From positions 744,001-808,000 of the forward strand of contig CM106586.1 in the NCBI GenBank assembly GCA_048013815.1: DNA of 64,000 nucleotides. The letters run 5' to 3'. The notes beneath the pieces are model-generated. The model was given only the letters and a program-made list of their open reading frames with translations. It was not told the origin of the DNA and searched no databases. Positions 1-64,000 of the stretch are shown here, piece after piece. The translations under genes were made by a program, and so were the position numbers. Positions within the stretch are counted from its first letter, which is position 1. Each line of letters begins with the position of its first letter. This DNA comes from Setoptus koraiensis (Eukaryota > Animalia > Arthropoda).

Positions 1-399
1 TGATACTGATTCCGTCAGTATCTCGAGCGCTTAATTTTTCGGATAGACGAGTATCGTTGGAATATGGATTCGAGTTTGTGACACCATGTCAGAAATGAAC
101 ATCTATGCCTGTCAGATCAGAGTAGTCGGTCAACATGTGTATCACGTTGTGATAGGAATCTGAAGAACTTGTATTTATTATGTCATCTTTACGGCTACTC
201 TGATTCGACAGGCATAGATGTTCAACTCCGACATGTTATCACATACTCGCATCTATATTTAAACGGTACTTGATCGCTATGATGCATCCGCATTTTCATG
301 CAATATTTTATTTTCGAAAATCAGCCATATTTTCCAAGTTTGTCAAGATATAATTGCCAATTTTCACACACTAGATAGACATAGATGGAATGTTCGACA

Positions 400-986
400 G
401 GGGGGGTTGTCGGTTCGAGCGAGGGTTGAGGGCGAAGCCCTCAACCCGAGGCGAGGCAAGCTCGCAAGGCCGAAGGCCGAGTCGGTAAAGATCGAAAGAG
501 GGTCCAGTATAGATGGAAGGTTGAGTAACGAAGTAAATCAGTGAAAAGTGGGGACATATCCCTTTATTCTAATCTCATCATCTGTATCAGAGCCGCGAAT
601 GGGTCGACCTCTCTTCTTGCACGCGCTAGGACTCTGTGGGTGGTCTCACTAACTGCGGGCGCAGTTTCACTCCGCGCCGCACTCAACGGTCACGCCTCTT
701 CGGTTTGACTGCATTCTTCCTCTTTCCCGAGCTTCTGGGTATCATCTACCCTCGGCTCAGAGACGCGAGTTCCCTACCCGATGTCCGCGCAGGTGGGTAT
801 CGCCGATTGAACCGTCAATATGCCCTCAAATACCCCGAAATACCCAGAATGCGGTACCCCGGGTATCTCGGTAACGAAGAATTTCCGCACTTCCGGAATA
901 CCCATTTGGGTATCAGGGCACTATACCCCACCCAAAAATACCCAAAATACCTAAATTGGGCGTGGCTCCTATTCGATGGTACAACC
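400..986 (-). mobile_element. GG-ended MITE, partial copy; near-identical inverted copy of 55410-55999
   Basis: End GGTTGTACCATCGAATAGGAGCCA (rc at 963-986); flank GATGATTG (rc 987-994); body matches rc of 55410-55999 with a few SNPs. Confidence 0.85.
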
Positions 987-1177
987 CAATCATCGGTCGA
1001 GCCTGGTTCGACTTCATTTTTCAAGAACAATTCCTCGCTGTCATCCTCCGAATCCGAATCAAGTGTATGTGTTTCAACATGTGGTTCGCTCGGTGATCCA
1101 ACCCTCGATCCTATGGGCCTCGCCAGGGCCGAGGAGATGACCAATAATAAGGTCAGACTAGCGGCAAAGAGCTTCAT
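987..1177 (-). pseudogene. N-terminal part (signal peptide + acidic tract) of signal-peptide pogo transposase copy 3, cut by a MITE
   Basis: MKLFAASLTLLLVISSALA-RP then DSDSEDDSEEL; joins in frame via 8-bp TSD GATGATTG to 56383-57055. Confidence 0.75.
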
Positions 1178-1878
1178 TGTTATGCAATTGTATTGTTATA
1201 AATGTACCGCTCTTGTGTTGTGTGAATTGTGGATGAACTTTTGACAGCGAGAGAGAGAGCGAACCACAGACTTTGACCTACAGTACACTGTAGAGGTCAC
1301 AGACTTTGACAGCTTACTGTGATCGACTGCACTGTGATAGCTTACTGTAATCGACTGCACTGTGATAGCTCACTGTGATCGACCGCACTGTAACACCTAC
1401 CCTATACATAGCTGGAGGGGCGAAAGCCCCCCTGAGGTCGGCGCAGTCGGCCCCAGGGGGGCTGTGAAAAACCGTGCCGGCGGAGGCGGCGAGCGGAGCG
1501 AGCCGCGCTATTTTTACCTGCCACGCCCCTTTTTCCGCACCGGAAGCGGATACCCGACCGGACACGCCCCCTTTCTGATGCGTTCTTCAGGTTGACAGTA
1601 TGTACACACAGAGCCAGTCGCTCGCAGCGCCATCTGCCGGCGACTCTGTCGTCCTGCGCAGATGGCCGAAATTAACCAGAAAAACACCAGAATATTGCAA
1701 AAACGAAAAAAAAAATGGGTAAACGGTTACCCGGGTTCGACTCAGCTCCTCGAGATCTTCAAGAATAGACCCATTAGAAAAAAATCCGGGCGTTAAAGTC
1801 ACCTAGGCTACCTTGTTAAACACTCTGTGCGAGTGTAATCGATTTTGTGTTTCTAGTATCGGCGGTGTCGGTCATTTT

Positions 1879-2594
1879 TGGGGTGTTTTTTCGATCAAGT
1901 CCCCACTCAGAATTGATGGAACTTCACACACGGGCCCTGCAGGGGCCCCACATCATGAATTAGGTAGATCCGGTATCATTTCTGGTTTGGTCTAACGGTT
2001 AAACTGTAATCAGAGATGCGGCCAGGTCTGTGCGGTTGCGCTAAGCACCTATCCTGTGCAGAGACTGACCCACACCATGTATTGGCTTATGTTTCAGTCA
2101 TTACATCCCTTTTATTCTTATTCCTGCCAATACACGTCATAATGATTGCCCCTACACCTGTGCACGGATTGCAGTCATTTGAGCGGAAGGATGAGGGCGA
2201 AGCCCGATATCAGGAGCGCTCATCAACTCTATCCGAAGGGTTCTCGTCGCACGCAGTCGTCGCGGGAACGACGACGGAGATGTGACGGCCTCCAACTTAC
2301 GAGGCCGCAGGCCGAGTTCGCATAACTATCACAAGTAGAGCGAAGCTAAGGCCTATTTCTGCATTTCTTTGCCGGATTGAATGAGATTTTATCGAGGTAC
2401 CAAAAATAACCCTGAAATAACACCCGCAAATCCCCAAGCGGCTGTCGGATACCGTGAAACGCCCACTGAGCGGTACTGAGCTTTTCCTCCGGAACGAGGA
2501 ATTACGCACTTTCGAACCATCTATTCGGGTATCAGGGCACAATACCCTACCCGGAAATACCCCCCAAAAAAAGTGTGGCGCTCTCCGTTAGAAC
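1879..2594. mobile_element. GG-MITE family composite/degenerate copy
   Basis: Right end GTGGCGCTCTCCGTTAGAACAACC; contains shared GC-rich hairpin module (2170-2310); ends unmatched, no TSD found. Confidence 0.55.
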
Positions 2595-3094
2595 AACCAA
2601 GAGTTCTTGCCGGTGTTTGAAAACTCAACCGGTTCCGGTTTTGACTGTTTGCTTTCTGTCCTCACAAATCATGGTTTCTGGCGACATCAACCACCTGATT
2701 CAGGTTGCTGTACTCATTCTGATTGTTGCTGCTACTTGGATTATTGTTCACATTCTGGTCGATTTCATTCTGGTTGTTTTTAGGTTCTTTCTGCTGACGG
2801 GGTTTGCCAACAAATTCAGGTTGCCGTCAAGGGACATCATCACTTTCTTTTTTTCGTTTTGGGTCTTGTTAAGCTGGTAGAAACGTCGGTCTTTGGCTGT
2901 TAACCTATTAACGTTTTTAAGAGCATAGTAAAATGCCGTTTATTCTAGTGTATATGATCATGTAAGGTTCGGCCATTTAAGTGAACTCGGACATTTGGTT
3001 ATATAGTAATTTTGCACCCGATAAATACAGGGTGTCTCCTTGATTATTGATAGTCATGCGCAGATGACTGTACATTGATGGAGCGTACTCTCAC

Positions 3095-3230
3095 TAGTGC
3101 TGGGGGCAGGGGCACGGGCGGTTGCCAAAACAGCGACTGACCCTGTGCCGCACAGGGGCGGTGGGGCATGCCGGTGTGCTGCACAGGTGTCATGCCGCGT
3201 GAGCACACCCATTCACCCGATATCCTACAC
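3095..3230 (+). mobile_element. hAT-family terminus (truncated)
   Basis: TAGTGCTGGGGGCA matches rc of the hAT end at 16239-16252; flanks do not form a TSD, so a different copy. Confidence 0.55.
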
Positions 3231-3493
3231 ATGACTGCATTAAAAGGAACCTTGGGTACGCTATAACCGAGAATTCGCCGACAAGCAATTAGACGGACAA
3301 CTCTACTATAACCCTGTCAAGGGATTTCACCCTTTGATCGCTAATAGAGGAATCCAATGCAACTAAACTATGTACAGCGTGATCAATACGCCCCTCATTA
3401 CTATAATGCTCGAAGAACACAATTGTCATGCATTAAATACATACGTAATTATGTCACAATGAGATTCCATTCGACAGCATGGTTGGTATGATC

Positions 3494-4030
3494 ACAAGTA
3501 ATACTGATCAAATCAGTATTTCGAGCGCTTAATTTTTCATGTAGACGATTACCGTTGATAGATTAGGAGGAGTTAATGACAACCTATTAGCGCTCGCAAT
3601 CGATGAATTGTTGCATACTTGGTAGCCAAGAGTACAAGAGATCTCAGCTATACCACATAGTGGTACAGCTGAGATGCTCGTGTGCGGTATGCTATTCAAA
3701 TTGATCGTTTGGTCGTTTCATACCATCTAAAGAGTATCACAAACTAGATCCAGGTTTCTCAAATTTTCACCATAGTTAGATGTACATGTCAGCTGCCTGC
3801 ATGCAAAAATTGGTGCACTTCTATCGGTTATTTTTGCCACAATTAATGATTTCAATACAATAAAATTATTGGGTTGTTCTAGCGATTAGGTCCCCAACCG
3901 GATCTTGATGAGACTTCCGGTTTAGGTCTATCTTAACCTGATTAAAACGGAACAAGTAATACTGATCAAATCAGTATTTCGAGTATTGGATAGACGAGTA
4001 TCGTTGGAATATTGATGCGAGTGTAATAGA
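3494..4030 (-). mobile_element. Helentron-like HINE 3' ends (two: 3494 and 3952)
   Basis: ACAAGTAATACTGATCAAATCAGTATTTCGAG = rc of 3' hairpin + ACTTGT; the 3952 copy lacks the subTIR. Confidence 0.75.
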
Positions 4031-4089
4031 AGTGAAGTAGGCAGCATGCGGTTTATAATTCTATATATGTATAGTTTATTTTATAGTTT

Positions 4090-4818
4090 GGGTGTTGTAG
4101 CGATTAGGTCCCCACTCGGAATTCGTTTAAACTTCACACACAGGCTCTATAGGGGCCCCATATCACGATTTGAGTGGTCCGGAAGTGCGGAAACTTCCGG
4201 TTCCGGAAATTCAAAAATATCGAGATAGAGCTCTGAAAACTCAAAAGTAGATAACACCTAGCGGAGAACGATGAAATCAAAATTGATCTCCCATCATTTC
4301 CGGTGCACGAGATATCGGGGATTATTTAAACAAGAAGTGTGGCCGTATGCGTGCAGCGGACCCATTCTGTGCATAGACTGAGCAACATCATGTATTGGCT
4401 TTTGTTTTAGTCATTACATCTCAGTATTCTTCTTGTTCTGGCCTATACACGTCATTACGACGATCCCTACACCCGTGCCAGTATACGAGGCCGCAGGCCG
4501 TGTTCTCAGACACACCGCATGTTTAGTCCCGAGCGCAGCGAAGCAATAATTTAGTCACTTCCGGTCTTCCAACCGTTGTAATATCCCTATATCTGGCGAA
4601 CCGGAAGTCGCACGAAGCTAAAAATCATGCCATCGTGTTGAGTGTAGTCTAAAATCTCTCTCTGGTGAATTTTAGAGCTCTAGCTTTAACTTTATGTAAA
4701 ACCGGAACCGGAAGTTTCCACACTTCCGGACTACTTTTTCCGTTCTATTGGGGTCAAGGTCGACCCACACCGGAAATTTCATCGAGACCTGAGAGGGGAC
4801 CTAATCGCTACAACAACC
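4090..4818. mobile_element. GG-ended MITE, complete
   Basis: TIRs GG(G/T)TGTTGTAGCGATTAGGTCCCC; perfect 8-bp TSD TATAGTTT (4082-4089, 4819-4826). Confidence 0.9.
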
Positions 4819-4844
4819 TATAGTTTGATAACATATTTTTGACT

Positions 4845-4925
4845 GGGCATCGCACTCTATGGTGCGCCCGTATTTATACGATTTTGGTCCAATGACGTCA
4901 CACAGGAGTGCGTGACGTCATAGTC
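4845..4925 (-). promoter_or_regulatory. Putative Pol II promoter: two CRE palindromes, CCAAT, TATA, CAGT initiator
   Basis: TGACGTCA twice (~4893, ~4913), CCAAT ~4889, minus-strand TATAAATA ~4870-4878, CCAGTC ~25 nt downstream. Confidence 0.45.
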
Positions 4926-4973
4926 TCTACTGCGCAGGTGCGGCAGTTTCACACACTCCCACTCACCTGTGCA

Positions 4974-5554
4974 CTAGTTGGGAATTTGTTCTTGATTCAA
5001 TCTGATGACCAATCTCTCGAAATAAAGTCGAATCAATCTATCTGATGCAATACTTTGTGCCGTCACCCATGTTGGCGGAAATTGACCCTCTGTTAACCAG
5101 TTTACTTGATAGAAAATTAAGCCATTAGTTGACACACAATGTCCTAGAATCGATTGTATCTCCCACTCGCCGTAGGTTATGGGATAATACTCATTGGGTC
5201 TTATTTCCTCAATTTGATTCACTTGCTCTTCAGCGAAGTTATTAATATAGTCCTCTGGCGGTGCGCCAGCTACGCCATTTTCTTCATGGCCCCACTCAAG
5301 CAATTCATTAATCATCTCTGAATTATCAGAATTACTGTCTTCATGGCTACTTAGTGATGATATCTTTTACTCAAATCTATAGGTTTGTCCTGATTGTTCA
5401 ATTGCACTTTAATAATCTCCTGTGTGGTTGCGTCGTTGATTAATTTTATTCGCCTGTCGCGTATGATAATAAGGGCTTCAATTTTTAAGCAAATTTCACA
5501 AGTGGTTCCTTCGGAGTCCAGGATATGACTACTGACGTGACATCCTGTGATCAT
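4974..5554 (-). CDS. Small PxDLS-motif + C-terminal chromodomain protein (two ORFs joined by a 1-nt frameshift)
   Basis: 5351-5554 ends KPIDLSKR; one extra A in the A4 run gives KISSLSSHEDSNSDNSE into 4974-5315 with chromodomain-like WEIQSILGH..FYQVNW..PPTWVTAQSI..LIRLYF. Confidence 0.65.
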
Positions 5555-5980
5555 CTTTAACTTTTTGATGCGGATTGTGGGTCAATTGAAGGTCAATTAA
5601 AGATGCCTAATTTAGACATCTTCTTGGACATAATTCGTTATATGAGAGATTTTCGCTCTCTCCAGTTGTTTTAGTGCGCCATCTGTTGATCATTTCTGAA
5701 CTAATTTTAAGACTCGGAATCTTGCTGTCTACACCCTTGATAGCGCCATCTAGTGGTGTTTTTTAGAACTTACTTTATCACAGCGGATTCGTGCGCTCCC
5801 TTCAGGTGTGCTGCTGTATGCTTGAGTGTAGTGCGGTATAGTGCGGTATAGTGCGGTATAGTGCTGTATAATTGTTGGAATATGAACTGTACCCTGTCAA
5901 CACTGAATGTGAATATCAGGACGATCGGTGACTTTTGTGAATTCCAATACTAGTGCAGTATAGTGCTAATGTGTTGCTTG

Positions 5981-6797
5981 GGTTGTTGTAGCGATTAGGT
6001 CCCCACCCAGATCCTGATGAAACTTCCGGTATAGGTTCATCTTGACCCAAATAAGACGGGAAAATTACTCCGGAAGCCAGGAAACTTCACGTTCTGGTTT
6101 GACATAAAGTTGAAGCTAGAGATCTGAAACTCACCAGACCGACGTTTCAGAGAACGCTGAACAGAATGGCATACTTTTCAGCTCTGTGAGACTTCCGGTT
6201 CTCAAGATATAGGCTTATCTATAGGTTTGGAAGACCGGAAGTTGACGAATTTCAGCTTCGCTGCACTCGGGTATGAACCTGCGATAGGTCTGAGAATTCG
6301 GCCTCGTGATTTGGAGGCCGTCACATCTCCGTCGTCGCTCCCGCGACGACTGCGTGCGACGGGAACCCTTCGGGTAGGGTTGATGAGCGCTTCGGGTATC
6401 GGGCTGCGCCCTCTACCCTCCGCTCACATGACTGCAATCCAGACACAGATGTTTGGAATGGCAGAAGAATACGATAATGCATGGTGCTGCGCATACGTGG
6501 CACAGAATGAGTCCGCTGAACGCAACCGCACAGACCCGGCCACACCCTCGGTTCAGCTTTAACCTCTTTATCCACCGAACCGGAAGTCATAGAAAATTAA
6601 TTTTGATGCCATTATGCTCCGCTAGGTGTCTCCAATACAATTCTGAAATTTGGGAGCTCTATCTCGATATTTTAGTATCTCCGGAACCGGAAGTTTCCTG
6701 GCATCCGGAATACAAAATTCATAGTATGGGGCCCCTACAGGGCTCTTGTGCGAAGTTTCATCGAAATCCGAGTGGGGACCAAATCGCTACAACACCC
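5981..6797. mobile_element. GG-ended MITE, complete, inserted in the 3' end of copia env A
   Basis: TIR GTAGCGATT(A/T)GGTCCCCAC; TSD GTTGCTTG/GTTGTTTG (1 mismatch). Confidence 0.88.
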
Positions 6798-7967
6798 GTT
6801 GTTTGCACTATTTCAATCTCAGCAGGCGTTTCATATTGAAAATTATCAAAGTCAACTTCGATTGTCACCTGTCTTCTCAAACCCCCACTGTGTCTGACAT
6901 ATTCATAATAACATTTTACGCTGAGCGAAACGCAACTACCGACTGTCCAAATTATAATGATCCAAACTGCTCTGAAACTGTAGTATGGACCACTGAAATC
7001 TCCCTCCATACGAGCTGTAAACACAAAGTTTATGTTTTGTGTCACAATATCAACTGTAATGTCCAAAATTGTGGTGCCTTTTGTTTCTATTTTAGTTAAA
7101 TCAGGATAGGTAAGCAGTTCAGCTAGCTCAGGTATTGCCATTTTCCCCCATTTACACTCCATTACTATTATACGTAAGATTACTTCTGTAGCTAAAGTTT
7201 TTAGATCTATTAGATGAAATGCATGTAAGATCGGATCTGCATCATCGAGTACAGACTTGTGTATAAACTGTTCATCTGCTATGACGTTGCTTATGGAGAT
7301 TAGATCGGACTTTATCCCTTCCTTTATTCCTTCTTTCATATAGTTAGCGGCGTCATCATCGATACTAGCACCAAGAGTATCTTTCAATTGTTCGAAACGA
7401 TTGCTATTATCCAATTGGAATTCTGTTTTGAACAGATTAGTAATTGAGATACCAGTTATGTTTGGTATTGGGTTGAAGGTTTCTCTCTTCGCCTTTACTG
7501 TTGGTAGGCATAATTTAAGCTTTCTCATTACTGGATGTAGCCTGTTTTCGAAGAATCCATCACATAAGCATCGTGTTTGAGCTTTTATAGACGTATCATT
7601 ACATGATTTTAAGTTTGCCTTTGAAAATTGATGACAGGGATTATCTATGTCGAGAAGAAGGTGAAAGTTTATCCTTTTACAGTCAATTAATCCTACAAGG
7701 CACACAACGAGTGTCATAGCGATCATAGCATAGCTGCTATTCAGGCGATCTCCCACCGGCTCTGAAACTTTCATCATATTCTTGAATTTATGGTGCTTGT
7801 CACGTGACAATGGTTTTGTTAAGGCATCCGCGATTTGATCCTCTGATTTGATGTAAGAGGTTTGTATTTCTTTTCGAAACTGCAGGTCACGAACAAACAT
7901 GTACGTAATGTCTATGTGTTTTGTCTTGCTGCGTATTTGTGGATTCAGGGCGATCTCTATCGCACCT
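6798..7967 (-). CDS. Copia RNase H C-terminus fused in frame to envelope-like glycoprotein (env A, Met at 7726; last codons and stop at 5966-5972 beyond the MITE)
   Basis: (TKHIDITY)MFVRD..IKSEDQIADALTKPL = copia RH end; then hydrophobic MIAMTLVVCLVGLIDC, NPC, CDGFFE, KAKR, TM AVWIIIIWTVGSCVSLSV. Confidence 0.8.
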
Positions 7968-10900
7968 TACCAATACAATGCTAATAGTAATCTGTGCAAG
8001 TGACATTGATGTGCACTTGCTTGTTTTCGCAGCATCACAAATTTTCGGACACCCATGTTCATGTGAATATTGTAATTTCTGAACATGTTCTCACCGTAAG
8101 ACTTTCGTGAAAATTTGCACAGAGCACCAATACAATGCTAATAGTAATCTGTGCAAGCGACATTGATGTGCACTTGCTTGTTTTCGCAACATTCGAAATA
8201 TCCGGATGTCCCAGTCCATGTGAATATTGTGATCATCATTATCAAATTATTTTCCTCGTTAGAATCTGTCCATACTATTACACTATCTCCAATTATTAAA
8301 TATCCCAGTTATCTACAAATCATATCCATGTGTTTATAATAACGATTGTTTGCATCCATTCTCCTGCTACGCTCAATGCCACCCTCAGATGTTATATTCA
8401 TCTAATGTTTAGGTTAACACGCAACCTTCTTTGTGTGATAATCATGCATATTCAGTTGCAACTTCTGTCACTCAGTTTAACCGTTACTGTGCTACTCACG
8501 CCCAGCACTACTTAGCGTATCATAAATACTAGAATTATTTACTAGTTATACTGAGTAGTTTCTGCTGTGCTGTAATCTTCTAGTTACAACGCTCCTAGCT
8601 TACCGTGCGCCAAGTCCGAATTGTACGCAGCTTGGCTTCCTCTGTGCTAGATTCATCTAGTTAGCATCGCAGCATTGAGCGTGCTACTCCCGTCTAGTTT
8701 TATCTATAATAGCATTAACAGTGCTGAGAAGCAGTAGTTGTTCTGAGTAGCTTCTACTGTTCTACAATCTGCTAGTTCCATCACCTCTAGCTTCCAGTGC
8801 ACTAGATCAGAATTGAAGACAGCTAGCCTTCTGCTGTGCTAAATTCATCTAGCGAGCATCTCAGCATTGAGCGTGCTAATCGCGTCTAGTTTGTTTTCGC
8901 GCGCATAGCATCCTGTGTGCTAAATCTAACTAATCAACATTGTAAGCTCTAAGTGTTCTAAAGGACCACTTGCATTCAGGGTCTCCAGAATCAAACTGAT
9001 CTGACATATATAAATTCAGTATTTTTGTGATCGGAAGAGCCTTCTGATCACGAATATAACTATTGCATCATCCTTTAGTCCGACGTTTGGAAACTAGGCG
9101 GCGTTGCTGTTTTTCGCTTTGGGGGCCTCTGGAGCCCTAGTATTTTGTCATAGAGACACGTTCTTGGTATCGTTGGATGAATCTCCAGAAGATGCATCTA
9201 AAAATGGTATAATTTTCTCCTAGACTCGAATCCGAGTCCATCGAATGTATGCCTTCTACTGTACAAATTGTACGTGTCATTGCTGAGAAATTCTGAATCC
9301 TCAGCAATGACACTATGTCAATTTTTTCGTGCCTTTGACAGTGCTATTTGTACGTGTCATTGCTGAGAACTGCTGAATCCTCAGCTATGACGCTGTTCAG
9401 TCAAGTTATGTGCCTTTGACTGTGCGAAAATAGATGAATTCAGCACAGCAGAAGGCTAGCTGTCTACAATTCTGATTTAGTGCACGGGAAGCTAGATGCG
9501 TTGTAGCTAAGAGATTACAGCACAGCAGAAACTGCTCAACCATCCAAGGTATCTCAACGTTAACAATGTTATCCCTATGGAGATTGGACTTTGCCAATTT
9601 CACGTCAGTCTCTGTGTTAAAGTATCTAAACGTTAACAATGTTATCTCTATGTGAATTTGACTTTGACGATTTTGAAGAATTTTTAGCCCTTAATTTTAA
9701 TTAAGTTGCTATTGGGGTGGTGATAATGACGACGTTCATTCACGTGACAGAACAAATCAGTGCTATTTTTTTCTAGGAAAAATTAGTAGAGCAAAGGCGT
9801 CGGGAAGCATCTCGCAGGTTTCATCATTCTAAATCTATCTAGTTTGTTAGTACAGAGAAAGCTAGAAGGCGGAGTCATTTGGAAACAATTATAAAGTGAA
9901 GGCTGAGACGCTAACTAGTAAAAATTAGCATGCGACAATACTAGCTGTTTACGAATTGAATCTAGCACAAGGGAAGCTAGGAGTGCAAAAACTAGATGGA
10001 TAAAGTACAATGAAAGTCTTAAATGTTGACTTTCAAAATCTAGCACACGTAGAGCTAGGAGTCGGAGTTTTAAGAAATAAATTATACAGTAGAGGCTGAG
10101 ACACTAACTAGTAAAAATGAGTATGCGATGATACAAGCTGTTTACAAATTAGATTTAGCACTATGGAAGCTAGAAGTGCTTAAACTAGATGGATAAAGTG
10201 CAATGAGACGCTTAAATGTTGTCTTTTGAAATCTAGCACGGAGGAAGCTAGGAGGCGGAGCTATTAGAGAACTATTATACAGTAGAAGCTGAGACGCTTA
10301 CTAGTAGAAATGAGCATGCGATAATGATAGCTATTTACAAATTTCACTCATCAACACAAAGGAATAGCTCACTGCACACGTTCGCGCGTGTAGTATGTAG
10401 CTAACAAATCGTCTGCGCGCTCGCGCTCACGAGATGTGTATTGAGCTTGATCTGCTAACTGTGAACAGTTTGAAAGCTCACTTGGAGCTTTTGCTTTGAA
10501 CAATAAACATCTATTTGCCTATCTATCTATCTATCTGCTTGAATCTACTATACGCGCTATAACACATAGTGCGCCATTGATAGCTTGTTGTGTTGGCATT
10601 TGACATATATATCCAACTATGGTGAAAATTTGAGAAACCTGGATCTAGTCTGTAATACTCTATAACTGGTCTGAAACGACCAAACGACCAATTTAAATAG
10701 CACACCGCACACGAAGTGCGCGCTATAGCACACAGTGCACCATGAAATACTTGTTGTATCTATCTAAATTATTTATTGTAGCAAAACTGAGCGCTAGAAA
10801 TGAACCAATTTCCGCATGCAGGCAGCTAACATACTCATGCACCAATCTAAACTATTATATTTCATCAGCACTGTCGAAGGCACTCAATTTAGTCATAATA

Positions 10901-12103
10901 TTTGATAGCTGAGGAGTGGACTGATCCCTACAATCACGCGTTGAATTCGCATTGTCTGCGGCAGTTGACGGGGTCACATAGTGTGATAACAAGGATGTCT
11001 GGAGTTTTCAGCTACCACTCATACATCTTTTCATCGATTGCGAACGTCTTCCATCGATACTTATCCACCCGAAAATTAAGCGGGTTATAGTAGCGAACAG
11101 CGACCACGCCCAATTTGGGTATTTTGGGTATTTTGGGTATTTCTGGGTAGGATATTGTACCCTGATACCCGAACAAGTATTCCGGAAGTGCGGAAATTCT
11201 TCGATACCGAGATACCCGAGGTACCGCATACTGGGTATTTTACGGTATTAGAGGGCATATTGAGGGTAAAGTCGGCCGTACCTATCCGCTCAGACATCCG
11301 GTCAGATGCTGAGGTCCTCGCACCGAAGGAAAATCATTCCTAGAAGCCTCAGGAAGCGAATGAAAGCGGTCAAACTGAAGAGGCGTGGCCTGTGCGCGCG
11401 GCGCGAAGTAAAACTGCCCGCAGTTAGTGAGACCACCCACCGAGTCCTAGCACTACTGAGGATGATGAAAGTTAAATAAACGCTTAGCCCTGACTTTTTC
11501 GACGCTTTTGACCTCGCGGACCGCGCAGACTCGGAACTCCGCTCATACTGACCCCTATTCCGATCTTTACCGACTCGGCCTTCGGCCTCGCAAGCTTGCC
11601 TCGCTTCGGGTTGAGGGCTTCGCCCTCAACCCTCGCTCGAACCGACAACCCCGGCCTTCGGCCGAGTAATTTTCACACACCCGAACACCAGAAACAATGC
11701 GAATGCGTGCCAGGCTGAGTGCGGCTCGTGAGACGTCAGATGTGACTCGAATTGCGTGACCGGAAGTTGGTCCAACAGTGAATGGTGGATATCTCCTGAG
11801 TGGATGATTGTGAAGGTGAGATTCTAACTGCATGTTATCTGGCATCGGTGGCATCTGGACCTATCCGAAAATACCTAAATTTCCAGTCTGAGGCACTCCT
11901 GAGGCCCGGAAAATGCTTTTCCCCGTATCTCCGGAAGTAGAAATTTCCGCACTTCCGGACCTTCAAAAACGTTCTTTGGGGCCGCCCCGCGGCCCTTGTG
12001 TGGAGTTTGAAGGAAATCGGGCTTGGCCGTTGTTCGCTACTACACCCATTAAGCGCTCTAAATACTGATTTGATCAGTATCACTTTTTAGCGCTTAATTT
12101 TAA
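7968..12103. repeat. HINE body sequences (CTAG-rich ~150-bp degenerate repeats, hairpin repeats) ending in a HINE 3' end at ~12048-12097
   Basis: Homologous to 14100-15350, 28624-29474, 52600-53300, 58390-58920. Confidence 0.7.
11083..12047. mobile_element. GG-ended MITE inserted in a HINE 3' subterminal repeat
   Basis: TIRs GGTTATAGTAGCGAACAGCGACC / GGGTGTAGTAGCGAACAACGGCC; perfect TSD ATTAAGCG. Confidence 0.9.
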
Positions 12104-12606
12104 NNNNNNNNNNNNNNNNNNNNNNNNNNNNNNNNNNNNNNNNNNNNNNNNNNNNNNNNNNNNNNNNNNNNNNNNNNNNNNNNNNNNNNNNNNNNNNNNN
12201 NNNNNNNNNNNNNNNNNNNNNNNNNNNNNNNNNNNNNNNNNNNNNNNNNNNNNNNNNNNNNNNNNNNNNNNNNNNNNNNNNNNNNNNNNNNNNNNNNNNN
12301 NNNNNNNNNNNNNNNNNNNNNNNNNNNNNNNNNNNNNNNNNNNNNNNNNNNNNNNNNNNNNNNNNNNNNNNNNNNNNNNNNNNNNNNNNNNNNNNNNNNN
12401 NNNNNNNNNNNNNNNNNNNNNNNNNNNNNNNNNNNNNNNNNNNNNNNNNNNNNNNNNNNNNNNNNNNNNNNNNNNNNNNNNNNNNNNNNNNNNNNNNNNN
12501 NNNNNNNNNNNNNNNNNNNNNNNNNNNNNNNNNNNNNNNNNNNNNNNNNNNNNNNNNNNNNNNNNNNNNNNNNNNNNNNNNNNNNNNNNNNNNNNNNNNN
12601 NNNGCA

Positions 12607-13788
12607 GATTCAGTGTTTTTAGAAAAGTAATCGCTAGTACCTTAGAGCTTGTTGGACATGTTAATAGAAGATCGCGACTCGCAAAAGCACTCGCCGACCG
12701 TGGAGGAAGTAAGCTCCAGAATATGGTGAGAACAAGATGGTACTCAATGATTCAAATTCTGGAGTCTGTGCTCTCCAACAGTGCGATTATCTGCCATTTA
12801 TTGAATCATTCAAGAAGTGAATTTTCAGCAGACATCTTGCTAAATATGACCAGTGGACATTACTGGCAAACGATGAATAGTATTATGCAGATCTGTAAGC
12901 CTCTCGCAGACTTGATTTTCTTGGTTGAGTCAAATACATGCACACTGGATGATTTCTTTCACGCGTTCGTATCGTATGGCGTATCAATTCATAAATTAAG
13001 TAACACATCAATGAGAGAACATTTCGTGGAGACATATACAGCAAGATTCAACCAACTAGATCATAGCCTTCTTTTCACAGCCTATTTTCTCTCACCAAAA
13101 TATAAGCAGCAATACTTGAGGAAAGAGGCGAAAGAACTCGTTTTTGAACACTTATTACTCAAACTCGCCGCAACAAACACCTCGGATGAATGCGCCGAGA
13201 AGTTCAGTGCAGACTTCGTTAGGTATTCAAAACGCAATGGCTGTTTTGCCATGCCCGCAGATGACGATCCCGACTGGTTGTATAGTCTCCCTGAGCTTGA
13301 GAGTGGTTTTGAGAAAATTGGACAAAGATATGCCTGCTTAGTACCTTCTTCTGCTGAAACTGAACGTCAGTTTGTTCAGTTATACAAGATGGTTCATGAG
13401 TGACAGGCGGAATGGTCTGAGCGTGGCGTCGCTTGAAGAGGCCTGCATTCTCAGATACCATTACCGGATGGGGAAACTGGTGAAGGACAAGGCACAGCAT
13501 GACACATTTGTCATAAGCCCTGATGTGTCATCTGAATTTCTGCGTGAGAACATCGAAACTGAAGAGATCGTGGAAGATGAAGCCGTCTATATTGATCTCG
13601 ATATTTTTGATCAAGAGTCACCGTCAAGTCCACCATCGTTGAGAAATTTCTTTGCTGAATACATTGAAATCGAGGGCGCTCAGCTTGAACCACCACCGGC
13701 GAAAGTTTCAAGAACATCGTGGACGGTAGATGAGATGAAGAAGAAATATTTTCCAATGACCAAATTGAAAAATGTAAAAAACAAGTAA
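12607..13788 (+). pseudogene. hAT-family transposase, C-terminal half (frameshift near 13372)
   Basis: TRWYSM motif, AYFLSPKY, dimerisation-domain PSSAETERQFS...SDRRNGL; open frame from the gap. Confidence 0.8.
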
Positions 13789-15353
13789 TACTGATTGAAT
13801 CAGTATTTCGAGCGCTTAATTTTTTGTGTGGACAAGTATCGTTGAAGGATTCAAAGGAGTTTATGCCAACCTGTTAACGCTCGCAATCGAAGAATTGATG
13901 TAAGTGTGGAAGCTGAGAATACAAGAGACTTCAGCTATACCACTATGTAATGCCTTTCGGCGCAGACTAGACTAATTTAGCGCATAATTACAAGGATATG
14001 TCCACTCCTCAGCAATCATATAGTATGACTTAGTTATGTGCCTTTGACAGTATTAATTGTGCATGTAATAGCTGAGAACATGAGCATTCTCAGCTATCAC
14101 ATGCACAAGTGACATTGATGTGCACTTGCTTGTTTTCGCAGCATCACAAATTTTCGGACACCCATGTTCATGTGAATACTGGAATTTCTGAACATGTTCT
14201 CACCGTGAGACTTTCGTGAAAATTTGCACAGAGCACCAATACAATGCTAATAGTAATCTGTGCAAGTGACATTGATGTGCACTTGCCTGTTTTCGCAGCA
14301 TTGGAAATATCCGGATGTCTCAGTCCATATGAATACTGGAATTTCTGAACATGTTCTCACCACTGAATTTCCGCGAGAATTTGTACAGATGTATGATACA
14401 ATACTTGTGTCAATCTGTGCAAGTTTGATCAAAAGTTTATTCCCCGTTTTCGCAGCATCACAAATCTGCGGACACCCATGTTCATGTGAATATCGTGATT
14501 CCTGAATATGTTCTCACCCCTAGAATTTCGTGTAAATTTGCACAAGGCATCTCATCTGTTTGAAATTGTTCCTGTTTCTCTTTCCATTCTTCGCTATGTC
14601 TTCATTACGCATCTTCATCAATATCAAATTATTTTCCTCGTTGGGATCTGTCCATACTATTCTACTTTGTCCAATTATTAAATATCCTAGTTATCTACAA
14701 ATCATCTCTCTGTGTAAATAATAACGATTGTTTGCATGCATTCTTCTGCTATGCTCGATTCATCTGGTAAACATCTTACCCTCAGATATAATATTCATCT
14801 AATGTTTAGATCACACGCAACCTTCTTTGTGTGGTAATCATTCATGTTCAGTTGCAACTTCTGTCACCCAGTTTAACAGTAACTGTGCTACTGACGCCCA
14901 GCACTAGATAGCATCGCAGCATTGAGCGTGCTACTCTCGTCTAGTTTGATCTACACTAGCATTAACAGTGCTGAGAAGCAGTAGTTATTCTGAATAGCTT
15001 CTACTGTTCTACAATTTTCTAGTTCTGACGCCTCCAGCTTCCAGTGCACTAGATCCGGATTGTATACAGCTAGCCTTCTGCTGTGCTAAATTCATCTAGT
15101 GAGCATCTCAGCATTGAGCGTGCTAATCGCGTCTAGTTAGTTTTCGCGCGCATAGCATTCTGTGTGCTAAATTTAACTAATCAACATTGTAAGCTTTGAG
15201 TGTTCTAAATTTATCTAGTTTATTTCTCATAGTACAGCTTACACCGTGCTATTTTTTTCTAGTTAAAAAAAGCACTGATTTGTTCTACCCACGTGAATAA
15301 ACGTATCCATCCGACCCACATCAATAGCTACTTAATTAAAATTAAGCGCTAAA
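13781..15353 (-). mobile_element. Helentron-like HINE, complete
   Basis: 3' hairpin+ACTTGT (rc) at 13781; 5' TTAGCGCTTAATTTT (rc) at 15339-15353; inserted in an A-run, no TSD. Confidence 0.85.
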
Positions 15354-16252
15354 AATCAATAAAAGTCATTTAAAAATAAATTTATATACAATATAACTAG
15401 TAAGTGTCGACTAATCATTGCTCGCGTTCGAAACGCATAAGAAAGGCCTGCCCAGTAGCGGAACGACCCCAATATCACTATTGGAGTCCCTCGCTCATTG
15501 CACATTCTTGCGCACTTTGCGCAATATGCCTTACACAGGTTTTGGCTCAGGGCCTCTCTTTCATCAGCGAATTTGGGGTCGTTTTACCAGGCTTCTCAAA
15601 CTTTTCTTCACTTTCTATTGTTCTTCGAGGCAAGGCCGATTTGAACCAGAAGTCAGATCGCTGCTCAATGCAGTAGGAAGGCCTGCGCAGCTCTGCCCGG
15701 GCATGCCCGGCTGCCCGTCTCCTGCCCAAGAATTACTGCCCGTGTCGTGCCGTGGTTTGTGCGGCTAAAGGGAGTGACGGGATTTATTATTAATTTGTTC
15801 GCCGAATCATATGATAATTAGTTCGTATATGTTATTCTTATTTTGGTTAATGAAGCTTTATTTAGTGATGTAATTTACAACGGATGTCGTTAATGTCTTT
15901 TCGTGTGTTTCTTCATCAAAATCTTGATGTTCAATGATTGTCTCTCGACCCGGTATCGATCGATATATTTTCCTTCTCTCCGAATGTTAATGTTGCGTTA
16001 TTCAATGTTTGTTGGTCTCCTTTTTAAGCTGGGCTCGCCTAATAATCTAGTTGGCTGGCGCCAACTAGATTGTTGCCGGGGAAAGTTGAAACCCTTTGTT
16101 CTTGCCAAGTCATTGGCGCCTGTGCGGGAGCGGCGAGGCGTAGTGCGCGTAGGTGTGCGCGTGGTGGGTGTGTGCGATGTGCGGTGCGGCATGACACCCG
16201 GCTGCCCAATTCGGGCATGCCCAACTCGGGCATGCCCATGCCCCCAGCACTA
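15354..16252 (+). mobile_element. hAT 3' subterminal region and right TIR
   Basis: GGGCATGCCC and CACGGCAC subterminal repeats; ends TGCCCCCAGCACTA. Confidence 0.6.
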
Positions 16253-16369
16253 GCATGGATTAACACTAACACCATTGCTCCCAAACAGTGGAAGCTGGAA
16301 GTACCGCCCTCGCGGATTTCTTCTATATCGGGCAAACCCAATAAACAAACTCTGAAAATAAGGTGAGGG

Positions 16370-16560
16370 TGTTGGATATACGTTTCTGTGCTTATTAGCT
16401 GTGCAATCCTCACTATGTTCAGGCAGACTGTGCGCACTATAAATAGAACGGCACAGACTCTTGCTAATACATTGGTTGTCTAAGAAACGAACAGAACACA
16501 TCTAACTTTTTGCACATACAAATAAATACCAAACATAAATACACTGAGCTTTATTCTAAT
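16370..16560 (+). mobile_element. Putative copia LTR followed by PBS-like TGGTTAACAG
   Basis: Starts TGTTGGATATA; TATAAATA ~16438, AATAAA ~16521; directly upstream of gag; 3' end degenerate. Confidence 0.55.
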
Positions 16561-16627
16561 TGGTTAACAGCCAAAATAGCAGAAGCCAGCTCACACGCGA
16601 CCACCACGACAAAAAAAAAACAACCAG

Positions 16628-19292
16628 TATGGCGCAAAAACAAACAACAAATCAAACTCAACGGTGCGAATTTCCAAGTTTGGAAATTTCAAATAAAAAG
16701 AATAATAAAGAACAAGAAACTCGACGGAGTTGTGTACGAGAAAATCAAAATCGAAGACATGGCGAAACAAGATATAATCGACAAAGACGCGGAGGCGCAA
16801 GAAATACTGGCTACCTCAATCGAATCAAATGTTGTTCAAAAGATATTGAACTGCAACTCCGCGTTCGACATCTGGGACAGATTAAAAACAATCTACGAGC
16901 TCACAGGCGACGGGAACCTCGAAAACTTACTGAATAACTTTTTCACGATGGGCGAGGAAGAAGATGTCGCAGACTACATAGGTAAGCTAGAAGAGTTAGC
17001 GGTGGAGATTAAGAGTCTCGGAGAAGACCTGTCAGAGAAGATCCTGTTTCGTAGCTCCCTATCCAATGGTAGCAAGTGCAACATCACGCTCAAAGATGTT
17101 CTATATGTGCCAGGAATTACACACAATTTGGTGTCCATAGGAGAGGCGACGAAAACAGAGAACTTGGTGGTGTTCAAGGGGTCCAACTGTCAGATACTGA
17201 CTACGACCCAAAATGAACCCATAATCGAAGGAAAAATAGATCAGCACACTGGTCTGTACAAACTCGCCATACAACCGGTTGTAACTGCGGCTCTACTTGT
17301 GACCCAAACTCGCACCAAAATGGAGTGGCACAAAGCATTAGACCACCTCAATCAATGTCAAATTGAGGACATGTACAAACAAAATGCAGTTGACGGCATG
17401 ATACTCGAAAATCAAAAACAAACAGAAGACCCTGTATGCACTGACTGCATGCGTGGGAAAGGGAGTCACGTACCTCATCCGGTTATAGTGCAGAATAGCG
17501 CCACAGTTTTTTTGGGTATTTTTGGATATTTTCGGGTAGCGTATTGTACCCTGATACCGTTGTGAGTATTCCGGAAGTGCGGAAATTCCCAGTTCCTGAG
17601 ATAACCGACGTACCGCATGGGAGGCGTTTCTCGATACCCGACGTCCGCTATCGGTCTCTGGGGTATTTTTTTGAGGTATTTTGGGTATTTTTGGGTAGAG
17701 CGGCCTCTGGTGATCAGACATGTGAACTTTGGAAGTTGATGAAAGCGAACATATCCATAGGGGCGACACCAACATTTTGAGAGATTTTACGGCTTCGCCG
17801 TATTCAGAAACATGGCTGAGACTGATCTGAAGACTCGGCCTGCGGCCTCGTAGTCTGGAGGCCGTCACATCTCCGTCGTCGCTCCCGCGACGACTGCGTG
17901 CGACGGGAACCCTTCGGGTAGGGTTGATGAGCGCTTCGGGTATCGGGCTACGCCCTCTACCCTCCGCTCAAGTGACTGCAATTCATTTACTACGGCGGGT
18001 TCATGTCCTACACGGAGATTTGTTCGAATATCTTGAGAACCGGAAGTTGAATAATTCTGTAAATTATGCCAGTGTGCTCTCCATACTCTGACCTAGCTGC
18101 ATATCGAGTTTTAAGCCTGTATCTTGAATTTCATGTAAAACCGGAACCGGAAGTTTCCGCACTTCCGGACTAGTCAAACTGTTGTCAGGGGGCCCTACGG
18201 GTCCCATGTGGGAAGTTTTATCGACATCGGAGTGTGGCGCTATTCTGCACTAAACCCCCTCATCCGAGCTCAACTAGGATCAAGGCACTAATCCCTGGCG
18301 AAGCCGTTCACGCAGACTTGATCGGTCCAGTGACACCTACAAGCCTAGGAGGCAGTCGCTTTGTCCTCCTCTTCACAGATGAGTACAGTAGATATAGAAA
18401 TGCTTATTTTATTCAAACAAAAGACCAAGTTTTCAAACACATCGAAGAATATATCACCACAGTAGAAGTCGAGACAGGTCACAAACTCAGAACTCTCTAC
18501 ACAGACTGTGGTACCGAGTTCTGCAACAGTAAGGTAGAAGCAATTCTGAGCATAGAACACGTGAAACTCCAGACCAGTTCGCCCTATACTCCAGCTCTAA
18601 ATGGAGTTGCTGAGCGATCAAATCGTACAGCGATAGAGTCAACTCGGAGTATGATAAGTGCAGCAAACCTTCCGAAAGAACTTTGGAGCGAAGCGTTCAA
18701 CGCTGCAGTATACACACTAGAACGACCAACCAATCAAGCCGCGACAAGACCCCATACGAAAAATGGACGAACAGGAAGCCCAACATAGCCCATTTACAAG
18801 TGTGGGGCTCACCGGTCCAGGTATTGATAAATCCGAGAAAAGGATCTAAGTGGGACCCCAAAACCGTTCAGGGTTTTATGGTAGGGTATACCAACAAATC
18901 GAATACGTATCGCTGCTATGTCCCGAGCGACAACAAAGTAAAAATAACGTGCGACGTGATTTTTGAACGACAGCAGCCAACCGACGTCCATAAAGCAACA
19001 CAACCTCTGCACGAGCAAACAGAGAGCACTTGGACAAACAAGACGTCGGAACGCCTTGATCGTCCCACAACTCACACGACTACAGATGAGAGTCTATTTT
19101 CTGAGCAGGCCTTGAGTGAGACCATCGAGAGCCCAGACTATAGCAATCTCACAGTGGACAAGAGTACAGGTCCAATCAACTCTACGCTTGAAGCCCGAGA
19201 CGGACAATTAACTAATTCCCCAAACGCTGATGAGCCTGCCACAAACAAACTAATTATCTATCAACCGTCTGCGACGGATACACCGTTACTGA
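16628..19292 (+). pseudogene. Ty1/copia gag - pre-integrase - integrase (internal deletion; interrupted by MITE 17481-18257)
   Basis: KLNGANFQVWKF, AFDIWDRL gag; VLYVPGITHNLVSI; WHKALDH..CTDC; HADLIGP, TDCGTEF, NGVAERSNR integrase. Confidence 0.9.
17481..18257. mobile_element. GG-ended MITE, complete
   Basis: TIR TAGTGCAGAATAGCGCCAC; perfect TSD CCTCATCC. Confidence 0.9.
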
Positions 19293-19881
19293 CAAGGAAA
19301 CCCGTATCCCTCCAGTTCATCGATGCTATCGACATCGAAACGCTTGATTCACCGACAAAAATTCATCTTTATTCAGTTCAACCTGCTACGATTCACCGAC
19401 ACTATCGACATCGACACGCGATTAATCGAATTCCACGACACCGAAACGATCATTCATCGACGCTATCGACGTCGAAATGCTCGATTCGCCGACAAAAATT
19501 TAAAGCCATTCAGTTCGCTACCCGGTCCATTGCGGGCCCCGCCCTCGGGACTCCCAGCCCTCGGGAAGAATCATTTTTAGTTTGGTGGCCGTCAGTCGTC
19601 CCGCCTACGGCCGCAGGCCGTAGGCGTGGACGACTGGAGGCCGAACCCCACCTCCCGCCGGGCCCAAAGCTGCATGGCAGGCATGCCCTGAGGCAGCAGC
19701 CGAAGTAGGCCGTCGTCTTTTTTAGAGTACAGGAGGCTATTTGAGGCAATGAGATAAAGATTGAGCAATGTTTATTTATTTCTGGTTTGAATATGACTGC
19801 ATGTGCATGTCATTATAGTTTTTCTACAACTTGTTTGCACCGATTTTTCTATAATAATGAGAATATTTGCTGCTCATCCAC

Positions 19882-21387
19882 TTACAAATCTATCAAAGAT
19901 TTGATTTGCTGGCCTATAGCGGTTAGAAATTCCTCTGTCGAACGTTGTGCTCTACTTGACATTATTTCTAATATCTGTTTCTCTTTTGCATTGTATTTTT
20001 TGCTGATTGCGCAATCCTCGCCTCGGTTAACACGGTCCATCAGTCCTTGTTGGTGATGAGCCTCGCTTCTTAAATGTGTGATGAGTTTGAATACGCCCGG
20101 ATGAGCGATACCAATAACCTGTTTTATTCGACGATGCCAGGCCTCGACAGAATTTTGTGTGCGCGGTAGGCCTTCGAATACCAGATCTTTTATGGACCAA
20201 AAATCCGGTAAGAATCGGGTAAGTCCTTGGCTTTGTGAGCTTCGTGAAGGACTTTCAATGTAGTTGTCTCTGAAATAAACCAAGAATTCTGATACTCTGG
20301 CATCATCTGACATGCCACTGGCAATGTTTTCGAAGGCTTCTTCGATTTCAAATGGTTCTAGAAAGGCAAGCGATATTATTTTGCGAACATCACTTACAAA
20401 CTTTTCATCCTCACCATACAGTCTTTTCAATCCTCTCGCTACAATCGCGCGGTATATGATCTGTCCAAAGTGGAACAGACAGCCTCTTTGCTTTGCTACC
20501 GGAAATTCGTCTTTACACGCCCGGATAGCAGCCCTTTCGAAATCCGAAAGTATAAATCTCGGCTCGAAAACTAGCTGCTCTTTTATACAGTAGCTCTTGA
20601 GATCTTGAATTAGTTTTTTGTAGAGTGCGACGGTTTTTGAGCTCATGAGAGCAAAAACTAGTGGGAAGGCTCTTCGTTTCGACCCGGCTCCAACCATCCC
20701 AAATATGCTGTAGAGCTGATAAAACATTTGCGGAACTACATAAAATGTACCATCCATTATAAGCATCTCAGATGAGGCCAGGTACGTGAGTGACTGTTTT
20801 GTACCGAATGAAATAACCCTGTGCGCTCCTACAACTGAATCCGCGATGAGGAATGGTCCTCCGTCGATTGCTGTCGCAATATCTTCTGGTATGACCAATT
20901 CATCTATATTCGATGGCTCCTTTATTGTGTCGGTCTGCTTCCTTACTCTTCTGATGATCTGGGCCTCGGCTGATGTGCTTGGCATTGTTGCCAACACCTC
21001 TCTCGAGGCTTCAGAATGCACTCGCGAAATTATCTGGCACGGTTTTGCGCTTCCTGTAGCCATCTCCTTGATTTTATGAATCAAGTCTCCACGCGCCTTC
21101 TTGCTTACCGATGGCGGATGGTCGTGTTCGCCGGATTCGGAATGGTAGTGGTGCTCTTGATTTACTAGAATTGTCTGCAGACGGCCTGTGCAACGTCTGG
21201 TGAAATACTCGGTGCATTTCCAGTAAAACTTATCCTCTCTGTTGCGGTCTTTGTAATAGGAGAACCCCTCAACAATCAAAAGTAACTTACCTTTTTCGGT
21301 ATATGTTGTTGAAACTGTTTTTGTTTCAGTGTCGGTTGTCTCGGTGTCCATGGTGTCATCTTGGTTCGAATCGAATGTTTTATCCAT
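19882..21387 (-). CDS. MULE (Mutator-like) transposase with FLYWCH zinc finger, 501 aa, intact
   Basis: EGFSY..FYWKC..C..HDH; IMDGTF, ILSDFE, CLFHF, TQNSVEAWH catalytic motifs. Confidence 0.92.
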   Translation of the reverse strand: MDKTFDSNQDDTMDTETTDTETKTVSTTYTEKGKLLLIVEGFSYYKDRNREDKFYWKCTEYFTRRCTGRLQTILVNQEHHYHSESGEHDHPPSVSKKARGDLIHKIKEMATGSAKPCQIISRVHSEASREVLATMPSTSAEAQIIRRVRKQTDTIKEPSNIDELVIPEDIATAIDGGPFLIADSVVGAHRVISFGTKQSLTYLASSEMLIMDGTFYVVPQMFYQLYSIFGMVGAGSKRRAFPLVFALMSSKTVALYKKLIQDLKSYCIKEQLVFEPRFILSDFERAAIRACKDEFPVAKQRGCLFHFGQIIYRAIVARGLKRLYGEDEKFVSDVRKIISLAFLEPFEIEEAFENIASGMSDDARVSEFLVYFRDNYIESPSRSSQSQGLTRFLPDFWSIKDLVFEGLPRTQNSVEAWHRRIKQVIGIAHPGVFKLITHLRSEAHHQQGLMDRVNRGEDCAISKKYNAKEKQILEIMSSRAQRSTEEFLTAIGQQIKSLIDL

Positions 21388-21422
21388 TGAAGTCTTGATT
21401 ATATTGATCGGATATTGGACAC

Positions 21423-21725
21423 GAAGCTAATTGATGAACAATACTTGATGAAGTGTAACGAGTTGAATAATACTTTTGTTTGTTTGAAGAAGTTGACACG
21501 AAGCGAATTGATGAATGATATTTGATGAAGTGTAACGAGTTGAATAATACTTTTGTTTGTTTGAAGAAGTTGTCACGAAGCGAATTGATGAATAATATTT
21601 GATGGAGTGTAACGAGTTGAATAATACTTTTGTTTGTTTGAAGAAGTTGTCACGAAGCGAATTGATGAATGATATTTGATGAAGTGTAACGAGTTGAATA
21701 ATACTCTTGTTTCTTTGAAGAAGTT
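21423..21725. repeat. Tandem repeat, 77-bp unit, ~4 copies
   Basis: AAGCGAATTG recurs at 21501, 21578, 21655. Confidence 0.85.
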
Positions 21726-22262
21726 GGTCTATTTGAAGAACTTGCAACATATAGCACGAGCGAGTTGCTCGTGCTCTTGCGACATGTCCGCAACCAATGT
21801 CTGTTGCTGGGCCCGGGCAAGATGTTGCAACAATTGTGTAGCGAGCAAACATGTAGAAGATGACCTTTGCTACATGTTTGTTCGCTGCACAATTGTTGCA
21901 ACATCTCGCCCGGGCCCAGCAACAGACATTGGGCTGGGGGTCGAGTGGGCAGGGCCCGCAAGTTGCAAACCTTTTCCAAAGAATGAACAAGAATGAAGAG
22001 AAAGGTGCAAGACAACGGAGAGTGAGCGACAGAGAGCTAGCAAGTTAAAAGTGTCGTCGGATTTATTCATTTTATAGTTGGTACAAATTAGAAGTTGAAT
22101 ACAATTAAATCATCATTTGATTCTGTCTTGGTGTTGCCATGTGTTCCTGTTTTAAGGTTTTCCTGTCATCTGGTTTTCCTGTTTTCCTGTCATTTTGTTT
22201 TCCTGTTTTCTTGTCATCTTGTTTTCATGTTTAATCCGTTAATTAGTTGCGTATTGGCTACA

Positions 22263-22742
22263 CTATTCATCAGAATTAGCATCGTCTGCCGCATTTTTCG
22301 AAGCAATTGCCACTACTGAATCGAACAAAAACTTCAGCAGGAAAACCTGGCGTTTCTTTCGCGATCTTCCTCCAAATTCTCTTTCAAATTCAGCCTCTCT
22401 TTCAATTTGTTGCCATTGCTCTTCAAAAGGATTGTCATGAGGATTGTTGACATTAGAGTTCAAGGCAGGATTATTATTGGTTGGCGCAGGATGAGTATGG
22501 ATTGGGACAGGATGAGTATGGATTGGGACAGGATGAGTATGGATTGTGACAGGACGGCTATATGGTACTGTATTGGTTGGACGACGCGCCGTTTCCTTGA
22601 AGTTATACTGCCTGTTATACTTATTAGGTAGCGTCGCTGGCCGGCGTCTTGGTGGTGGATTCAAGCCAACAGCCACAAATGACGAAATAAATATAACAGC
22701 AATCATAATGAGTGCGAACTTCTGCATCTTGCTTGGTGACAT
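22263..22742 (-). CDS. Secreted prepro-peptide-like protein, 159 aa (MULE cargo)
   Basis: Signal-like KFALIMIAVIFISSFVAVG, PIHTH repeats, acidic spacer, RSRKKR furin-type site, hydrophobic QVFLLKFLFDSVVAIAS; minus-strand TATAAATA at ~22855 with TCATTT downstream. Confidence 0.7.
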   Translation of the reverse strand: MSPSKMQKFALIMIAVIFISSFVAVGLNPPPRRRPATLPNKYNRQYNFKETARRPTNTVPYSRPVTIHTHPVPIHTHPVPIHTHPAPTNNNPALNSNVNNPHDNPFEEQWQQIEREAEFEREFGGRSRKKRQVFLLKFLFDSVVAIASKNAADDANSDE

Positions 22743-23859
22743 TTTGTTGGTTGCAATCTTCTATAGTTATTACTGACAATTTTGTTGGTTGCTATCTATT
22801 GTTATCAATGCTAACTATCTAATGAAATGATGCGATGGAGTGGTGCGCGCACCAGTATTTATACCCATTGATTTCAACCAACTCGACTCGACTTTACGAC
22901 CTTTCAGGGTGACCTTTCTCGGTGACCTTTCTTGTAGTTGTTGGACCTGCCCGGGCCCACGATAAGTGCGGGCTCAAGATAAAGATGGGCCCTTTCGACA
23001 CGCGCCTAAATCGACAGGAATTCCTCGCGGTTCGGCATGAGAATAATAAACGTGTTGTCTCCTTTGGGTCGCGCCAAGAAAATGTCGTTCTACACGTCTG
23101 CAAAGAGACGCTACACGCACGCCGCCAAATTCAATAAAGATGGGCTCTATCGACACGCGCCTAAATCGACAGGAATTCCTAATCGCGGTTCGGCATGAGA
23201 ATAATAAACGTGTTGTCTCTTTTGGGTCGCGCCAGGAAAATGTCGTTCTACATGTCTGCGAAGAGACGCTTCACGCACGCCGCCAAATTCAACAATCCTC
23301 ATGACAATCCTTTTCCGAAATCGATCATTTCATCGACAGAGGGGTTCAATTCATCGAACCATCCATTCGAATTTGATCGATTCAATTTGTCGATGAAACC
23401 TATGTCGGTGAATTGAATGAAACTAATTTGAATCGATGGTTCGATGAATTGAACCCCTCTGTCGATGAAATGATCAATTTCGAGCAATTCTTATTTCGAT
23501 AAACAAAGTGTCGATGAATGCATCGTGTCGGTGAATCGTAGGGCACCCAAGGAAACCTATTCAGCTGATAGACTCAGATTGAGTCCTCGTTAGCCTAGAT
23601 CGACTCAGCTCGAGGAGCTGAGCAAAATGGGTCTATACCTAGCCCCGTTTTATCCCGACTTTTTGCAATTTTCCGATAAAAATTTCAAAGTTCTATACCC
23701 TATTTGATATGACTAGAGATGCTCCAGAGAGCGTCAGAAAGGCAATTTTAGAGGAGTTTTAATTCAAAGTTTTCAAAGTTCAGAGTTTTATTTGTTGCTA
23801 CAATTTGTCACGCGTGACTGATACAAACTTAAGCCTATGCTCGTATCTCTCCATCGCAA

Positions 23860-25949
23860 CGGCTGCTAGAGGCACAACTTGAGTTAACTTGAATGTGAAG
23901 CGGTGTAGGATGTTACACATGCTTAATGAAATCATGCTGTATTTCATGGAAACACACCCTTTCCAAAAACTGTGGGAAAGAACTTTGCCACAGTGAGAGC
24001 ATAAAATGAATCTGTGATTTCCACACCCTGGAACCTCACATGTTGTCGCTTTGTCAGAACCGAATCTGAATTGCACGGCCTCAACTGTGTCGGGTTGTCC
24101 ACCAATAGACATTTCATCGTCACTGTAACCTGGATCTGTGTTATGCCAGGCATGAATCAGAAGATCCTGGTAACCTGGCGCTGACAACTGGTTGAAAACC
24201 AAAGATTGCATGTTTATGATGCCTTCTCTACTTATCACTTTGTCTTTGATTCCAATGATTGCTGCCTCCATGGATATGCGTTTTACAATTTTTTTTGTAT
24301 TGGCGGTTAAAGCCAACATCTAACGGTTGAAGTTCATCGGTAGTTCTTCTCGGAATGTCAAGAATTTCTATGCCTTTGCATTTGAGAGCGGCACGGTTGC
24401 GAGGATTGAGATGTCCCGACCAGTGATCCAGAAGCAGCATAGTATCTGGTTCTGGTATCTCCACGATTTTTGGAGTGCTTCCTCGCGAAGACCCCGCTAC
24501 CAGCCCGTGAGCTGGCATCGAGGGTGTTTTGAACATCAAAGTCGACCAATCTATAGAACGATCATTCCAATTAGGTTCATTTGCCATGTATGGGCGTTCA
24601 CCCAACACTGGAATGAGGACATCAGACATCCACCGATATAATAGCTCGCTTTCCAGTTTACCAGATTTGCTCGCAATAACATGTACATTCTTATACTTTC
24701 TCTCCAGACCAGCAACTGTCTCTGCAACTCTCGGCCCAAACTTTCCACTCGCCTCCTGCATAACTATAAGTAATTTTCCAATGAGATACCCATTTCGAGA
24801 AATCACAGGCTGTGTAGTGTATGAATGGGAGACTTTGTTCTTGGCTTGAACTGCCTCGGCCGTGTCTCGCTCACCGGCGAAAGAAAGTGTTCGTTTACCG
24901 GCAAACTCATAAGGAAATCCCACCTGATCTGTATTCAAGATGGCATATGAAAGGAATCTGTCGGCGTTCGAAGCGTATGTCTCGCGAAAATGGGCAATAT
25001 TTTCTTGATCAAGAGCTTTCATGGCTTGTTCTGATCTACCTTCAACCTTGGTGATAGCACGGGAGACAATTCCATTCCTACGCTTGAAATTGTGTAACCA
25101 AAACGACGTGGCTCGGAAGTAAACATTTAAACCAAGCATGTCAGCCTTGGTCCATGCCCACTCCTTGAGATGAGCCTCATGAATCTGCTGGTGTCGTTCG
25201 CGAGCTGACACGAATTCAGCCAAGACGTAGGCATCAATTTGTAGGTATTTCTCTTTTAAACTTCCCCCGTTCGACACGATTTCTCTAAATCTTTGTGTGT
25301 GATAGTATTGGAACCAACGGTATTTGGCCTTAATTGTTCTGTAAGATTTCCCCTCGTCAACCATCTTTAGAATGTTTTTCATAGTTGCAAAGGATTTCAT
25401 CACAGTGCTACCAATGTCAGCGTTTATATTAAATTCAAAATCATCATCTGTTAGCGAACGAGAGACCCCTTCGGAGGCTTTGCCTTCACTCTCACTCTCT
25501 GAAGAAGAAGAAGGTGCCTTCCCGGACATCCATTCATAGAGTTGCTTCGCTTTCACCATCTCGTCAGATTCCTTCAATCTCTTTGAATGCATCTTGTAGA
25601 CAGAGGGGCTCTTTGTAGCCAACTGGAGGCCGATATCCAGAATTTTGGTCATTTGTTCTTTGGATAATTTTTCTTTGAACAGTAGAAAGCCTTTGGGCTG
25701 TGGATTTTGTTCGGATGTCTGTTGAGAATTCTGTTCGTTGCTTGGTTGAATAAATTCTTCTCCCTCAAAAACCAACTCCTCATCAATGATTGATCCTGTT
25801 TCAGAATCGTCAGGAGCGAGGTCGTCGGAATCGTTTGATGTTTCAATGCCAGATGCAGCCTCTGTATCAGAATCTGTTTGTGATAGAGGCCTGCATAGTA
25901 TTGCACCAGAAAGCAAACAAATCAGTGTAAGGCAAACGAGTATTTTCAT
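23860..25949 (-). CDS. Signal-peptide-bearing pogo-type transposase (CENP-B HTH + DDE_1, DD35D, C-terminal Cys-rich domain); frameshift in T8 run at 24289-24296
   Basis: MKILVCLTLICLLSGAILC-RP; WLHNFKRRNGI; NTDQVG, LLLDHWSGH, QPLDVG with 35 residues between D2 and D3; CEVPGC..CSHC. Confidence 0.88.
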
Positions 25950-26489
25950 CCTTAAAATACGCTAGGTAACAAGAGAAGGATAGTTGAAGTAATATTTGCG
26001 ATGATACCAGAAAGAATGTGATTTTATATCTAACATAAATTATCTGAATGTATGACAGAATAAGACAAGACGATGACTCATAGAAAGTCATTATGTCACA
26101 CCACCGTAGAGCAAGCTCATCTTGACAAGGTCGTCTGCATACTAATTTGTATTGAAAAATACATTATTGATGGTCGCACTGCGTTGTAGCACAGTTGATA
26201 GATAATCTATGTGCAAATGTCCTTGAATCTTTAAACTTATCAGCTCTATACGTTCATACAAATCACTCTAGACTCTCTTAAACAGTTGAGATTGCCTTTC
26301 TGACGCTCTCTGGAGCATCTCTAGTCATATCAAATAGGGTATAGAACTTTGAAATTTTCATCGGAAAATTGCAAAAAGTTGGGATAAAACGGGGCTAGGT
26401 ATAGACCCATTTTGCTCAGCTCCTCGAGCTGAGTCGATCTAGGCTAACGAGGACTCAATCTGAGTCTATCAGCTGGATAGGTTTCCTCG

Positions 26490-28077
26490 TGAGTTATCAC
26501 CCAGAGCCATCAAGACAAGATTCAGGACCACCAACTGTGTCGAAATTCTTTGGGCTCATGGCTTATATAGACCCAACGTCGTTCAAAGAGGCGATGGCAG
26601 GCCCTGACAGTGCAGAATGGCAGACGGCGGTGGACAAAGAAATAATGGCTCACCAAGAGAACAAAACTTGGACGGTAATAAAAACGCCAGTCGGTGCAAA
26701 CCTTATAACCTCTCGCTGGGTGTTCAAAAGAAAAACATTAGCTGATGGGTCATTGGATCGCTATAAAGCGCGCCTGGTGGCCCGCGGTTACGATCAAAAT
26801 TATGGTCAAGAATACAACGAAACCTTTGCGCCGGTCGCGCGACACGAAACCATCAGACTTATGTTTGCACTGGCAACGAATCATTCGTTGAAATATCTAC
26901 AGTTCGATGTGGAAACCGCCTTCCTCCATGGTGAACTGGAGGAGACGGTGTTCATGGCCCCTCCAGCTGGAATGGACTGCCCAGGAGGGCACGCTCTCAA
27001 ACTCAATAAAAGTCTGTATGGGCTAAAACAGGCCCCGAGAGTCTGGAAAGAGAGTCTTGACAGCATCCTCGCCAAAATTGGCTTAAGAGCAACTACGTCC
27101 GATCCTTGCCTCTATCTCGGCAAAATATCGAATGAGGACGTCATGCTCATCATTTATGTCGATGATGGGCTGGCGTTCTCCACCAGTGGGCATGCGCTCG
27201 ATCAGCTACTAGGACAACTGTCACAATCACTCAAAATGAGGAAAGTGTGTGATAATACCTTCGTAGGATATGAATTCAAAGTTGGTGACTCATGCACCGT
27301 CCTCCAGGAGACCTACATCCGTCGAATGTTGAGGGCATACCAGATGGAGGAATGCTTGGAAGCGTCATCACCGATGGTCGACACGGTGGACCTTCAGAGT
27401 AAATCTGATAAGGACGAACCCAGCGAAGCTCCGTATCGCCAACTGATTGGATCTCTCCTATACTGCGCTTGCTGTACACGACCAGACATCTTATATTCGG
27501 TGTGCTTCCTCGCCAAGTATACGAACCCAATGGCAAAACATTGGACCGCCGCAAAGAGGATTCTGAGGTACCTCAAGGGCACAAAAGAACTAGGCCTGAA
27601 GTACAACAAGGTCGGGCCCTTTGAAGTTGAATTTTCATCCGACGCCGATTGGGCGAACAATCCGTGAGAAAATCCGTGAGTGGAATCATGGCCACCGCCA
27701 GTGGTGGACCAGTTATGTTCACCAGCAAACAGCAAAACTTGATTGCCTTGTCTACCACGGAGGCAGAATGTATAGCTGCTTCGTCGGCCGCGAGAGAGAT
27801 TTTATGGGTCAGAAGATTTCTCGAGGAAATAAAGGAAATCGTAAAAACAAGGCAAACAATTAAACTTTTGATTGACAATCAGCCAACAATCAAACTTATT
27901 GCTAACCCAGAGTTTAGAACGAGAACAAAACATCTGGACATCCGACTGGCGCACCTCCAAGACAATGTTAAGAACAAAATGTTCAACATTGAACATGTGG
28001 CCAGTGACAATCAAAAAGCAGACTTACTTACAAAGTCGCTGACGCCAAGAAAGCACGCCTCAAAAGGATCGGCATGA
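26490..28077 (+). pseudogene. Ty1/copia reverse transcriptase and RNase H (continuation of 16628-19292)
   Basis: YKARLVARG, FDVETAFLHG, LYGLKQAP, YVDD, SDADWA; RKSVSG, RTKHLDIR, ADLLTK. Confidence 0.95.
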
Positions 28078-28080
28078 ACA

Positions 28081-28278
28081 TGTTAGGATACGGCAAGTCT
28101 AGTGGTTACTTTTTCTATCTCTCTTTATTCAACTTCGTTCTCTTACAACTAAAACTACAATGCCTCTTCATGAGGCTGCTACATTTATATATATATGTTC
28201 TTGCGCAACTGAGTCTAGTCTCAGTTGCTGGGTCATTTACTGAGTCGGGTGGCTCAACTATCTGAGCCAACCGTAACA
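28081..28278 (-). mobile_element. 3' LTR (198 bp) of the enveloped gypsy element
   Basis: TGTTACGG...TCCTAACA; preceded on minus strand by PPT AAACAGGGGGG (28279-28289); TATATAAA and AATAAA inside. Confidence 0.85.
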
Positions 28279-28306
28279 CCCCCCTGTTTAAGGGCGAAAC
28301 GCGTAC

Positions 28307-28623
28307 TCAACGCGCTGAGGTCTCGAACAGGTCCTGAGGATCTCTTCGGAGACGTTGTAAGCCGATAGTTTCCTCTCTTGATTTCTGGAGTTTACGTAAT
28401 TTTATGCAAACCCAGATGAGGATAACGCCGGTTATTGATAGCAGTAGTGAGGCGGTGATGGTTCCCAGTGTGCTGGATCCGTACCTGGCTAGATACGGCA
28501 TGTTGATTGTTTTCGTCGCTCCTGGATCTGCTTCTTCGGTTAATTTGGACAGTTCGGCGATTCTGTCTAACATGAGCGTCGCCGAATCGTGATTGGGTTC
28601 AGTGGACAGCATAGAGGTCCAAT
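28307..28623 (-). CDS. Gypsy env C-terminus: TM anchor and cytoplasmic tail
   Basis: TLGTITASLLLSITGVILIWVCI then KLRKLQK; rejoins 29475 in frame (HQIVKNWTSML) after HINE removal. Confidence 0.85.
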
Positions 28624-29474
28624 TTTTAGCGCTTAATTTTAATTAAGTAGCTATTGGGATGGTTCTGGGCTCTACGTTTATTCACGTGGGTAGAACAAAT
28701 CAGTGCTTTTTTCAACTAGGAAAAAATAGCACGGTGAAAGCTGTACTGTGAGAAATAAACTAGATAAATTTAGAACACTCAAAGCTTACAATGTTGATTA
28801 GTTAAATTTAGCACATACAATGCTATGCGCGTTCACTTACTAGACGCGATTAGCACGCTCAAAGCTGAGATGCTAACTAGATGAATTTAGCACAGCAGAA
28901 GGCTAGCTGTATACAATTCGGATTTAGTGCACTGGAAGCTAGAGGTGTTGGAACTAGAAGATTGTATAACAGTAGAAACTACTCAGAATGTCTACTGCTT
29001 CTCAGCACTGTTGATTCTAATGTAGATAAAGCTAGACGAGAGTAACACGCTCAATGCTGCGATGCTAACTAGATGAATTCACATAGTGCGCCATCGCGTC
29101 CTGGTGTATGTATTGAAATTATTTATTGTGGCGAAACTAACCGATAAAAGTGCACCAATTTTTGCATGCAGGCAACAGACATGTACATCCAACTATGGTG
29201 AAAATTTGAGAAACCTGGATCTAGTTTGTGATACTCTTTAGATGGTATGAAACGACCAAACTACCAATTTGGATAGCATACTGCACACGAGCATCTCAGC
29301 TATACCACTATGTGGTATAGCTGAGATTTCTTGTACTCTTGGCTACCAAGTATGCATCAATTCATCGATTGCGAGCGCTAATGGGTTGTCATAAACTCCT
29401 CCTAATCTATCAACGATAATCGTCTACATGAAAAATTAAGCGCTCGAAATACTGATTTGATCAGTATTACTTGT
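28624..29474 (+). mobile_element. Helentron-like HINE, complete, inserted at TT in gypsy env
   Basis: TTTTAGCGCTTAATTTT ... AAAATTAAGCGCT + hairpin + ACTTGT; empty site CCAATTCTTC restores the frame. Confidence 0.92.
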
Positions 29475-31350
29475 TCTTCACAATTTGGTGTTTGGTCGCT
29501 GCTAACGTTCCGATATTTGACCAAATGTGTGATCTGGTTCGCCATGGTTGGTCTATGGGCAAGCTAAATACGAAAGGAGGGCAACGCGCGCTGACGTTAG
29601 CCAGCTCAATACGTCCTTTCAAACAGTATATGTAGGCGCGTTCTCCATCAACTTTCACGTCCTCTCTCTCCTCTATGTGATTTAGGTTGCGGTGGCATAC
29701 GATATTCTTCCATGATGAATTTCGTTCTGGCAGGAAATCCTTTTCATCACAAGTCAGAGCTAGTTCTTTTCCCACCGGGGTCGATAGGATCGGGCGCGTG
29801 CAATTGGCTGTGCTGTTGTATAGGACAAATTTATGGCCTGTGTACTCTTGCAGACACGGCTTGCCTGTCAAGTTATTATAGACTCTGAAGGCGTCGGACT
29901 GCAGCAGGTAGGAATTCTTGTCTACGTTCCTGGTCGTAAAGCGCAATTTGATAATATGCGGAGCCAGTTTAGTACAAGAATGCGTCGATGAGGCTAACAT
30001 GTTCACGTTAATTAACTCCGATATATTGGTGAATTTTCCCAATTCTGGAGATATAAGGTCATTGTTCCAAGCGTTTATGGCCCGATCGAGTTGTAAGCCT
30101 GCGTCTCGGATGGCATTCTGAACGTACAATGTTGTCCAAACTTGGTATGGCCAGTTGCGTGCCATTTCGTGGATGTCTTGGGTGTTTGTATTCACCTGTC
30201 TGGCTAAGGTTCGGTACAACTCGGTTTGCGTTTTAGTTACCATGTACGCCTTATCAGCGTGTTTGAGAAGCTTATTTAATTCGGCCGTCAGGATGGTTAC
30301 CTGTTTTTGAGTTTCGGCGTCGTTGTTGGGATGGAAATAGCCATGGACGGATTCTACGATGGACGAAACCACGTATTCGAATGCAGCGCCTGCTCCAAAT
30401 TCCAAAATTCCAATCTGTCGTTTTACTCTGGTACTTTCGTGTTCAGTTTGGTCGGTGCACCAATTGTCCAGCCGATAAAGAATTTCCTTCTCGTAAAATT
30501 CTTGGCACATTTTGTATAAATTGTTATTCAGCGCTTGATTTGGCGAAGACACTAACTCTTTGCACGGCGATTTCACAGCGATGGTGAGATCCCACGATTT
30601 TGTCCCTTTGACGATTTGAGTATCGGTTTTACGCCACACAACTGGTGGTTCATGTCTCCATATCATCTCGCCGAACACGACGTTGATGATACACGTTATG
30701 GCGATGCTTTTGGTGATAAGGTTCATCGTTGACCTAGTGGCTGCTGTTTGTGCAGGTTGGTAGTTGCTCGTACTTGGTTGATTGATGCTTGTACTCGGTT
30801 GATTGATGCTTGTACTTGGTTGATCGATGTTCGTGTTTGGAGAGTTATTATTCGACTGAATTGAATGGTCGTCGGTGTCCGTCTCGGAATCGTCGTTTCT
30901 TGGAGTGAAAGCCCTCAAGACTGAGACATGTCGCGAAATTTTCTTGTGGTTTATACAGTGTTCCAGCTCATATATATTATTCGCGCTGACTTTGGTGACA
31001 ATATATGGGCCGTCACTTTTGTTTGCTAGTTTAGCGCCGCGCGCAAGCTTTTTCAAGGCCCAAACTTTGTCGCCTGTGTTAAATGTCAGGTCTCTTCGTG
31101 AGGCGTCGTATCTTTTTTTTGACGCCGCTTGGGCTTGAGCGTTTTGGTTCATGGCGTGCGCCATGTTTTCTTCTAGTGTCAATTTCATCAGCTTAGTGTA
31201 TAGTTGGTGGATTGACATTTTTTCCAGAGTAACATTATCTTGATAAAGGAATGGTTTGCGACCATACATTAATTCGTATGGTGTCATATTGGTTGACGAA
31301 TGTTGAGTAATGTTGATGGCAAATGTGATCATTGGCAGTGCTTCGTCCAA
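29475..31350 (-). CDS. Gypsy integrase C-terminus (GPY/F) fused in frame to env (signal Met at 30726)
   Basis: TPYELMYGR, GDKVW, DGPYIV; linker; MNLITKSIAITCIINVVFG, WRKTD, SPC, CQEFYE, RVKR + QIGILEFGAGAAF. Confidence 0.88.
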
Positions 31351-34103
31351 TTTGCCATACTGTAATCGTCGTTGCTATTTAATACCATTGCCAACTTGTC
31401 GCCAATCGTTTCGTTGGCGCGTTCGACTAACGCGTTGCCTTGGGAGTGAAAGGGCGTCGATCGGATGTGGTGTATCTTGTGCAGCTTACACAGCTCCTTG
31501 ACCACTTCCGCTCCGAATGTCTGCGCGTTGTCGGTTAGTATATTCTCCGGTATCCCGTACCGGCATATGATATTCTCGTTTAAAAATTTAGCGAATTTGA
31601 TAGACGAGATTTCTGAAGTGGCAGCGGTTTCGATGTAACGCGAAAACGCGTCGATAGCCACAAATATGTGGCAATTCCCTCTAACCGAATCGGGCAGTTT
31701 GCCAATACAGTCGATAGCTACGATTTCGAAGATTCTACTGCATTGGAAGGAAGACATGAGGCCCGCCTGATTTTGTCGTGGGATTTTTCTGCGTTGACAC
31801 GTTTCGCAACTGTCGACATAGTTGCGGACGTCGCTTTTAATCGAAGGCCACCAATACTCTTCTTGCAGTTTTGCAAGTGTGGCTTTCCGGCCGCCGTGAC
31901 ACGCTAGGAAGTCGTCGTGTGCACGACGGAGGAATTGTTTTCTTAATTGGGCTGGTATAAATAGCTTATTGTCGTCATTGTAAATCACTCCGCTTATCGT
32001 TTTGACTCCGTCACCCGATGCGGCGCGAGCCAACATCCCCTGCGCCTCGACTGAGGAGTCATAATTCGCTATCCATTCTTCGTTGTTCACGAGGATGATC
32101 ATACATATGAATATGACTGCTCTGTCCGGAACATAGTCGTGCTCATCAACTGGGTTCCGTGACAGGCAGTCAACATCCGCATGTAGATATCCCCTTACAT
32201 ACTCGATTGTTATATTGTATTCGTTGAGCAGTGCGCTCCATCGCGCTAATTGAGGCGATACAGGCCTTTTTTTGCCCAGCACGCATAAGGCACAGTGGTC
32301 CACGAGGACAGTCACTGGCCGACCCAATATGTAGGCACGATATTTGTCTAGTGCCCATATTAAGGCTGCTGCCTCTAATTTGGTAATCGAGTAATTTTTT
32401 TCGCTTTCATTCAGTCGGCGTGATGCGCAAGCCACAATCATCCAACCTCTTTCGTGTTTTTGTTGGAGGATTGCGCCGAATCCTTCGAGGCTTGCATCAG
32501 TTTTTAGGCGTGTTTCCAGCTTAGGGTCGAAGCACGCCACGCACAAGTCTGAGCTGAGAGCGTCTTTGAGTAGATTGAACGCGTCTTCTTGCTCTCTTTG
32601 CCACACAAAGGGAGCGTTTTTTAATGTCAAATTTACGAGCGGTGCAGACATCTCTGCAAATGCTGGTAGAAAGCGTCTGTAATAAGATGCTTTTCCGAGA
32701 AAGCATCGTATTTGTGTTATGTTCTGTGGTCGCGGGAAGGCTTTAATTGCCTTCACTTTTTCAAAGTCGGGCTGGATGCCGTTCTTGGAGATATGATGTC
32801 CGAGAAAAGTAATGGCCGTTGCGCCCAGAATACATTTGGCCGGTTGTAACTTTAAATTCGATGCTCGGATGCGTTTGAACACTGTCTTTAATGACGCGAT
32901 GTGGTCGCTCCACGTTGGTGAAGCGACGCAGACGTCGTCAATAAAGACCATCAATGCTTCGTTTTTTAGGCCACTAAAAATGGCGTCCATTAAGCGTTGG
33001 AAGGAGGCGCCAGAGTTGGATAAACCAAAGGGCATGGCTTTAAATTGCCAATGCCCGTCATGCGTGCGAAATGCGGTTATTTCGCGCGATGATGGGCTCA
33101 TTGGAATCTGCCAGTACCCGGACTTAAAGTCCAATAAAGAGAAATATACTTTATTGGCCATAAAGTCCAGGCAGTCATCAATTCTTGGCAGCGGATATGC
33201 GTTTTTTTTTGTTTTGGCGTTGACTGCCCTGTAATCAACGCAAAATCTTGTGTCGCCATTTCTTTTTTTCACCAGCACGTAGGCGCTGGCCCACGGCGAC
33301 GTTGATTCTTCAATTATATCCTGTTTGATCATCTCAGCTATTTGCTGAGATACGGCTTTTTTTCCACTGGTGCATGGCGACGGAGTGGTTCGGCGATTGG
33401 TACGGCGTCCGGTAGCAATTCTATTTTGTGTTCGCACAAATTGGTGCTGCCAAGTTCGCCTTTGAAGGCAAATATATCAGAAAAATTATTCATTATATTT
33501 GAGATGTCATTCAGTTGTTCTGGCTTTAAATCGTCGCCAACTTGGATAGTTGCGCCTTCTTCGTTTACCGGAAGTATGGCGTTGCAATGTATAGGTTGTA
33601 CGTTGTCATCGTGCTCGTTAAGTGCTTCATATCGAGCGATCGTAGCTCCTTTGGCTATTGTTATCGGTACTTGGGTTGCATTCATTACTAAAATGTCGCA
33701 ACGTGATTTAATCGGTCTGTATATACCGTTTGCGATGTTGAGTCCTGCGTTATTGTTTGAGGGTTTTGTTAGAATCTCGTTTGTGGTATTAACGATGACG
33801 CTAACGAATTTTTGTGACCTTGTAGGAATTTTTACTGTTTGGGCGGATATCACGGGCCCTTTTGGTTTTGATGTCGAACTCTCGGAATCGATCAGGTTGA
33901 TTGAGGTTTGTGTTATTTCCTCATCTTCGTCGATGTAGCGCAAGGTTTCTTTGGTGTCGCATTCAATGCAAATTCGCAATCGGCTGAGCGTTTCTTTGCC
34001 GATTATTACGTCAACTGGTAGGTCCCGTATGACGTGGTATTCGATGTACAAAATTTTGGATGTGTTATTCAGACGGATAGTTGTCTTTTGGATTGTTACG
34101 CCC
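31329..34103 (-). pseudogene. Ty3/gypsy protease - RT - RNase H - integrase (two 1-nt frameshifts in homopolymers; 5' end in gap)
   Basis: DVIIG, RFCVDYR, MPFGL, VFIDD, KTDAS, H..H..CETC, IDCIG/TDNA/LVER. Confidence 0.95.
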
Positions 34104-34603
34104 NNNNNNNNNNNNNNNNNNNNNNNNNNNNNNNNNNNNNNNNNNNNNNNNNNNNNNNNNNNNNNNNNNNNNNNNNNNNNNNNNNNNNNNNNNNNNNNNN
34201 NNNNNNNNNNNNNNNNNNNNNNNNNNNNNNNNNNNNNNNNNNNNNNNNNNNNNNNNNNNNNNNNNNNNNNNNNNNNNNNNNNNNNNNNNNNNNNNNNNNN
34301 NNNNNNNNNNNNNNNNNNNNNNNNNNNNNNNNNNNNNNNNNNNNNNNNNNNNNNNNNNNNNNNNNNNNNNNNNNNNNNNNNNNNNNNNNNNNNNNNNNNN
34401 NNNNNNNNNNNNNNNNNNNNNNNNNNNNNNNNNNNNNNNNNNNNNNNNNNNNNNNNNNNNNNNNNNNNNNNNNNNNNNNNNNNNNNNNNNNNNNNNNNNN
34501 NNNNNNNNNNNNNNNNNNNNNNNNNNNNNNNNNNNNNNNNNNNNNNNNNNNNNNNNNNNNNNNNNNNNNNNNNNNNNNNNNNNNNNNNNNNNNNNNNNNN
34601 NNN

Positions 34604-35622
34604 CTCTGTACGAGCACCTGGAACTAGTATCGGAAATTCGAATTTTCAATTTCGAATTTCCAAGTTCGAAATGTGACCATCGAACTCTGACCACCGAACT
34701 CCGACGGAGCAGATGGAACTATCATCAGAGAATCGAATTTTCAATTTCGAATTTCGAAGTTCGAAATGTGGCCATCGAACTCTGACCACCGAACTCCGAC
34801 GGAGCAGATGGAACTATCATCAGAGAATCGAATTTTCAATTTCGAATTTCGAAGTTCGAAATGTGACCATCGAACTCTGACCATAGAACTAAGAACACTC
34901 AACCACTAACTTCGAATTGTGACCATCGAACTCTGTACGAGCACCTGGAACTAGTATCGGAAATTCGAATTTTCAATTTCGAATTTCCAAGTTCGAAATG
35001 TGACCATCGAACTCTGACCACCGAACTCCGACGGAGCAGATGAAACTATCACTAGAAAATCAAATTTTCAATTTCGAATTTCGAAGTTCGAAATGTGACC
35101 ATCGAACACTGACCACCGAACTCCGACGGAGCAGATGGAACTATCATCAGAGAATCGAATTTTCAATTTTGAATTTCGAAGTTCGAAATGTTACCACCGA
35201 ACTCTGACCATAGAACTAAGAACACTCAACCACTAACTTTGAACGAGCAGCTAAAACTCTTATTAGAAATTCGAATTTTCAATTTTGAAGTTCAAATTGT
35301 GGCCACCGAGCTCCTCACAAATTCGACCTAGTCAAATCTCCATAGGATTGCATACGAAATATTTTCGAGTAAAGCGATAATAGACCAAGTCAAATCTACA
35401 TCGGAATACATGTGTAATATCTAGCAGGATTCTCACAAATTTGACTAAGTCAAACCTCCATAGGATTACATAGTCACGTGAATGAACGTAGAGCCCAGAA
35501 CCATCCCAATAGCTGCTTAATTAAAATTAAGCGCTAAAAGCACTCATTTGTTCTACCCACGTGAATAAACGTAGAGCCCAGAACCATCCTAATAGCTGCT
35601 TAATTAAAATTAAGCGCTAAAA
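34604..35622 (-). mobile_element. HINE 5' part with TCGAA satellite and duplicated 5' end
   Basis: rc TTAGCGCTTAATTTT at ~35525 and ~35608 (83-bp tandem); satellite 34604-35300. Confidence 0.75.
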
Positions 35623-35632
35623 ATTACACGTC

Positions 35633-36062
35633 ATGGGGTTTGTGATGGAAAGTGTAATCGAAAGCAAAGGTCTCGAGAATGTTGTATATCAAGAAGTTCC
35701 AGAAGAAGACTACACAAACATGAAGAAAAAGATGTTACAAGCCCGTGAGCTTATAACTACGGCACTTGACCAACAAGTTATCGACCAGCTCTCAAACTGC
35801 AAGACAGCAAGTAGCATCTGGCCCAGACTAGAAAGTATATATCAACGAAGAAGTGAATGCAATCTCGAATCCCTTATTAATCAATTTTGGCCTATTAAAA
35901 TGGAAGATAACGAATCCATGGCCCAGTATATAGGAAAAGTTGAAACCTTAGCAGGAAAAATAAGAAACGCAGGCGAAGAATTAAGCGACAGATCTGTGAA
36001 AGCAAAGATAAAGGTGGTTTAGCGAAGCCTTATCAAGAATTTAGCAGGGCCTGGGATGCCAC
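35633..36062 (+). pseudogene. Copia gag fragment
   Basis: ASSIWPRLESIY, MAQYIGKVE, (frameshift) LAKPYQEFSRAWD. Confidence 0.8.
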
Positions 36063-36670
36063 TGTTGGTGTTGGAAATTTTTCTGCAGTCCCTCGGTTGA
36101 TAAAGGGTTATTCCTTGTAGAGATTGAAGTTTCCTGCACCCCTCACCTAAGCCTGCATCATTAATCACTTCGCCTTTGTTGAGTGGTCGTATACAGCTAG
36201 AACTTTTGTTATAAACCACATAATCAGGCCCGGTGTACACCACATCACACATTAAACCCTCTCTAATTTCTCTATAATTGAATGTTTCTGCTCTCATAAT
36301 AATCGCTGAGTTGCTCAAAATGGGCATCATAACTCGTAGGTCGATCTCTTCATCTCTTATCTTTACAGCGATCAGATTCGTATGTTTGAGCATGTTAGGA
36401 CTAACTATCTGCGACATATTAAAGAGCTCCAAGAGTTCTAGTGGTATTGGGTTGCCCACTTTCAGGAGGTTGTTCAATACCAGTAGGGATGTTTTGTAAT
36501 CATGCATTTGGATGGCAACTTGTATGAGAGCATCATTGAGTGCTGGCTGATTTGCCAATATATCAGCAAGTAATTGATTATCTCTCTCCAATGCATCGAT
36601 CTTCTTGGACACTTTATCTGCTGATATAATAAATCTTTCTTGGAGAATTGATATTCGTTCTTCCAGTCGT
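36062..36670 (-). pseudogene. Copia env B ectodomain continuation (truncated)
   Basis: RLEERISILQERF..VGNPIPLELLELFN..AETFNY; continues 38435-39016 after HINE removal, with TAA at the junction. Confidence 0.7.
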
Positions 36671-38434
36671 TTTTAGCGCTTAATTTTAATTAAGCTGCTT
36701 TTGGGGTGGTGATTATGACTACGTTTATTCACGTGACTATGTAATCCTATGGAGGTTTGACTTAGTCAAATTTGTGAGAATCCTGCTAGACATTACACAT
36801 GTATTCCGATGTAGATTCGACTTGGTCTATTATCCCTTCACTCGAAAATATTTCGTATGCAATTCTATGGAGATTTGACTAGGTCACATTTGTGCGCAGT
36901 TCGGTGGTGACAAATCGAACTTCAAAATTGAAAATTCGAATTTCTAACTTGTTGTCCCCTCAGTCGATGGACTGAGGCGGGGAGATCGTAGGTCGGGAAG
37001 GTGCTGTTGATTTACCACTCCCCAGTTCTCCCTCAATCTCCCAAATCTTCAGGAAAACTAAAGAAAAAGAAATACTTCAGCTGACGACAAAAAAAGTGTG
37101 ACAAATATTGTGACCGATCTACAGCGTTTAGTGTTGTGACCGATCGATAGTGTGACCGATCTCTAGCCTTCAGTGTTGTGACCGATCGATAGTGTGACCG
37201 ATCGATAGTGTGACATTTCTCCTTAAAAGTTTAAAGATCTACGTTCGTAACCTCCCTACGATCTAATAAGAGTTTTAGCTGCTCGTTCAAAGTTGGTGGT
37301 TGAGTGTTCTTAGTTCTATGGTCAGAGTTCGGTGGTAACATTTCGAACTTCGAAATTCGAAATTGAAAATTCGGATTTCTGATGAGAGTTACAGCTGTTC
37401 GTTCGATGTTCGATGGTCAGTGTTCGGTGGTAACATTTCGAACTTCGAAATTGAAAATTCGAATTTCTGATAAGAGTTACAGCTGTTCGTTCGATGTTCG
37501 ATGGTCAGTGTTCGGTGGTGACAATTCGAACTTCGAAATTGAAAATTCGGATTTCTGATGAGAGTTTCATCTGCTCGGTCGGAGTTCGATGGTCAGTGTT
37601 CGGTGGTCACATTTCGAACTTCGAAATTCGAAGATTGAAAATTCGAATTTCTGATACTAGTTCCAGGTGCTTGTACATAGTTCGATGGTCAGTGTTCGAT
37701 GGTCAGAGTTCCGTGGTCAGAGTTCGATGGTCACAATTCTAACTCCGAAATTCGAAATTCGAAAATTGAAAACTTGAATTCCCAATGATAGTTTCATCTG
37801 CTCGTTCGATGTTCGATGGTCAGAGTTCCGTGGTCAGAGTTCCGTGGTCAGAGTTCGATGGTCACAATTCGAAGTTCGAAGTTCGAAATTCGAAATTGAA
37901 AATTCGAATTTCCGATGACAGTTCCATCTGCTCGTTCGATGTTCGATGGTCACATTTCAAACTTCGGTGGTAACAATTCGAAGTTCGAAGTTCGAAAATT
38001 GAAAATTCGAATTTCTGATGATAGTTTCAGCTGCATTGTCGGAGTTCGATGGTCAGAGTTCCGTGGTCAGAGTTCGATGGTAACAATTCGAAATTCGATG
38101 GTCACATTTCGATCTTCGAAATTCGAAATCGATGCTCTATAACAAAGTATGCGCCATTGACTAATTGGTGTGTCCAACTAACTTACTCATTGTGGCGAAA
38201 CTGACCATTAGAATCTTACTAAATTCCGTACGCAAGCAATCAACATGTTTATCATGCTGCAATAGCAATTTGGAGAACTAGGATGTATTCTGTCATCTTT
38301 CCGGCTACTCTGATCTGACAGGCTTAGATGTGTATCTCCGACATGTTGTCTCATGCTCGCATCCATATTCCAACGATACTCGTCTATCCAAAAAATTAAG
38401 CGCTCGAGATACTGATTGAATCAGTATCACTTGT
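36671..38434 (+). mobile_element. Helentron-like HINE, complete, carrying TCGAA satellite
   Basis: 5' TTTTAGCGCTTAATTTT; 3' AAAATTAAGCGCTCGAGATACTGATTGAATCAGTATCACTTGT. Confidence 0.88.
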
Positions 38435-39016
38435 TACATGTCTACACGTGCATTATTCTCATTGGCTATTTTTTGAGATGTTGAATTCATTGAATACCTG
38501 GCTGCGTATAGTGCCGACATGGCCAAAATAGCAGCAACGCCACCATCTCGAGCAAATCTTGTGCCGCTCGTAGCTAAGGCATGAATTGTCTCAATAATAT
38601 CTCTTTCAAATCTTTTTGAACAAGTGGTCACAAGATTATCATTAACATATGGTATATCTGTAATATTACCAAACAGATATTGGCAGGGATCTAGAAACAC
38701 AAACTTGACATTACGATCTTGTTGGCCATCGATTAGAACAACATCTGTTCTTTTCCATATTATTGGGTCTTCATGATGGAAAATGGCTGCACATAGTTCG
38801 ACAACAAATGCAAATGCGATGAGGACCGAAGCTCTAGTCAAATTCAGTAACTTCATGTTTTGATTGAATTTGGATGGCGGCAGTGCTTTTGTGAGCAGGT
38901 CAGCTTTTTGAAGCTGTGTAGGAATATATTCGAGTTCGAATAAATTGTTCTTATAATGTTGTAGAATTATTTTATATTTTAGATCAATATGTTTGGTGCG
39001 TTGGTCGAATTGATCG
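38435..39016 (-). CDS. Copia RNase H C-terminus fused in frame to env B N-terminus
   Basis: rc frame reads DQRTKHIDLKY..IPTQLQKADLLTKALPPSKFNQNMKLLNLTRASVLIAFAFVVELCAAIFHHEDPIIWKRTD..DPC..CSKRFE..RFAR-DGGVAAILAM with no stop. Confidence 0.85.
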
Positions 39017-39017
39017 T

Positions 39018-39962
39018 TTTTAGCGCTTAATTTTAATTAAGCGCTAATAATGTAGTGATGATGGATCCAAAATGGAGGAGGCAATCCACACACAAGCCTA
39101 CAATTTTAGTCACGCCCCCTCCTTAGCACACAGTAAGCTTCAGCTTGATTGAGACTTAAGTCGCTCCACCTCCTCAGCACACAGTGAGCTTCAGCTTGAT
39201 TGAGACTTAAGTCGCTCCACCTCCTCAGCACACAGTGAGCTTCAGCTTGATTGAGACTTAAGTCGCTCCACCTCCTCAGCACACAGTAAGCTACAGTCTC
39301 TCGATTACTATGTTAAAGTATCTAAACATTACACATGTTAAGTCTATGGAGATTTGAGTCTCTCAATTCCTGTGTTGAAGTATCTAAGCCATTTCCGGGC
39401 ACGAAGGGTAATTGAGTACGTAGCATATTTGAAACTGTTCTCACCAGGATAAATTCTTGAAACTTTCTAGAGACAGCTAGCACTGTCTCACAGAGCACTT
39501 AATTTTAACTAGGTAAATCATGTAAATGTCGTGATATTTGAACATGTTCACACCTATCCGTTTTGATGATACTCTGTGTGTGTGTTGTGCATGATGCTCG
39601 CAACATTCTATGCTAGCATGATCAGCCATCAATAGGTCGTTTTCGAGACTGAAAGAAATTTCGGATGACGGATGTCATGTGAATATCGTGATATCTGAAC
39701 ATGTTCCCACCTATCCGTTTTGATGATACTCAGTCAACTCATAATCAATTTTCTGTTTCTAGTATTGGCGCTATAGGCCATTATTGAGAACATGTGCCTA
39801 TACAGTATGAGTGATTTTCGATACTATTCTCACCAGGATAAATTCTTGGAACTTTTTAGACACAGCTAGCACTTATCACTACTTAATAAACTGTCCAAAC
39901 CTCTAAGATCGTTCACTGAAAAAATTAAGCGCTCTTATACTGGTGTAATCAGTATAACTTGT
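39018..39962 (+). mobile_element. HINE (second subfamily, palindromic 5' end, 51-bp tandem repeats)
   Basis: TTAGCGCTTAATTTTAATTAAGCGCTAA start; 3' subTIR + TTATACTG..CAGTATAA hairpin + CTTGT. Confidence 0.8.
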
Positions 39963-40060
39963 TTCAAGTTGAAAAAAGCACTGATTTGTTCTACCCACGT
40001 GAATAAACGTATCTGCCAGAACCATCCCAATAGCTGCTTGATTAAAATTAAGCGCTAAAA

Positions 40061-40178
40061 ACAGTCTAATGGTCTCGTGACGTTCAACACTCGCACAAGT
40101 CTCGAAGTAATCAACACCAAAGCGCTGGCTAAAACCCCTAGCCACTGAGCGCGCTTTGTCTCTGTCTAATTCCCCCAC
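40061..40178 (-). pseudogene. Copia RT fragment
   Basis: LDRDKARSVARGFSQRFGVDYFET..RHETIRLF. Confidence 0.75.
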
Positions 40179-40189
40179 GCTGTGTTAAT

Positions 40190-40470
40190 TTTTGCGTGCC
40201 TTTGACTGTGCTTATTGTGTGCGTCATAGCTGAGAACTGTTCAGATCTCAGCTATGACGCTGTTCAGTCAAGTTATGTGCCTTTGACTGTACTAATTGTG
40301 TGCGTCATAGCTGAGAACTGTGCATCCTCAGCTATGACGCTGTGTAAATTTTTGCGTGCCTTTGACTGTGCTAATTGTGCGCGTCATAGCTGAGAAATTG
40401 TGCATCCTCAGCTATGACGCTGTTCAGTCAAGTTATGTGCCTTTGACTGTGCTAATTGTGCATGTCATAG
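40190..40470. repeat. Tandem array of hairpin units GTCATAGCTGAG-loop-CTCAGCTATGAC (related arrays at 9270-9400, 53330-53890, 54369-54670)
   Basis: 12-14-bp perfect stems repeated with conserved linkers. Confidence 0.85.
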
Positions 40471-40800
40471 CATTGTATACCTGATTTTTCAAGTAACCCC
40501 ACCAAAAGAAATCACAAGGACTGAGATCCGGTGAATAAGGGGGCCATTGCATCAATGGCCAAAAACTCTCCAATCCATCTGATCCTATTCGTGTTCAACC
40601 ATTGTCTCGTCATAATGGCCCTATGTGGGCCAGCACAATCTTGCTGGAAAATTAAGTCTCCGTTTCTTAGTCGTTCTCTTGTGACGCCGCCGTCAGAATC
40701 CAAGAGCACTTCTTCTAACATTTTGACATATGCGAGTGCATTAACGGTACCATCGAAGAATTACGGGCCCCACTTTTCATCATAACTACGCCACGTAGCG
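40470..40800 (-). pseudogene. Tc1/mariner-superfamily (maT/rosa-like) transposase fragment
   Basis: FFDGTVN..Y..ML, IFQQDCAGPH, RWIG, (shift) WPPYSPDLSPCDFFWWGYLK. Confidence 0.8.
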
Positions 40801-41117
40801 GATCCATTTTAATTTTTAGCGCCTGATTTTGATTAAGTAGCTTCTGGGGTAGTGATGATGGATACGTTTATTCACGTGACTATGTTATCCAATCGGTCGC
40901 AATAGCATGATATCTTCACATACAACATCAAACAAATATAATTATATTTATTTGATTATTAAAATCATTTTTGCAATACAATTCTTATTAAATTGATTAA
41001 ACTCCGGCTTAATTAGCACGAGCCCATTTCATTTGGATTATTTAATTTTTGCCTCGTTATTAAAATTATTTATCAATTGGACCGTTCGGCCCTAATATTA
41101 TTTCTACCTTCAGGAAG

Positions 41118-43079
41118 ATGAATCAGAACATCCTGACTCTTTATTTTCTCTTGGTACTTGCTGGTTTTGTTCTTGCTGGTCCACTAACTCGGAGGCAAGA
41201 CACCCCTCATCCAAATGAAAAGCCTGATGATAGTGAGACCGAGATTGAAGTGGACGTTGAGGCCGAGGAGCTTAAACAGCAAATTGAATTAGCCGAGGAG
41301 GTGACTGCTGAGGAGCTGTTTGGGGGCGCCTCTCTCTTCATGAGACTGAAATGGCTCTGCAAAGAGCATTGGACCTTTGCGAGAAGAAGAGACATCAGAA
41401 GATGCACGGTAGAACCGCAACAAATTATAACCAGATCGCTAAAAATCTCTTGAGGTTCATGACGGGCAACCCAGACCTTGGCAGCGAGTCAGAAAACACA
41501 GCAGATGTGGTCTCACCAAAAAAGAAACTACCTGACCCTGACTATTGCCAAGATGTAGTTATCGGTGGCCAGTCTTGGAAGTATCGCACGATGGAGATAA
41601 TTGTCGACCTCCACAACAAGGGCAGAACCGAAAGTTACTTACAGAGGCAGTACCCTCGCTACCGTCGACAGTATCTGTCTCACTTCAAGAAATGTGTTGA
41701 AGCAGGGAGCAACCTGCAATCGCATTCGAAATACATAAGTGACTATGTCATGCAACAGGCAGCTGATGCCATGGCGAAGAAGCTGTCTAATCATGAATAT
41801 AATATCAGGAGTTGGGGCGAAAGACGTGCCAGTCAATTTGGTGCTACTAATTTCAAGGCAAGCAATCATTGGTTAGCTGACATGAAAAATCGATTGAATG
41901 TGAGATCAAAGAAAGTCACATAATATGTGAGTGAGCCGTCAGCAGCTATGCTTGTTAGGAAAGGTACTGTCGAAGAGAGGATCGATCAATTCAGAAACGA
42001 CCTGGGAGATATCGTTCACTTCTTTCCACGATAACTCATGTGGAACATGGATCAAACAGGCTTTAAATATGAAGTTTCTAATGACCGCACTCTAGGCTTG
42101 CGAGGTGATCGTGACACAGAGCTGATTGTCGGAAGTAAGAATAAGAGGACCCATAGTTACACCTCTCAACCGATGATTTCTCGCGACGGAAAGCTCGTCG
42201 GTAAGCTGCTTCTGTGTCTCCAAGAGCCTGGTGGTGCATTTGGGAATCGCGATGTTGCGCCTAAGGTTCGACAATCAGAAATGGAATACAAAAACATCAA
42301 AGTTATTTGCAGTTCCTCAGGTCTGATGTCAGCAAAATTGATACAAGATTGGGTCGATGAGATACTCTTACTAATGGCGAAAGAGCGTATGCGATCATTC
42401 GATGGCAGTACAGATCTGGAGTCTATCGCATCACTAGGCACTATGTCAATTGATGATGACGATGTGTTTGCAGACTATTGTCCTGCTCTCAATTCAAGCT
42501 CTGCCTCCGAGCCGAGGCCAGGCCCATCTTTGGCTGATGACTTGACCGTTCCGCCAGAACTTGCAGGTCCATCATGGGCATCACACTCAAACCACTCACC
42601 TAAACCGGTCATATTCATCGATGGATCCAGCCAAACAAGTGAAGTTTGCCAATCAAAGCCGAACATTCTGCTCTTCACCGACTCATGGGGAGGTCACTCA
42701 AGTCAGTCACAAATCTCCAAATTGGCCGACCAGCGAGTTAGAGTGTTTCGAATCCCCGAAGGTACAACATCGAAGATTCAACCACTCGATGTGACATTCA
42801 ATCGTCAGTATGATATTTGTAAAGAAAATAACAGAGGCTGCGTTATATCGAGAAATGATACAAAATGTCACAAGTCGCTGGGGCATCATAAATATTCACT
42901 CACTCGTATGGAATCAGTTCAGTTCCCCTCTCTACCATAATATGCTGCGCTATTCTTGGAGGCACACTGATCCGTCATATGAAGATAGTGAACTCGAAGA
43001 AGGGGCTCCACCTCGAATGGTGAATAACATACAATTTGAAGTGTCTGGTGACCAAATGTGTCAGCATGAAAGGTGCTAG
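41118..43079 (+). pseudogene. Signal-peptide pogo transposase copy 2 (frameshifts and stops)
   Basis: MNQNILTLYFLLVLAGFVLA-GP, acidic tract, FKASNHWLADMK, WNMDQTG, FTDSWGGH, QPLDV (DD35D), homologous C-terminal region. Confidence 0.85.
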
Positions 43080-43326
43080 GACTCCCACTAATGAAGGTTC
43101 GTTCGATGTTCTGTGGTCACAATTCCAAGTTCGCTGGTGACAATTCGAAGTTCGATGGTCACATTTCGAACTTCGAAATTGAAAATTCGAATTTCCGATA
43201 CTAGTTTCAGGTGCTTGTACAGAGTTTGATGGTCACAATTCGAAGTTCGCTGGTGACAATTCGAAGTTCGGTGGTGACAATTCGGAGTTCTATGGTCAAT
43301 GTTCGATGGTCACATTTCGATCTGCA

Positions 43327-43490
43327 CTCTACGTCGCAACGTTCGCAACTGTACGAACAAATAACAAAATAGACAGAGAAGCAACAGCATCAGTCGAAAT
43401 GATCAAAACTATTGAAACCAGAATCAACAGTATCCAAGAAAAATTCATCGCATCAAATCAACGAATTCCCGCAGAGATAAACAACTCGAA
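43327..43490 (+). pseudogene. Env fragment C (post-fusion-peptide heptad region)
   Basis: ALYVATF..KIDREATASVEMIKTIETRINSIQEKF aligns with env B ALYAARY..KIANENNARVDM.RLEERISILQERF. Confidence 0.6.
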
Positions 43491-43574
43491 GAAAGATCCA
43501 CGTGTAGTTGCAAATATAGTTATAGTACATCCACAAATAACCGACGCCTCACCAGAGGCCGCTACGAACAAGTG

Positions 43575-44860
43575 ATGCAAATATCACCCAGCGTGAGGTG
43601 CCTGAGGAGTGCGGTGGATGCCCACTGGGTAAAGCAACTAACTCATCCCACCCGACAACAACCAGAGATTCAGCCAAAAGGGTCGGCGACATTGTCCATA
43701 CTGACCTTATTTGACCTATCTCTTGGTATTAACAGATGATGCTAGCAACTTCAGTGCAGTATACCCGATTCCATCAGAAGAAGTTGTGTTCGAAAAACAG
43801 CAAGATTACTGCTTGCAGATTGAGGTTGAGACCGAACAAAAACTTAAATCCTTATGGTCAGACTGTGGCACAGAATACCTGAATGAGAAGGTCAGAGCCG
43901 TGCTGGCCATTGATCACGCCGTTTTGCACACAAGTGCTCCAAGAACGCCTCAACAAAACGGCCGAGCAGAGCGGTCCAATCGGCCAATAATCGAGACTGC
44001 ACGAACTCAGTTAGCATCTAGAAGCCTCCCTGAAAACTTGTGGGCTGAATCTTGCCTGGCTGCGGTTTACGTTCTCAATAGAATCGGGAAAACCAACGAC
44101 GGCACCAGACCGCCTTACGAGGCTTGGTTTGGGCGCAAACCATACATACCCCACATACATCCGTTTGGGACTTGTGTCCATGTACTGGACAAACCCAGAA
44201 CTGGAGGCACATGGGCACCAAAAACCCTTCCAGCTCATCTGGTAGGGTATACGGAACGAATAAACACGTATCGGTGTTATATACCAAGCACCCAATCGGT
44301 TCATATTACCAGCGATGTAATGTTTAGAAGACATCCACACACGTCGCCTCCATATCGGGCAAACGAAAATACCAACACGGATGAGAACTGGAGCCAACTC
44401 GTGTTCAATCCAAGGAAGGAACAAGCAACAAGATGAGACCGTTGAATCAATCAATTCAACGCCAGACAAACATACGAGTGTCGTGTCTGACTATTTTCCA
44501 CAGTTGAATGAACACGATGGTCGGCACTCGGCAGTTAGAGGCCAAACTCCAGATGAAGGAGACATACCGTGTCCAGAGTTTAGTCTAATCTCTGACGCAA
44601 AAGACGAGAACAGTCAGGCTGGGTTGGGTCGTGAATCAAGCGACGGTACGGATACAGACCATAAACAATCCACCAATGATCAGTCGAGCAACAGAAAATT
44701 CTCCATACGCACGATCATGGGGAGTGTAAGAAGACAAGTCTCAAACCTGATCAATTTGCCCAGACGATCAGACAGTTCAAATCTAAATCCTACACAGGAA
44801 GAACCAAACCAAGGTGCGAATGATCCTGCCATTAATAAGGTGACTAGCAGAGCAAACTAG
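43575..44860 (+). pseudogene. Copia integrase fragment and linker
   Basis: CGGCPLGK, VHTDLI, SDCGTEY, QQNGRAERSNR, PYEAWFG, LVGY. Confidence 0.85.
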
Positions 44861-45224
44861 TGTCATCAGAAAATCGAATTTTCAATTTCCAATTTCGAAG
44901 TTCGAATTGTGACCACCGAACTCTGACCATGGAACTAAGAACACTGAACCACTAACTTTGAACGAGCAGCTGAAACTCTTATTAGAAATTCGAATTTTCA
45001 ATTTTGAAGTTTGATTTGTTACCACCGAACCCCTCACAAATTTGACCTAATCAAATCTCCATAGGATTGCATGCGAAATATTTTCGAGTGAAGCGATAAT
45101 AGACCAAGTCGAATCTATATAGGAATACATGTGTTGTGTCTAGCAGGATTCTCACAGATGGTCACGTGAATAAACGCATCCATTCGACCCACATCAACAG
45201 CTACTTAATTAAAATTGAGCGCTA

Positions 45225-47631
45225 ACAAGTAATACTGATCAAATCAGTATTTCGAGCGCTTAATTTTTTGTGTGGACAAGTATTGTTGAAGGATTCAAAG
45301 GAGTTTATGACAACCTGTTAACCACCGAACTTCAAAATGTGACCATCGAACATTGACCATCGAACATCGAACGAGCAGATGGAAATTTCATCAGAAATTC
45401 GAATTTTCAATTTCGAATTTCTAAGTTCGAAATGTGACCATCGAAGTTCGAATTATCACCAGCGAACTTCAAATTGTGACCATTGAACTATGTACAAGCA
45501 CCTGGAACTCGTATCGGAAATTCGAATTTTCAATTTCGAAGTTCGAAATGTGACCATCGAACATTGACCACCGAACTCTGACCACCGAACTTCGACAGAG
45601 CCGATGAAACTGTCATCAGAAATTCGAATTTTTCAATTTCGAATTTCGAAATGTGACCATCGGACATTGACCATCGAACTTTGACCATCGAACATCGAAC
45701 GAGCAGCTGAAACTATCATCAGAAATTCGAATTTTCAATTTCGAATTTCGAAGTTCGAAGTTCGAAATGTGACCATCGAATTGTGACCATCGAACTTCGA
45801 ACTTTGACCATCGAACATCGAACGAGCAGCTGAAACTATCATCAGAAATTCGAATTTTCAATTTTCGAATTTCGAATTGTGACCATCGAACACTGACCAT
45901 CGAACAATGATCATCGAGCACCAACCATCGAACGAGCAGATGGAAATGTCATCAGAAATTCGAATTTTCAATTTCGAATTTCGAAGTTCGAATTGTGACC
46001 ATCGAATTGTGACTATCGAACATCAAACTCTGACCATCGAACATCGAACGAGCAGCTGTAACTCTTATCAGAAATCCGAATTTTCAATTTCGAATTTCGA
46101 AGTTCGAATTGTGACCATCGAATTGTGACTATCGAACATCAAACTCTGACCATCGAACATCGAACGAGCAGCTGTAACTCTTATCAGAAATCCGAATTTT
46201 GGGTGTTCTTCGGAACACGTACCAAGCCCGATTTCCTTCAAACTCCACAAAGGGGCCCCGAAGGGGCCCCAAAGAACGTTATTGATGGTCCGGAAGTGCG
46301 GAAATTCCTACTTCCGGAAATATAGAAAAATGCATTTTTCGGGCCTCAGAGGTGTCTCAGACCTGAAATTTTTGCATGTCTGTATAGATCTCGATAGGAG
46401 CATTGTGATTGCTGTCAATATCAAGATGAGTGACAGCCGGTTCGCTGGATATTCATTAAATACCTCATCAGTCACTTCCGGTTTGAGATATATCGCATTT
46501 AGTCTGGTTTGGTCGGCTCTTTTGCTAGATAAGGATTGCAACTCATACACAAGAATGAACGAAACCCGGTCCGATCGCGGGCCCCGCCCACTCGACTCCC
46601 AGTCCTCGGTAAGAATCTTTTTTGGTTTGGTGGCCGTCAGTCGTCCCGCCGGAGGCCGCAGGCCGTAGGCGTGGACGACTGGAGGCCGAACCCCTCCTCC
46701 GGCCTGGAATGAACGCATGAATAAAGCACGCGCAACTTGTAGCAAAAAGTAATTATGCACGCGCAAGGACTCGGTGTGTGGTCGCGCTATCTGCGGGCGC
46801 AGTTTCGCTCCGCGCCGCGTCCATTGGTCACGCCTCTTATGTTAAACTGATTTCATTCTGCTTCTGGGGCCTCTAGGTGCAATCTACCCTCGGTATGAAG
46901 ACGTTGGTACCCTACCCGATGTCCGTGCGGGTGGGTACGGCCGATTATACCGTCAATATGCCCTCAAATACCCTCGAATACCCAGAATGCGGTACCTCGG
47001 GTATCTCGATAACGAAGAATTTCCGCACTTCCGGAATACCTTTTCCGGTCTCAGGGCATCATACCCTACCCAAAAATACCCAAAATACCCAAATTGGGCG
47101 TGGTACGTGTTCCGAAGAACAACCCGAATTTTCAATTTCGAATTTCGAAGTTCGAAGTTCGAATTGTGACCATCGAATTGTGACCATCGAACTTCGAACT
47201 TTGACCATCGAACATCGAACGAGCAGCTGAAACTCTTATCAGAAATCCGAATTTTCAATTTCGAATTTCGAAGTTCGAAATGTCACCACCGAACTCCTAC
47301 CATGGAACTAAGAAAACTGAACCACTAACTTTGGACGATCAGCTAAAACTCTTATTAGAAATTCGAATTTTCAATTTTGAAGTTCGATTTGTCACCACCG
47401 AACTGCCCACAAATGTGACCTAGTCAAATCTCCATAGAATTGCATACGAAATATTTTCGAGTGAAGGGATAATAGACCAAGTCGAATCTACATCGGAATA
47501 CATGTGTAATGTCAAGCAGGATTCTCACAAATTTGACTAAGTCAAACCTCCATAGGATTACATAGTCACGTGAATAAACGTAGTCATAATCACCACCCCA
47601 ATAGCAGCTTAATTAAAATTAAGCGCTAAAA
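45225..47631 (-). mobile_element. HINE, complete, with TCGAA satellite and nested MITE; joined head-to-tail to another HINE 5' end at 45224
   Basis: rc 3' end at 45225; rc 5' end at 47616-47631. Confidence 0.8.
46201..47124. mobile_element. GG-ended MITE, complete
   Basis: TIR TTCTTCGGAACACGTACCA; perfect TSD CGAATTTT. Confidence 0.9.
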
Positions 47632-48299
47632 AGATTCTTCCCGAGGACTGGGGGTCGAGTGGGCGGGGCCCGTGATCGGGCCGGGTTTCGACCAATTATG
47701 TGCTCAATTAACCTTGCTCTGGCCAGCTAGGCTTAGGGTTCGCGCAAGCACCGTCTGGATACGTTAATCTGCATGAAATTCCTAAATATCTCTGCAACCG
47801 GAAGTTATAGAAATTCGAAATCTATCTCATTGGACTAGGTGTGGTCGAATATACCGATATACCAAGTTTCAAGTTTCTAGCTTGAAGCCGAGGCTAAAAC
47901 CGGAAGCAGTGGTTTCTACACTTCCGGTCTAAAAAAACTTTTCATCAGGGACCTCCAAAGTACTCACACTGTGAGTTTCGTCGCGATCTGAACTACGCCC
48001 GGTTCGCTACAACACCCACATATTGTGTGTATGTATGCTATTAGATGATCAATTTTTGTCATATATAAATTGAGACCAAATATACATATATTTGGTCATA
48101 TATATATGTATGGTCATATATATCATATATATATCAATTTTGACATGTATATGGGATGGTGATGTGATGAAAAAGTGAACATAATGGTTCTCAGCGAATG
48201 AATAAGTAAAGATGGTATGACTGTTTATTTGTAATTCATTGTAGTCTTGTTGATAGACTTCGATTTGGCAAGTCGGTATCTTGGTTATGGTAGTCTGGT

Positions 48300-50110
48300 G
48301 TCTGTCTATGATGACCAAGCGTTTAATTGTGGTAGTGCAATTAATGTAAATAGTGATCGTGCGCTCAGTGATGTGCGTCTGACTTGTTGTAGTCTTGTTG
48401 TGTTGATGTGCATTGACCTGGCAAGCCAGTTGCTCAGTTGTGATAATATGGTCTAGTTCTGTGGTGGTCAAGCTTGCGTTTGCTAGAGACCATATGATAG
48501 TTATATTGATACTGTGTGTAGCAGTGTGCACATGCGTTGTTATAGTTTTGGGGTGTTGTAGCGAATAGTGACCCAGTCAGATTTCGATGAAACTTCACAC
48601 ATAGGGCCCGTAGGGCCCCCCGACAACAGCTTAAGTGGTCCGGAAGTGCGGAAACTTCCGGTTCCGGTTTTACAAAAACATTGAGATACAGATTTGAAAC
48701 TCACTAGATAACTCAATCTGTGCATGCGGAATACGATTATGTCTATTTCAAGTCTGTACGACTTCCGGTTCACGAGATAGTTGGTTAGAACTGCTGAGAG
48801 GGCGTTGACGGGACGAACTGTCCGCGCGCCTGAATGAATTCGTGCGCTCAGAGGCTCATGCAATTCATCACAAAAGCTGGCGCAGCCTTTTTTTGTGCCA
48901 AAAACATGTCCCCAGTTCGTTCTTCCACCTTCATTCCTGTGTGGATTGCAGTCACGTGAGCGGAGGGTAGAGGGCGAAGCCCGATACCCGAAGCGCTCAT
49001 CAACCCTACCCGAAGGGTTCCCGTCGCACGAAGTCGTCGCGGAAGCGACGACGGAGTTGTGACGGCCTCCAGAATACGAGGCCGAAGGCCGAGTCTTCGA
49101 ACTCATCAGAGGTTCACTCCTGAATCCAGCGGAGCTGAAATTCGTCCACTTCCGGTCTTCCAAGCCAAGAAATATACCTATATCTTGAGAACCGGAAGTT
49201 GCACAGATTTGAAAGTCATGCCATCGTGTTCACCATGGTCGAAAACATCGGTCTGGTGAGTTTCAGACCTCTAGCTCCAACTTAATGCTAAACCGGAACC
49301 GGAAGTTTCCGCACTTCCGGACTAACTTTTCTGGTCCATTGGGGTCAAGATGTATCCGTACCGGAAGTTTCATCAAAATCGGGGCCGGTCACTATTCGCT
49401 ACAACAACCTAGTTTTGTTGGTCGGGTTGCCTAGACTCTATGTGATTATGCTAATATGCATCTTGTTTGTTAGGAGCACGTGGTCTAGAGTGCGCATGGG
49501 TCTACATGCTAGTAATATACCTGTTGATAGCCCGTTAGCTTGGTTGTGCATATGTGTGCCTGCAAATAGATGCTTGACCGTTGTTATTGTAGTTTTATTG
49601 CATATTGGCTGGATGGTGTTGGTTGCGATGTTGCCAATAGTGTACGCTACCCTTGTAGCTCTGTTGGCTCTTGATGATTTTGGCCGATGACGGTACCCCT
49701 TTCCTAAGGCGAACTCATCGTGCAACGCTTTAAAACTAATCCAAATGCTAAAATAACCAATGCGATATCTATTAAATTGATAAAATATACCCACTGAGCG
49801 AATTACTAAGCGACTATTAATACTCCATAAGTGAGCGACCATATAATTAATAACCAGTTCATGGACCATAGTTTATCTTACTGACATACCGAGTTCGCTG
49901 CTTGGCTCGGATGGGACAGTTGTTGGAGTTAGCCTTTTGATTTGTGTTTGGCCTATTTGGCTTGCAGCAATTGATGCACTTGTGTTGGTCAGCCGGCTTG
50001 TTGCAAGAGGTTGCCTTGTGTGACCCACTGCACTGGTAGCAAACATCAGGTTTGTCAATGTCTGGGCACTTACTTGCCAAATGGTTGTACCCCTGGCAAT
50101 GATAACATTG
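48300..50110 (-). pseudogene. R1/Jockey-like LINE: gag zinc knuckles and degraded start of APE endonuclease
   Basis: CYHCQGYNHLASKC, CYQCSGSH..C, CINC..C, ..INYGP* overlapping the next ATG; APE match weak. Confidence 0.65.
48551..49409. mobile_element. GG-ended MITE, complete
   Basis: TIR TTGTAGCGAATAGTGACC; perfect TSD TAGTTTTG. Confidence 0.9.
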
Positions 50111-51069
50111 TATTTGGAGGCATATTGACGATACATAAGATCGTACCCACCCGAATGGACATCGGTTAGGGTACTAATATCTTTATACCGAAGGTAGATT
50201 GCACCTAGAAGCTCTAGAAGTCGAGTAGAAGCAGTCGAACTGAAGAGGCGTGACCGATGCGCGCGGCGCGGAGTGAAACTGCACCCGCAATTAGTCAGAC
50301 TACACACCGAGTCTCAGCGCGTGCACTATTACTATTTGCTACCAGTTGCGCGTGCCTATTCACGTGTGGACCAGATTCACGTACATCACACGATCAGGGA
50401 TATATCCCCAAACTTTTGGGATTATACCACCGGAAAAGAGTACCACAGTCGAGCAGGTTGGGCCCGGGCCGGAAGAGGGGTTCGGCCTCCAGTCGTTCAC
50501 GCCTACGGCCTGCGGCCTCCTGCGGGACGACTGACGGCCACCTAACTAAAAAAGATTCTTCCCGAGGAATGGGAGTCGAGTGGGCGGGGCCCGTGATCGG
50601 GCCGGGTTTCTTTCATTTATGGTGTGAACCCGCTTTAGAGACCATACCTAGGTGGTAGAACAGCCGAATCGCGTCAGTTTGCGAACCGGAAGTGTGACTT
50701 GCACTTATTGTAAAATCGCCAACGAGTTGATGTAAGAGATTTATCTCAACGCTATCACATGGATAGCATCTGGATCTAGACAATCATACAAAAATCTAAG
50801 GTCTGGGGCTCCTCAGAGGCCCGAAAAATGCATTTTTCCATATCTCCGGAAGTAGAAATTTCCGCACTTCCGGACCACTATATTTGTCCTCTAGGGCCCC
50901 TATGGGGCCCATGTGTGAAGTTTGGAGGAAATCGGGCTTGGTACGTGATCCGAACAACACCTATGTTCACCTCTGACATGGTGTCACATACTCGCATCCA
51001 TATTCCAACGATACTCGTCTATCCAAAAAATTAAGCGCTTGAGATACTGACAGAATCAGTATCACTTGT

Positions 51070-52598
51070 TGCTTGTGCTGTTGATGATTATCTTGCTATT
51101 ATAGAGTCCTGATGTTCTGGTGCTCTTAGCTTGACCAGCCATACGAGCTTCGAGGCCGACTATATCCTTTCTTATATTTTGGTTGTTGGCCTTTTAAGAG
51201 CTGTTAGAGATAACCGACGTACCTCTTGGTCTTGTATTAGTCTGTCTTATTTGCTCGCTTATTATTGATGCCATGCTAGGAGGTTTGTTGCCTGCTGCAT
51301 TAGTGGGCGCTCTGTTGTTGCCTATGAATACGCTCGTTAAAGCCCTATTTCGTAAATTTTTTGGGTGTAGTCCCGAAGAGCGCCACACTTCTATTGAGAT
51401 GAAACTTCACACATAGGGCCCGTCCGGAAGTGCGGAAACTTCCGGTTCCGGTTTTAATATAACTTTGAGATACAGACTCAAAACTCGGTACACCGGTAGA
51501 TTCAAGCATGCTGAGCACAACGTCATCAATTTCAGCCATGTTGGACGCGCGGTTCTCGAGATTTTTGGGAAAAACCAATAGAAAGTTGTTAAAAGTTGGG
51601 GTTGCCCTGATAAGGGCCGTTTTTGTTGGTTTTCACCTCTTGCTTGCTATTCTATGCGCATGATCTTAGCGAGTTCAGCGAACGGGTCTTTGTTCGATGG
51701 AATGCCGTCATTGGACGACCTGCCAGAAGCTATACTTGCGCAATCGGTCGGAATAACGCTGATTGATGAAATGTTGAATCTGAAGCCTGCGCATTCGATG
51801 GGATGCTGTGAAATCTTGGGCTTCACAGTTCGCAGTCTGATCATCTCTTTTGACAGGGTATGGATTGCAGTCACGTGAGCGGAGGGTAGAGGGCGCAGCC
51901 CGATACCCGAAGCGCTCATCAACCCTACCCGAAGAGTTCCCGTCGCACGGAGTCGTCGCGAGAGCGACGACGGAGATGTGACGGCCTCCAGATTACGAGG
52001 CCGCAGGCCGAGTTCTTGGACCCATCACAATCAGAGCGAAGCTAAGGTCTGTTTCTACTATTCCTTGCTGTATTGGACGCGACTTCATCGAGGTACCAAA
52101 AATTACCCCGAAAAAATACCCGCAAATCCCCAAGCGGCTGTCGGGTATCGAGAAAAGCCCATAGAGCGTTACCTCGGTTATCTTGGGAACCAAGAATTTC
52201 CGCGAATCCATCGCGGTATCAGGGTACAATACCCTACCCTAAAATACCCAAAATACCCCGAAAAAAGTGTGGCGCTCTTCGGGACTATAACCAATTTATT
52301 GGGGCTTGAGTGTCTATTTTGGCTTGTAGGCTTCTGAGGATGTCTATTACTGGGTCAATAGCTTTTTTAATTTTGGCATCAGTGCTGTTTGGATCAGATG
52401 TATCCTCATCATCAATGGTGACTACTCCATTGTTTGGCGGACGTAGGCTAGCTTCTTTGTTGAGGCGATCAATCTCCTTTATATGGCCGGCCTCATTGCT
52501 TTTCCAATGTTTTTTTTTTGTATTTTCGAGCTTCTAGTTGCTTTTGCAAGCTTATTGGTAAGGCTGTATTTATCAGCGGCTAGGCTTTCAAGCTCTTT
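51070..52598 (-). pseudogene. LINE ORF1 N-terminal coiled-coil region, interrupted by MITE 51363-52292
   Basis: Frame continuous across the TSD (QAPINLRNRALTSV); same strand, upstream of the gag knuckles. Confidence 0.5.
51363..52292. mobile_element. GG-ended MITE, near-identical to 62381-63338
   Basis: TIR TAGTCCCGAAGAGCGCCACAC; TSD AATTTTTT/AATTTATT. Confidence 0.88.
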
Positions 52599-53890
52599 TT
52601 TTAGCGCTTAATTTTAATTAAGTAGCTATTCGTGTGGTGATGATGGATACGTTTATTCACGTGAGTAGAACAAATCAGTGCAATTTTCTATCTAGGGAAA
52701 ATTAGCACAAGGAAGGCATCGGGAAGCATCTGGTAGGTTTCATCGTTTTAAATTTACCTAGTTTGTTGGTACAATGAAAGCTAGGAGGCGGAGTCATTGG
52801 AAAACAATTAAACAGTGGAAGCTGAGATGCTTACTCGTCAAAATTAGAAGCAAGGGTGCTAGCTGTTTACAAATTGGAATTAGCACTAGGGAAGCTAGAA
52901 AGGCGAGAACTAGGTAGATTTAGTACAATAGAACGCTTAAATGTTGGTTTATTAAATTTAACACAGGAACAGCTAGGAGGCAGAATCACTAGGAAACAAT
53001 GATACAGAGAAGACTGAGATGCAAACTAGGTGGATCCAGCAAAGTAGAAGGCTAGCTGTTGACAATTAGGATCTAGCGCACGGGAAGTTGGAAGTCATGA
53101 AACTAGGAAATCACAGTACAGTAGAAGCTACTCAAGTTGACAAGTATCTCGCAGCACAAGTTATGCTATGATTGATCGGACTAGGTAAAAGTCACGAATT
53201 CGAAGCTGAGATGCCTACCAGAATGATTTAGCAGAGCAAAAGGCTACTGATTAATTAGGATCAAGTGCAAGGATCGAATAACAGCTAGCTTACATTACTG
53301 GGTCGTAATCAGCACTGTGAAAGGCACATAACTCAGTCATGCTGAGTGGAAGCTGAAGATGCACATGCTCTCAGCTATCACACACTCAATTAATATTGTC
53401 ACAGGCACATAACTGTGCTGTACTGTGTGGAAGCTGAGGATGCACATGCTCTCAGCTATCACACACACATTATATAATGTCAAAGGCACATAACTCAGTC
53501 ATGTTGAGTGATAGCTGAGGATGCTCATGTTCTCAGCTATGACACACACAATTAGCACAGTAAAAGGCACATAACTTGACTGAGCTGTGTCATAGCTGAG
53601 GATGCACAATTTCTCAGCTATGATATACACAATTAGCACTGTCAAAGGCACGAAAAAATTGACATAGTGTCATTGCTGAGGATGCGGTGATTATCAGCAA
53701 TGACACGTACAATTTGTACAGTAGAAGGCATACATTTCAGTTGTACGGTATCATTGCTGAGGATTCAGAAGTTCTCAGCAATGACACGTACAAATAGCAC
53801 TGTCAAAGGCACGAAAAAATCGACATAGTGTCATTGCTGAGGATTCAGAATTTCTCAGCAATGACACGTACAATTTGTACAGTAGAAGGC

Positions 53891-54368
53891 CACAAACAAC
53901 AGCACAGACAACAGCAACACAGACCAGTGGAATGTGGACGGGCTGAGGCGCCAACTGCGCCGCCTAGTGACACAGGTGGCGGCCGATGTGAGGGGCCGTC
54001 AACAGTTGGCCGCTGGCGAGCCGAGCCGGCGCGACGCGGCCCAGTCCGATCTGGTGGTGCCGCTGGATTCGCTGCTGGCCGCCGACAGCGAGCGACAGCA
54101 GTACGCGCCCGACGCCGTGAATTATTCGAAATTCTTTCGCGAATTGGAACAAAATCAGCACAAGCTGGGCATCGAATCGTTCGGAATAGCCTGTCCCAGC
54201 ATGGAGGACGTGTTCAACAACATCAGCATGCTGTACCAGCCGCGCAAAGTTGCAAGCACTCAGGAAATTCAAGAATTTAAAGTGACACGCGGCATCGCTG
54301 ATAAGTACGTGTCGCTCGTGACCGGAAGCGGCCAACTGGGCTCCTCGTGGCGCGACCTGGATGTGTTC
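53891..54368 (+). pseudogene. Captured fragment of an ABCA-subfamily transporter (post-NBD1 regulatory region)
   Basis: YSKFFRELEQNQHKLGIESFGIACPSMEDVFNNI resembles ABCA F..LE....LGI.SYG.S.TTLEEVFL; GC-richer than surroundings; flanked by inverted repeat arms. Confidence 0.75.
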
Positions 54369-55409
54369 TACTGTACAAATTGTACGTGTCATTGCTGAGA
54401 AATTCTGAATCCTCAGCAATGACACCGTACGACTCAAATGTATGCCTTCTACTGTACAAATTAGACGTGTCATTGCTGAGAAATTCTGAATCCTCAGCAA
54501 TGACACCGTACAACTAAAATGTATGCCTTCTACTGTACAAATTGTACGTGTCATTGCTGAGAAATTCTGAATCCTCAGCAATGACACTATGTCAATTTTT
54601 TCGTGCCTTTGACAGTGCTATTTGTACGTGTCATTGCTGAGAACTACTGAATCCTCAGCAATGACACTGTGCGACTCAAATGTATGCCTTCTGTATCCAG
54701 GTTCTGATTGAAACACTAATTAGATAGTATGTTTGCAGTCAACAAAAAGCAGGGTGGGAAAATTGGAGAACGATTTTTTGTGTCTTTCCTTCCCCTCTAT
54801 TACCTTCCACTTCTCTGGAGGGAGTAAATAAGGAGCGCCATCTCGCTAAACTACACACTGGTTATTTCTACAGTAAAGTGCTATGCAAAATATATAAAAT
54901 ACAACTCTCTGTCCCGCTTTCTATTACACTCCCACTAACCTGTGCCAAGTGAGAGTTTGCTCTACTTGTTCCTCAGCAATATTTTTAGCGCTTAATTTTA
55001 ATTAAGCGCTAATGATGTAGTGATGTTGGATCCTAAACGGAGGAGGCAATCCACACACAAGCCTACAATTTTGAGTCACGCCCCCTCTTTAGCACACAGA
55101 AAGCTACAGCCTGAATGAGACTTAAGTCGCTCCACCTCCTCAGCACACAGAAAGCTACAGCCTGAATGAGACTTAAGTCGCTCCACCTCCTCAGCACACA
55201 GTAGGCTACACACTAGTTTAAGACTTAAGTCGCTCCACCTCCTCAGCACACAGTAAGCTTCAGCTTGATTGAGTCTCAATGGTTGATTGATGTTAAGGTA
55301 TATAAACATTACACATGTTAACTCTATGGAGATTTGAGTCTCTCAATTTCTTTGTTAAAGTTTCCAAGAAAAAAAGATTGAAAAATTCATTCGAAAGCCA
55401 CCAAATTCG

Positions 55410-56382
55410 GGTTGTACCATCGAATAGGAGCCACGCCCAATTTAGGTATTTTGGGTATTTTTGGGTGAGGTATAGTGCCCTGATACCCAAATGGGTATTC
55501 CGGAAGTGCGGAAATTCTTCGTTACCGAGATACCCGGGGTACCGCATTCTGGGTATTTCGGGGTATTTGAGGGCATATTGACGGTTCAATCGGCGATACC
55601 CACCTGCGCGGACATCGGGTAGGGTACTCGCGTCTCTGTGCCGAGGGTAGATGATACCCAGAAGCTCGGGAAAGAGGAAGAATGCAGTCAAACCGAAGAG
55701 GCGTGACCGTTGAGTGCGGCGCGGAGTGAAACTGCGCCCGCAGTTAGTGAGACCACCCACAGAGTCCTAGCGCGTGCAAGAAGAGAGGTCGACCCATTCG
55801 CAGCTCTGATACAGATGATGAGATTAGAATAAAGGGATATGTCCCCACTTTTCACTGATTTACTTCGTTACTCAACCTTCCATCTATACTGGACCCTCTT
55901 TCGATCTTTACCGACTCGGCCTTCGGCCTCGCGAGCTTGCCTCGCCTCGGGTTGAGGGCTTCGCCCTCAACCCTCGCTCGAACCGACAACCCCGGCCTTC
56001 GGCCGAGTAATTGTCACACATCCGGACACCAGAAACAATGCGAATGCGTGCCCGACACACGGAGAGTCGTGCGATGTTCGATAAGACTACTATCACGTAG
56101 ACCAGAAGTGGTTCATGGAGTCGAAGTTTATTATCTGGAGGTCTGGATGCTCTATGAAGCTAAATTCAACTGAACTGTAAAGACATCGTTAGGATCTATA
56201 CAATCATGTGAAAATTTTCGGTTTGAGGCCCCTGTGAGGCCCGAAAAATGCATTTTTCCATATCTCCGGAAGTAGAAATTTCCGCACTTCCGGACCACTT
56301 TATTTGTTCTTTGGGGCCCCTCCAGGGCCCAGGTGTCGAGTTTGAAGGAAATCGGGCTTGGCTCCTATTCGATGGAACACCT
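55410..56382. mobile_element. GG-ended MITE, complete, with non-matching flanks
   Basis: TIR CCATCGAATAGGAGCCA; left flank CAAATTCG, right flank GATGATTG. Confidence 0.85.
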
Positions 56383-57055
56383 GATGATTGTATTATTTTC
56401 GACAAACCTATTCCACTTACAGTAGCCAGAAGAATACTTTTACAGGCTCTTGAAGTTATGAATGATGACCCTACCACACCGAACGGATCTTCGCAACGAG
56501 TTAAAGATTCAAGATAAAGGGTCCTCGCAAGGAAGGTTTTTTCAGCTATGAATGTTCGTGGTATCAATAATATTGTTGATTGTGGAATGGTCCCTCCAAA
56601 CTCGTTGGATGATGACTCCTTCTCATTCAAATCTGATTCCGGTCAAGTCCGCAAAATCAAACTTTCTACTATGAAGATAATTGTGGGCATGGTAGAGAAG
56701 GGCAGCACAGAAAAATCTATCAAAGCGAAATATCCTTGGTATGAAAGAAATTACGCTAATCTTTTCAAACGGCAGTTGAAAAACGGGGGCAGCTACAGAC
56801 AACGTCTTTGCGATATTGACACGTTCGTCTGGCGGAAGTTCATTGAGGCTCGCCAGAATGATAAAGGCGTCCATCAATGGACTCTGCGTGCTTGGGCGAG
56901 AGAGAGATCCGCGGAGTTGAATATGACAACAGAATTCACGGCGTCCTCATGGTGGATTCACCAGTTTAAAAAGCGCCATGAGATAGTCTCGAGGAAAATA
57001 ACTCAGTATACTTCAAGAGCCAACCGAAATAAAGAGGAATTAGATATGCTCAATA
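56383..57055 (+). pseudogene. Signal-peptide pogo transposase copy 3, HTH/CENP-B part (one in-frame stop; 3' truncated)
   Basis: IIFDKPIP..; SIKAKYPWY, TLRAWA, FTASSWWIHQFKKRHEIVSRKIT homologous to 24228-25949. Confidence 0.8.
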
Positions 57056-58386
57056 TTAATAAAGGACCACTTGCATTTAGGGTCTCCAGAATTAAACTGA
57101 TCTGACATATATAAATCTAGTTTTTTGTGATCGGAAGAGCTTCCTGATCATGAATATAACAATTGCATCATCCTCTAGTTCGACGTTTGGCCACTAGGCG
57201 GCGTTGCTGTTTTTCGCTTTCGGGGCCTCTGGAGCCCTAGTATTTTGTCATAGAGACACGTTCTTGGTATCGTTGAATAGATCTCTAGAAGACGCATCTA
57301 TGAATGGTATAGTTTTTCTTCAGACTCGAGTCCGAGTCAAAAAAAAATTCGATGGAAAACTTTGGCCCCATTTTGAGGGGCCTCAGGAATGTCCGCCCAA
57401 TAATTTGACAGCTCATGAAAATGACACTGTATGAGAGCTTCAAAATTATATTTAATACAACGAAATCAAATTGAACGCCGATGACCAAAAATGAAAATAA
57501 CTACACACACCCCCACCTAAAATAAGACAGAAGGTGGATCGGGTGCTCCGTTGAATGACGGCCAAGTCCAAATTGGGTGTTTTGGGTATTGATGGGTGGG
57601 GTTTTGTACCCTGATACCCGAGTGGGTATTTCAGGGGTGCGGAAATTCTTCATCACCGTGATACCAGAGGTACCGCATTCTGGGTATTAAAGGGTATTTG
57701 AAGGCATATTGACATTAGAATTACGGTGATTTATCCCCACTCTCCACTCGTTCAGTGATTGAATGGTACTGTCTGTACTACTGACCCCTTTTACGATCGG
57801 CCTTGGGCCTCCCAAAATCTTTAGCAGTGCGCATGCGTACCTAACATAACCAACAGTGAATTTCTAACGGTTCAGGTGACGACTTTCTATAATAACAGCC
57901 AACGACTTTCTATAATAACAGTAAAGCGCCTTAAGAAGAATATCAACGAACAGGAATCACTCAAAATATATTTAATTTTATAAGCGCGGGCGACTTCAAC
58001 AGATTTGTTTATTGATTGACAGTGTCATTTACAATCGCTCTCATGAATATTGAGAGAGGTGAAGAGTGTTTCTCCCCCAAATCTGCGCACTACCGCAGCG
58101 CATTTTTTGAAACTCCACAAGAAAAACGATCCACAAGAAGCACTGAAACGATCCACAAGAAGCAGTAAACGACCCACAAGGAGCACAAGTTGCGCTCAAG
58201 CGTTGCTTGCCCTTAATGCAGGGCGAGGAAAGACTGGGACAAAATCCTACTAACGCCCTCGCCCTAGGGTATATAAAATTCTTGGAGGCACTTATTAGGA
58301 GCAAAATTCACCCTGAAGTAGCCCGTGGTTATGTCCGGGAGAATGTGGACGAGAGAGTGGTTGTTCTAACGAAGAGCGCCTCACTT

Positions 58387-61245
58387 TTTTAGCGCTTAAT
58401 TTTAATTAAGTAGCTATTGGGGTGGTTCTGGCAGATACGTTTATTCACGTGAGTAGAACAAATCAGTGCTTTTTTCAACTAGGAAAAAATAGCACGGTGA
58501 AAGCTGTACTGTGAGAAATAAACTAGATAAATTTAGAACAGTCAAAGCTTACAATGTTGATTAGTTAAATTTAGCACATAGAATGCTATGCGCGTTCACT
58601 TACTAGACGCGATTAGCACGCTCAAAGCTGAGATGCTAACTAGATGAATTTAGCACAGCAGAAGTCTAGCTGTATACAATTCGGATTTAGTACACTGGAA
58701 GCTAGAGGTGTTGGAACTAGGAGATTGTAGAACAGTAGATACTATTCAGGATAACTACTGCTTCTCAGCACTGTCAATGCTGATGTGGCTGAAACTAGAC
58801 GAGTGTAGCACGCTCAATACTGAGATGTAAAATAGATGAATTCAGCACAGCAGAAGGCTAGCTGTCTACAATTCTGATTTAGTACACTGGAAGCTAGATG
58901 CTTTGTAGCTAAGAGATTACAGTTCTTCCCTGTGTTAAAGTATCTAAACGTTAACAATGTTAACCCTATGGGAATTTGACTTTGACGATTTTGACAAAAA
59001 TTTTTTTCTTCTCTGTGTTAAAGTATCTAAACGTTAACAATGTTAACCCTATGGGAATTTGACTTTGACGATTTTGAAAAAAAAAATTTTCTTCTCTGTG
59101 TTAAAGTATCTAAACGTTAACAATGTTAACCCTATGGGAATTTGACTTTGACGATTTTGAAAAAAAAAATTTTGGGTGTTGTTCGGAAAGACGACACACT
59201 CCGATTTCGATCAAACTCAACACAGGGGCCCCAAATGGGCCCCCAAGTACAAATATGACAGTCCGGAAGTGCGGAAATTTTTACTTCCGGAGATATCGAA
59301 AAATCCATTTTTTTGGTCTCACAGATGCTTTTTACCATATATTTTGGTATAATCGTACAGTTTCCACTACGATGTACGTGATTCCATTAGATTCAATCAT
59401 ATTCGAGGACTTGATCTCGAGGAATTCACTGTTTTTTATCTAGCACTTCCGGTCCGAGGATCAACGCGAATCGGGTAGTTTGTTTGGCATAATCGTTTGT
59501 TCAAGCTTGCTTCTTGGAAGCTGGCTCGAATAAAACCCGGTCCGATCGCGGGCCCCGCCCACTCGACCCCCAGCCTACGGGAAACAATCCTTTCTCAGGA
59601 TGCGGGACGGCCCGTAGGGCCGTCACGAGGCAGGCCGTCAATCGTCTCGCCGTCGGCCGTCGGCCGAAAGCCGAAAGCCGAAAGCCGAAAGCGTGGACGG
59701 TAAGCCGGCCTATGCGGGTGGGCCAAAGGCCCACCCGCACATCGTGGCACATCCTGAGGGGCGTAGCCCCGAAGTGCGTGCTTAGAATCCCGTCGATGAT
59801 CCAGTGCCCGCATTTGCGCTCCGCGCCGCATCCATTGGTCACGCCTATTTAGTTAGACTACTTTTATTTTCCTCCTGGGGCTGTTAGGTAGAATCTAGCC
59901 TCTATAATCGACCATCAGTACCACAGCGTATGTGGATGCGGGAGGGTACGGCTGCCCGTACCCCAAATATGCCCACAAAAATACCCTGAAATACCCACAA
60001 TGCGGCACCTCGGGTATCTCGGGAACGAAGGATTTCCGCACTTCCGGAATACCTTTTCCGGTCTCAAGGCATCATACTCTACCCAAAAATACCCGAAATA
60101 CCCAAATTGGGGTGTGTCGTCTTTCCGAACAAGCCCCAAAATTTTCTTCTCTGTGTTAAAGTATCTAAACGTTAACAATGTTAACCCTATGGGAATTTGA
60201 CTTTGACGATTTTGAAAAAAAAATTTTTCTTCCCTGTGTTAAAGTATCTAAACGTTAACAATGTTAACCCTATGGGAATTTGACTTTGACGTTTTTGACA
60301 AAAATTTTTCGTTCCCTGTGTTGAAGTATCTAAACGTTAACAATGTTAACTCTATGGAGATTTGACAGAGTTCGATGGTCATAATTCGAAGTTCGCTGGT
60401 GACAATTCGAAGTTCGCTGGTGACAATTCGAAGTTCGATGGTCACATTTCGAAATTCGAAATTGAAAATTCGAATTTCTGATGACAGTTCCATCTGCCCG
60501 TTCGAAGTTCGGTGGTCACATTTCGAACTTCGAAATTCGAAATTGAAAATTCGAATTTCCGATACGAGTTCCAGGTGCTTGTACAGAGTTCGATGGTGAC
60601 AATTCGAAGTTCGCTGGTGACAATTCGAAGTTCGATGGTCACAATTCGAACTTCGAAATTCGAAATTGAAAATTCGATTTTCTGAAATGAGTTTCATTTG
60701 CTTTGTCGAAGTTCGATGGTCAGGGTTCGGTGGTCAGAGTTCGATGGTCACAATTCGAACTTCGGTGGTAACAATTCGAAGTTCGATGGTCAAAATTCGA
60801 AGTTCGAAATTCGAAATTGAAAATTCGATTTTCTAATGACAGTTCCATCTGCTCGTTCGATGTTCGGTAGTCAGTGTTCGATGGTCAGTGTTCGATGGTC
60901 AATGTTCGATGGTCACATTTCGAACTTCGAAATTCGAATTTGATGCACCATAACAAAGTGTGTGCCATTGACTAATTGGTTTGTCTAACTAAATTACTCA
61001 TTGTGGCGAAATTCACCATAAGAATCTTACTAAATTCCGTACGCAAGCAATCCACATGTGTATCATGCTGCGATAGAAATTTGGAGAACTTGTATTCATT
61101 CTGTCATCTTTTCGGCTACTCTGATCTGACAGGCATGGATGTTCATTTCCGACATGTTGTCACATACTCGCATCTTTATTCCAACTATACTCATCTATCC
61201 AAAAAATTAAGCGCTCGAAATACTGATTTGATCAGTATTACTTGT
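58387..61245 (+). mobile_element. HINE, complete, with ~80-bp tandem repeats, TCGAA satellite and nested MITE
   Basis: Both diagnostic ends present; inserted in a T-run of the MITE. Confidence 0.85.
59174..60137. mobile_element. GG-ended MITE, complete
   Basis: TIR TTGTTCGGAAAGACGACACAC; perfect TSD AAAATTTT. Confidence 0.9.
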
Positions 61246-62380
61246 TTGGGGTATTTTGGGTATTTTCGGGTAAGGTATTGTGCCCTGATACCCGAATGGG
61301 TAGTTCGGAAGTGCGGAAATTCCTCGTTCCGGAAATAACCGAGGTACCGCTCAGAAGGCGTTTCACGCTACCCGACAGCCGCTTGGGGATTCGCGGGTAT
61401 CTTTTCAGGGTTATTTTCGGTACCTCGGTAGAATCGCATTCAATCCAGCAAGGAATGGCAGAAATAGGCCTTAGCTTCGCTCTGCTTGTGATAGGTATGA
61501 GAACTCGGCCTGCGGCCTCGTAATTTGGAGGCCGTCACATCTCCGTCGTCGCTCCCGCGACGACTGCGTGCGACGGGAACCCTTCGGGTAGAGTTGATGA
61601 GCGCTTCGGGTATCGGGCTTCGCCCTCTACCCTCCGCTCACGTTACTGCAATCCATACACCAACACAAGAGATGATAAGAATTCGAGCTTGACAGCATAC
61701 CATCGATTGCGCAGGTGTCAGATTAGACATTTCACCAATTGACGTTATTCCAATCAATTGCGCAAGTACCATATCTAACAGCATGTCTCATGACGGCATT
61801 CCATCGATTGCGCACGTGCCAGATTTGATCAAGCGCATTGAATGAGAGCGACACGCTGAGGAGATCACCCCATGATGAAACGTCCCTTATCAGGGCCAAC
61901 CCGAACTTTTTCCCACTCTAACCCGGTTTTCCTTGCATATCTCACGAACCGGAAATCGCACAGATCCTAAATTGGCAGCATTGTGCTCTGCGTGTCTGGC
62001 TGGATCTAGCTGGATATCAAGTTTCATGCTTGTATCTTGAAGTTTCTGTAAAACCGGAAGTTTCCGCACTTCCAGACTACTCAAAGCATTGTCAGGGGGC
62101 CCTACGGGCCCTTTGTGTGGAGTTTCATCCAAATCAAAGTGTGGCGCTCTTCGCTAGAACACCCGAGAGAGTTAATCCGTCATGCTATGACTTTAACGAT
62201 ATAGCCCGGCGGATTTTAGAGGCGCATCCGGTGTTGACACTCACGCTACGCGTGTTATACAACGGGTTAGTGACATATTTGCACTACATTGTAGCAACTT
62301 GTTAGCGGTCTAGCGACCGCTAACAAGTTGATTTCAAAATTGCCGCTCTGTTTGTGCGCAGATTTGGGGGAGAAACATTC

Positions 62381-63338
62381 GGGTGTAGTCCCGAAGAGCG
62401 CCACACTTCTATTGAGATGAAACTTCACACATGGGGCCCGTAGGGCCCCCTCAGTACAAATTGAGCGGTCCGGAAGTGCGGAAACTCCCGGTTCCGGTTT
62501 TAATATAACTTCGAGATACAGACTCAAAACTCGGTACACTGGTAGATTCAAGCATGCTGAGCACAACGCCATCAATTTCAGCCATGTTGGACGCGCGGTT
62601 TTTGAGATTTTTGGGAAAAACCAAGAGAAAGTTGTTAAAAGTTGGGGTTGCCCTGATAAGGGCCGTTTTTGTTGGTTTTCACCTCTTGCTTGCTATTCTA
62701 TGCGCATGATCTTAGCGAGTTCAGCGAACGGGTCTTTGTTCGATGGAATGCCGTCATTGGACGACCTGCCAGAAGCTATACTTGCGCAATCGGTCGGAAT
62801 TACGCTGATTGATGAACTGTTAAATCTGAAGCCTGCGCATTCGATGGGATGCTGTGAAATCTTGGGCTTCACAGTTCGCAGTCTGATTATCTCTTTTGAC
62901 AGGGTATGGATTGCAGTCACGTGAGCGGAGGGTAGAGGGCGCAGCCCGATACCCGAAGCGCTCATCAACTCTACCCGAAGGGTTCCCGTCGCACGGAGTC
63001 GTCGCGAGAGCGACGACGGAGATGTGACTGCCTCCAGATTACGAGGCCGCAGGCCGAGTTCTTGGACCCATCACAATCAGAGCGAAGCTAAGGTCTGTTT
63101 CTACTATTCCTTGCTGTATTGGACGCGACTTCATCGATGTACCAAAAATTACCCCGAAAAAATACCCGCAAATCCCCAAGCGGCTGTCGGGTATCGAGAA
63201 ACGCCCATATAGCGTTACCTCGGTTATCTCGGGAACCAAGAATTTCCGCGAATCCATCGCGGTATCAGGGTACAATACCCTACCCAAAAATACCCAAAAT
63301 ACCCCGAAAAAAGTGTGGCGCTCTTCGGGACTATAACC
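62381..63338. mobile_element. GG-ended MITE, complete
   Basis: Perfect TSD AAACATTC; the uninterrupted equivalent site is visible in the opposite TIR (58060-58085). Confidence 0.92.
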
Positions 63339-63619
63339 AAACATTCTTCCCCTCTCAATATTTATGAGAGCGATTGTACATAGATATGGCTTGTTTTGCC
63401 GGCGATTCTTTTATTATACAGAACCTGTTTGTTCAATCCTCTGTTTCTTGCGATGCAGTCCATGGATAATTCTCTACAAGTAGAACAACTTCATGTTTTA
63501 TCTTCCGCTCTGCAAGAGTTTTTGCCGGCGATTCATAATTCTTGGTAAACAAATTTTGAACAGCTAGAATGTGATGATGAGGTGGCAGACTTAAAATTCG
63601 ATCATATCTGTAGCTCACT

Positions 63620-63888
63620 GTGTATTAGGGAGCGGAGCTACTTAAGTCTCAATCAAGCTGCAGCTTACAGTGTGCTAGGGAGTAGGAGCGACCTAAGTCT
63701 CAACTAGAGTGTGGCTTACTGTGTGCTGAGGAGGTGGAGTGACTTAAGTCTCATTCAGGCTGTAGCTTTCTGTGTGCTAAAGAGGGGGCGTGACTCGAAA
63801 TTGTAGGCTTGTGTGTGGATTGCCTCCTCCATTTAGAATCCAACATCACTACGTCATTAGCGCTTAATTAAAATTAAGCGCTAAAAAT
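63620..63888 (-). mobile_element. HINE 5' end (second subfamily; also at 54983-55400)
   Basis: rc palindromic 5' end at ~63857-63888 with 51-bp repeats. Confidence 0.7.
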
Positions 63889-64000
63889 CTGTATCTTCTG
63901 CGATGAGATATGCATGTTGTCCACCAATGATGAATTTGACAAATCTGTCAATGATCAAATCATCACTGAATAAAAATCTTGTGTTGGCGATATCCTTCAT

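Follow-up and report, generated by a model that had tools for sequence, protein, structure and literature searches.

Within the window, by which we mean the whole 64,000-nucleotide stretch of DNA analysed here, the end of a Ty1/copia RNase H continues in frame into a protein of about 310 residues, hereafter env A. The explanation we favour, and consider moderately probable, is that the locus preserves the dead 3' end of a Ty1/copia element whose RNase H is joined to a likely descendant of an F-type (class I) fusion protein, which has likely been shortened and has likely ceased to be a full fusogen. Taken by itself, F-type ancestry of env A appears quite probable. The locus is the 3' fragment of a broken copia whose upstream genes are lost, and this copy itself cannot be infectious, its gag, integrase and RT being gone. 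The features of the locus and of two comparison elements are listed in Table 1.

Table 1. Features of the env A locus and of the comparison elements, in positions of the window
Feature	Position	Strand	Basis
Unrelated repeated element truncating the copia upstream; units of 157 bp and 192 bp; copies at 14106-15209 and elsewhere	7967..8962 (right end provisional)	.	Repeat comparison
C-terminal 66 residues of Ty1/copia RNase H, cut on the 5' side	7769..7966	-	Protein search and score comparison
AD.LTK motif region of RNase H	7840-7808	-	
Hydrophobic stretch resembling a signal peptide (residues 81-96), continuous in frame with RNase H	7679..7726	-	Hydropathy; signal role putative
F2-like part: strand, Pro-Cys, Cys-x-x-Phe-x-Glu helix, KAKR at the end	7484..7678	-	Post hoc pattern that env A shares with only the two other envs; alignment non-significant
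F1-like N-terminal half: non-hydrophobic peptide, amphipathic helical stretch, Pro-Glu-Leu...strand landmark from 7132	7016..7483	-	Pattern, low-confidence model
Moderately hydrophobic segment, residues 333-350: weak anchor or beta strands of a shortened ectodomain	6917..6970	-	Hydropathy, low-confidence model
Non-coding terminal-inverted-repeat element in the last codons of the env A frame	5981..6797	.	Terminal repeats and target duplication
Stop codon beyond the insertion	5966..5968	-	A few codons beyond the insertion; frame as implied by the duplicated site
Accessory coding region, two frames: 5581-5351 (76 aa) and 5366-4974 (130 aa)	4974..5581	-	Frames
Polypurine-tract-like run, TG directly after	4956..4967	-	Sequence
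Candidate 3' LTR of ~200 bp; two TGACGTCA, TATAAATA (TATA word) at 4878, AATAAA at 4080, CA end	4022..4955	-	Putative
Copia B: env reading in frame from the RNase H end (39024-38839); pieces 39036-38434 and 36672-36019, insertions between	36019..39036	-	Alignment, tblastn
RT piece of copia B, upstream of RNase H	40184-40047	-	tblastn
Gypsy env (comparison): continuous in frame with the C-terminal part of the integrase (31374-29467); anchor and tail at 28642-28307	28307..31374	-	

The frame extends over 390 codons without a stop (minus strand, 7966-6797), and the remaining five frames contain 14-44 stops each over the same interval. With the local base composition, the probability that the 324 codons after RNase H would lack a stop by chance is 3.7e-11. 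A longer protein search with the 390-aa frame as the query returned four proteins at E<=0.001 among 4425 candidates; all four carry RVT_2 (PF07727), and their alignments, at 41-49% identity, cover solely the initial 16-18% of the query. Pfam gave no match for the 390-aa frame. The RNase H end scored 105 in local alignment to the window's other copia RNase H and 31 to the window's gypsy Pol, and, judged on this end alone, the RNase H is of the copia type. As the last Pol domain it fits the PR-INT-RT-RH order, the upstream part of Pol being absent from this copy. All four copia relatives reach their C-terminus 18-25 residues past the AD.LTK motif, and the window's env-less copia (27631-28077, plus strand) ends about 11 residues past it; the env A frame continues for 339 residues beyond the motif. 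The preliminary description, which had the copia RNase H end reading without a stop into an extension, is therefore confirmed by the 390 open codons and by the early stops of the relatives.

On the 5' side, tblastn with four copia polyproteins found no RT, integrase or gag of the env A copy upstream, and one of the four polyprotein alignments reaches weakly into the upstream repeat. The same description had spoken of a copia element and of an animal copia with a polyprotein-encoded, potentially infectious fusogen. The copia identity of the RNase H stands, but what remains is a fragment bordered by a foreign repeat that starts at about 7967 and matches 14106-15138, and potential infectivity does not apply to a copy that has lost everything upstream of its RNase H end; the general idea is better borne by the second copia, copia B, described below.

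The extension begins with a hydrophobic segment at residues 81-96 whose best 19-residue Kyte-Doolittle mean is 2.04, so that on hydropathy only it has a putative N-terminal signal of the kind expected of an F-type ENV. Cysteines occupy positions 89, 96, 111, 122, 133, 135, 153, 271, 345, and 352, the tetrapeptide KAKR lies at residues 158-161 (7495-7484, minus strand), and three N-x-S/T sites are present. A single-sequence structure model of low confidence (mean pLDDT 37) placed helices at residues 190-219 and two beta strands at residues 333-350. These hydropathy values and residue positions bear out the signal-like segment, Cys motifs, KAKR and helical stretch that had been noted for the extension. 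The transmembrane segment that had been added to this list fared less well: residues 333-350 are only moderately hydrophobic, with a peak of 1.81 followed by Lys-Cys, versus 2.43 for the anchor of the gypsy env, and they are the residues modelled as strands. Codon-usage scores clearly favour the main frame at residues 161-320, not at 81-160 or 321-390. A frameshift may lie inside the last 100 codons of the frame, and over these codons the other two frames contain several stops. The env A sequence is present in a single copy within the 64-kb window.

A terminal-inverted-repeat insertion interrupts the last codons of the frame. Its 8-bp target duplication (5973-5980 and 6798-6805) is identical at seven of eight bases, and two other family members in the window have duplications matching at 8/8. 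The proposal that removal of a MITE at its target duplication restores a stop thus held up, and the stop at 5968-5966 gives env A a length of about 311 residues from Met81. The family comprises non-coding elements at 4090-4818, 5981-6797, and 48551-49409, which have 8-bp target duplications and left and right ends that differ slightly; partial relatives are numerous across the window.

We evaluated the origin of env A by comparison with the window's other envelope proteins and with databases. Local alignment of env A to the other envs gave z values of 0.5, -0.9, and -0.3, the best of 15 global alignment tests reached a z of 1.9, HMM scores fell inside the shuffle range, and hhalign returned a probability of 0.15%. 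An impression, by eye, of a good alignment between env A and the other envs was rejected as a statistical claim on these null pairwise and profile statistics. At E<=10, Pfam showed no match of env A to Baculo_F, Fusion_gly or Gypsy (the families PF00523, PF12259, and PF07253), and likewise none for the gypsy env. Word-based protein searches covered 825 candidates for env A and 1743 for the gypsy env, and none proved to be a homologue. None of the 105 and 236 pattern matches from two metagenome contig scans held up, nor did any of the 28 and 13 matches from scans of viral contigs. One weak viral-contig match, found twice, lay in a tailed-phage contig opposite a phage gene and was set aside as chance, and tblastn against phage gave no match. 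Sequence searches of the PDB produced nothing better than E 0.09.

The structure models were poor (mean pLDDT 37 for env A alone and 35.6 for the gypsy env with a three-row alignment), and fold searches with them gave no match at E<=0.001 and a best Z of 4.1, blanks that are uninformative on fold. In the search with the poor gypsy env model, post-fusion chains of RSV and Langya F ranked 1, 5, and 16, at a non-significant E of 0.4-0.8, and no F chain was evident among the matches listed for env A.

The envelope origin of env A would instead be carried by its neighbours in the Atlas and by two motifs found post hoc, all of which are leads only. The nearest Atlas neighbours of env A are three unnamed eukaryote clusters (0.88-0.89; 452-506 aa), in which the commonest taxon, among the few members with a record, is Arthropoda or Rotifera. 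The next clusters carry Baculo_F (19% of members, 0.87), Fusion_gly (85%, 0.86), and Gypsy env (38%, 0.85), and haemagglutinin and coronavirus spike appear at 0.85 in the same list; scores below 0.9, with a recognition of 1689, belong to the lead-only range. The gypsy env of the window matched, at 0.93-0.95, clusters with Fusion_gly in 26-83% of members, a comparison of low recognition value, and resembles a paramyxovirus-type F in the Atlas.

Both motifs were composed after viewing env A. In six frames of the window, a relaxed Cys and basic-site pattern (Pro-Cys...Cys-x-x-Phe-x-Glu...basic site) matched only env A, the env of copia B (env B) and the gypsy env, and it occurred in 2 of 100000 shuffles of env A. 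Looser forms occurred in 57 and 274 of 100000, the loosest (274) having four further matches in the window, and a strict form built from the other two envs missed env A. The Pro-Glu-Leu...strand pattern was likewise confined, within the window, to the same three envs (23 and 486 of 100000 shuffles), and its strict form matched none of the three. The landmark it defines lies 118 residues from the basic site in env A and 124 residues in the gypsy env.

Comparison with the gypsy env and env B disclosed what env A lacks. Both of these have RxxR at the place where env A has KAKR, which departs from the furin-type RxxR. After KAKR, the mean hydropathy is -0.29 to 0.07 in 21-residue windows, which does not describe a hydrophobic fusion peptide; at the same place, the gypsy env and env B reach 1.35 and 1.19 in 19-residue windows. 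Because two defining features fail, env A is not classed as a member of the F-type ENV group. Past the landmark, the gypsy env continues for 156 residues to a break and about 55-60 more to its anchor (about 210 in total); in env A the hydrophobic stretch comes after 16 residues and the insertion after 74. Overall, env A falls short of the gypsy env by about 200 residues; the latter measures 416 residues between its signal and its break and has a tail frame of a further 111. This agrees with the preliminary description, which had called env A the shorter of the two. It had also called env A complete, a label left unsupported by the missing RxxR and fusion peptide, the absence of about 200 residues, and the doubtful transmembrane segment. 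As a fusogen, env A is probably not complete.

The second in-frame element, copia B, is in our reading a better supported case than env A for an animal copia with a Pol-fused F-type env. Env B and the gypsy env are clearly homologous, with z values of 17.2 and 15.4 and no equal score in 1000 shuffles each. A signal-like segment follows the RNase H of copia B, and RxxR and the hydrophobic peptide are kept; a membrane anchor of env B was not found by hydropathy. The two RNase H ends are identical at 18 of 50 positions, and that of env A matches its four database relatives at 23-26 of 50. The same layout in two distant copia lineages of the window makes a chance join less likely. This second element suggests that the copia family, thought to be free of fusion proteins in animals, likely picked such proteins up.

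Several neighbouring features were observed in the course of the analysis. The 3' piece of copia B adjoins an oppositely oriented copia gag (35621-36022). The gypsy element (33476-28307, minus strand) has a purine run and TG immediately past its stop and sits at the 3' end of a plus-strand copia (26405-28077). An open FLYWCH-MULE transposase frame of 514 aa (21426-19882, minus strand) lies between the gag-integrase and RT parts of the plus-strand copia. FLYWCH being an animal-type domain, this frame, together with the F-like envs and the taxa of the Atlas clusters, makes an animal host likely. Tc5/pogo-type transposase frames with HTH_Tnp_Tc5 and DDE_1 are present at 25961-24228 (minus strand) and 41064-42940 (plus strand); at their start stand a hydrophobic segment like that of a signal peptide and then an acidic linker, which is odd for a nuclear enzyme. 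A 165-aa frame at 22760-22263 (minus strand) has a signal-like start, Pro/His/Thr repeats and a polybasic site followed by a hydrophobic stretch; it has no good Pfam match and might be one more secreted or env-like protein that undergoes processing. Scaffold gaps of 500 N occur at 12104-12603 and 34104-34603, the assembly being gapped in this transposon-dense region.

Beyond the env A stop, the 5366-4974 frame ends in a chromodomain-like stretch (PF00385, E 0.0047, 17.3 bits, under the 25.1-bit cut-off); a chromodomain outside the integrase would be unusual for a copia. Combinations of a purine run, TG and a TATA word number three in the window with both strands counted, by a criterion set after viewing the run at 4956-4967. 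The candidate 3' LTR is split by the inverted-repeat element at 4090-4818, whose target duplication matches at 8/8, and neither a second LTR nor a PBS was found within the 64-kb window. We read 4967-4022 as the PPT and 3' LTR of the env A element, although they could be those of another element. In the spacer behind the env A frame, positions 5743..5756 (minus strand) hold the sole match in the window to what we take to be the CTCF-type site pattern, and a shorter CTCF-related word lies at 5684-5676 (minus strand). The two could represent a possible insulator borne by the element.

The once-active element would have expressed env A either as one Pol-Env polyprotein or from a sub-genomic message starting at Met81. 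Residues 81-96 could then serve as an internal signal directing what follows into the ER, where signal peptidase would detach the extension from RNase H. Cleavage at KAKR by a host convertase may yield an F2-like and an F1-like chain, joined by the Cys pattern. The product would have been a secreted or weakly anchored F remnant, not a working fusion machine, because the peptide after the cut is non-hydrophobic and the C-terminal ectodomain and stalk lack about 200 residues. The element likely ran on through the chromodomain frame to its PPT and 3' LTR at 4967-4022.

Against the idea of a shortened remnant, the 324 open codons, the stop, the spacer and the LTR-like signals argue for selection having maintained the short form, as opposed to simple decay. 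Env A could be imagined as a complete, compact class I fusion protein with a signal, a short F2-like chain, a cut at KAKR and a helical F1-like chain, anchored by residues 333-350 and ending in a Cys/Tyr cytoplasmic tail, with the intact element making enveloped particles. The frame stays open up to its stop, past which a spacer, an accessory frame, a PPT and an LTR plausibly follow; this agrees with the compact form, as do the second hydrophobic peak of 1.81 with Lys-Cys next to it and the rotifer LTR elements with env-like ORF3s of 210-230 aa described in the available part of PMC5408684. The compact form is nevertheless unlikely in our estimation: it would have to work with neither RxxR nor a hydrophobic fusion peptide, its anchor would follow just 16 residues past a landmark in the middle of the ectodomain, the nearest Atlas clusters measure 452-574 aa, and the supposed anchor was modelled, at low confidence, as strands. 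The consensus RxxR-GxxxxxGxxxKxxxGxxDxxD given in the portion of PMC6563192 at hand is also unmatched in a comparison by eye.

Another possibility, which we rate as quite unlikely, is that the extension does not derive from a fusion protein and represents an unrelated accessory protein, secreted or membrane-bound, that was picked up behind RNase H, its env-like marks being generic. In its favour, every unbiased alignment test was null, and a signal, Cys, a basic site and a TM are insufficient to define an env, according to the accessible sections of PMC5408684 and PMC5718144; yet two separate motifs with matching spacing are found only in the three frames of the window that occupy an env position, every named neighbour in the Atlas is a viral class I fusion family, and env A holds the position that env B holds in the second copia. 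An assembly join, a one-off recombination or a nested insertion could have placed a foreign env fragment behind the copia RNase H, and the window is indeed a patchwork of nested elements, with two gaps of 500 N and only one copy of the env A sequence. The junction, however, consists of unique sequence more than 4 kb from the nearest gap, and it shares no word of >=7 bases resembling a target duplication with the region past the stop, save one inside a later insertion. A random join would be in frame in one of three cases and must also fall between the RNase H end and the signal, and a second, distant copia has the same layout. A chimeric junction is, on these grounds, the least probable account and one we regard as improbable. 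The preferred reading remains a shortened, F-derived extension of a copia that is now dead.

A wider interpretation, to which we assign a little less than an even chance, is that animal Ty1/copia elements gained F-type fusion proteins at least twice, as in-frame Pol extensions freed by an internal signal peptide. Env B would be kin of the local gypsy env and env A a deeply diverged, compact form; Pseudoviridae would include enveloped animal members spreading from cell to cell, and env would move between gypsy and copia within a host. If true, copia would be a third LTR superfamily with an F-type env beside gypsy and BEL/Pao, which would inform the question of a single env gain versus exchange between superfamilies and would add a polyprotein route to env expression. 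The env A locus alone is of lower value in this respect, being a single dead fragment with a putative fold.

The preliminary description took an in-frame pol-env arrangement to be known from BEL/Pao elements. According to the ICTV profile, particles of Pseudoviridae are intracellular and non-infectious, and a putative env is named only for plant Sireviruses, as a third ORF (PMC8515867). The available text of PMC13524379 says that there are reports of env-like ORFs from Ty1/copia-like elements, with the host unstated, and that env mostly diverges along with pol within gypsy. Among 11 env-bearing moth elements in the accessible part of PMC6563192, none is assigned to copia, and the portions available of PMC8672886 and PMC13269885 contain nothing on a copia env. 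A description of an animal copia with an F-type env was not found in the literature covered, including the available parts of PMC12440569 and PMC2774666 (subscription papers, Repbase and supplements lay outside the search).

Among the known systems close to env A, Sireviruses are likewise Ty1/copia elements in which pol is followed downstream by a putative envelope coding region; their env is a separate third ORF and restricted to plants (PMC8515867), whereas env A is F-like, in frame with Pol and from a likely animal genome. The part of PMC5718144 at hand treats a fusion role of the Sirevirus env as not established. The envs of a survey that used gypsy baits resemble env A in having an envelope-like region downstream of pol with a signal, a Cys pattern and a basic site. 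All elements of that survey are Ty3/gypsy, in contrast to the copia carrier of env A and its fusion in frame to RNase H, and, set beside their envs, env A has neither RxxR nor a hydrophobic fusion peptide and is smaller by about 200 residues. In bdelloid rotifers, going by the available sections of PMC5408684, the LTR element TelKA has a paramyxovirus-F-like env of about 600 aa, and the ORF3s of Vesta4/6c are short env-like remnants of 210-230 aa. These ORF3s lie downstream of pol; env A, by contrast, is of intermediate length and continues in frame from a copia RNase H. BEL/Pao elements, for example Drosophila roo in the accessible text of PMC13524379, offer the likeness of an F-like env in an LTR element other than gypsy, and env is present in few of them according to the part of PMC3118150 at hand. 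They belong to another superfamily, and their env would follow the integrase, not RNase H as in env A.

Follow-up and report, generated by a model that had tools for sequence, protein, structure and literature searches.

Transposases are held to function in the nucleus of the producing cell, and the locus described here raises the question of why a transposase of the Tc4/Tc5 type should begin with what looks like a signal peptide. The window, a 64,000-nucleotide stretch of DNA from Setoptus koraiensis, carries the main transposase ORF on the reverse strand at 24231-25949 (573 aa), in which a predicted signal peptide, an acidic linker, a two-helix domain, a CENP-B-type HTH pair and a DDD catalytic domain follow one another. 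Its N terminus reads MKILVCLTLICLLSGAILC-RP and continues into an acidic tract, as the first-pass annotation had described. The signal peptide (19 aa; 25893-25949, reverse strand) was predicted by a heuristic of hydropathy and -3/-1 rules, with probable cleavage between ILC and RP and A at -3. The best 10-residue hydropathy of this start was 3.27, and a value of at least 2.5 was reached by 7 of the 126 ATG ORFs within the window. The catalytic triad was found intact, as annotated: D341, D508 and D544 are present, the last two separated by 35 residues (DD35D), and the predicted structure model of the transposase gives a match to Mos1 (Z 11.4, rmsd 3.1, 148 aligned) as well as to CENP-B. The domain check proposed with that annotation placed DDE_1 above its cut-off and HTH_Tnp_Tc5 just below; Transp_Tc5_C was also just below, and intact relatives reached the cut-offs for all three.

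The C-terminal part of the transposase, with the Transp_Tc5_C Cys/His domain and a decayed tail, lies in a second frame (23801-24319, reverse strand). This zinc domain would need to survive an oxidising ER. The frame is broken at a T8 run (24289-24296), and this break is real, the contigs of sequencing runs X1 and X2 over 24088-26320 matching the window without a gap. The homopolymer frameshift had been recognised before, but it was not the only defect: the window text also has a premature stop within the tail and a second frame break near 23970-23976. The contigs covering this second break all carry a small indel relative to the window, and the break may therefore be an assembly error. Given the frame breaks and the early tail stop in the window text, the window copy is broken and is not itself mobile.

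The span of 7.2 kb that had been taken for one mobile unit was resolved into a broken Tc4/Tc5-type transposon proper of ~2.95 kb (23548-26489) carrying a nested Mutator-like insertion of 4.25 kb (19303-23547), which is not part of the Tc4/Tc5-type element and lies ten bases inside one of its ends. The first-pass annotation had overlooked this insertion. The single 7.2-kb element was rejected because a 9-10-bp duplication brackets the MULE-bearing insertion, which also has subterminal repeats, and because the end in question is unbroken in other copies. The TIRs are 199 bp each with 4 mismatches, the downstream one at 23548-23746 and the upstream one at 26291-26489; the earlier estimate of ~200 bp was thus sound, but the inner copy had been misplaced to 19293, where only the outer 10 bp of the downstream TIR (CAAGGAAACC, 19293-19302) are found, severed from the remainder by the nested insertion. 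The TGA target-site duplication (19290-19292 and 26490-26492) had been read correctly, flanking 19293 and 26489 within a copia element, and the target C-TGA-G is of the form that defines Tc4/Tc5 insertions, C-TNA-G with a TNA duplication. The host is a copia-type retrotransposon (gag, integrase, SH3, RT) at 16468-28077 on the forward strand, which is split by the insertion and also broken elsewhere. Insertion into it, likewise proposed earlier, was borne out by the empty site, 19289 being joined directly to 26490 in contigs from three of four sequencing runs. The family of the window transposon moved recently.

Judged by its sequence, the window element is a broken member of a clade of Tc4/Tc5-type DNA transposons with predicted signal-peptide transposases. 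In trees built from unnamed database hits only, the clade branch had an SH-like support of 100 (120 rows), and on core columns alone the clade formed one side of a branch with an SH-aLRT of 95 (43 rows). The sets compared were 64 clade rows, 44 of them N-complete, and 55 sister Tc4/Tc5 proteins. The median core identity of the clade is 41.5%, and the catalytic Asp residues are kept in 64/64, 54/54 and 50/52 of the clade rows with letters at these positions. The family copies are bounded by TIRs and TSDs, multi-copy and in part decayed. One complete element (L014) is flanked by TCA in a C-TCA-G target and has an intact 707-aa ORF with a predicted signal peptide; a second (L001) is flanked by TGA, with A at the last target position, and further copies start after ...CTTA and ...CTCA. 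The TIR ends CA/GAGGAA are common to the window family and the sister elements. These bounded, repeated and decayed copies speak against a domesticated host gene without transposon ends, and the Crinkler-like effector or toxin role suggested at first is not supported, for the same reason and because the catalytic triad of the relatives is intact. No clade relatives were found in the viral contigs searched, no homology was detected between the two-helix N-domain of the clade and the sister N terminus (hhalign probability 0.9%), and a Foldseek search gave no match at E<=0.001; the single-sequence fold of P0033, an intact relative (pLDDT 36.7), was set aside.

The predicted signal peptide is a family trait. 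A signal-like start (hydropathy of at least 2.5) was found in 37 of the 44 N-complete clade members and in 0/55 sister proteins. Among MULE relatives of the nested transposase it was found in only 1/92, and the idea that this MULE transposase, too, has a signal exon is not supported. Of the 42 clade signal peptides called by our own hydropathy and -3/-1 rules, 39 had a -3/-1 cleavage site and 32 a basic n-region; the signal peptides are unrelated in letters yet share the same n/h/c layout. These data strongly suggest that the transposase enters the secretory pathway, and the earlier claim of a Tc4/Tc5-type transposase with a predicted signal peptide holds across the whole clade, together with further marks of that pathway.

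The first of these marks is a loop inside the catalytic domain with a median of 58 aa in the clade versus 3 aa in the sisters. The Cys count was even in 31 of 38 Cys-bearing loops, 22 of which had four Cys. By column permutation, loop sequons were in excess (50 observed, 27.4 +/- 4.3 expected) and core sequons modestly depleted (60 versus 72.6 +/- 6.3, z -2.0); the sisters had 117 where 120.5 were expected. Sequons of the N-terminal linker were not enriched (17 versus 12.6). A strong depletion in the core, obtained with a plain shuffle (z -5.1), was rejected as overstated, as the control QxS/T was depleted in both groups. The tail has a median length of 71 aa in the clade versus 11 aa in the sisters. 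The motif [HNR]DEL[KRA] was found within the last 22 aa of 9/40 tails (shuffle mean 0.019), and a dibasic [KR]R[QES] site followed the signal peptide in 7 cases versus 0.8 in shuffles, these shuffle values not being probabilities because the tail and dibasic patterns were defined post hoc and the rows are related. An HDEL-type motif was exactly terminal in 0/64 rows, and DEL occurred within the last 30 aa of 0/55 sister proteins. Only 4 of the 9 HDEL-type tails could be unmasked by removal of basic residues alone, and 31/40 tails, that of the intact L014 included, were without the motif. The putative entry tail appears to differ between subclades, being a masked HDEL in some, a hydrophobic, Gly/Ala-rich stretch with EIPLL at its end in others and a GGCGC terminus in others still. 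The Gly/Ala-rich tail was aligned for 8 clade members, and nothing usable was matched to it in Pfam, among PDB sequences or in the ESM Atlas. The import-like motif K[KR]x[KR] was present in 12/53 clade linkers (shuffle mean 0.85) versus 3/55 sisters and absent from 41/53; of the 10 proteins in which no Met separates signal peptide from HTH, 5 had such a basic cluster. An Arg-over-Lys bias is a feature of ER-retrograde proteins, and the measure was 0.38 in the clade versus 0.61 in the sisters; as a sign of ER dislocation it was dropped, since sisters of similar GC scored alike (0.34-0.40) and the window copies (0.48-0.56) resemble the window MULE (0.50). The window copy itself has a loop without Cys, a single sequon, a linker without an import-like motif and no clear HDEL.

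The explanation we favor, at a probability of roughly 0.45, is that the transposase is secreted, re-enters another cell, for example from soma to germline, reaches the nucleus and moves the element there. The protein would enter the ER through its cleavable signal peptide, form disulfides, receive glycans and pass through the Golgi. The later steps are modeled on the K28 killer toxin and Pseudomonas exotoxin A, which, in the portions of the accounts considered here (PMC5735513 and PMC4584936), are made as secreted precursors, contain disulfides, are processed at dibasic sites and carry an ER-retrieval motif hidden behind a basic residue (HDELR and REDLK); K28 alpha finishes in the nucleus of the target cell (PMC5735513). 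By this analogy, proteases might unmask the tail once the transposase is outside the ER of the producing cell, the receiving cell might carry it backwards to the ER and release it to the cytosol, and import into the recipient nucleus might follow. The likely gain would be that enzyme from somatic cells acts on silenced germline copies. Somewhat more tentatively, the same analogy suggests a self-delivering secreted protein whose toxin-style route mobilises copies in other cells without capsid or envelope. The likeness to the two toxins would be one of route only, with no relationship of sequence or fold claimed; the clade differs from them in that its cargo is a transposase and not a toxin, the motif is found in 9/40 members and a receptor-binding subunit was not identified.

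A somewhat unlikely alternative is that the transposase enters the ER yet acts within the cell that made it, part of the protein being returned to the cytosol and then to the nucleus; the detour would limit activity or shield mRNA or protein from host silencing. This would cover the signal peptide, the paired cysteines, the sequon pattern and the import-like motifs without any uptake, and it agrees with the many tails that lack an HDEL-type motif. However, retention in the producer's ER would favor an exposed motif, and the motif is never terminal; the dibasic sites, a post hoc pattern, and the Thr-rich tracts would further point to processing in the late Golgi.

Two products from one gene are unlikely: transposition would be carried out by a nuclear isoform that arises through a downstream start codon or a different first exon, and the secreted form would have a separate role, for instance as a decoy or, if the host feeds on plants, as a salivary protein, which corresponds to the effector reading of the first-pass annotation. 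In 60% of the signal-peptide members the first HTH opens with a Met, and some related loci come from 'plant metagenome' records. However, this Met is equally common in sisters without signal peptides (29/55 versus 32/64 rows) and is therefore probably structural. Of 8 copies checked, 7 have acceptor-like tracts in the linker that joins signal peptide and HTH, which makes a nuclear isoform produced by splicing possible, but these tracts occur at unrelated positions. The first ATG had a purine at -3 in 9/9 cases checked, 10/42 proteins lack any Met from the end of the signal peptide to the DNA-binding domain, and in 4/42 there is none up to the first-HTH position, so that the dual starts entertained at first are disfavored. 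That the secretory marks of these mobile elements lie within the catalytic domain and the tail would also imply selection on the element.

It is highly improbable that the genes are domesticated host genes, or that the hydrophobic start does not function as a signal peptide and is due to chance, to gene-caller error or to an internal anchor whose upstream exon was missed. An AG acceptor-like tract in frame 12 nt upstream of the window ATG makes an upstream coding exon possible, the sister proteins were predicted by gene callers, which may overlook exons, and the signal peptides were called heuristically, but the contrast of 37/44 with 0/55, the n/h/c layout retained by unrelated signal sequences, the independent luminal marks (loop sequons and paired Cys) and the bounded, multi-copy, decayed copies all argue against such readings.

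To our knowledge, only particle-forming elements cross from soma to germline. The env-bearing gypsy/ZAM retrotransposons are mobile elements that cross between cells by a signal-peptide protein. Mavericks with the MFUS-1 fusogen likewise use one for crossing, in the part of the report considered (bioRxiv 10.1101/2022.07.12.499685); in both, the signal peptide is on the envelope or fusogen and the nucleic acid is in a particle, whereas in the window clade the predicted signal peptide is on the transposase, and no capsid or env gene was found in the complete elements L014 and L001. From Tc4/Tc5 of the Tc1/mariner-pogo group, the clade is set apart by the predicted signal peptide, an acidic or Thr-rich linker, the catalytic-domain loop of ~58 aa with its paired Cys and the long tail; the main text of a Tc4/Tc5 paper contains the term 'signal peptide' 0 times (bioRxiv 10.1101/2023.11.06.565293). 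Bogo of Blepharisma (pogo/Tc2-type) resembles the clade in DDE_1 plus HTH_Tnp_Tc5, DD35D and non-autonomous deletion derivatives, but has another TIR, and the portion of its report considered mentions a signal peptide 0 times (bioRxiv 10.1101/2022.05.02.489906). Literature searches found no description of such a clade. Whatever the mechanism, the retention of a predicted signal peptide alongside an intact active site across dozens of lineages at ~41% core identity breaks the expectation for transposases. If the enzyme moves between cells, DNA transposons would gain a way of escaping silencing in the germline, and there would be a naturally occurring protein that carries a genome-editing enzyme into cells.

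The nested insertion encodes a FLYWCH and MULE transposase without a signal peptide (19885-21426, reverse strand) and, separately, a signal-peptide ORF with an RSRKKR site and no Pfam family at cut-off (22266-22760, reverse strand). The Tc4/Tc5-type family is represented twice more in the window, both times on the forward strand: a third fragment covers an HTH_Tnp_Tc5 region (56638-57036), and a second, decayed member (41118-43080) has an RRQ site after a predicted signal peptide of its own, which differs from that of the main copy.

The element that the first-pass annotation had read as a Tc4/Tc5-like pogo transposon with a signal-bearing transposase belongs, on the sequence evidence, to a new Tc4/Tc5 clade whose transposases are built like secreted proteins. 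A representative search (E ≤ 1e-30) gave 158 clusters, of which the best 150 were listed; of 157 proteins, 34 of less than 400 aa and 3 cluster mates were removed, leaving 120 in the tree. This tree divided into groups of 65 and 55 rows (SH-like support 100), the 65 being the clade and the 55 its sisters, and the split was retained in an unrooted tree of core columns only (21 + 22 rows; SH-aLRT 95). After removal of one near-copy, 64 clade rows remained, of which 44 had at least 35 residues ahead of the two-helix domain and the 20 shorter ones were not counted. The best 10-residue hydropathy was at least 2.5 in 37/44 clade proteins versus 0/55 sisters and at least 2.0 in 40/44 versus 9/55; the controls gave 1/92 for MULE transposases and 7/126 for window ORFs. 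A −3/−1 cleavage site was present in 39 and a basic n-region in 32 of the 42 clade proteins scored, and all nine DNA-backed starts had a purine at −3. The claimed signal peptide was therefore borne out as a predicted one and as a trait of the whole clade. Clade cores had a median identity of 41.5%, with the catalytic Asp residues retained in 64/64, 54/54, and 50/52 rows with letters there.

In the window, inverted repeats of 197 to 199 bp with 4 mismatches were located at 23548-23746 and 26291-26489, and a TGA target duplication adjoins both 19293 and 26489. The long repeats and the TGA described earlier were thus recovered, but the downstream repeat is the one at 23548-23746, and 19293-19302 holds only ten bases, a copy of the inner repeat's start. 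The 4.25-kb stretch between 19302 and the inner repeat is edged by a 9-10-bp duplication and holds a FLYWCH-MULE transposase. Together with the detached ten bases, this was deduced to represent a Mutator-like insertion into a 2.95-kb element, ten bases from its end. What had been taken as one mobile transposon at 19293-26489 is therefore a Tc4-type element in an interrupted, broken copy. Its host site is the integrase/RT interval of a copia retrotransposon, consistent with the earlier reading that removal restores the pol frame; contigs of three of four runs join 19289 directly to 26490, an empty site that may be either the other allele or a different copia copy. Within the Mutator-like insertion, 19534-19800 is a short repeat of very high copy number (in sequencing runs X1 and X2, contig depths sum to about 32,000 to 36,000 versus about 115 nearby). 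The insertion also holds a signal-peptide ORF at 22266-22760 (minus strand) with a Pro/His repeat and an RSRKKR site, after which comes a hydrophobic stretch; no Pfam family reached the cut-off for it, and 26 bp of it reappear in inverted orientation at 23289-23314.

The main transposase ORF (24231-25949, minus strand; 573 aa) matched DDE_1 and, weakly, HTH_Tnp_Tc5, while Transp_Tc5_C follows it in a different frame. The DD35D triad was confirmed as D341, D508, and D544, and the homopolymer frameshift as a T8 run at 24289-24296, where X1 and X2 contigs agree without gaps; a second frame break near 23972 in the window text was contradicted by all contigs covering the site. An AlphaFold model (pLDDT 70.5) matched Mos1 (Z 11.4; rmsd 3.1; 148 residues aligned) and CENP-B (Z 8.0). 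According to the accessible text of the Tc4 paper, these elements are defined by a C|TNA|G target and a DDD triad and occur in nematodes, arthropods, and tardigrades (bioRxiv 10.1101/2023.11.06.565293).

Contigs contained deletion derivatives (23810 to 26132 and 23669 to 24124) and further copies with an unbroken end preceded by ...CTTA or ...CTCA, flanks which show other insertion sites of the family. Contig depth, which is not copy number, was about 124 to 126 over the coding part versus 830 to 1020 for the downstream repeat bin (X1 and X2). Judging from these sequences, the family moved recently, while the window copy itself cannot move. A second, decayed member lies at 41118-43080 (plus strand) with its own, different predicted signal peptide, truncated by a satellite, and a third decayed fragment at 56638-57036 (plus strand). 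Among 64 loci found in a metagenome scan, one (L014) is a complete element with TCA on both sides and an intact 707-aa ORF with a predicted signal peptide, and another (L001) has TGA on both sides and a frameshifted signal-peptide ORF; in the names of two "plant metagenome" records, coverage is given as 910 and 1749. The clade genes are accordingly classed, by sequence, as transposons rather than host genes.

Further signs of the secretory pathway were found along the chain. The catalytic-domain loop has a median of 58 aa in the clade versus 3 aa in the sisters. Of 51 loops longer than 25 aa, 13 lack Cys and 22 have four, arranged C-x9-12-C...C-x10-11-C; the even number in 31 of 38 Cys-bearing loops is the pattern expected of disulfides, which we infer to form there. 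N-glycosylation sequons were enriched in the clade loop (50 versus 27.4 ± 4.3 expected) and mildly depleted in the clade core (60 versus 72.6 ± 6.3; sisters, 117 versus 120.5), with no enrichment in clade linkers. The share of variable Asn residues that form sequons was 49/173 for the loop, 43/474 for the core of clade proteins, and 97/691 for that of the sisters. The nested MULE transposase (19885-21426, minus strand) lacks sequons over its 514 aa, and 0 or 1 occur in each of its five closest relatives, although none of these proteins has a signal peptide, so the sequon argument calls for caution. Tails have a median of 71 aa versus 11 aa in the sisters (40 rows each). An import-like K[KR]x[KR] cluster occurs in 12/53 clade linkers (shuffle mean 0.85) versus 3/55 in the sisters, and [HNR]DEL[KRA] lies close to the end, never exactly terminal, in 9/40 clade tails (shuffle mean 0.019). 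This tail pattern and the dibasic pattern [KR]R[QES] behind the signal peptide were picked after the sequences were viewed, and the rows are related. An Arg/Lys bias was dropped as a clade mark after a composition control removed it. The window copy has one sequon, no loop Cys, no import motif in the linker, and no clear HDEL. Two other tail types were seen: a Gly/Ala-rich hydrophobic stretch, perhaps a membrane-crossing segment, ahead of an EIPLL-like motif in one subclade (P0003, P0006, P0010, P0015, P0017, P0030, P0035, P0036, L051, and L052), without a match in the databases searched, and a terminal GGCGC, GACGC, or GSCDCY-like Cys motif (L003, L061, P0048, and P0059).

Taken together, the signal peptide, luminal marks, import-like motifs, and intact active site suggest that the protein enters the ER but must still reach DNA. 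We hypothesized, with a probability of about 0.45, that the transposase would enter the ER via its signal peptide, leave the producer cell, and re-enter another; the presumed payoff would be delivery from soma to germline. Such cell-to-cell action, if shown, would make the clade categorically new. In the accessible texts on K28 toxin and exotoxin A, a masked ER-retrieval motif lets the toxin escape retention in the producer before its backward travel to the target-cell ER, and K28 alpha finally reaches the nucleus (PMC5735513, PMC4584936). A nonterminal, possibly masked HDEL-type motif occurs in the 9/40 clade tails; 31 lack it, and trimming of basic residues would unmask just 4 of the 9. An ER detour within the same cell, which likewise begins with ER entry and ends at DNA, is possible but doubtful. 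Slightly less probable are two isoforms, or an effector role: acceptor-like tracts lie 3′ of the signal peptide in 7/8 copies, but at unrelated positions among them. In 5/10 proteins without Met between the signal peptide and HTH, the basic cluster lies in a stretch exclusive to the signal-bearing chain. A nonfunctional leader is very improbable beside the luminal marks further down the chain.

No description of signal-peptide transposases of the Tc4/Tc5 group was found among titles and abstract openings of the open literature; repeat libraries in supplements could contain such elements unremarked. The term "signal peptide" is absent from the accessible text of the Tc4 paper and of the Bogo paper (bioRxiv 10.1101/2022.05.02.489906), and the Maverick paper uses it for the fusogen only (bioRxiv 10.1101/2022.07.12.499685).

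At locus L035, an intronless 450-codon WIPI2-like gene, nearer human WIPI2 (E 2.5e-125) than yeast Atg18 (3.9e-57), adjoins a sister element without a signal peptide, and short repeats are common to this locus and clade loci L017 and L039. Since the gene is intronless and eriophyoid mites are described as intron-poor in the accessible text of PMC7738191, a plant-dwelling mite might, as a weak guess, be the source of these three loci. If the link between L035 and L017/L039 holds, one host has elements both with and without signal peptides. Other ORFs with a signal-like start were also noted. In the window, a Gypsy-type element (28310-34645, minus strand) carries pol and an env-like ORF that has an RVKR site and starts with hydrophobic residues. 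Another env-like ORF, with a signal peptide, lies at 38437-39036 (minus strand). Locus L027 holds an intronless 338-codon signal-peptide ORF without a Pfam match (6108-7121, minus strand), flanked by inverted repeats at 5593-5671 and 8028-8106.

Follow-up and report, generated by a model that had tools for sequence, protein, structure and literature searches.

A gypsy envelope gene in frame with integrase in Setoptus koraiensis belongs to an env family also carried by copia elements

Retrotransposons become retroviruses by capturing an envelope, a step described in animals for gypsy and BEL/Pao elements. Particles of Drosophila gypsy enter another cell by means of Env, which gypsy-type errantiviruses of Drosophila encode as a separate third ORF. 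Among copia elements, plant Sireviruses (e.g., SIRE-1) carry an additional ORF for a membrane protein downstream of pol. A survey of gypsy elements (PMC13524379) described gypsy pol followed by an F-like env with a signal, furin site, fusion peptide and TM segment; such elements are widely distributed across animals, with oribatid mites and a scorpion among the hosts, and their env is described as following pol, with infrequent recombination. Drosophila roo, a BEL/Pao element, carries gag, pol and env in one ORF according to the available part of PMC3087523, which also describes the env of LTR elements other than gypsy as thought to be non-functional; the roo env is termed F-like in PMC13524379. 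In the bdelloid TelKA, as described in the accessible text of PMC5408684, a gypsy-like element bears a paramyxovirus-F-like env and accessory ORFs common to distant retroelement types.

The locus studied here lies in a 64,000-nt stretch of the S. koraiensis assembly (GCA_048013815.1, contig CM106586.1, positions 744,001 to 808,000, forward strand), called the window below; all coordinates refer to it. Broken repeats are densely nested in the window, which also contains N gaps. Its gypsy element combines gypsy pol with an env-like fusogen gene, the combination that defines an errantivirus in the wide, operational sense of PMC13524379. That survey covers gypsy only, with gag, pol and env as three ORFs, and its main text never uses the strings "fused", "polyprotein", "in frame" or "splic", whereas the env family described here lies in frame behind integrase and is also found on copia. 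Its oribatid elements have the order ENV-GAG-POL, unlike the window gypsy, with env behind integrase. Our env clade may overlap its F-type set. By description, roo shares a single gag-pol-env ORF with our family and belongs to a different superfamily. TelKA has a dUTPase between protease and RT, where the window gypsy has a dUTPase-like spacer; in the text available, its env is a separate ORF3 matching pfam00523, unlike the fused env, and the ORFs that it shares (a GDSL esterase and a DEDDy exonuclease, not env) link it to Penelope-like elements, not copia. The envelope nature of the Sirevirus ORF is called unclear in the accessible part of PMC5408684; in our case RNase H continues in frame into env, and that env is a homologue of a gypsy env predicted to adopt a viral F fold. 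The literature searched, which included few subscription papers and had Repbase annotations outside its scope, yielded no description of an F-type env in animal copia or of gypsy-copia env exchange, and the word "envelope" occurs 0 times in the available part of a metazoan copia survey (PMC11889832).

Structure of the window gypsy and its envelope

The element runs on the minus strand in the order RT-RNase H-integrase, env, polypurine tract and 3' LTR. The C-terminal part of the protease region and a dUTPase-like spacer (33341-34102) are cut by an N gap and match residues 454-693 of the relative P0002 at 36%; the Pfam dUTPase match is weak and below cut-off (E 0.018). RT, RNase H and the integrase zinc finger and core follow in gypsy order (31329-33476; RVT_1 5e-31, RT_RNaseH 8e-30, Integrase_H2C2 2e-23, rve 6e-10), with a frameshift at each end, near 33360 and near 31350. 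The pol order protease-RT-RNase H-integrase with an RVT_1-type RT places the element in Ty3/gypsy (Metaviridae), as do the TG...CA LTR and the polypurine tract. The stretch at 30727-31374, with the C-terminal part of integrase, an SH3-like module (weak Pfam SH3_Tf2-1 match, E 0.037) and an S/T/N-rich linker, matches P0002 residues 1360-1510 at 46% and is in frame with env. The polypurine tract (28279-28289), recognized from the sequence, adjoins a 198-bp 3' LTR (28081-28278) with TG...CA ends, a TATA-like element and AATAAA, present as a single copy in the window. The original prediction of a near-complete enveloped gypsy held for the env fusion but was generous on completeness: pol is disrupted by two frameshifts, and the N gap at 34104 marks where, or beyond which, gag, the protease active site, the PBS and the 5' LTR would lie. 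Gypsy pol relatives do carry gag. The element is inserted, in opposite orientation, into the end of a copia RT and RNase H (26405-28077, plus strand; RVT_2 1.5e-53), whose alignment to the relative P0146 stops at 28062 and whose RT groups with this env-bearing element (support 99).

A single ORF of 635 aa (31374-29467, minus strand) extends from the integrase end through env with no stop between them, as had been predicted. Env begins with a Met at 30726 and a hydrophobic, signal-like stretch, followed by WRKTD (30636), SPC (30570), CQEFYE (30507), RVKR (30429), a hydrophobic, fusion-peptide-like segment (about 30414-30358) and ISPEL (30054). This main piece (29474-30726, minus strand), with two invariant Cys, a long helix and beta-rich domains, is interrupted by an 848-nt insertion (28626-29473) with inverted termini and a 3' hairpin, which we take to be HINE-like and which has many copies, many of them partial, across the window. 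The C-terminal piece (28307-28622, minus strand; E 0.0045) supplies a membrane anchor (about 28459-28403; KD hydropathy 2.43) and a short tail. The two env pieces match successive positions of the family profile (7-418 and 444-517 of 561). Contigs from runs X1, X2 and X4, all of one sample that may be the source of the window, contain a HINE-free form of env and join the integrase end to the env start at the same length as in the window. None of the runs listed as carrying the sequence was RNA, which has no bearing on expression.

Pfam env families, including the Gypsy and Baculo_F families that mark Drosophila gypsy-type errantiviruses, gave no match in the window env (E<=0.1) or in 20 relatives (E<=1); a PDB sequence search with the window env returned one chance match only (E 0.98), and the Atlas comparison gave resemblance at feature level only. 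A single-sequence fold was unusable (pLDDT 34), whereas an AF2 model from a 33-row alignment reached pLDDT 82, with residues 78-116, the fusion-peptide region, under 50. All listed PDB structure matches of the model were paramyxo- or pneumovirus F (best E 7e-7), with Z 10.7 and rmsd 10.7 Å over 324 residues against RSV F, the Z-score ranking having re-ordered Foldseek's matches only; TM-scores to F proteins were low (about 0.3). Matches in a viral structure library included baculovirus F and lispivirus G. All these glycoproteins share the predicted fold and motif order with the env family, at 7-13% identity and with no PDB or Pfam sequence match. Together with a signal, basic cleavage site, fusion peptide, long helix and C-terminal anchor, the model predicts an F-type class I fusion protein.

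One env family in gypsy and copia elements

Two copia fragments in the window also carry env. In copia B, the RNase H end is in frame with the N-terminal piece of env B (38437-39015, minus strand; env profile E 8e-12), and one contig in X1 and one in X4 cross this junction. The RNase H matches the copia profile (E 2e-17) and gives no match to the gypsy profile. A second env B piece, after nested repeats and without the C-terminal anchor (36022-36669, minus strand; E 7.5e-14), is collinear with residues 1242-1443 of P0146 (34%); none of the contig joints listed links the two pieces (206 further joints lie outside these). An RT fragment upstream of B (40050-40175, minus strand) matches P0146 residues 655-696 at 60%. 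In copia A (6758-7966, minus strand), the RNase H end (copia profile E 1e-17, gypsy profile no match) reads in frame into a short env that has a TM segment of its own and is missing about positions 284-479 of the profile. The env of the relative P0269, env A and env B each have a copia-type RNase H directly upstream, as expected of Ty1/copia; these three are fragments, and the order integrase-RT-RNase H is seen in the relatives L001/P0260, P0280 and P0405. A third copia env, "C", had been proposed for the window, and none was found by the env profile: ORF 22760-22263 has a signal and RKKR but a profile E of 4.8, and the piece 2939-2751 scored E 0.12.

The gypsy and copia envs are homologous. 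Pairwise, the window gypsy env matched env B at E 5e-13 and 5e-10 (z 18 and 14, 500 shuffles each); the two envs are only about 22% identical. The pairwise comparison with env A was not significant (E 0.28, z 0.5); against profiles built from outside relatives only, env A scored 28.6 bits, with 3.3 as the best of 300 shuffles and the reversed sequence, and it matched the family profile at E 7e-8 among 1565 window pieces. A profile-profile comparison of 14 copia with 31 gypsy envs (hhalign) gave probability 100 and E 1e-54 over 393 columns, bearing out the prediction of one env family in both superfamilies.

The in-frame integrase-env fusion is the normal build of this gypsy family. Env lay in the same ORF in 34 of 120 listed gypsy pol relatives (of 473 at E<=1e-50; the lengths covered, 1209-3450 only, favour fused forms), as in the window and unlike the separate env ORF of Drosophila gypsy-type errantiviruses. 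Among 120 listed copia RT relatives, 17 had env behind RNase H, 15 of these at E<=1.5e-18. A complete copia element, L001, is bounded by two LTRs and a 5-bp target duplication; it has a PBS and a PPT, and its one 1860-aa ORF ends in env. An env-first HMMER search yielded 430 matches at E<=0.001, although a word-indexed search with env alone had returned 0 of 2519 candidates, a failure of sensitivity. For the best 150 of the 430, sequence upstream in the same ORF was copia in 37, gypsy in 21 and too short to class in 87; the 5 others of the 63 with usable upstream sequence comprised four that read as env with long inserts and one with a gypsy-type integrase tail. Both Cys and the upstream hydrophobic stretch are present in 49 of 49 aligned envs, an R-x-x-R-type site in 35 of 49 and a dibasic pair in most others. 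Stand-alone env ORFs may also exist, since env is absent from the protein in 6 of 35 rows of the main env-bearing gypsy RT clade and 33 of the 87 matches with little upstream sequence start at a Met near the signal. Of 47 relatives, 25 have a Met within 15 residues of the hydrophobic core (about 29% expected by chance), making separate initiation or splicing of env possible. One relative, P0331, is from the mite Halotydeus destructor.

Probable exchange between superfamilies

Gypsy and copia envs are mixed on the env trees, which have no outgroup to fix root or direction. The careful 48-row tree contained 4 gypsy/copia label changes, 2 of them forced by starred branches, and 0 of 200 bootstrap trees had one change; P0196, P0170 and env A were left out as too short, this and later trees also omitted P0205, and P0026 and P0036 were absent from the alignment. 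A 103-row tree, built by FastTree only and restricted to new matches of at least 380 residues with classifiable upstream sequence, contained 9 changes, 6 of them forced; a 26-row tree was hand-picked. The copia env P0269, a single record and a fragment without RT (RNase H: copia profile E 7e-54, gypsy profile no match), groups with three gypsy envs (support 99/98), in support of exchange across the superfamily border. Its identity to the window gypsy env is 39%, whereas no other full-length copia env in the comparison exceeds 24%.

The window gypsy env groups with P0268, P0002 and P0269, whereas env B groups with the copia envs P0146, P0413 and P0405 across a 100/99 branch. A swap between the window's own copies, one form of the original prediction, was accordingly abandoned: their envs occupy separate clades, and neither is the other's closest relative. 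The exchange is therefore old and affects whole lineages, rather than being an event in this host. Gypsy env and gypsy RT trees are partly congruent, with 13 of 29 splits in common and a Mantel rho of 0.43 (0 of 2000 permutations). The copia envs therefore look grafted onto a gypsy-tracking tree, and repeated gypsy-copia env swapping fits best.

The window holds a broken gypsy copy with a predicted F-type env in frame with integrase. We consider it likely that this env is released at an internal signal, and that its env family moved several times between gypsy and copia by recombination. The element would be translated as one Gag-Pol-Env polyprotein. Env would be threaded into the ER by the hydrophobic stretch that follows the last enzyme, which is integrase in gypsy and RNase H in copia, and signal peptidase would free it. 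A furin-type protease would then cut RVKR to expose the fusion peptide, and the env trimer would give particles entry to another cell, as for Drosophila gypsy. Because the env cassette has its own signal and has only to stay in frame behind the last pol domain, it would be portable: either superfamily could acquire it when co-resident elements undergo template switching or DNA recombination.

Alternatively, gypsy and copia may have taken F genes several times from one diverse, unsampled virus group, with no direct swap. Glycoproteins of arthropod negative-strand viruses and baculovirus F have the same fold; on trees that contain no viruses, mixing alone cannot tell capture from swap; and the 87 unclassed matches leave room for such a source. 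We nevertheless regard repeated capture as improbable: 58 of the 63 matches with usable upstream sequence are gypsy or copia, the tracking of gypsy RT by env suggests long residence in elements, and the internal-signal junction recurs in 49 of 49 rows. Scans of IMG/VR that took the window env or P0146 as query, and which reach close relatives only, gave no close relative, and a metagenome scan with alignment A1 gave no confirmed match.

A single transfer, of env into copia once or into gypsy once, would require the mixing to be tree error. Most envs are mutually 20-25% identical with several long branches, and the careful tree forces only two changes; yet a single copia-env clade was rejected (AU p 8e-9; 49 rows, quick tree), which also rejects a single shared capture per superfamily, and no bootstrap tree had one change. 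Furthermore, P0269 shares 36-39% identity with its three gypsy neighbours but no more than 25% with any full-length copia env in the comparison, and env-bearing copia are found in several subclades of the RT tree (8 changes, 6 of them forced, with truncated records scored as env-less). This account is very unlikely and largely refuted, unless P0269 is chimeric and structure-guided alignments remove the other splits. Artefact or chance, with env placed beside the wrong pol by nested insertions or misassembly in so repeat-dense and gapped a window, or motifs matching fortuitously as the pairwise result for env A might suggest, is refuted by intact relatives, namely dozens of uninterrupted polyproteins of the same build from other sources and one complete LTR-bounded copia with env, and by single contigs spanning the IN-env and RNase H-env B junctions.

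Gypsy and copia pol differ even in domain order, and the env family appears to have crossed between them several times; envelope gain would thus be a repeatable, modular event. The survey in PMC13524379 concluded that env mostly stays with its pol, whereas here one F-type env family spans gypsy and copia. More tentatively, and with slightly less than even confidence, we suggest that the gypsy and copia elements of one animal group, probably mites, make up a common pool that is infectious and retrovirus-like and trades a portable, self-releasing F-type cassette both ways, many copia lineages being true enveloped viruses while short derived forms such as env A persist. The dozens of intact natural elements offer a way to study how Env is made and dosed in a single-ORF element, and they bear on whether copia can be infectious; the shared env bears on the definition of animal Pseudoviridae.

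Organization of the gypsy element

The gypsy element (minus strand, about 28081-34103) begins at an N gap at 34104 with the end of the protease region and a weak dUTPase-like stretch (Pfam). A frameshift near 33360 separates this part from RT, and the RT, RNase H and integrase domains (Pfam matches with E between 5e-31 and 6e-10) extend to a second frameshift near 31350, inside the integrase core. As originally predicted, integrase and env are joined without a stop codon: a single 635-codon frame (31374-29467, minus strand) covers the integrase end, a low-complexity linker and env, which starts at Met 30726, and every env motif named in that prediction was located. A HINE-like repeat of 848 nt (28626-29473; inverted termini and a 3' hairpin) splits env, and downstream of it lie, on the minus strand, the C-terminal part of env with the membrane anchor and, read from the sequence, a polypurine tract (PPT) and a 198-bp LTR. 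The description as a near-complete enveloped gypsy holds for RT-RNase H-integrase, env, PPT and LTR, but the window does not show gag, PBS or the 5' LTR, and with two frameshifts and a repeat in env this copy is broken.

The HINE-free env form is present in contigs of three runs of one sample, possibly the one the window came from, which list no length difference from the window between the integrase end and the env start. Five of the six differences shown in the 635-codon frame are synonymous; because 98 further difference rows fall outside this count, this is no more than a hint. The frameshift near 33360, upstream of RT, coincides with a run of A that looks like a slippery site; contigs of two runs (X1 and X2) contain it too. 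Since the listed relatives read the counterpart region in one continuous frame, a programmed shift is possible without being the preferred reading.

The pol search, which covered long proteins only and is biased towards fused forms, gave 473 relatives; 34 of the 120 listed carry an in-frame env homologous to that of the window in the same ORF as pol. Full-length fused relatives have 2000-2370 residues in the order Gag-PR-RT-RH-IN-Env. In the RT tree, the window gypsy groups with the relative P0002 inside a 35-row clade (support 98), where env is seen in 29 protein records and the other six proteins stop at or before the integrase end. Integrase-env fusion is the normal build of this gypsy family. 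Separate env ORFs may exist besides the fused ones, given the bias of the pol search and the 87 env matches that have little sequence upstream, 33 of which begin with a Met close to the signal.

Predicted fold of the env protein

No Pfam env family matched the window env or the relatives examined. The structure model, built with an alignment including 32 relatives, reached pLDDT 82 and pTM 0.64, with residues 78-116, surrounding the cleavage site and fusion peptide, lacking resolved structure. All PDB matches listed are paramyxovirus or pneumovirus F (best E 7e-7, TM about 0.3), and comparison with an F protein gave Z 10.7 and rmsd 10.7 over 324 residues. A viral structure library added baculovirus F and lispivirus glycoproteins; Atlas resemblances, which are leads only, agree with the F type for the window env and one copia env. 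Each of the 49 aligned envs retains two cysteines, preceded at short distance by a hydrophobic stretch, and 35 of them have an R-x-x-R-type site. In the family members P0284, P0305, P0323, P0388 and P0012, insertions as long as several hundred residues precede the fusion peptide, some with several additional KR-type sites.

Probable env exchange between gypsy and copia elements

Two copia envs of the window lie in frame behind a copia-type RNase H, as determined by RNase H profile comparison. Env B, in two collinear pieces (38437-39015 and 36022-36669, minus strand), matches the gypsy env pairwise; env A (6758-7966, minus strand) matches the family through profiles only, its ectodomain being without the C-terminal half. 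Its 402-codon open frame has a signal, KAKR and TM and is missing about positions 284-479 of the 561-position env profile; this short F-like form may be a derived mini-env or an internal deletion. Among the 120 relatives listed for the window copia RT, 17 have an env of this family behind RNase H. L001, a complete copia outside the window, has two LTRs that are nearly identical, a target duplication of 5 bp and one ORF that ends in env; an extra 226-codon ORF (6964-7644, plus strand) lies between env and the 3' LTR. A HMMER search starting from env returned 430 matches; in the best 150, env was linked to copia in 37 and to gypsy in 21, 5 were unclassified, and the other 87 were too short to assign. 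The proposal of one env family in both superfamilies is supported by profile-profile comparison of the copia and gypsy envs (probability 100 across 393 columns).

The env trees were built without an outgroup and are hence unrooted, so the direction of transfer is only inferred. On the careful tree, whose 48 rows come from 33 gypsy and 15 copia elements, the gypsy/copia label switches four times; a single-change history appears in 0 of 200 bootstrap trees, two other tree runs agree, and a one-clade constraint on 16 copia envs was rejected (AU p 8e-9). FastTree, a weaker method, gave nine label changes on 103 rows, six forced by starred branches, with a gypsy group among copia envs and copia group(s) among gypsy envs. 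The clearest case of probable crossing is P0269, the second-best match to the window gypsy env, in which env is joined to a copia RNase H (E 7e-54). Its env shares 39% identity with the window gypsy env and 36-37% with two other gypsy envs, compared with at most 25% for the full-length copia envs compared, and falls in a clade with those three gypsy envs (support 99/98). Repeated crossing of the gypsy-copia border by this env family is the likely history; that gypsy and copia elements each captured env repeatedly from unsampled viruses is less likely.

Within gypsy elements, env follows RT history in part (13 of 29 splits common, rho 0.43). Env-bearing copia elements are spread over several RT subclades. 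For the window's own copies the suggested swap within a single host is not borne out, because a 100/99 branch separates their gypsy env from their copia env.

Neighbouring elements, known systems and expression

At 28062-28081, the gypsy LTR ends only a few codons past a copia RNase H in opposite orientation; the RT of this copia groups with the env-bearing P0146, and the gypsy insertion point is where env begins in the P0146 family. Additional copia gag and integrase fragments were located by sequence comparison on the plus strand (16468-19708, 35621-36022 and 43568-44836), the last with 61% identity to P0146. Open frames for a FLYWCH-MULE transposase of 514 aa and for pogo/Tc5-like DDE transposase (Pfam) occupy 19882-21426 (minus), 24228-25961 (minus) and 42035-42940 (plus). 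A 165-codon ORF (22263-22760, minus strand) opens with a signal-like stretch and contains IHTHP repeats, RKKR and one hydrophobic segment; it matched neither the env profile nor Pfam. HINE-like repeats are very abundant across the window (e.g., 28626-29473, 36670-38435 and 39017-40060), sharing a single terminal motif and differing in internal tandem arrays; summed over contigs, their depth exceeds that of unique sequence by a factor in the hundreds.

F-type env on gypsy is known and widespread, and F-type elements occur in oribatid mites (PMC13524379). One relative comes from the mite Halotydeus destructor, and with the oribatid elements this makes a mite host a fair guess, no more. Gag-pol-env in a single ORF is known from roo (PMC3087523), and accessory ORF sharing from rotifers (PMC5408684). 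The literature searched, which took in few subscription papers and no Repbase entries, figure supplements or sequence files of PMC13524379, described neither an F-type env in animal copia nor an exchange of env between gypsy and copia.

One polyprotein would be the simplest reading of the fused pol-env. An internal signal sequence would route env into the ER, signal peptidase would release it from integrase (gypsy) or RNase H (copia), and furin-type cleavage would then prime fusion. Between the last enzyme motif and the hydrophobic core, gypsy elements have spacers down to 8-14 residues and copia elements down to 18-24, and only 25 of 47 relatives have a Met near the core. This would fit an internal-signal polyprotein, but env may instead be made from a spliced or internal mRNA. 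Under the polyprotein reading, an env cassette would need nothing more than to follow the last pol domain in frame, and this would account for how portable it is. The feature itself is real and well supported: a new form of enveloped LTR retrotransposon, notable for an env that probably crossed the gypsy-copia border repeatedly.

Follow-up and report, generated by a model that had tools for sequence, protein, structure and literature searches.

A decayed Tc5-like transposon from a family whose leader may target the transposase to the endoplasmic reticulum and limit transposition

A CTNAG target with duplication of T-N-A is reportedly typical of the transposons Tc4 and Tc5. The family described here, copies of which lie in a window of 64,000 nucleotides from Setoptus koraiensis (contig CM106586.1, positions 744,001 to 808,000; the window is the whole stretch of DNA that was analysed), resembles Tc5 and Tc4 of Caenorhabditis elegans in its set of HTH_Tnp_Tc5, DDE_1 and probably Transp_Tc5_C domains, as well as in its single ORF, its long terminal repeats and its flanks, which would agree with duplication of such a target. 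Ahead of its DNA-binding domains, the family carries a signal-peptide-like leader, a spacer and an acidic tract, and we know of no such leader in Tc5. The transposases of pogo, Tigger and Fot1, together with CENP-B and Jerky as their domesticated relatives, share with the family a CENP-B-type helix-turn-helix and a DDE_1 domain with DD35D, yet they are not known to have the Tc5-type Cys-rich tail or an N-terminal hydrophobic leader. To our knowledge, these proteins are nuclear and contain no signal for the endoplasmic reticulum (ER).

Leaders that can be compared with this one come from other kinds of protein. The envelope proteins of errantiviruses (gypsy-type) are transposon-encoded, have a true signal peptide and act in cell exit and entry; they provide an analogy for a cell-to-cell reading only, since fold and function are unrelated and their signal sits on a membrane-fusion protein, whereas here it sits on a recombinase. 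In PTHrP and in cathepsin L isoforms, an inefficient signal or an alternative start gives rise to secretory and nuclear pools, which is a similar dual-pool logic, but these are not mobile-element proteins. The RxLR-dEER leaders of oomycetes and the PEXEL leaders of Plasmodium are alike only in their general layout of a signal followed by an acidic tract: the RxLR motif was found in 0/41 leaders of the present family, and PEXEL in 2/41, which is shuffle level (mean 2.0). A transposase family with a secretion-type leader was not found described in the literature searched. Transposases must reach chromatin, and a secretion-type signal that is kept across dozens of deeply diverged lineages, including complete elements that seem to have been active recently, is therefore counter-intuitive.

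Copies of the transposon in the window

The sequence of the stretch at 41118 identifies it as a cut-and-paste DNA transposon of the Tc5-like type (pogo superfamily), present here in decayed form. The family appears to have one intronless gene, whose predicted product would begin with a leader of ~20 residues designed like a cleavable ER signal peptide and a short spacer (x-Pro-Leu/Ile, often with Arg-Gln or a dibasic pair and often Thr/Pro-rich). A putatively disordered acidic tract of 40-60 residues, with an (E)LF motif at its end, would then lead into a small helical domain, a basic PKKK-type cluster, two helix-turn-helix DNA-binding domains, the DD35D catalytic domain and a Cys-rich tail. 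Among 37 family members, Pfam matches were obtained to HTH_Tnp_Tc5 in 28/37, DDE_1 in 22/37 and Transp_Tc5_C in 19/37. For HTH_Tnp_Tc5 (PF03221), the E-value is 0.0035 in copy 2, which is the stretch at 41118, 0.0056 in copy 1 (below the cut-off) and 7e-5 in copy 4 (above it), and the best value among the relatives is 3e-11. DDE_1 (PF03184) scores above its cut-off of 22 in both copy 1 (22.5) and copy 2 (25.1), while Transp_Tc5_C (PF04236) matches the tail of copy 1 below the cut-off (E 1e-4, score 23.1 versus 27.4). The family matches these Pfam models weakly (E 1e-4 to 1e-11) and would therefore be a distant branch. CAAGG termini are common to copy 1, copy 3 and the outside contigs L001, L002, L007, L008 and L010/L011, with C-T-N-A outer flanks in six of the seven readable cases (copy 1, copy 3 and outside contigs). 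The element on contig L002, which like copy 1 is complete and carries the leader, has TAA on either side, within a CTAAG target.

Copy 2 (41118-43112, + strand) opens with a signal-peptide-like leader of 20 codons, MNQNILTLYFLLVLAGFVLA, translated from 41118-41177 and continued by GPLTRRQ. The Kyte-Doolittle maximum of this leader over nine residues is 3.09, and its VLA followed by GP is the family pattern of 'small residue, any residue, Pro'. The basic/Pro spacer, the acidic tract and an ELFGG motif follow in frame 3 (41178-41326, +) and end at a G5 run, where a 1-nt indel (41322-41326) separates the frame of the leader (3) from that of the body (2); in contig L012, the nearest relative of copy 2, the homologous stretch RRQ..TP..P..acidic..LFGGRLS lies in a single frame. 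The transposase body (41324-42811, +, frame 2), recognized by tblastn and by HTH_Tnp_Tc5 and DDE_1, contains the helical domain, the basic PKKK cluster, a Tc5/CENP-B-type HTH and the DDE domain, together with in-frame TAA codons at 41921-41923 and 42032-42034. Its catalytic triad is found at 42050-52 (D1), 42680-82 (D2) and 42788-90 (D3), with a gap of exactly 35 residues between D2 and D3. A second frameshift at ~42812-42815, at the conserved NRQYK site, is followed by the tail (42812-43079, +, frame 3), whose Cys-rich domain is truncated and whose stop is at 43077-43079. In tblastn against copy 1, the body is 30% identical over 492 aa (E 2e-53) and the tail 40% (E 6e-19). Satellite repeats occupy the 3' side from about 43100, and neither terminal inverted repeats nor a CAAGG/CCTTG pair were found for copy 2, the right flank of which is satellite. 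Copy 2 is a pseudogene: its reading frame is shifted twice and interrupted twice by TAA, its zinc-finger tail is truncated, and it lacks terminal repeats. Its own leader is therefore a relic. The initial annotation had read here a leader ending before GP, then an acidic tract and a homologous domain, and this is upheld by the ORF at 41118 and by the tblastn match to copy 1. It had further proposed that DD35D is retained, as the counted spacing confirms, and that the stretch before D2 is variable, in agreement with the missing consensus in the 37-sequence alignment and the low model confidence.

Copy 1 (23548-26489, - strand) is a complete Tc5-like element with CAAGG/CGAGG termini and 197-nt terminal inverted repeats (23550-23746 and 26291-26487) that are 98% complementary; its second flank adjoins a MULE. 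By translation and Pfam, its 573-aa ORF (24231-25949, -) contains leader, acidic tract, helical domain, HTH and DDE domain (DD35D), and the design first noted for its start, the signal-like leader MKILVCLTLICLLSGAILC (25949-25893, -) with RP after it and then the acidic tract, holds within this ORF. An A8 run at the conserved NRQYKK site (24289-24296, -) shifts the rest of the gene into another frame, in which a C-terminal ORF of 173 aa (23798-24319, -) carries a putative Tc5 C-terminal Cys-rich domain, the Pfam match to Transp_Tc5_C being below the cut-off. The A8 run is the same in the public runs X1 and X2; in X5 and X6 it is one letter shorter, which puts the two ORFs in a single frame. 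An assembly error as the source of the A8 frameshift was rejected for this genome, because short-read contigs of X1 and X2 share A8, a check that is not fully independent as X1 may be the sample behind the window assembly. Four letters missing from the window at 23972-23976 are present in 4/4 public runs. The internal 2.2 kb of copy 1 is invariant in public runs; its word depth is ~7x that of the left flank and is itself exceeded ~6-12x by that of the terminal repeats. An identical intact ORF, together with its termini, is found in five runs. By these marks, copy 1 is a young element in multiple copies, and it shows signs of recent activity.

The AlphaFold2 model of copy 1 contains an isolated helix at residues 2-18, disorder at 22-84 and folded domains from residue 97. 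The best fold matches of the predicted structure are Mos1, Sleeping Beauty and CENP-B (1hlv_A among the matches). The solved structures of the Mos1 mariner and Sleeping Beauty transposases (4u7b_A, E 9e-5, probability 1.0; 5cr4) nevertheless differ from it: sequence identity is only 10-13%, and the leader, the acidic tract, the extra helical domain and the Cys-rich tail are all missing.

Copy 3 is represented by its 5' end only (988-1815, -), with terminus, shared motif and leader. Its terminus, TAA followed by CAAGGTAGCC, is at 1815, then come a 5' region of about 640 nt and an ATG at 1177. The leader region covers 63 codons, from 1177 down to 988, and consists of the signal-like start MKLFAASLTLLLVISSALA, an A before RPI, an acidic tract and EELF. 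A 14-nt motif, CTCGAGGAGCTGAG, lies at an equal offset from the terminus in copy 3 and in the terminal repeat of copy 1. Copy 3 is placed in the family because of its leader design, its CAAGG terminus with a TAA flank and this shared motif. The leader is immediately followed by a repeat (403-987), which interrupts copy 3, is 99% identical to 55409-55993 and has older copies elsewhere in the window. No transposase body of copy 3 could be seen in the window, a tblastn search of positions 1-1400 with copy 1 giving only E > 5, so that of the earlier description the leader ending before RP and the acidic tract stand, and the homologous domain was not confirmed. A fourth homologue, copy 4 (56380-57057, +), is a fragment limited to the HTH part, with both the leader and the DDE domain missing, and was recognized by tblastn (E 6e-31) and by Pfam HTH_Tnp_Tc5; the 55409-55993 copy of the repeat that interrupts copy 3 is located upstream of it.

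The leader as an ancestral trait of one clade

Relatives were obtained from a search of 1.84 billion proteins, and the tree comprises the 150 best of them, as clusters at 50% identity. The 20 relatives that were looked up are all Logan or ENA contigs, and the outside proteins come from prokaryote-style ORF calling. FastTree and IQ-TREE both divide these relatives into two clades with a support of 99. In the clade that includes window copies 1 and 2 (clade A), the leader is present in 45 of the 49 readable N-termini and absent from four, a further nine members being N-truncated. In the sister clade, 29 N-termini are unreadable, and among the 21 readable ones 18 have no leader and three pass the hydrophobicity threshold, these three looking like amphipathic helices. 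The sister-clade protein starts with a conserved amphipathic helix, MNPxNV..L..L, and continues with an acidic tract and an LF motif. Three seeming exceptions proved to have a leader once the DNA was read; it had been hidden by a start called at an internal GTG, by a lost ATG and by a frameshift in an A7 run, in one case each. As a control, 1.5% of internal 35-aa windows of the same proteins attain the hydrophobicity of the leader. The leader is borne by 45 lineages (28-45% identity), which stem from a large number of different public runs and assemblies.

By its distribution in the tree, the leader is shown to be an ancestral trait of the whole clade. Its physical design has probably been under purifying selection, which would have acted on the active ancestors of each lineage. 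The proposal that the leader is a selected family trait and not a one-off fusion was originally based on three copies in the window, and it now extends to 45/49 lineages; most homologues of the clade carry the leader, whereas its absence from most homologues had been named as the outcome that would speak against the proposal. The observation that divergent leaders share one design likewise holds, as their sequences are not alignable between lineages while the design is retained.

This design can be described in some detail. The N flank has 0-6 residues and a mean net charge of +1.8, with at least +1 in 40/41 leaders. The uncharged span that follows is 11-33 residues long (median 18) and reaches a Kyte-Doolittle 9-residue maximum of 2.0-4.0; about half of these spans have lengths expected of signal peptides, and the others lie on the border with membrane anchors. 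Two positions ahead of the first Pro, 24 of 35 leaders have a small residue, where 31% would be expected (p 7e-6), and the window leaders all fit this rule (LC-RP, LA-GP and LA-RP). After the leader, the mean net charge is -1.3 over the next 15 residues and -5.4 over the next 40, and the charge difference favours an N-in/C-out orientation in 29/41 leaders. In 41 lineages, an ATG is found 0-6 codons ahead of the core, and the frame is open through the acidic tract into the conserved motifs. N-glycosylation sequons are not enriched just after the leader (13 observed versus 10.8 expected), and no alternative conserved start codon was seen in the family. Judged by these design rules alone, the leader would work as a signal peptide.

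Possible roles of the leader

How a transposase might make use of such a leader can be envisaged in several ways. We favour, with somewhat better than even confidence, the view that copy 2 is a decayed Tc5-like element whose family leader targets the transposase to the ER, thereby limiting transposition. The signal-recognition particle would read the leader and bring the nascent transposase to the ER membrane, with the N-terminus remaining cytosolic. If the leader does send the transposase there, the element would pass its enzyme through the endomembrane system or keep it stationed there. Activity in the nucleus could then be due to a small share of the enzyme that avoids translocation or comes back, and the most economical purpose would be control of the dose or timing of transposition. 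A transposase that is fully in the ER lumen cannot reach chromatin, and ER targeting therefore needs such an escape route. The zinc-binding cysteines would also face an oxidising compartment. As the sister clade starts with an amphipathic helix and an acidic tract, the leader may have arisen from a helix that served some other purpose. It is also conceivable, although highly unlikely in our opinion, that the leader is a working secretion signal by which the transposase leaves the producing cell and acts in another one. The enzyme might then pass from somatic or nurse tissue into oocytes and bypass the germline silencing of transposase expression, or, in a plant-feeding mite, it might be exported along with secreted proteins.

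The same leader could instead remain uncleaved and serve as a membrane anchor, tethering the transposase to the ER and the nuclear envelope and confining its activity to peripheral, repeat-rich chromatin; the disordered acidic linker and the basic cluster might let the body reach the inner nuclear membrane face. Such an anchor would be suited by uncharged spans of 18-22 residues or longer, as found in about half of the leaders, and by the disordered linker of at least 60 residues between helix and folded body, with a PKKK-type basic cluster after it. The nesting of the window copies in other transposons and the Gly/Ala-rich hydrophobic tail of a subclade that includes the nearest relative of copy 2 point the same way. 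We nonetheless consider an anchor rather unlikely, since the charge balance (+1.8 in the N flank, negative in the C flank) predicts N-in/C-out and hence a lumenal body, many cores have just 11-16 residues, and cleavage by signal peptidase is suggested by the 'small residue, any residue, Pro' pattern. Distinctly less probable is an N-terminal helix that does not engage a membrane at all and acts in oligomerisation, autoinhibition or as a degradation signal, its likeness to a signal peptide being superficial. The amphipathic helix of the sister clade, by which an N-terminal helix appears older than the leader, would agree with this. Yet the cores in clade A have no charged residue, and they diverge freely in sequence while hydrophobicity and a cleavage-type motif at their end are kept, so that they evolve as signal peptides do, unlike packing helices; moreover, the AlphaFold2 helix at 2-18 is isolated, with about 60 disordered residues after it.

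Two further explanations were considered. The leader might be untranslated or neutral, a chance hydrophobic reading of a T-rich 5' region within an over-extended ORF call, and the prokaryote-style calling of the outside proteins, with start codons mis-set in two cases, gives this some ground. However, the mis-set starts hid leaders and did not create them, 41 lineages have the ATG close ahead of the core and a frame that stays open into conserved motifs, and neither the 1.5% control rate nor the position-specific pattern before Pro (p 7e-6) fits a chance reading, which makes it very improbable indeed. A one-off fusion, or an exon captured from a secreted host gene in this genome only, has nothing in its favour except that a transposase with a signal peptide is odd a priori; it is contradicted by leaders in 45 lineages of 28-45% identity from many public runs and assemblies, and we practically discount it.

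Should the leader be a working ER signal, as in the preferred model of ER targeting, the family would provide a natural system for studying how a mobile element controls the place and time of the action of its enzyme, with dose limitation, nuclear-envelope tethering and transfer between cells among the possibilities. Secretome screens of such genomes will count these transposases as secreted proteins.

The broken transposase gene at 41118–43112

The four ORFs at 41118–43112 on the forward strand (copy 2), which overlap or adjoin one another, read as pieces of one broken gene. In tblastn, the 573-aa ORF of copy 1 (23548–26489, reverse strand) matches 41399–42838 (30% identity over 492 residues, E 2e-53), and its tail ORF aligns with 42819–43112 (40% identity, E 6e-19). 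Alignment of outside relatives follows frame 2 at 41324–42811 and frame 3 from 42816, while the leader ORF, from 41118, lies in frame 3. The first of the lesions, all on the forward strand, is a 1-nt indel in a G5 run (41322–41326) between the ELFGG motif and the next RLS. Two in-frame TAA stops lie at 41921 and 42032; the conserved NRQYK site carries another frameshift (about 42812–42815), and the Cys-rich tail is shortened at 43077–43079, after which a satellite starts. Terminal inverted repeats of copy 2 were looked for and none were found; given these frameshifts, stops, shortened tail and missing repeats, copy 2 is a relic. Satellite units resembling GGTGACAATTCGAAGTTCG occupy 43100–43320, directly 3' of the truncated end, and recur at 34604–35312, 37286–38129, 45321–46167 and 60365–60934.

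The initial annotation credited copy 2 with a leader and acidic tract, a DD35D triad and a variable insert before the second aspartate, and each of these is present. The N-terminus is MNQNILTLYFLLVLAGFVLA, followed by GP and then an acidic tract; the catalytic aspartates fall at 42050, 42680 and 42788, the last two exactly 35 residues apart by count, and a variable stretch lies ahead of the second.

Pfam finds HTH_Tnp_Tc5 and DDE_1 in copies 1 and 2, and Transp_Tc5_C in the copy 1 tail, with scores near or under the curated cut-offs; 37 family members were therefore checked too. HTH_Tnp_Tc5 matches 28 of the 37 (best E 3e-11), DDE_1 22 (8e-10) and Transp_Tc5_C 19 (2e-8). An AlphaFold2 model of copy 1 built on the 37-member alignment (mean pLDDT 73.9) has the Mos1 mariner transposase as its top match among solved structures (E 9e-5, probability 1.0), with the Sleeping Beauty catalytic domain and the CENP-B DNA-binding domain as the other best fold matches. 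The gene encodes a Tc5-like transposase and carries an N-terminal module that is conserved. The element itself is an ordinary Tc5/pogo-type transposon, and its unexpected feature is this putative targeting module.

Distribution of the leader in the family

A word-indexed protein search returned five relatives. Three of them are full-length, and each of these has a hydrophobic leader plus an acidic tract at its N-terminus. When 1.84 billion representative proteins were searched exhaustively with HMMER, 1382 matched at E <= 1e-3 (158 at E <= 1e-30), of which the best 150 were analysed. Leaders were scored over the first 35 residues by the Kyte–Doolittle scale in windows of 9 residues, with 2.5 as the threshold. 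Of the 60 best matches, 46 had enough N-terminal sequence; 33 of these passed, against 1.5% of random internal windows from the same proteins.

An unrooted tree of 108 core regions, from HTH to DDE with the leader columns left out, falls into two clades with support of 99 in FastTree, and IQ-TREE gives exactly the same split, again with support of 99. Copies 1 and 2 both lie in clade A. The leader tally followed inspection of borderline and N-extended ORFs and of the DNA upstream of three apparently leaderless members. In P0022 the leader was hidden because the gene caller had chosen an internal GTG as start; from the in-frame ATG it reads MNRILLLLVLIYALCCAGA, followed by PV. P0016 has a leader that has lost its ATG; and in P0017, the nearest relative of copy 2, an A7-run frameshift separates the leader ORF from the body. 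After correction, clade A holds 45 lineages with a leader, 4 without and 9 that are N-truncated, which bears out the earlier view of a family trait rather than a one-off fusion. Its sister, clade B, holds 18 without a leader, 29 unknown and 3 above threshold, these three being amphipathic or charged helices rather than signal-type cores.

As the tree is unrooted, gain and loss of the leader are formally indistinguishable; a gain on the branch leading to clade A would be the simpler reading, given that ordinary nuclear localisation is the rule among other pogo-type transposases. The clade B relatives (P0064–P0152) have no signal-like leader; their N-terminus is a conserved amphipathic helix (MNPxNV..L..L), and an LF motif and acidic tract come next. 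This helix may be a precursor of the leader. None of 20 relatives looked up bears a curated-source name or accession, and no account of signal peptides in a family of eukaryotic transposases turned up in a restricted literature collection.

Design and possible role of the leader

In the 41 leaders that start at the N-terminus of their own ORF, the flank ahead of the core spans 0–6 residues with a mean net charge of +1.8. The median length of the uncharged span is 18 residues, and the mean net charge past it is -1.3 in the next 15 residues and -5.4 in the next 40; by charge difference, 29 of the 41 favour an N-in/C-out orientation. A proline lies within 12 residues past the core in 35 of 47 leaders, and 24 of those 35 have A, G, S, C or T two positions ahead of it (31% expected by composition; p 7e-6), the look that would be expected of a signal-peptidase site followed by x-Pro. 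All three leaders of the window fit this cleavage-type pattern (LC/RP, LA/GP and LA/RP). Judged by sequence, the first part of the N-terminal module broadly follows the n-h-c design of cleavable signal peptides.

Further downstream, 14 of 43 leaders have Arg-Gln/Glu within 18 residues (5.0 in shuffles) and 17 of 41 have dibasic pairs (8.5 in shuffles); Thr, Pro, Asp and Glu are enriched. The leaders differ from the host-targeting leaders of parasites, whose RxLR motif is found in 0 of 41 and whose PEXEL motif, in 2 of 41, is at chance level. Leader sequences of distant lineages are not alignable; close pairs are homologous through the region, as in GPLTRRQDTPHP..PDDSETE of copy 2 against TIVRRQVTPNP..PDTETDSDETE on L012, the contig of its nearest relative. 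The copy 1 model has a helix at residues 2–18 and then about 60 disordered residues; the N-terminal helical domain posited earlier appears as a confident small domain at 97–142, and a second disordered stretch precedes the DNA-binding and catalytic domains. At the other end, a Gly/Ala-rich hydrophobic stretch follows the zinc-finger tail in three relatives (P0003:683–701, P0015:694–712 and P0017:652–670), which form one subclade of leader-bearing transposases that includes the nearest relative of copy 2; this stretch may be another membrane segment or simply low-complexity sequence.

We lean, on these sequence features, towards a working ER signal. The leader would be recognised by the signal-recognition particle and would target the transposase to the ER, so that most of the protein would be diverted and a minor nuclear pool would carry out transposition, the diversion serving as a built-in brake. 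This reading is favoured because the DNA-binding, catalytic and zinc-binding domains keep the usual constraint of a nuclear enzyme despite the signal-type leader. An uncleaved anchor tethering the enzyme to the nuclear envelope would suit the longer cores among the leaders, the long linker, the basic cluster and the Gly/Ala-rich tails, but it fits poorly with the charge balance and the cleavage-type motif, and we consider it unlikely. Still less probable is a non-membrane helix, inherited from an amphipathic N-terminal helix such as that of clade B. We give very little weight to a non-translated or neutral extension and virtually none to a one-off fusion, which the data from outside this genome contradict.

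Complete elements, signs of recent activity and other copies

Copy 1 is a complete element, with terminal inverted repeats of 197 nt (98% complementary) at 23550–23746 and 26291–26487; its 573-aa ORF (25949–24231, reverse strand) starts with MKILVCLTLICLLSGAILC, followed by RP and an acidic tract. Its termini are CAAGG/CGAGG, and a CAAGG(A/T)A terminus also ends the outside contigs L001, L002, L007, L008 and L010/L011. Outer flanks read C-T-N-A in 6 of 7 readable cases, with TAA on each side, inside CTAAG, in L002; they fit the T-N-A duplication in a CTNAG target reported for Tc4 and Tc5. A FLYWCH-type MULE (19303–23548) stops exactly at the start of copy 1, and both sit at one point of a copia element (18234–19708 and 26489–27667). 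The copy 1 flank on the MULE side is not T-N-A, and one element therefore probably inserted at the edge of the other.

Public sequencing runs were compared over 23450–26600. X1 and X2 give a 2233-nt contig identical to 24088–26320, with a word depth of about 125; left-flank depth is 18 in X1 and 158 in X2, so that the contrast between contig and flank rests on X1, which may be the source sample of the window and hence not independent. The terminal repeats of copy 1 reach a depth of 800–1500, some 6–12 times that of the internal part, a pattern that points to several full copies together with numerous short, MITE-like derivatives of the terminal repeats alone. The 2233-nt contig retains the A8 run (24289–24296), with the frame broken at NRQYKK; X5 and X6, which look like a single data set filed twice, have one letter fewer there, which puts both copy 1 ORFs in one frame. 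At 23972–23976, in the zinc-finger tail, copy 1 is four letters short relative to all four runs, so versions with less damage exist. Beyond this genome, contigs from five runs carry, unchanged, an intact 682-aa ORF together with its leader and both termini. Complete elements showing signs of recent activity retain the leader module. In this genome A8 appears in most or all copies (an invariant contig at a depth of about 125); the explanation is either amplification of a frameshifted copy in trans or rescue of the frame by slippage along the A run. Frameshifts lie in homopolymer runs in three separate lineages: A8 in copy 1, A7 at L012:300–320 and G5 in copy 2 (41322–41326).

Copy 3 (1815–988, reverse strand) has the claimed leader, opening at ATG 1177 with MKLFAASLTLLLVISSALA, then RP, an acidic tract and EELF; its "homologous domain" holds for the N-terminal module only. 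After 63 codons it gives way to a repeat (403–987; 99% identical to 55993–55409), and no transposase body for it was detectable in the rest of the 64-kb window. Two independent features, a family-type terminus (TAA, then CAAGGTAGCC) at 1815, about 640 nt upstream of the ATG, and a 14-mer shared with copy 1, mark it as the 5' end of a third element. The 14-mer, CTCGAGGAGCTGAG, lies at 1741–1754 in copy 3, at the same offset as in the copy 1 terminal repeats (62–75 from the CAAGG terminus); the remaining terminal regions differ, and it is a candidate transposase-binding site. Copy 4, a fourth homologue at 56380–57057, comprises the HTH part only, without a leader. The two copies of the roughly 585-nt repeat (403–987 and 55409–55993), 99% identical and in opposite orientation, respectively cut copy 3 right behind its leader and lie just upstream of copy 4; older copies occur at 46756–47103, 11082–11652, 59809–60111 and elsewhere.
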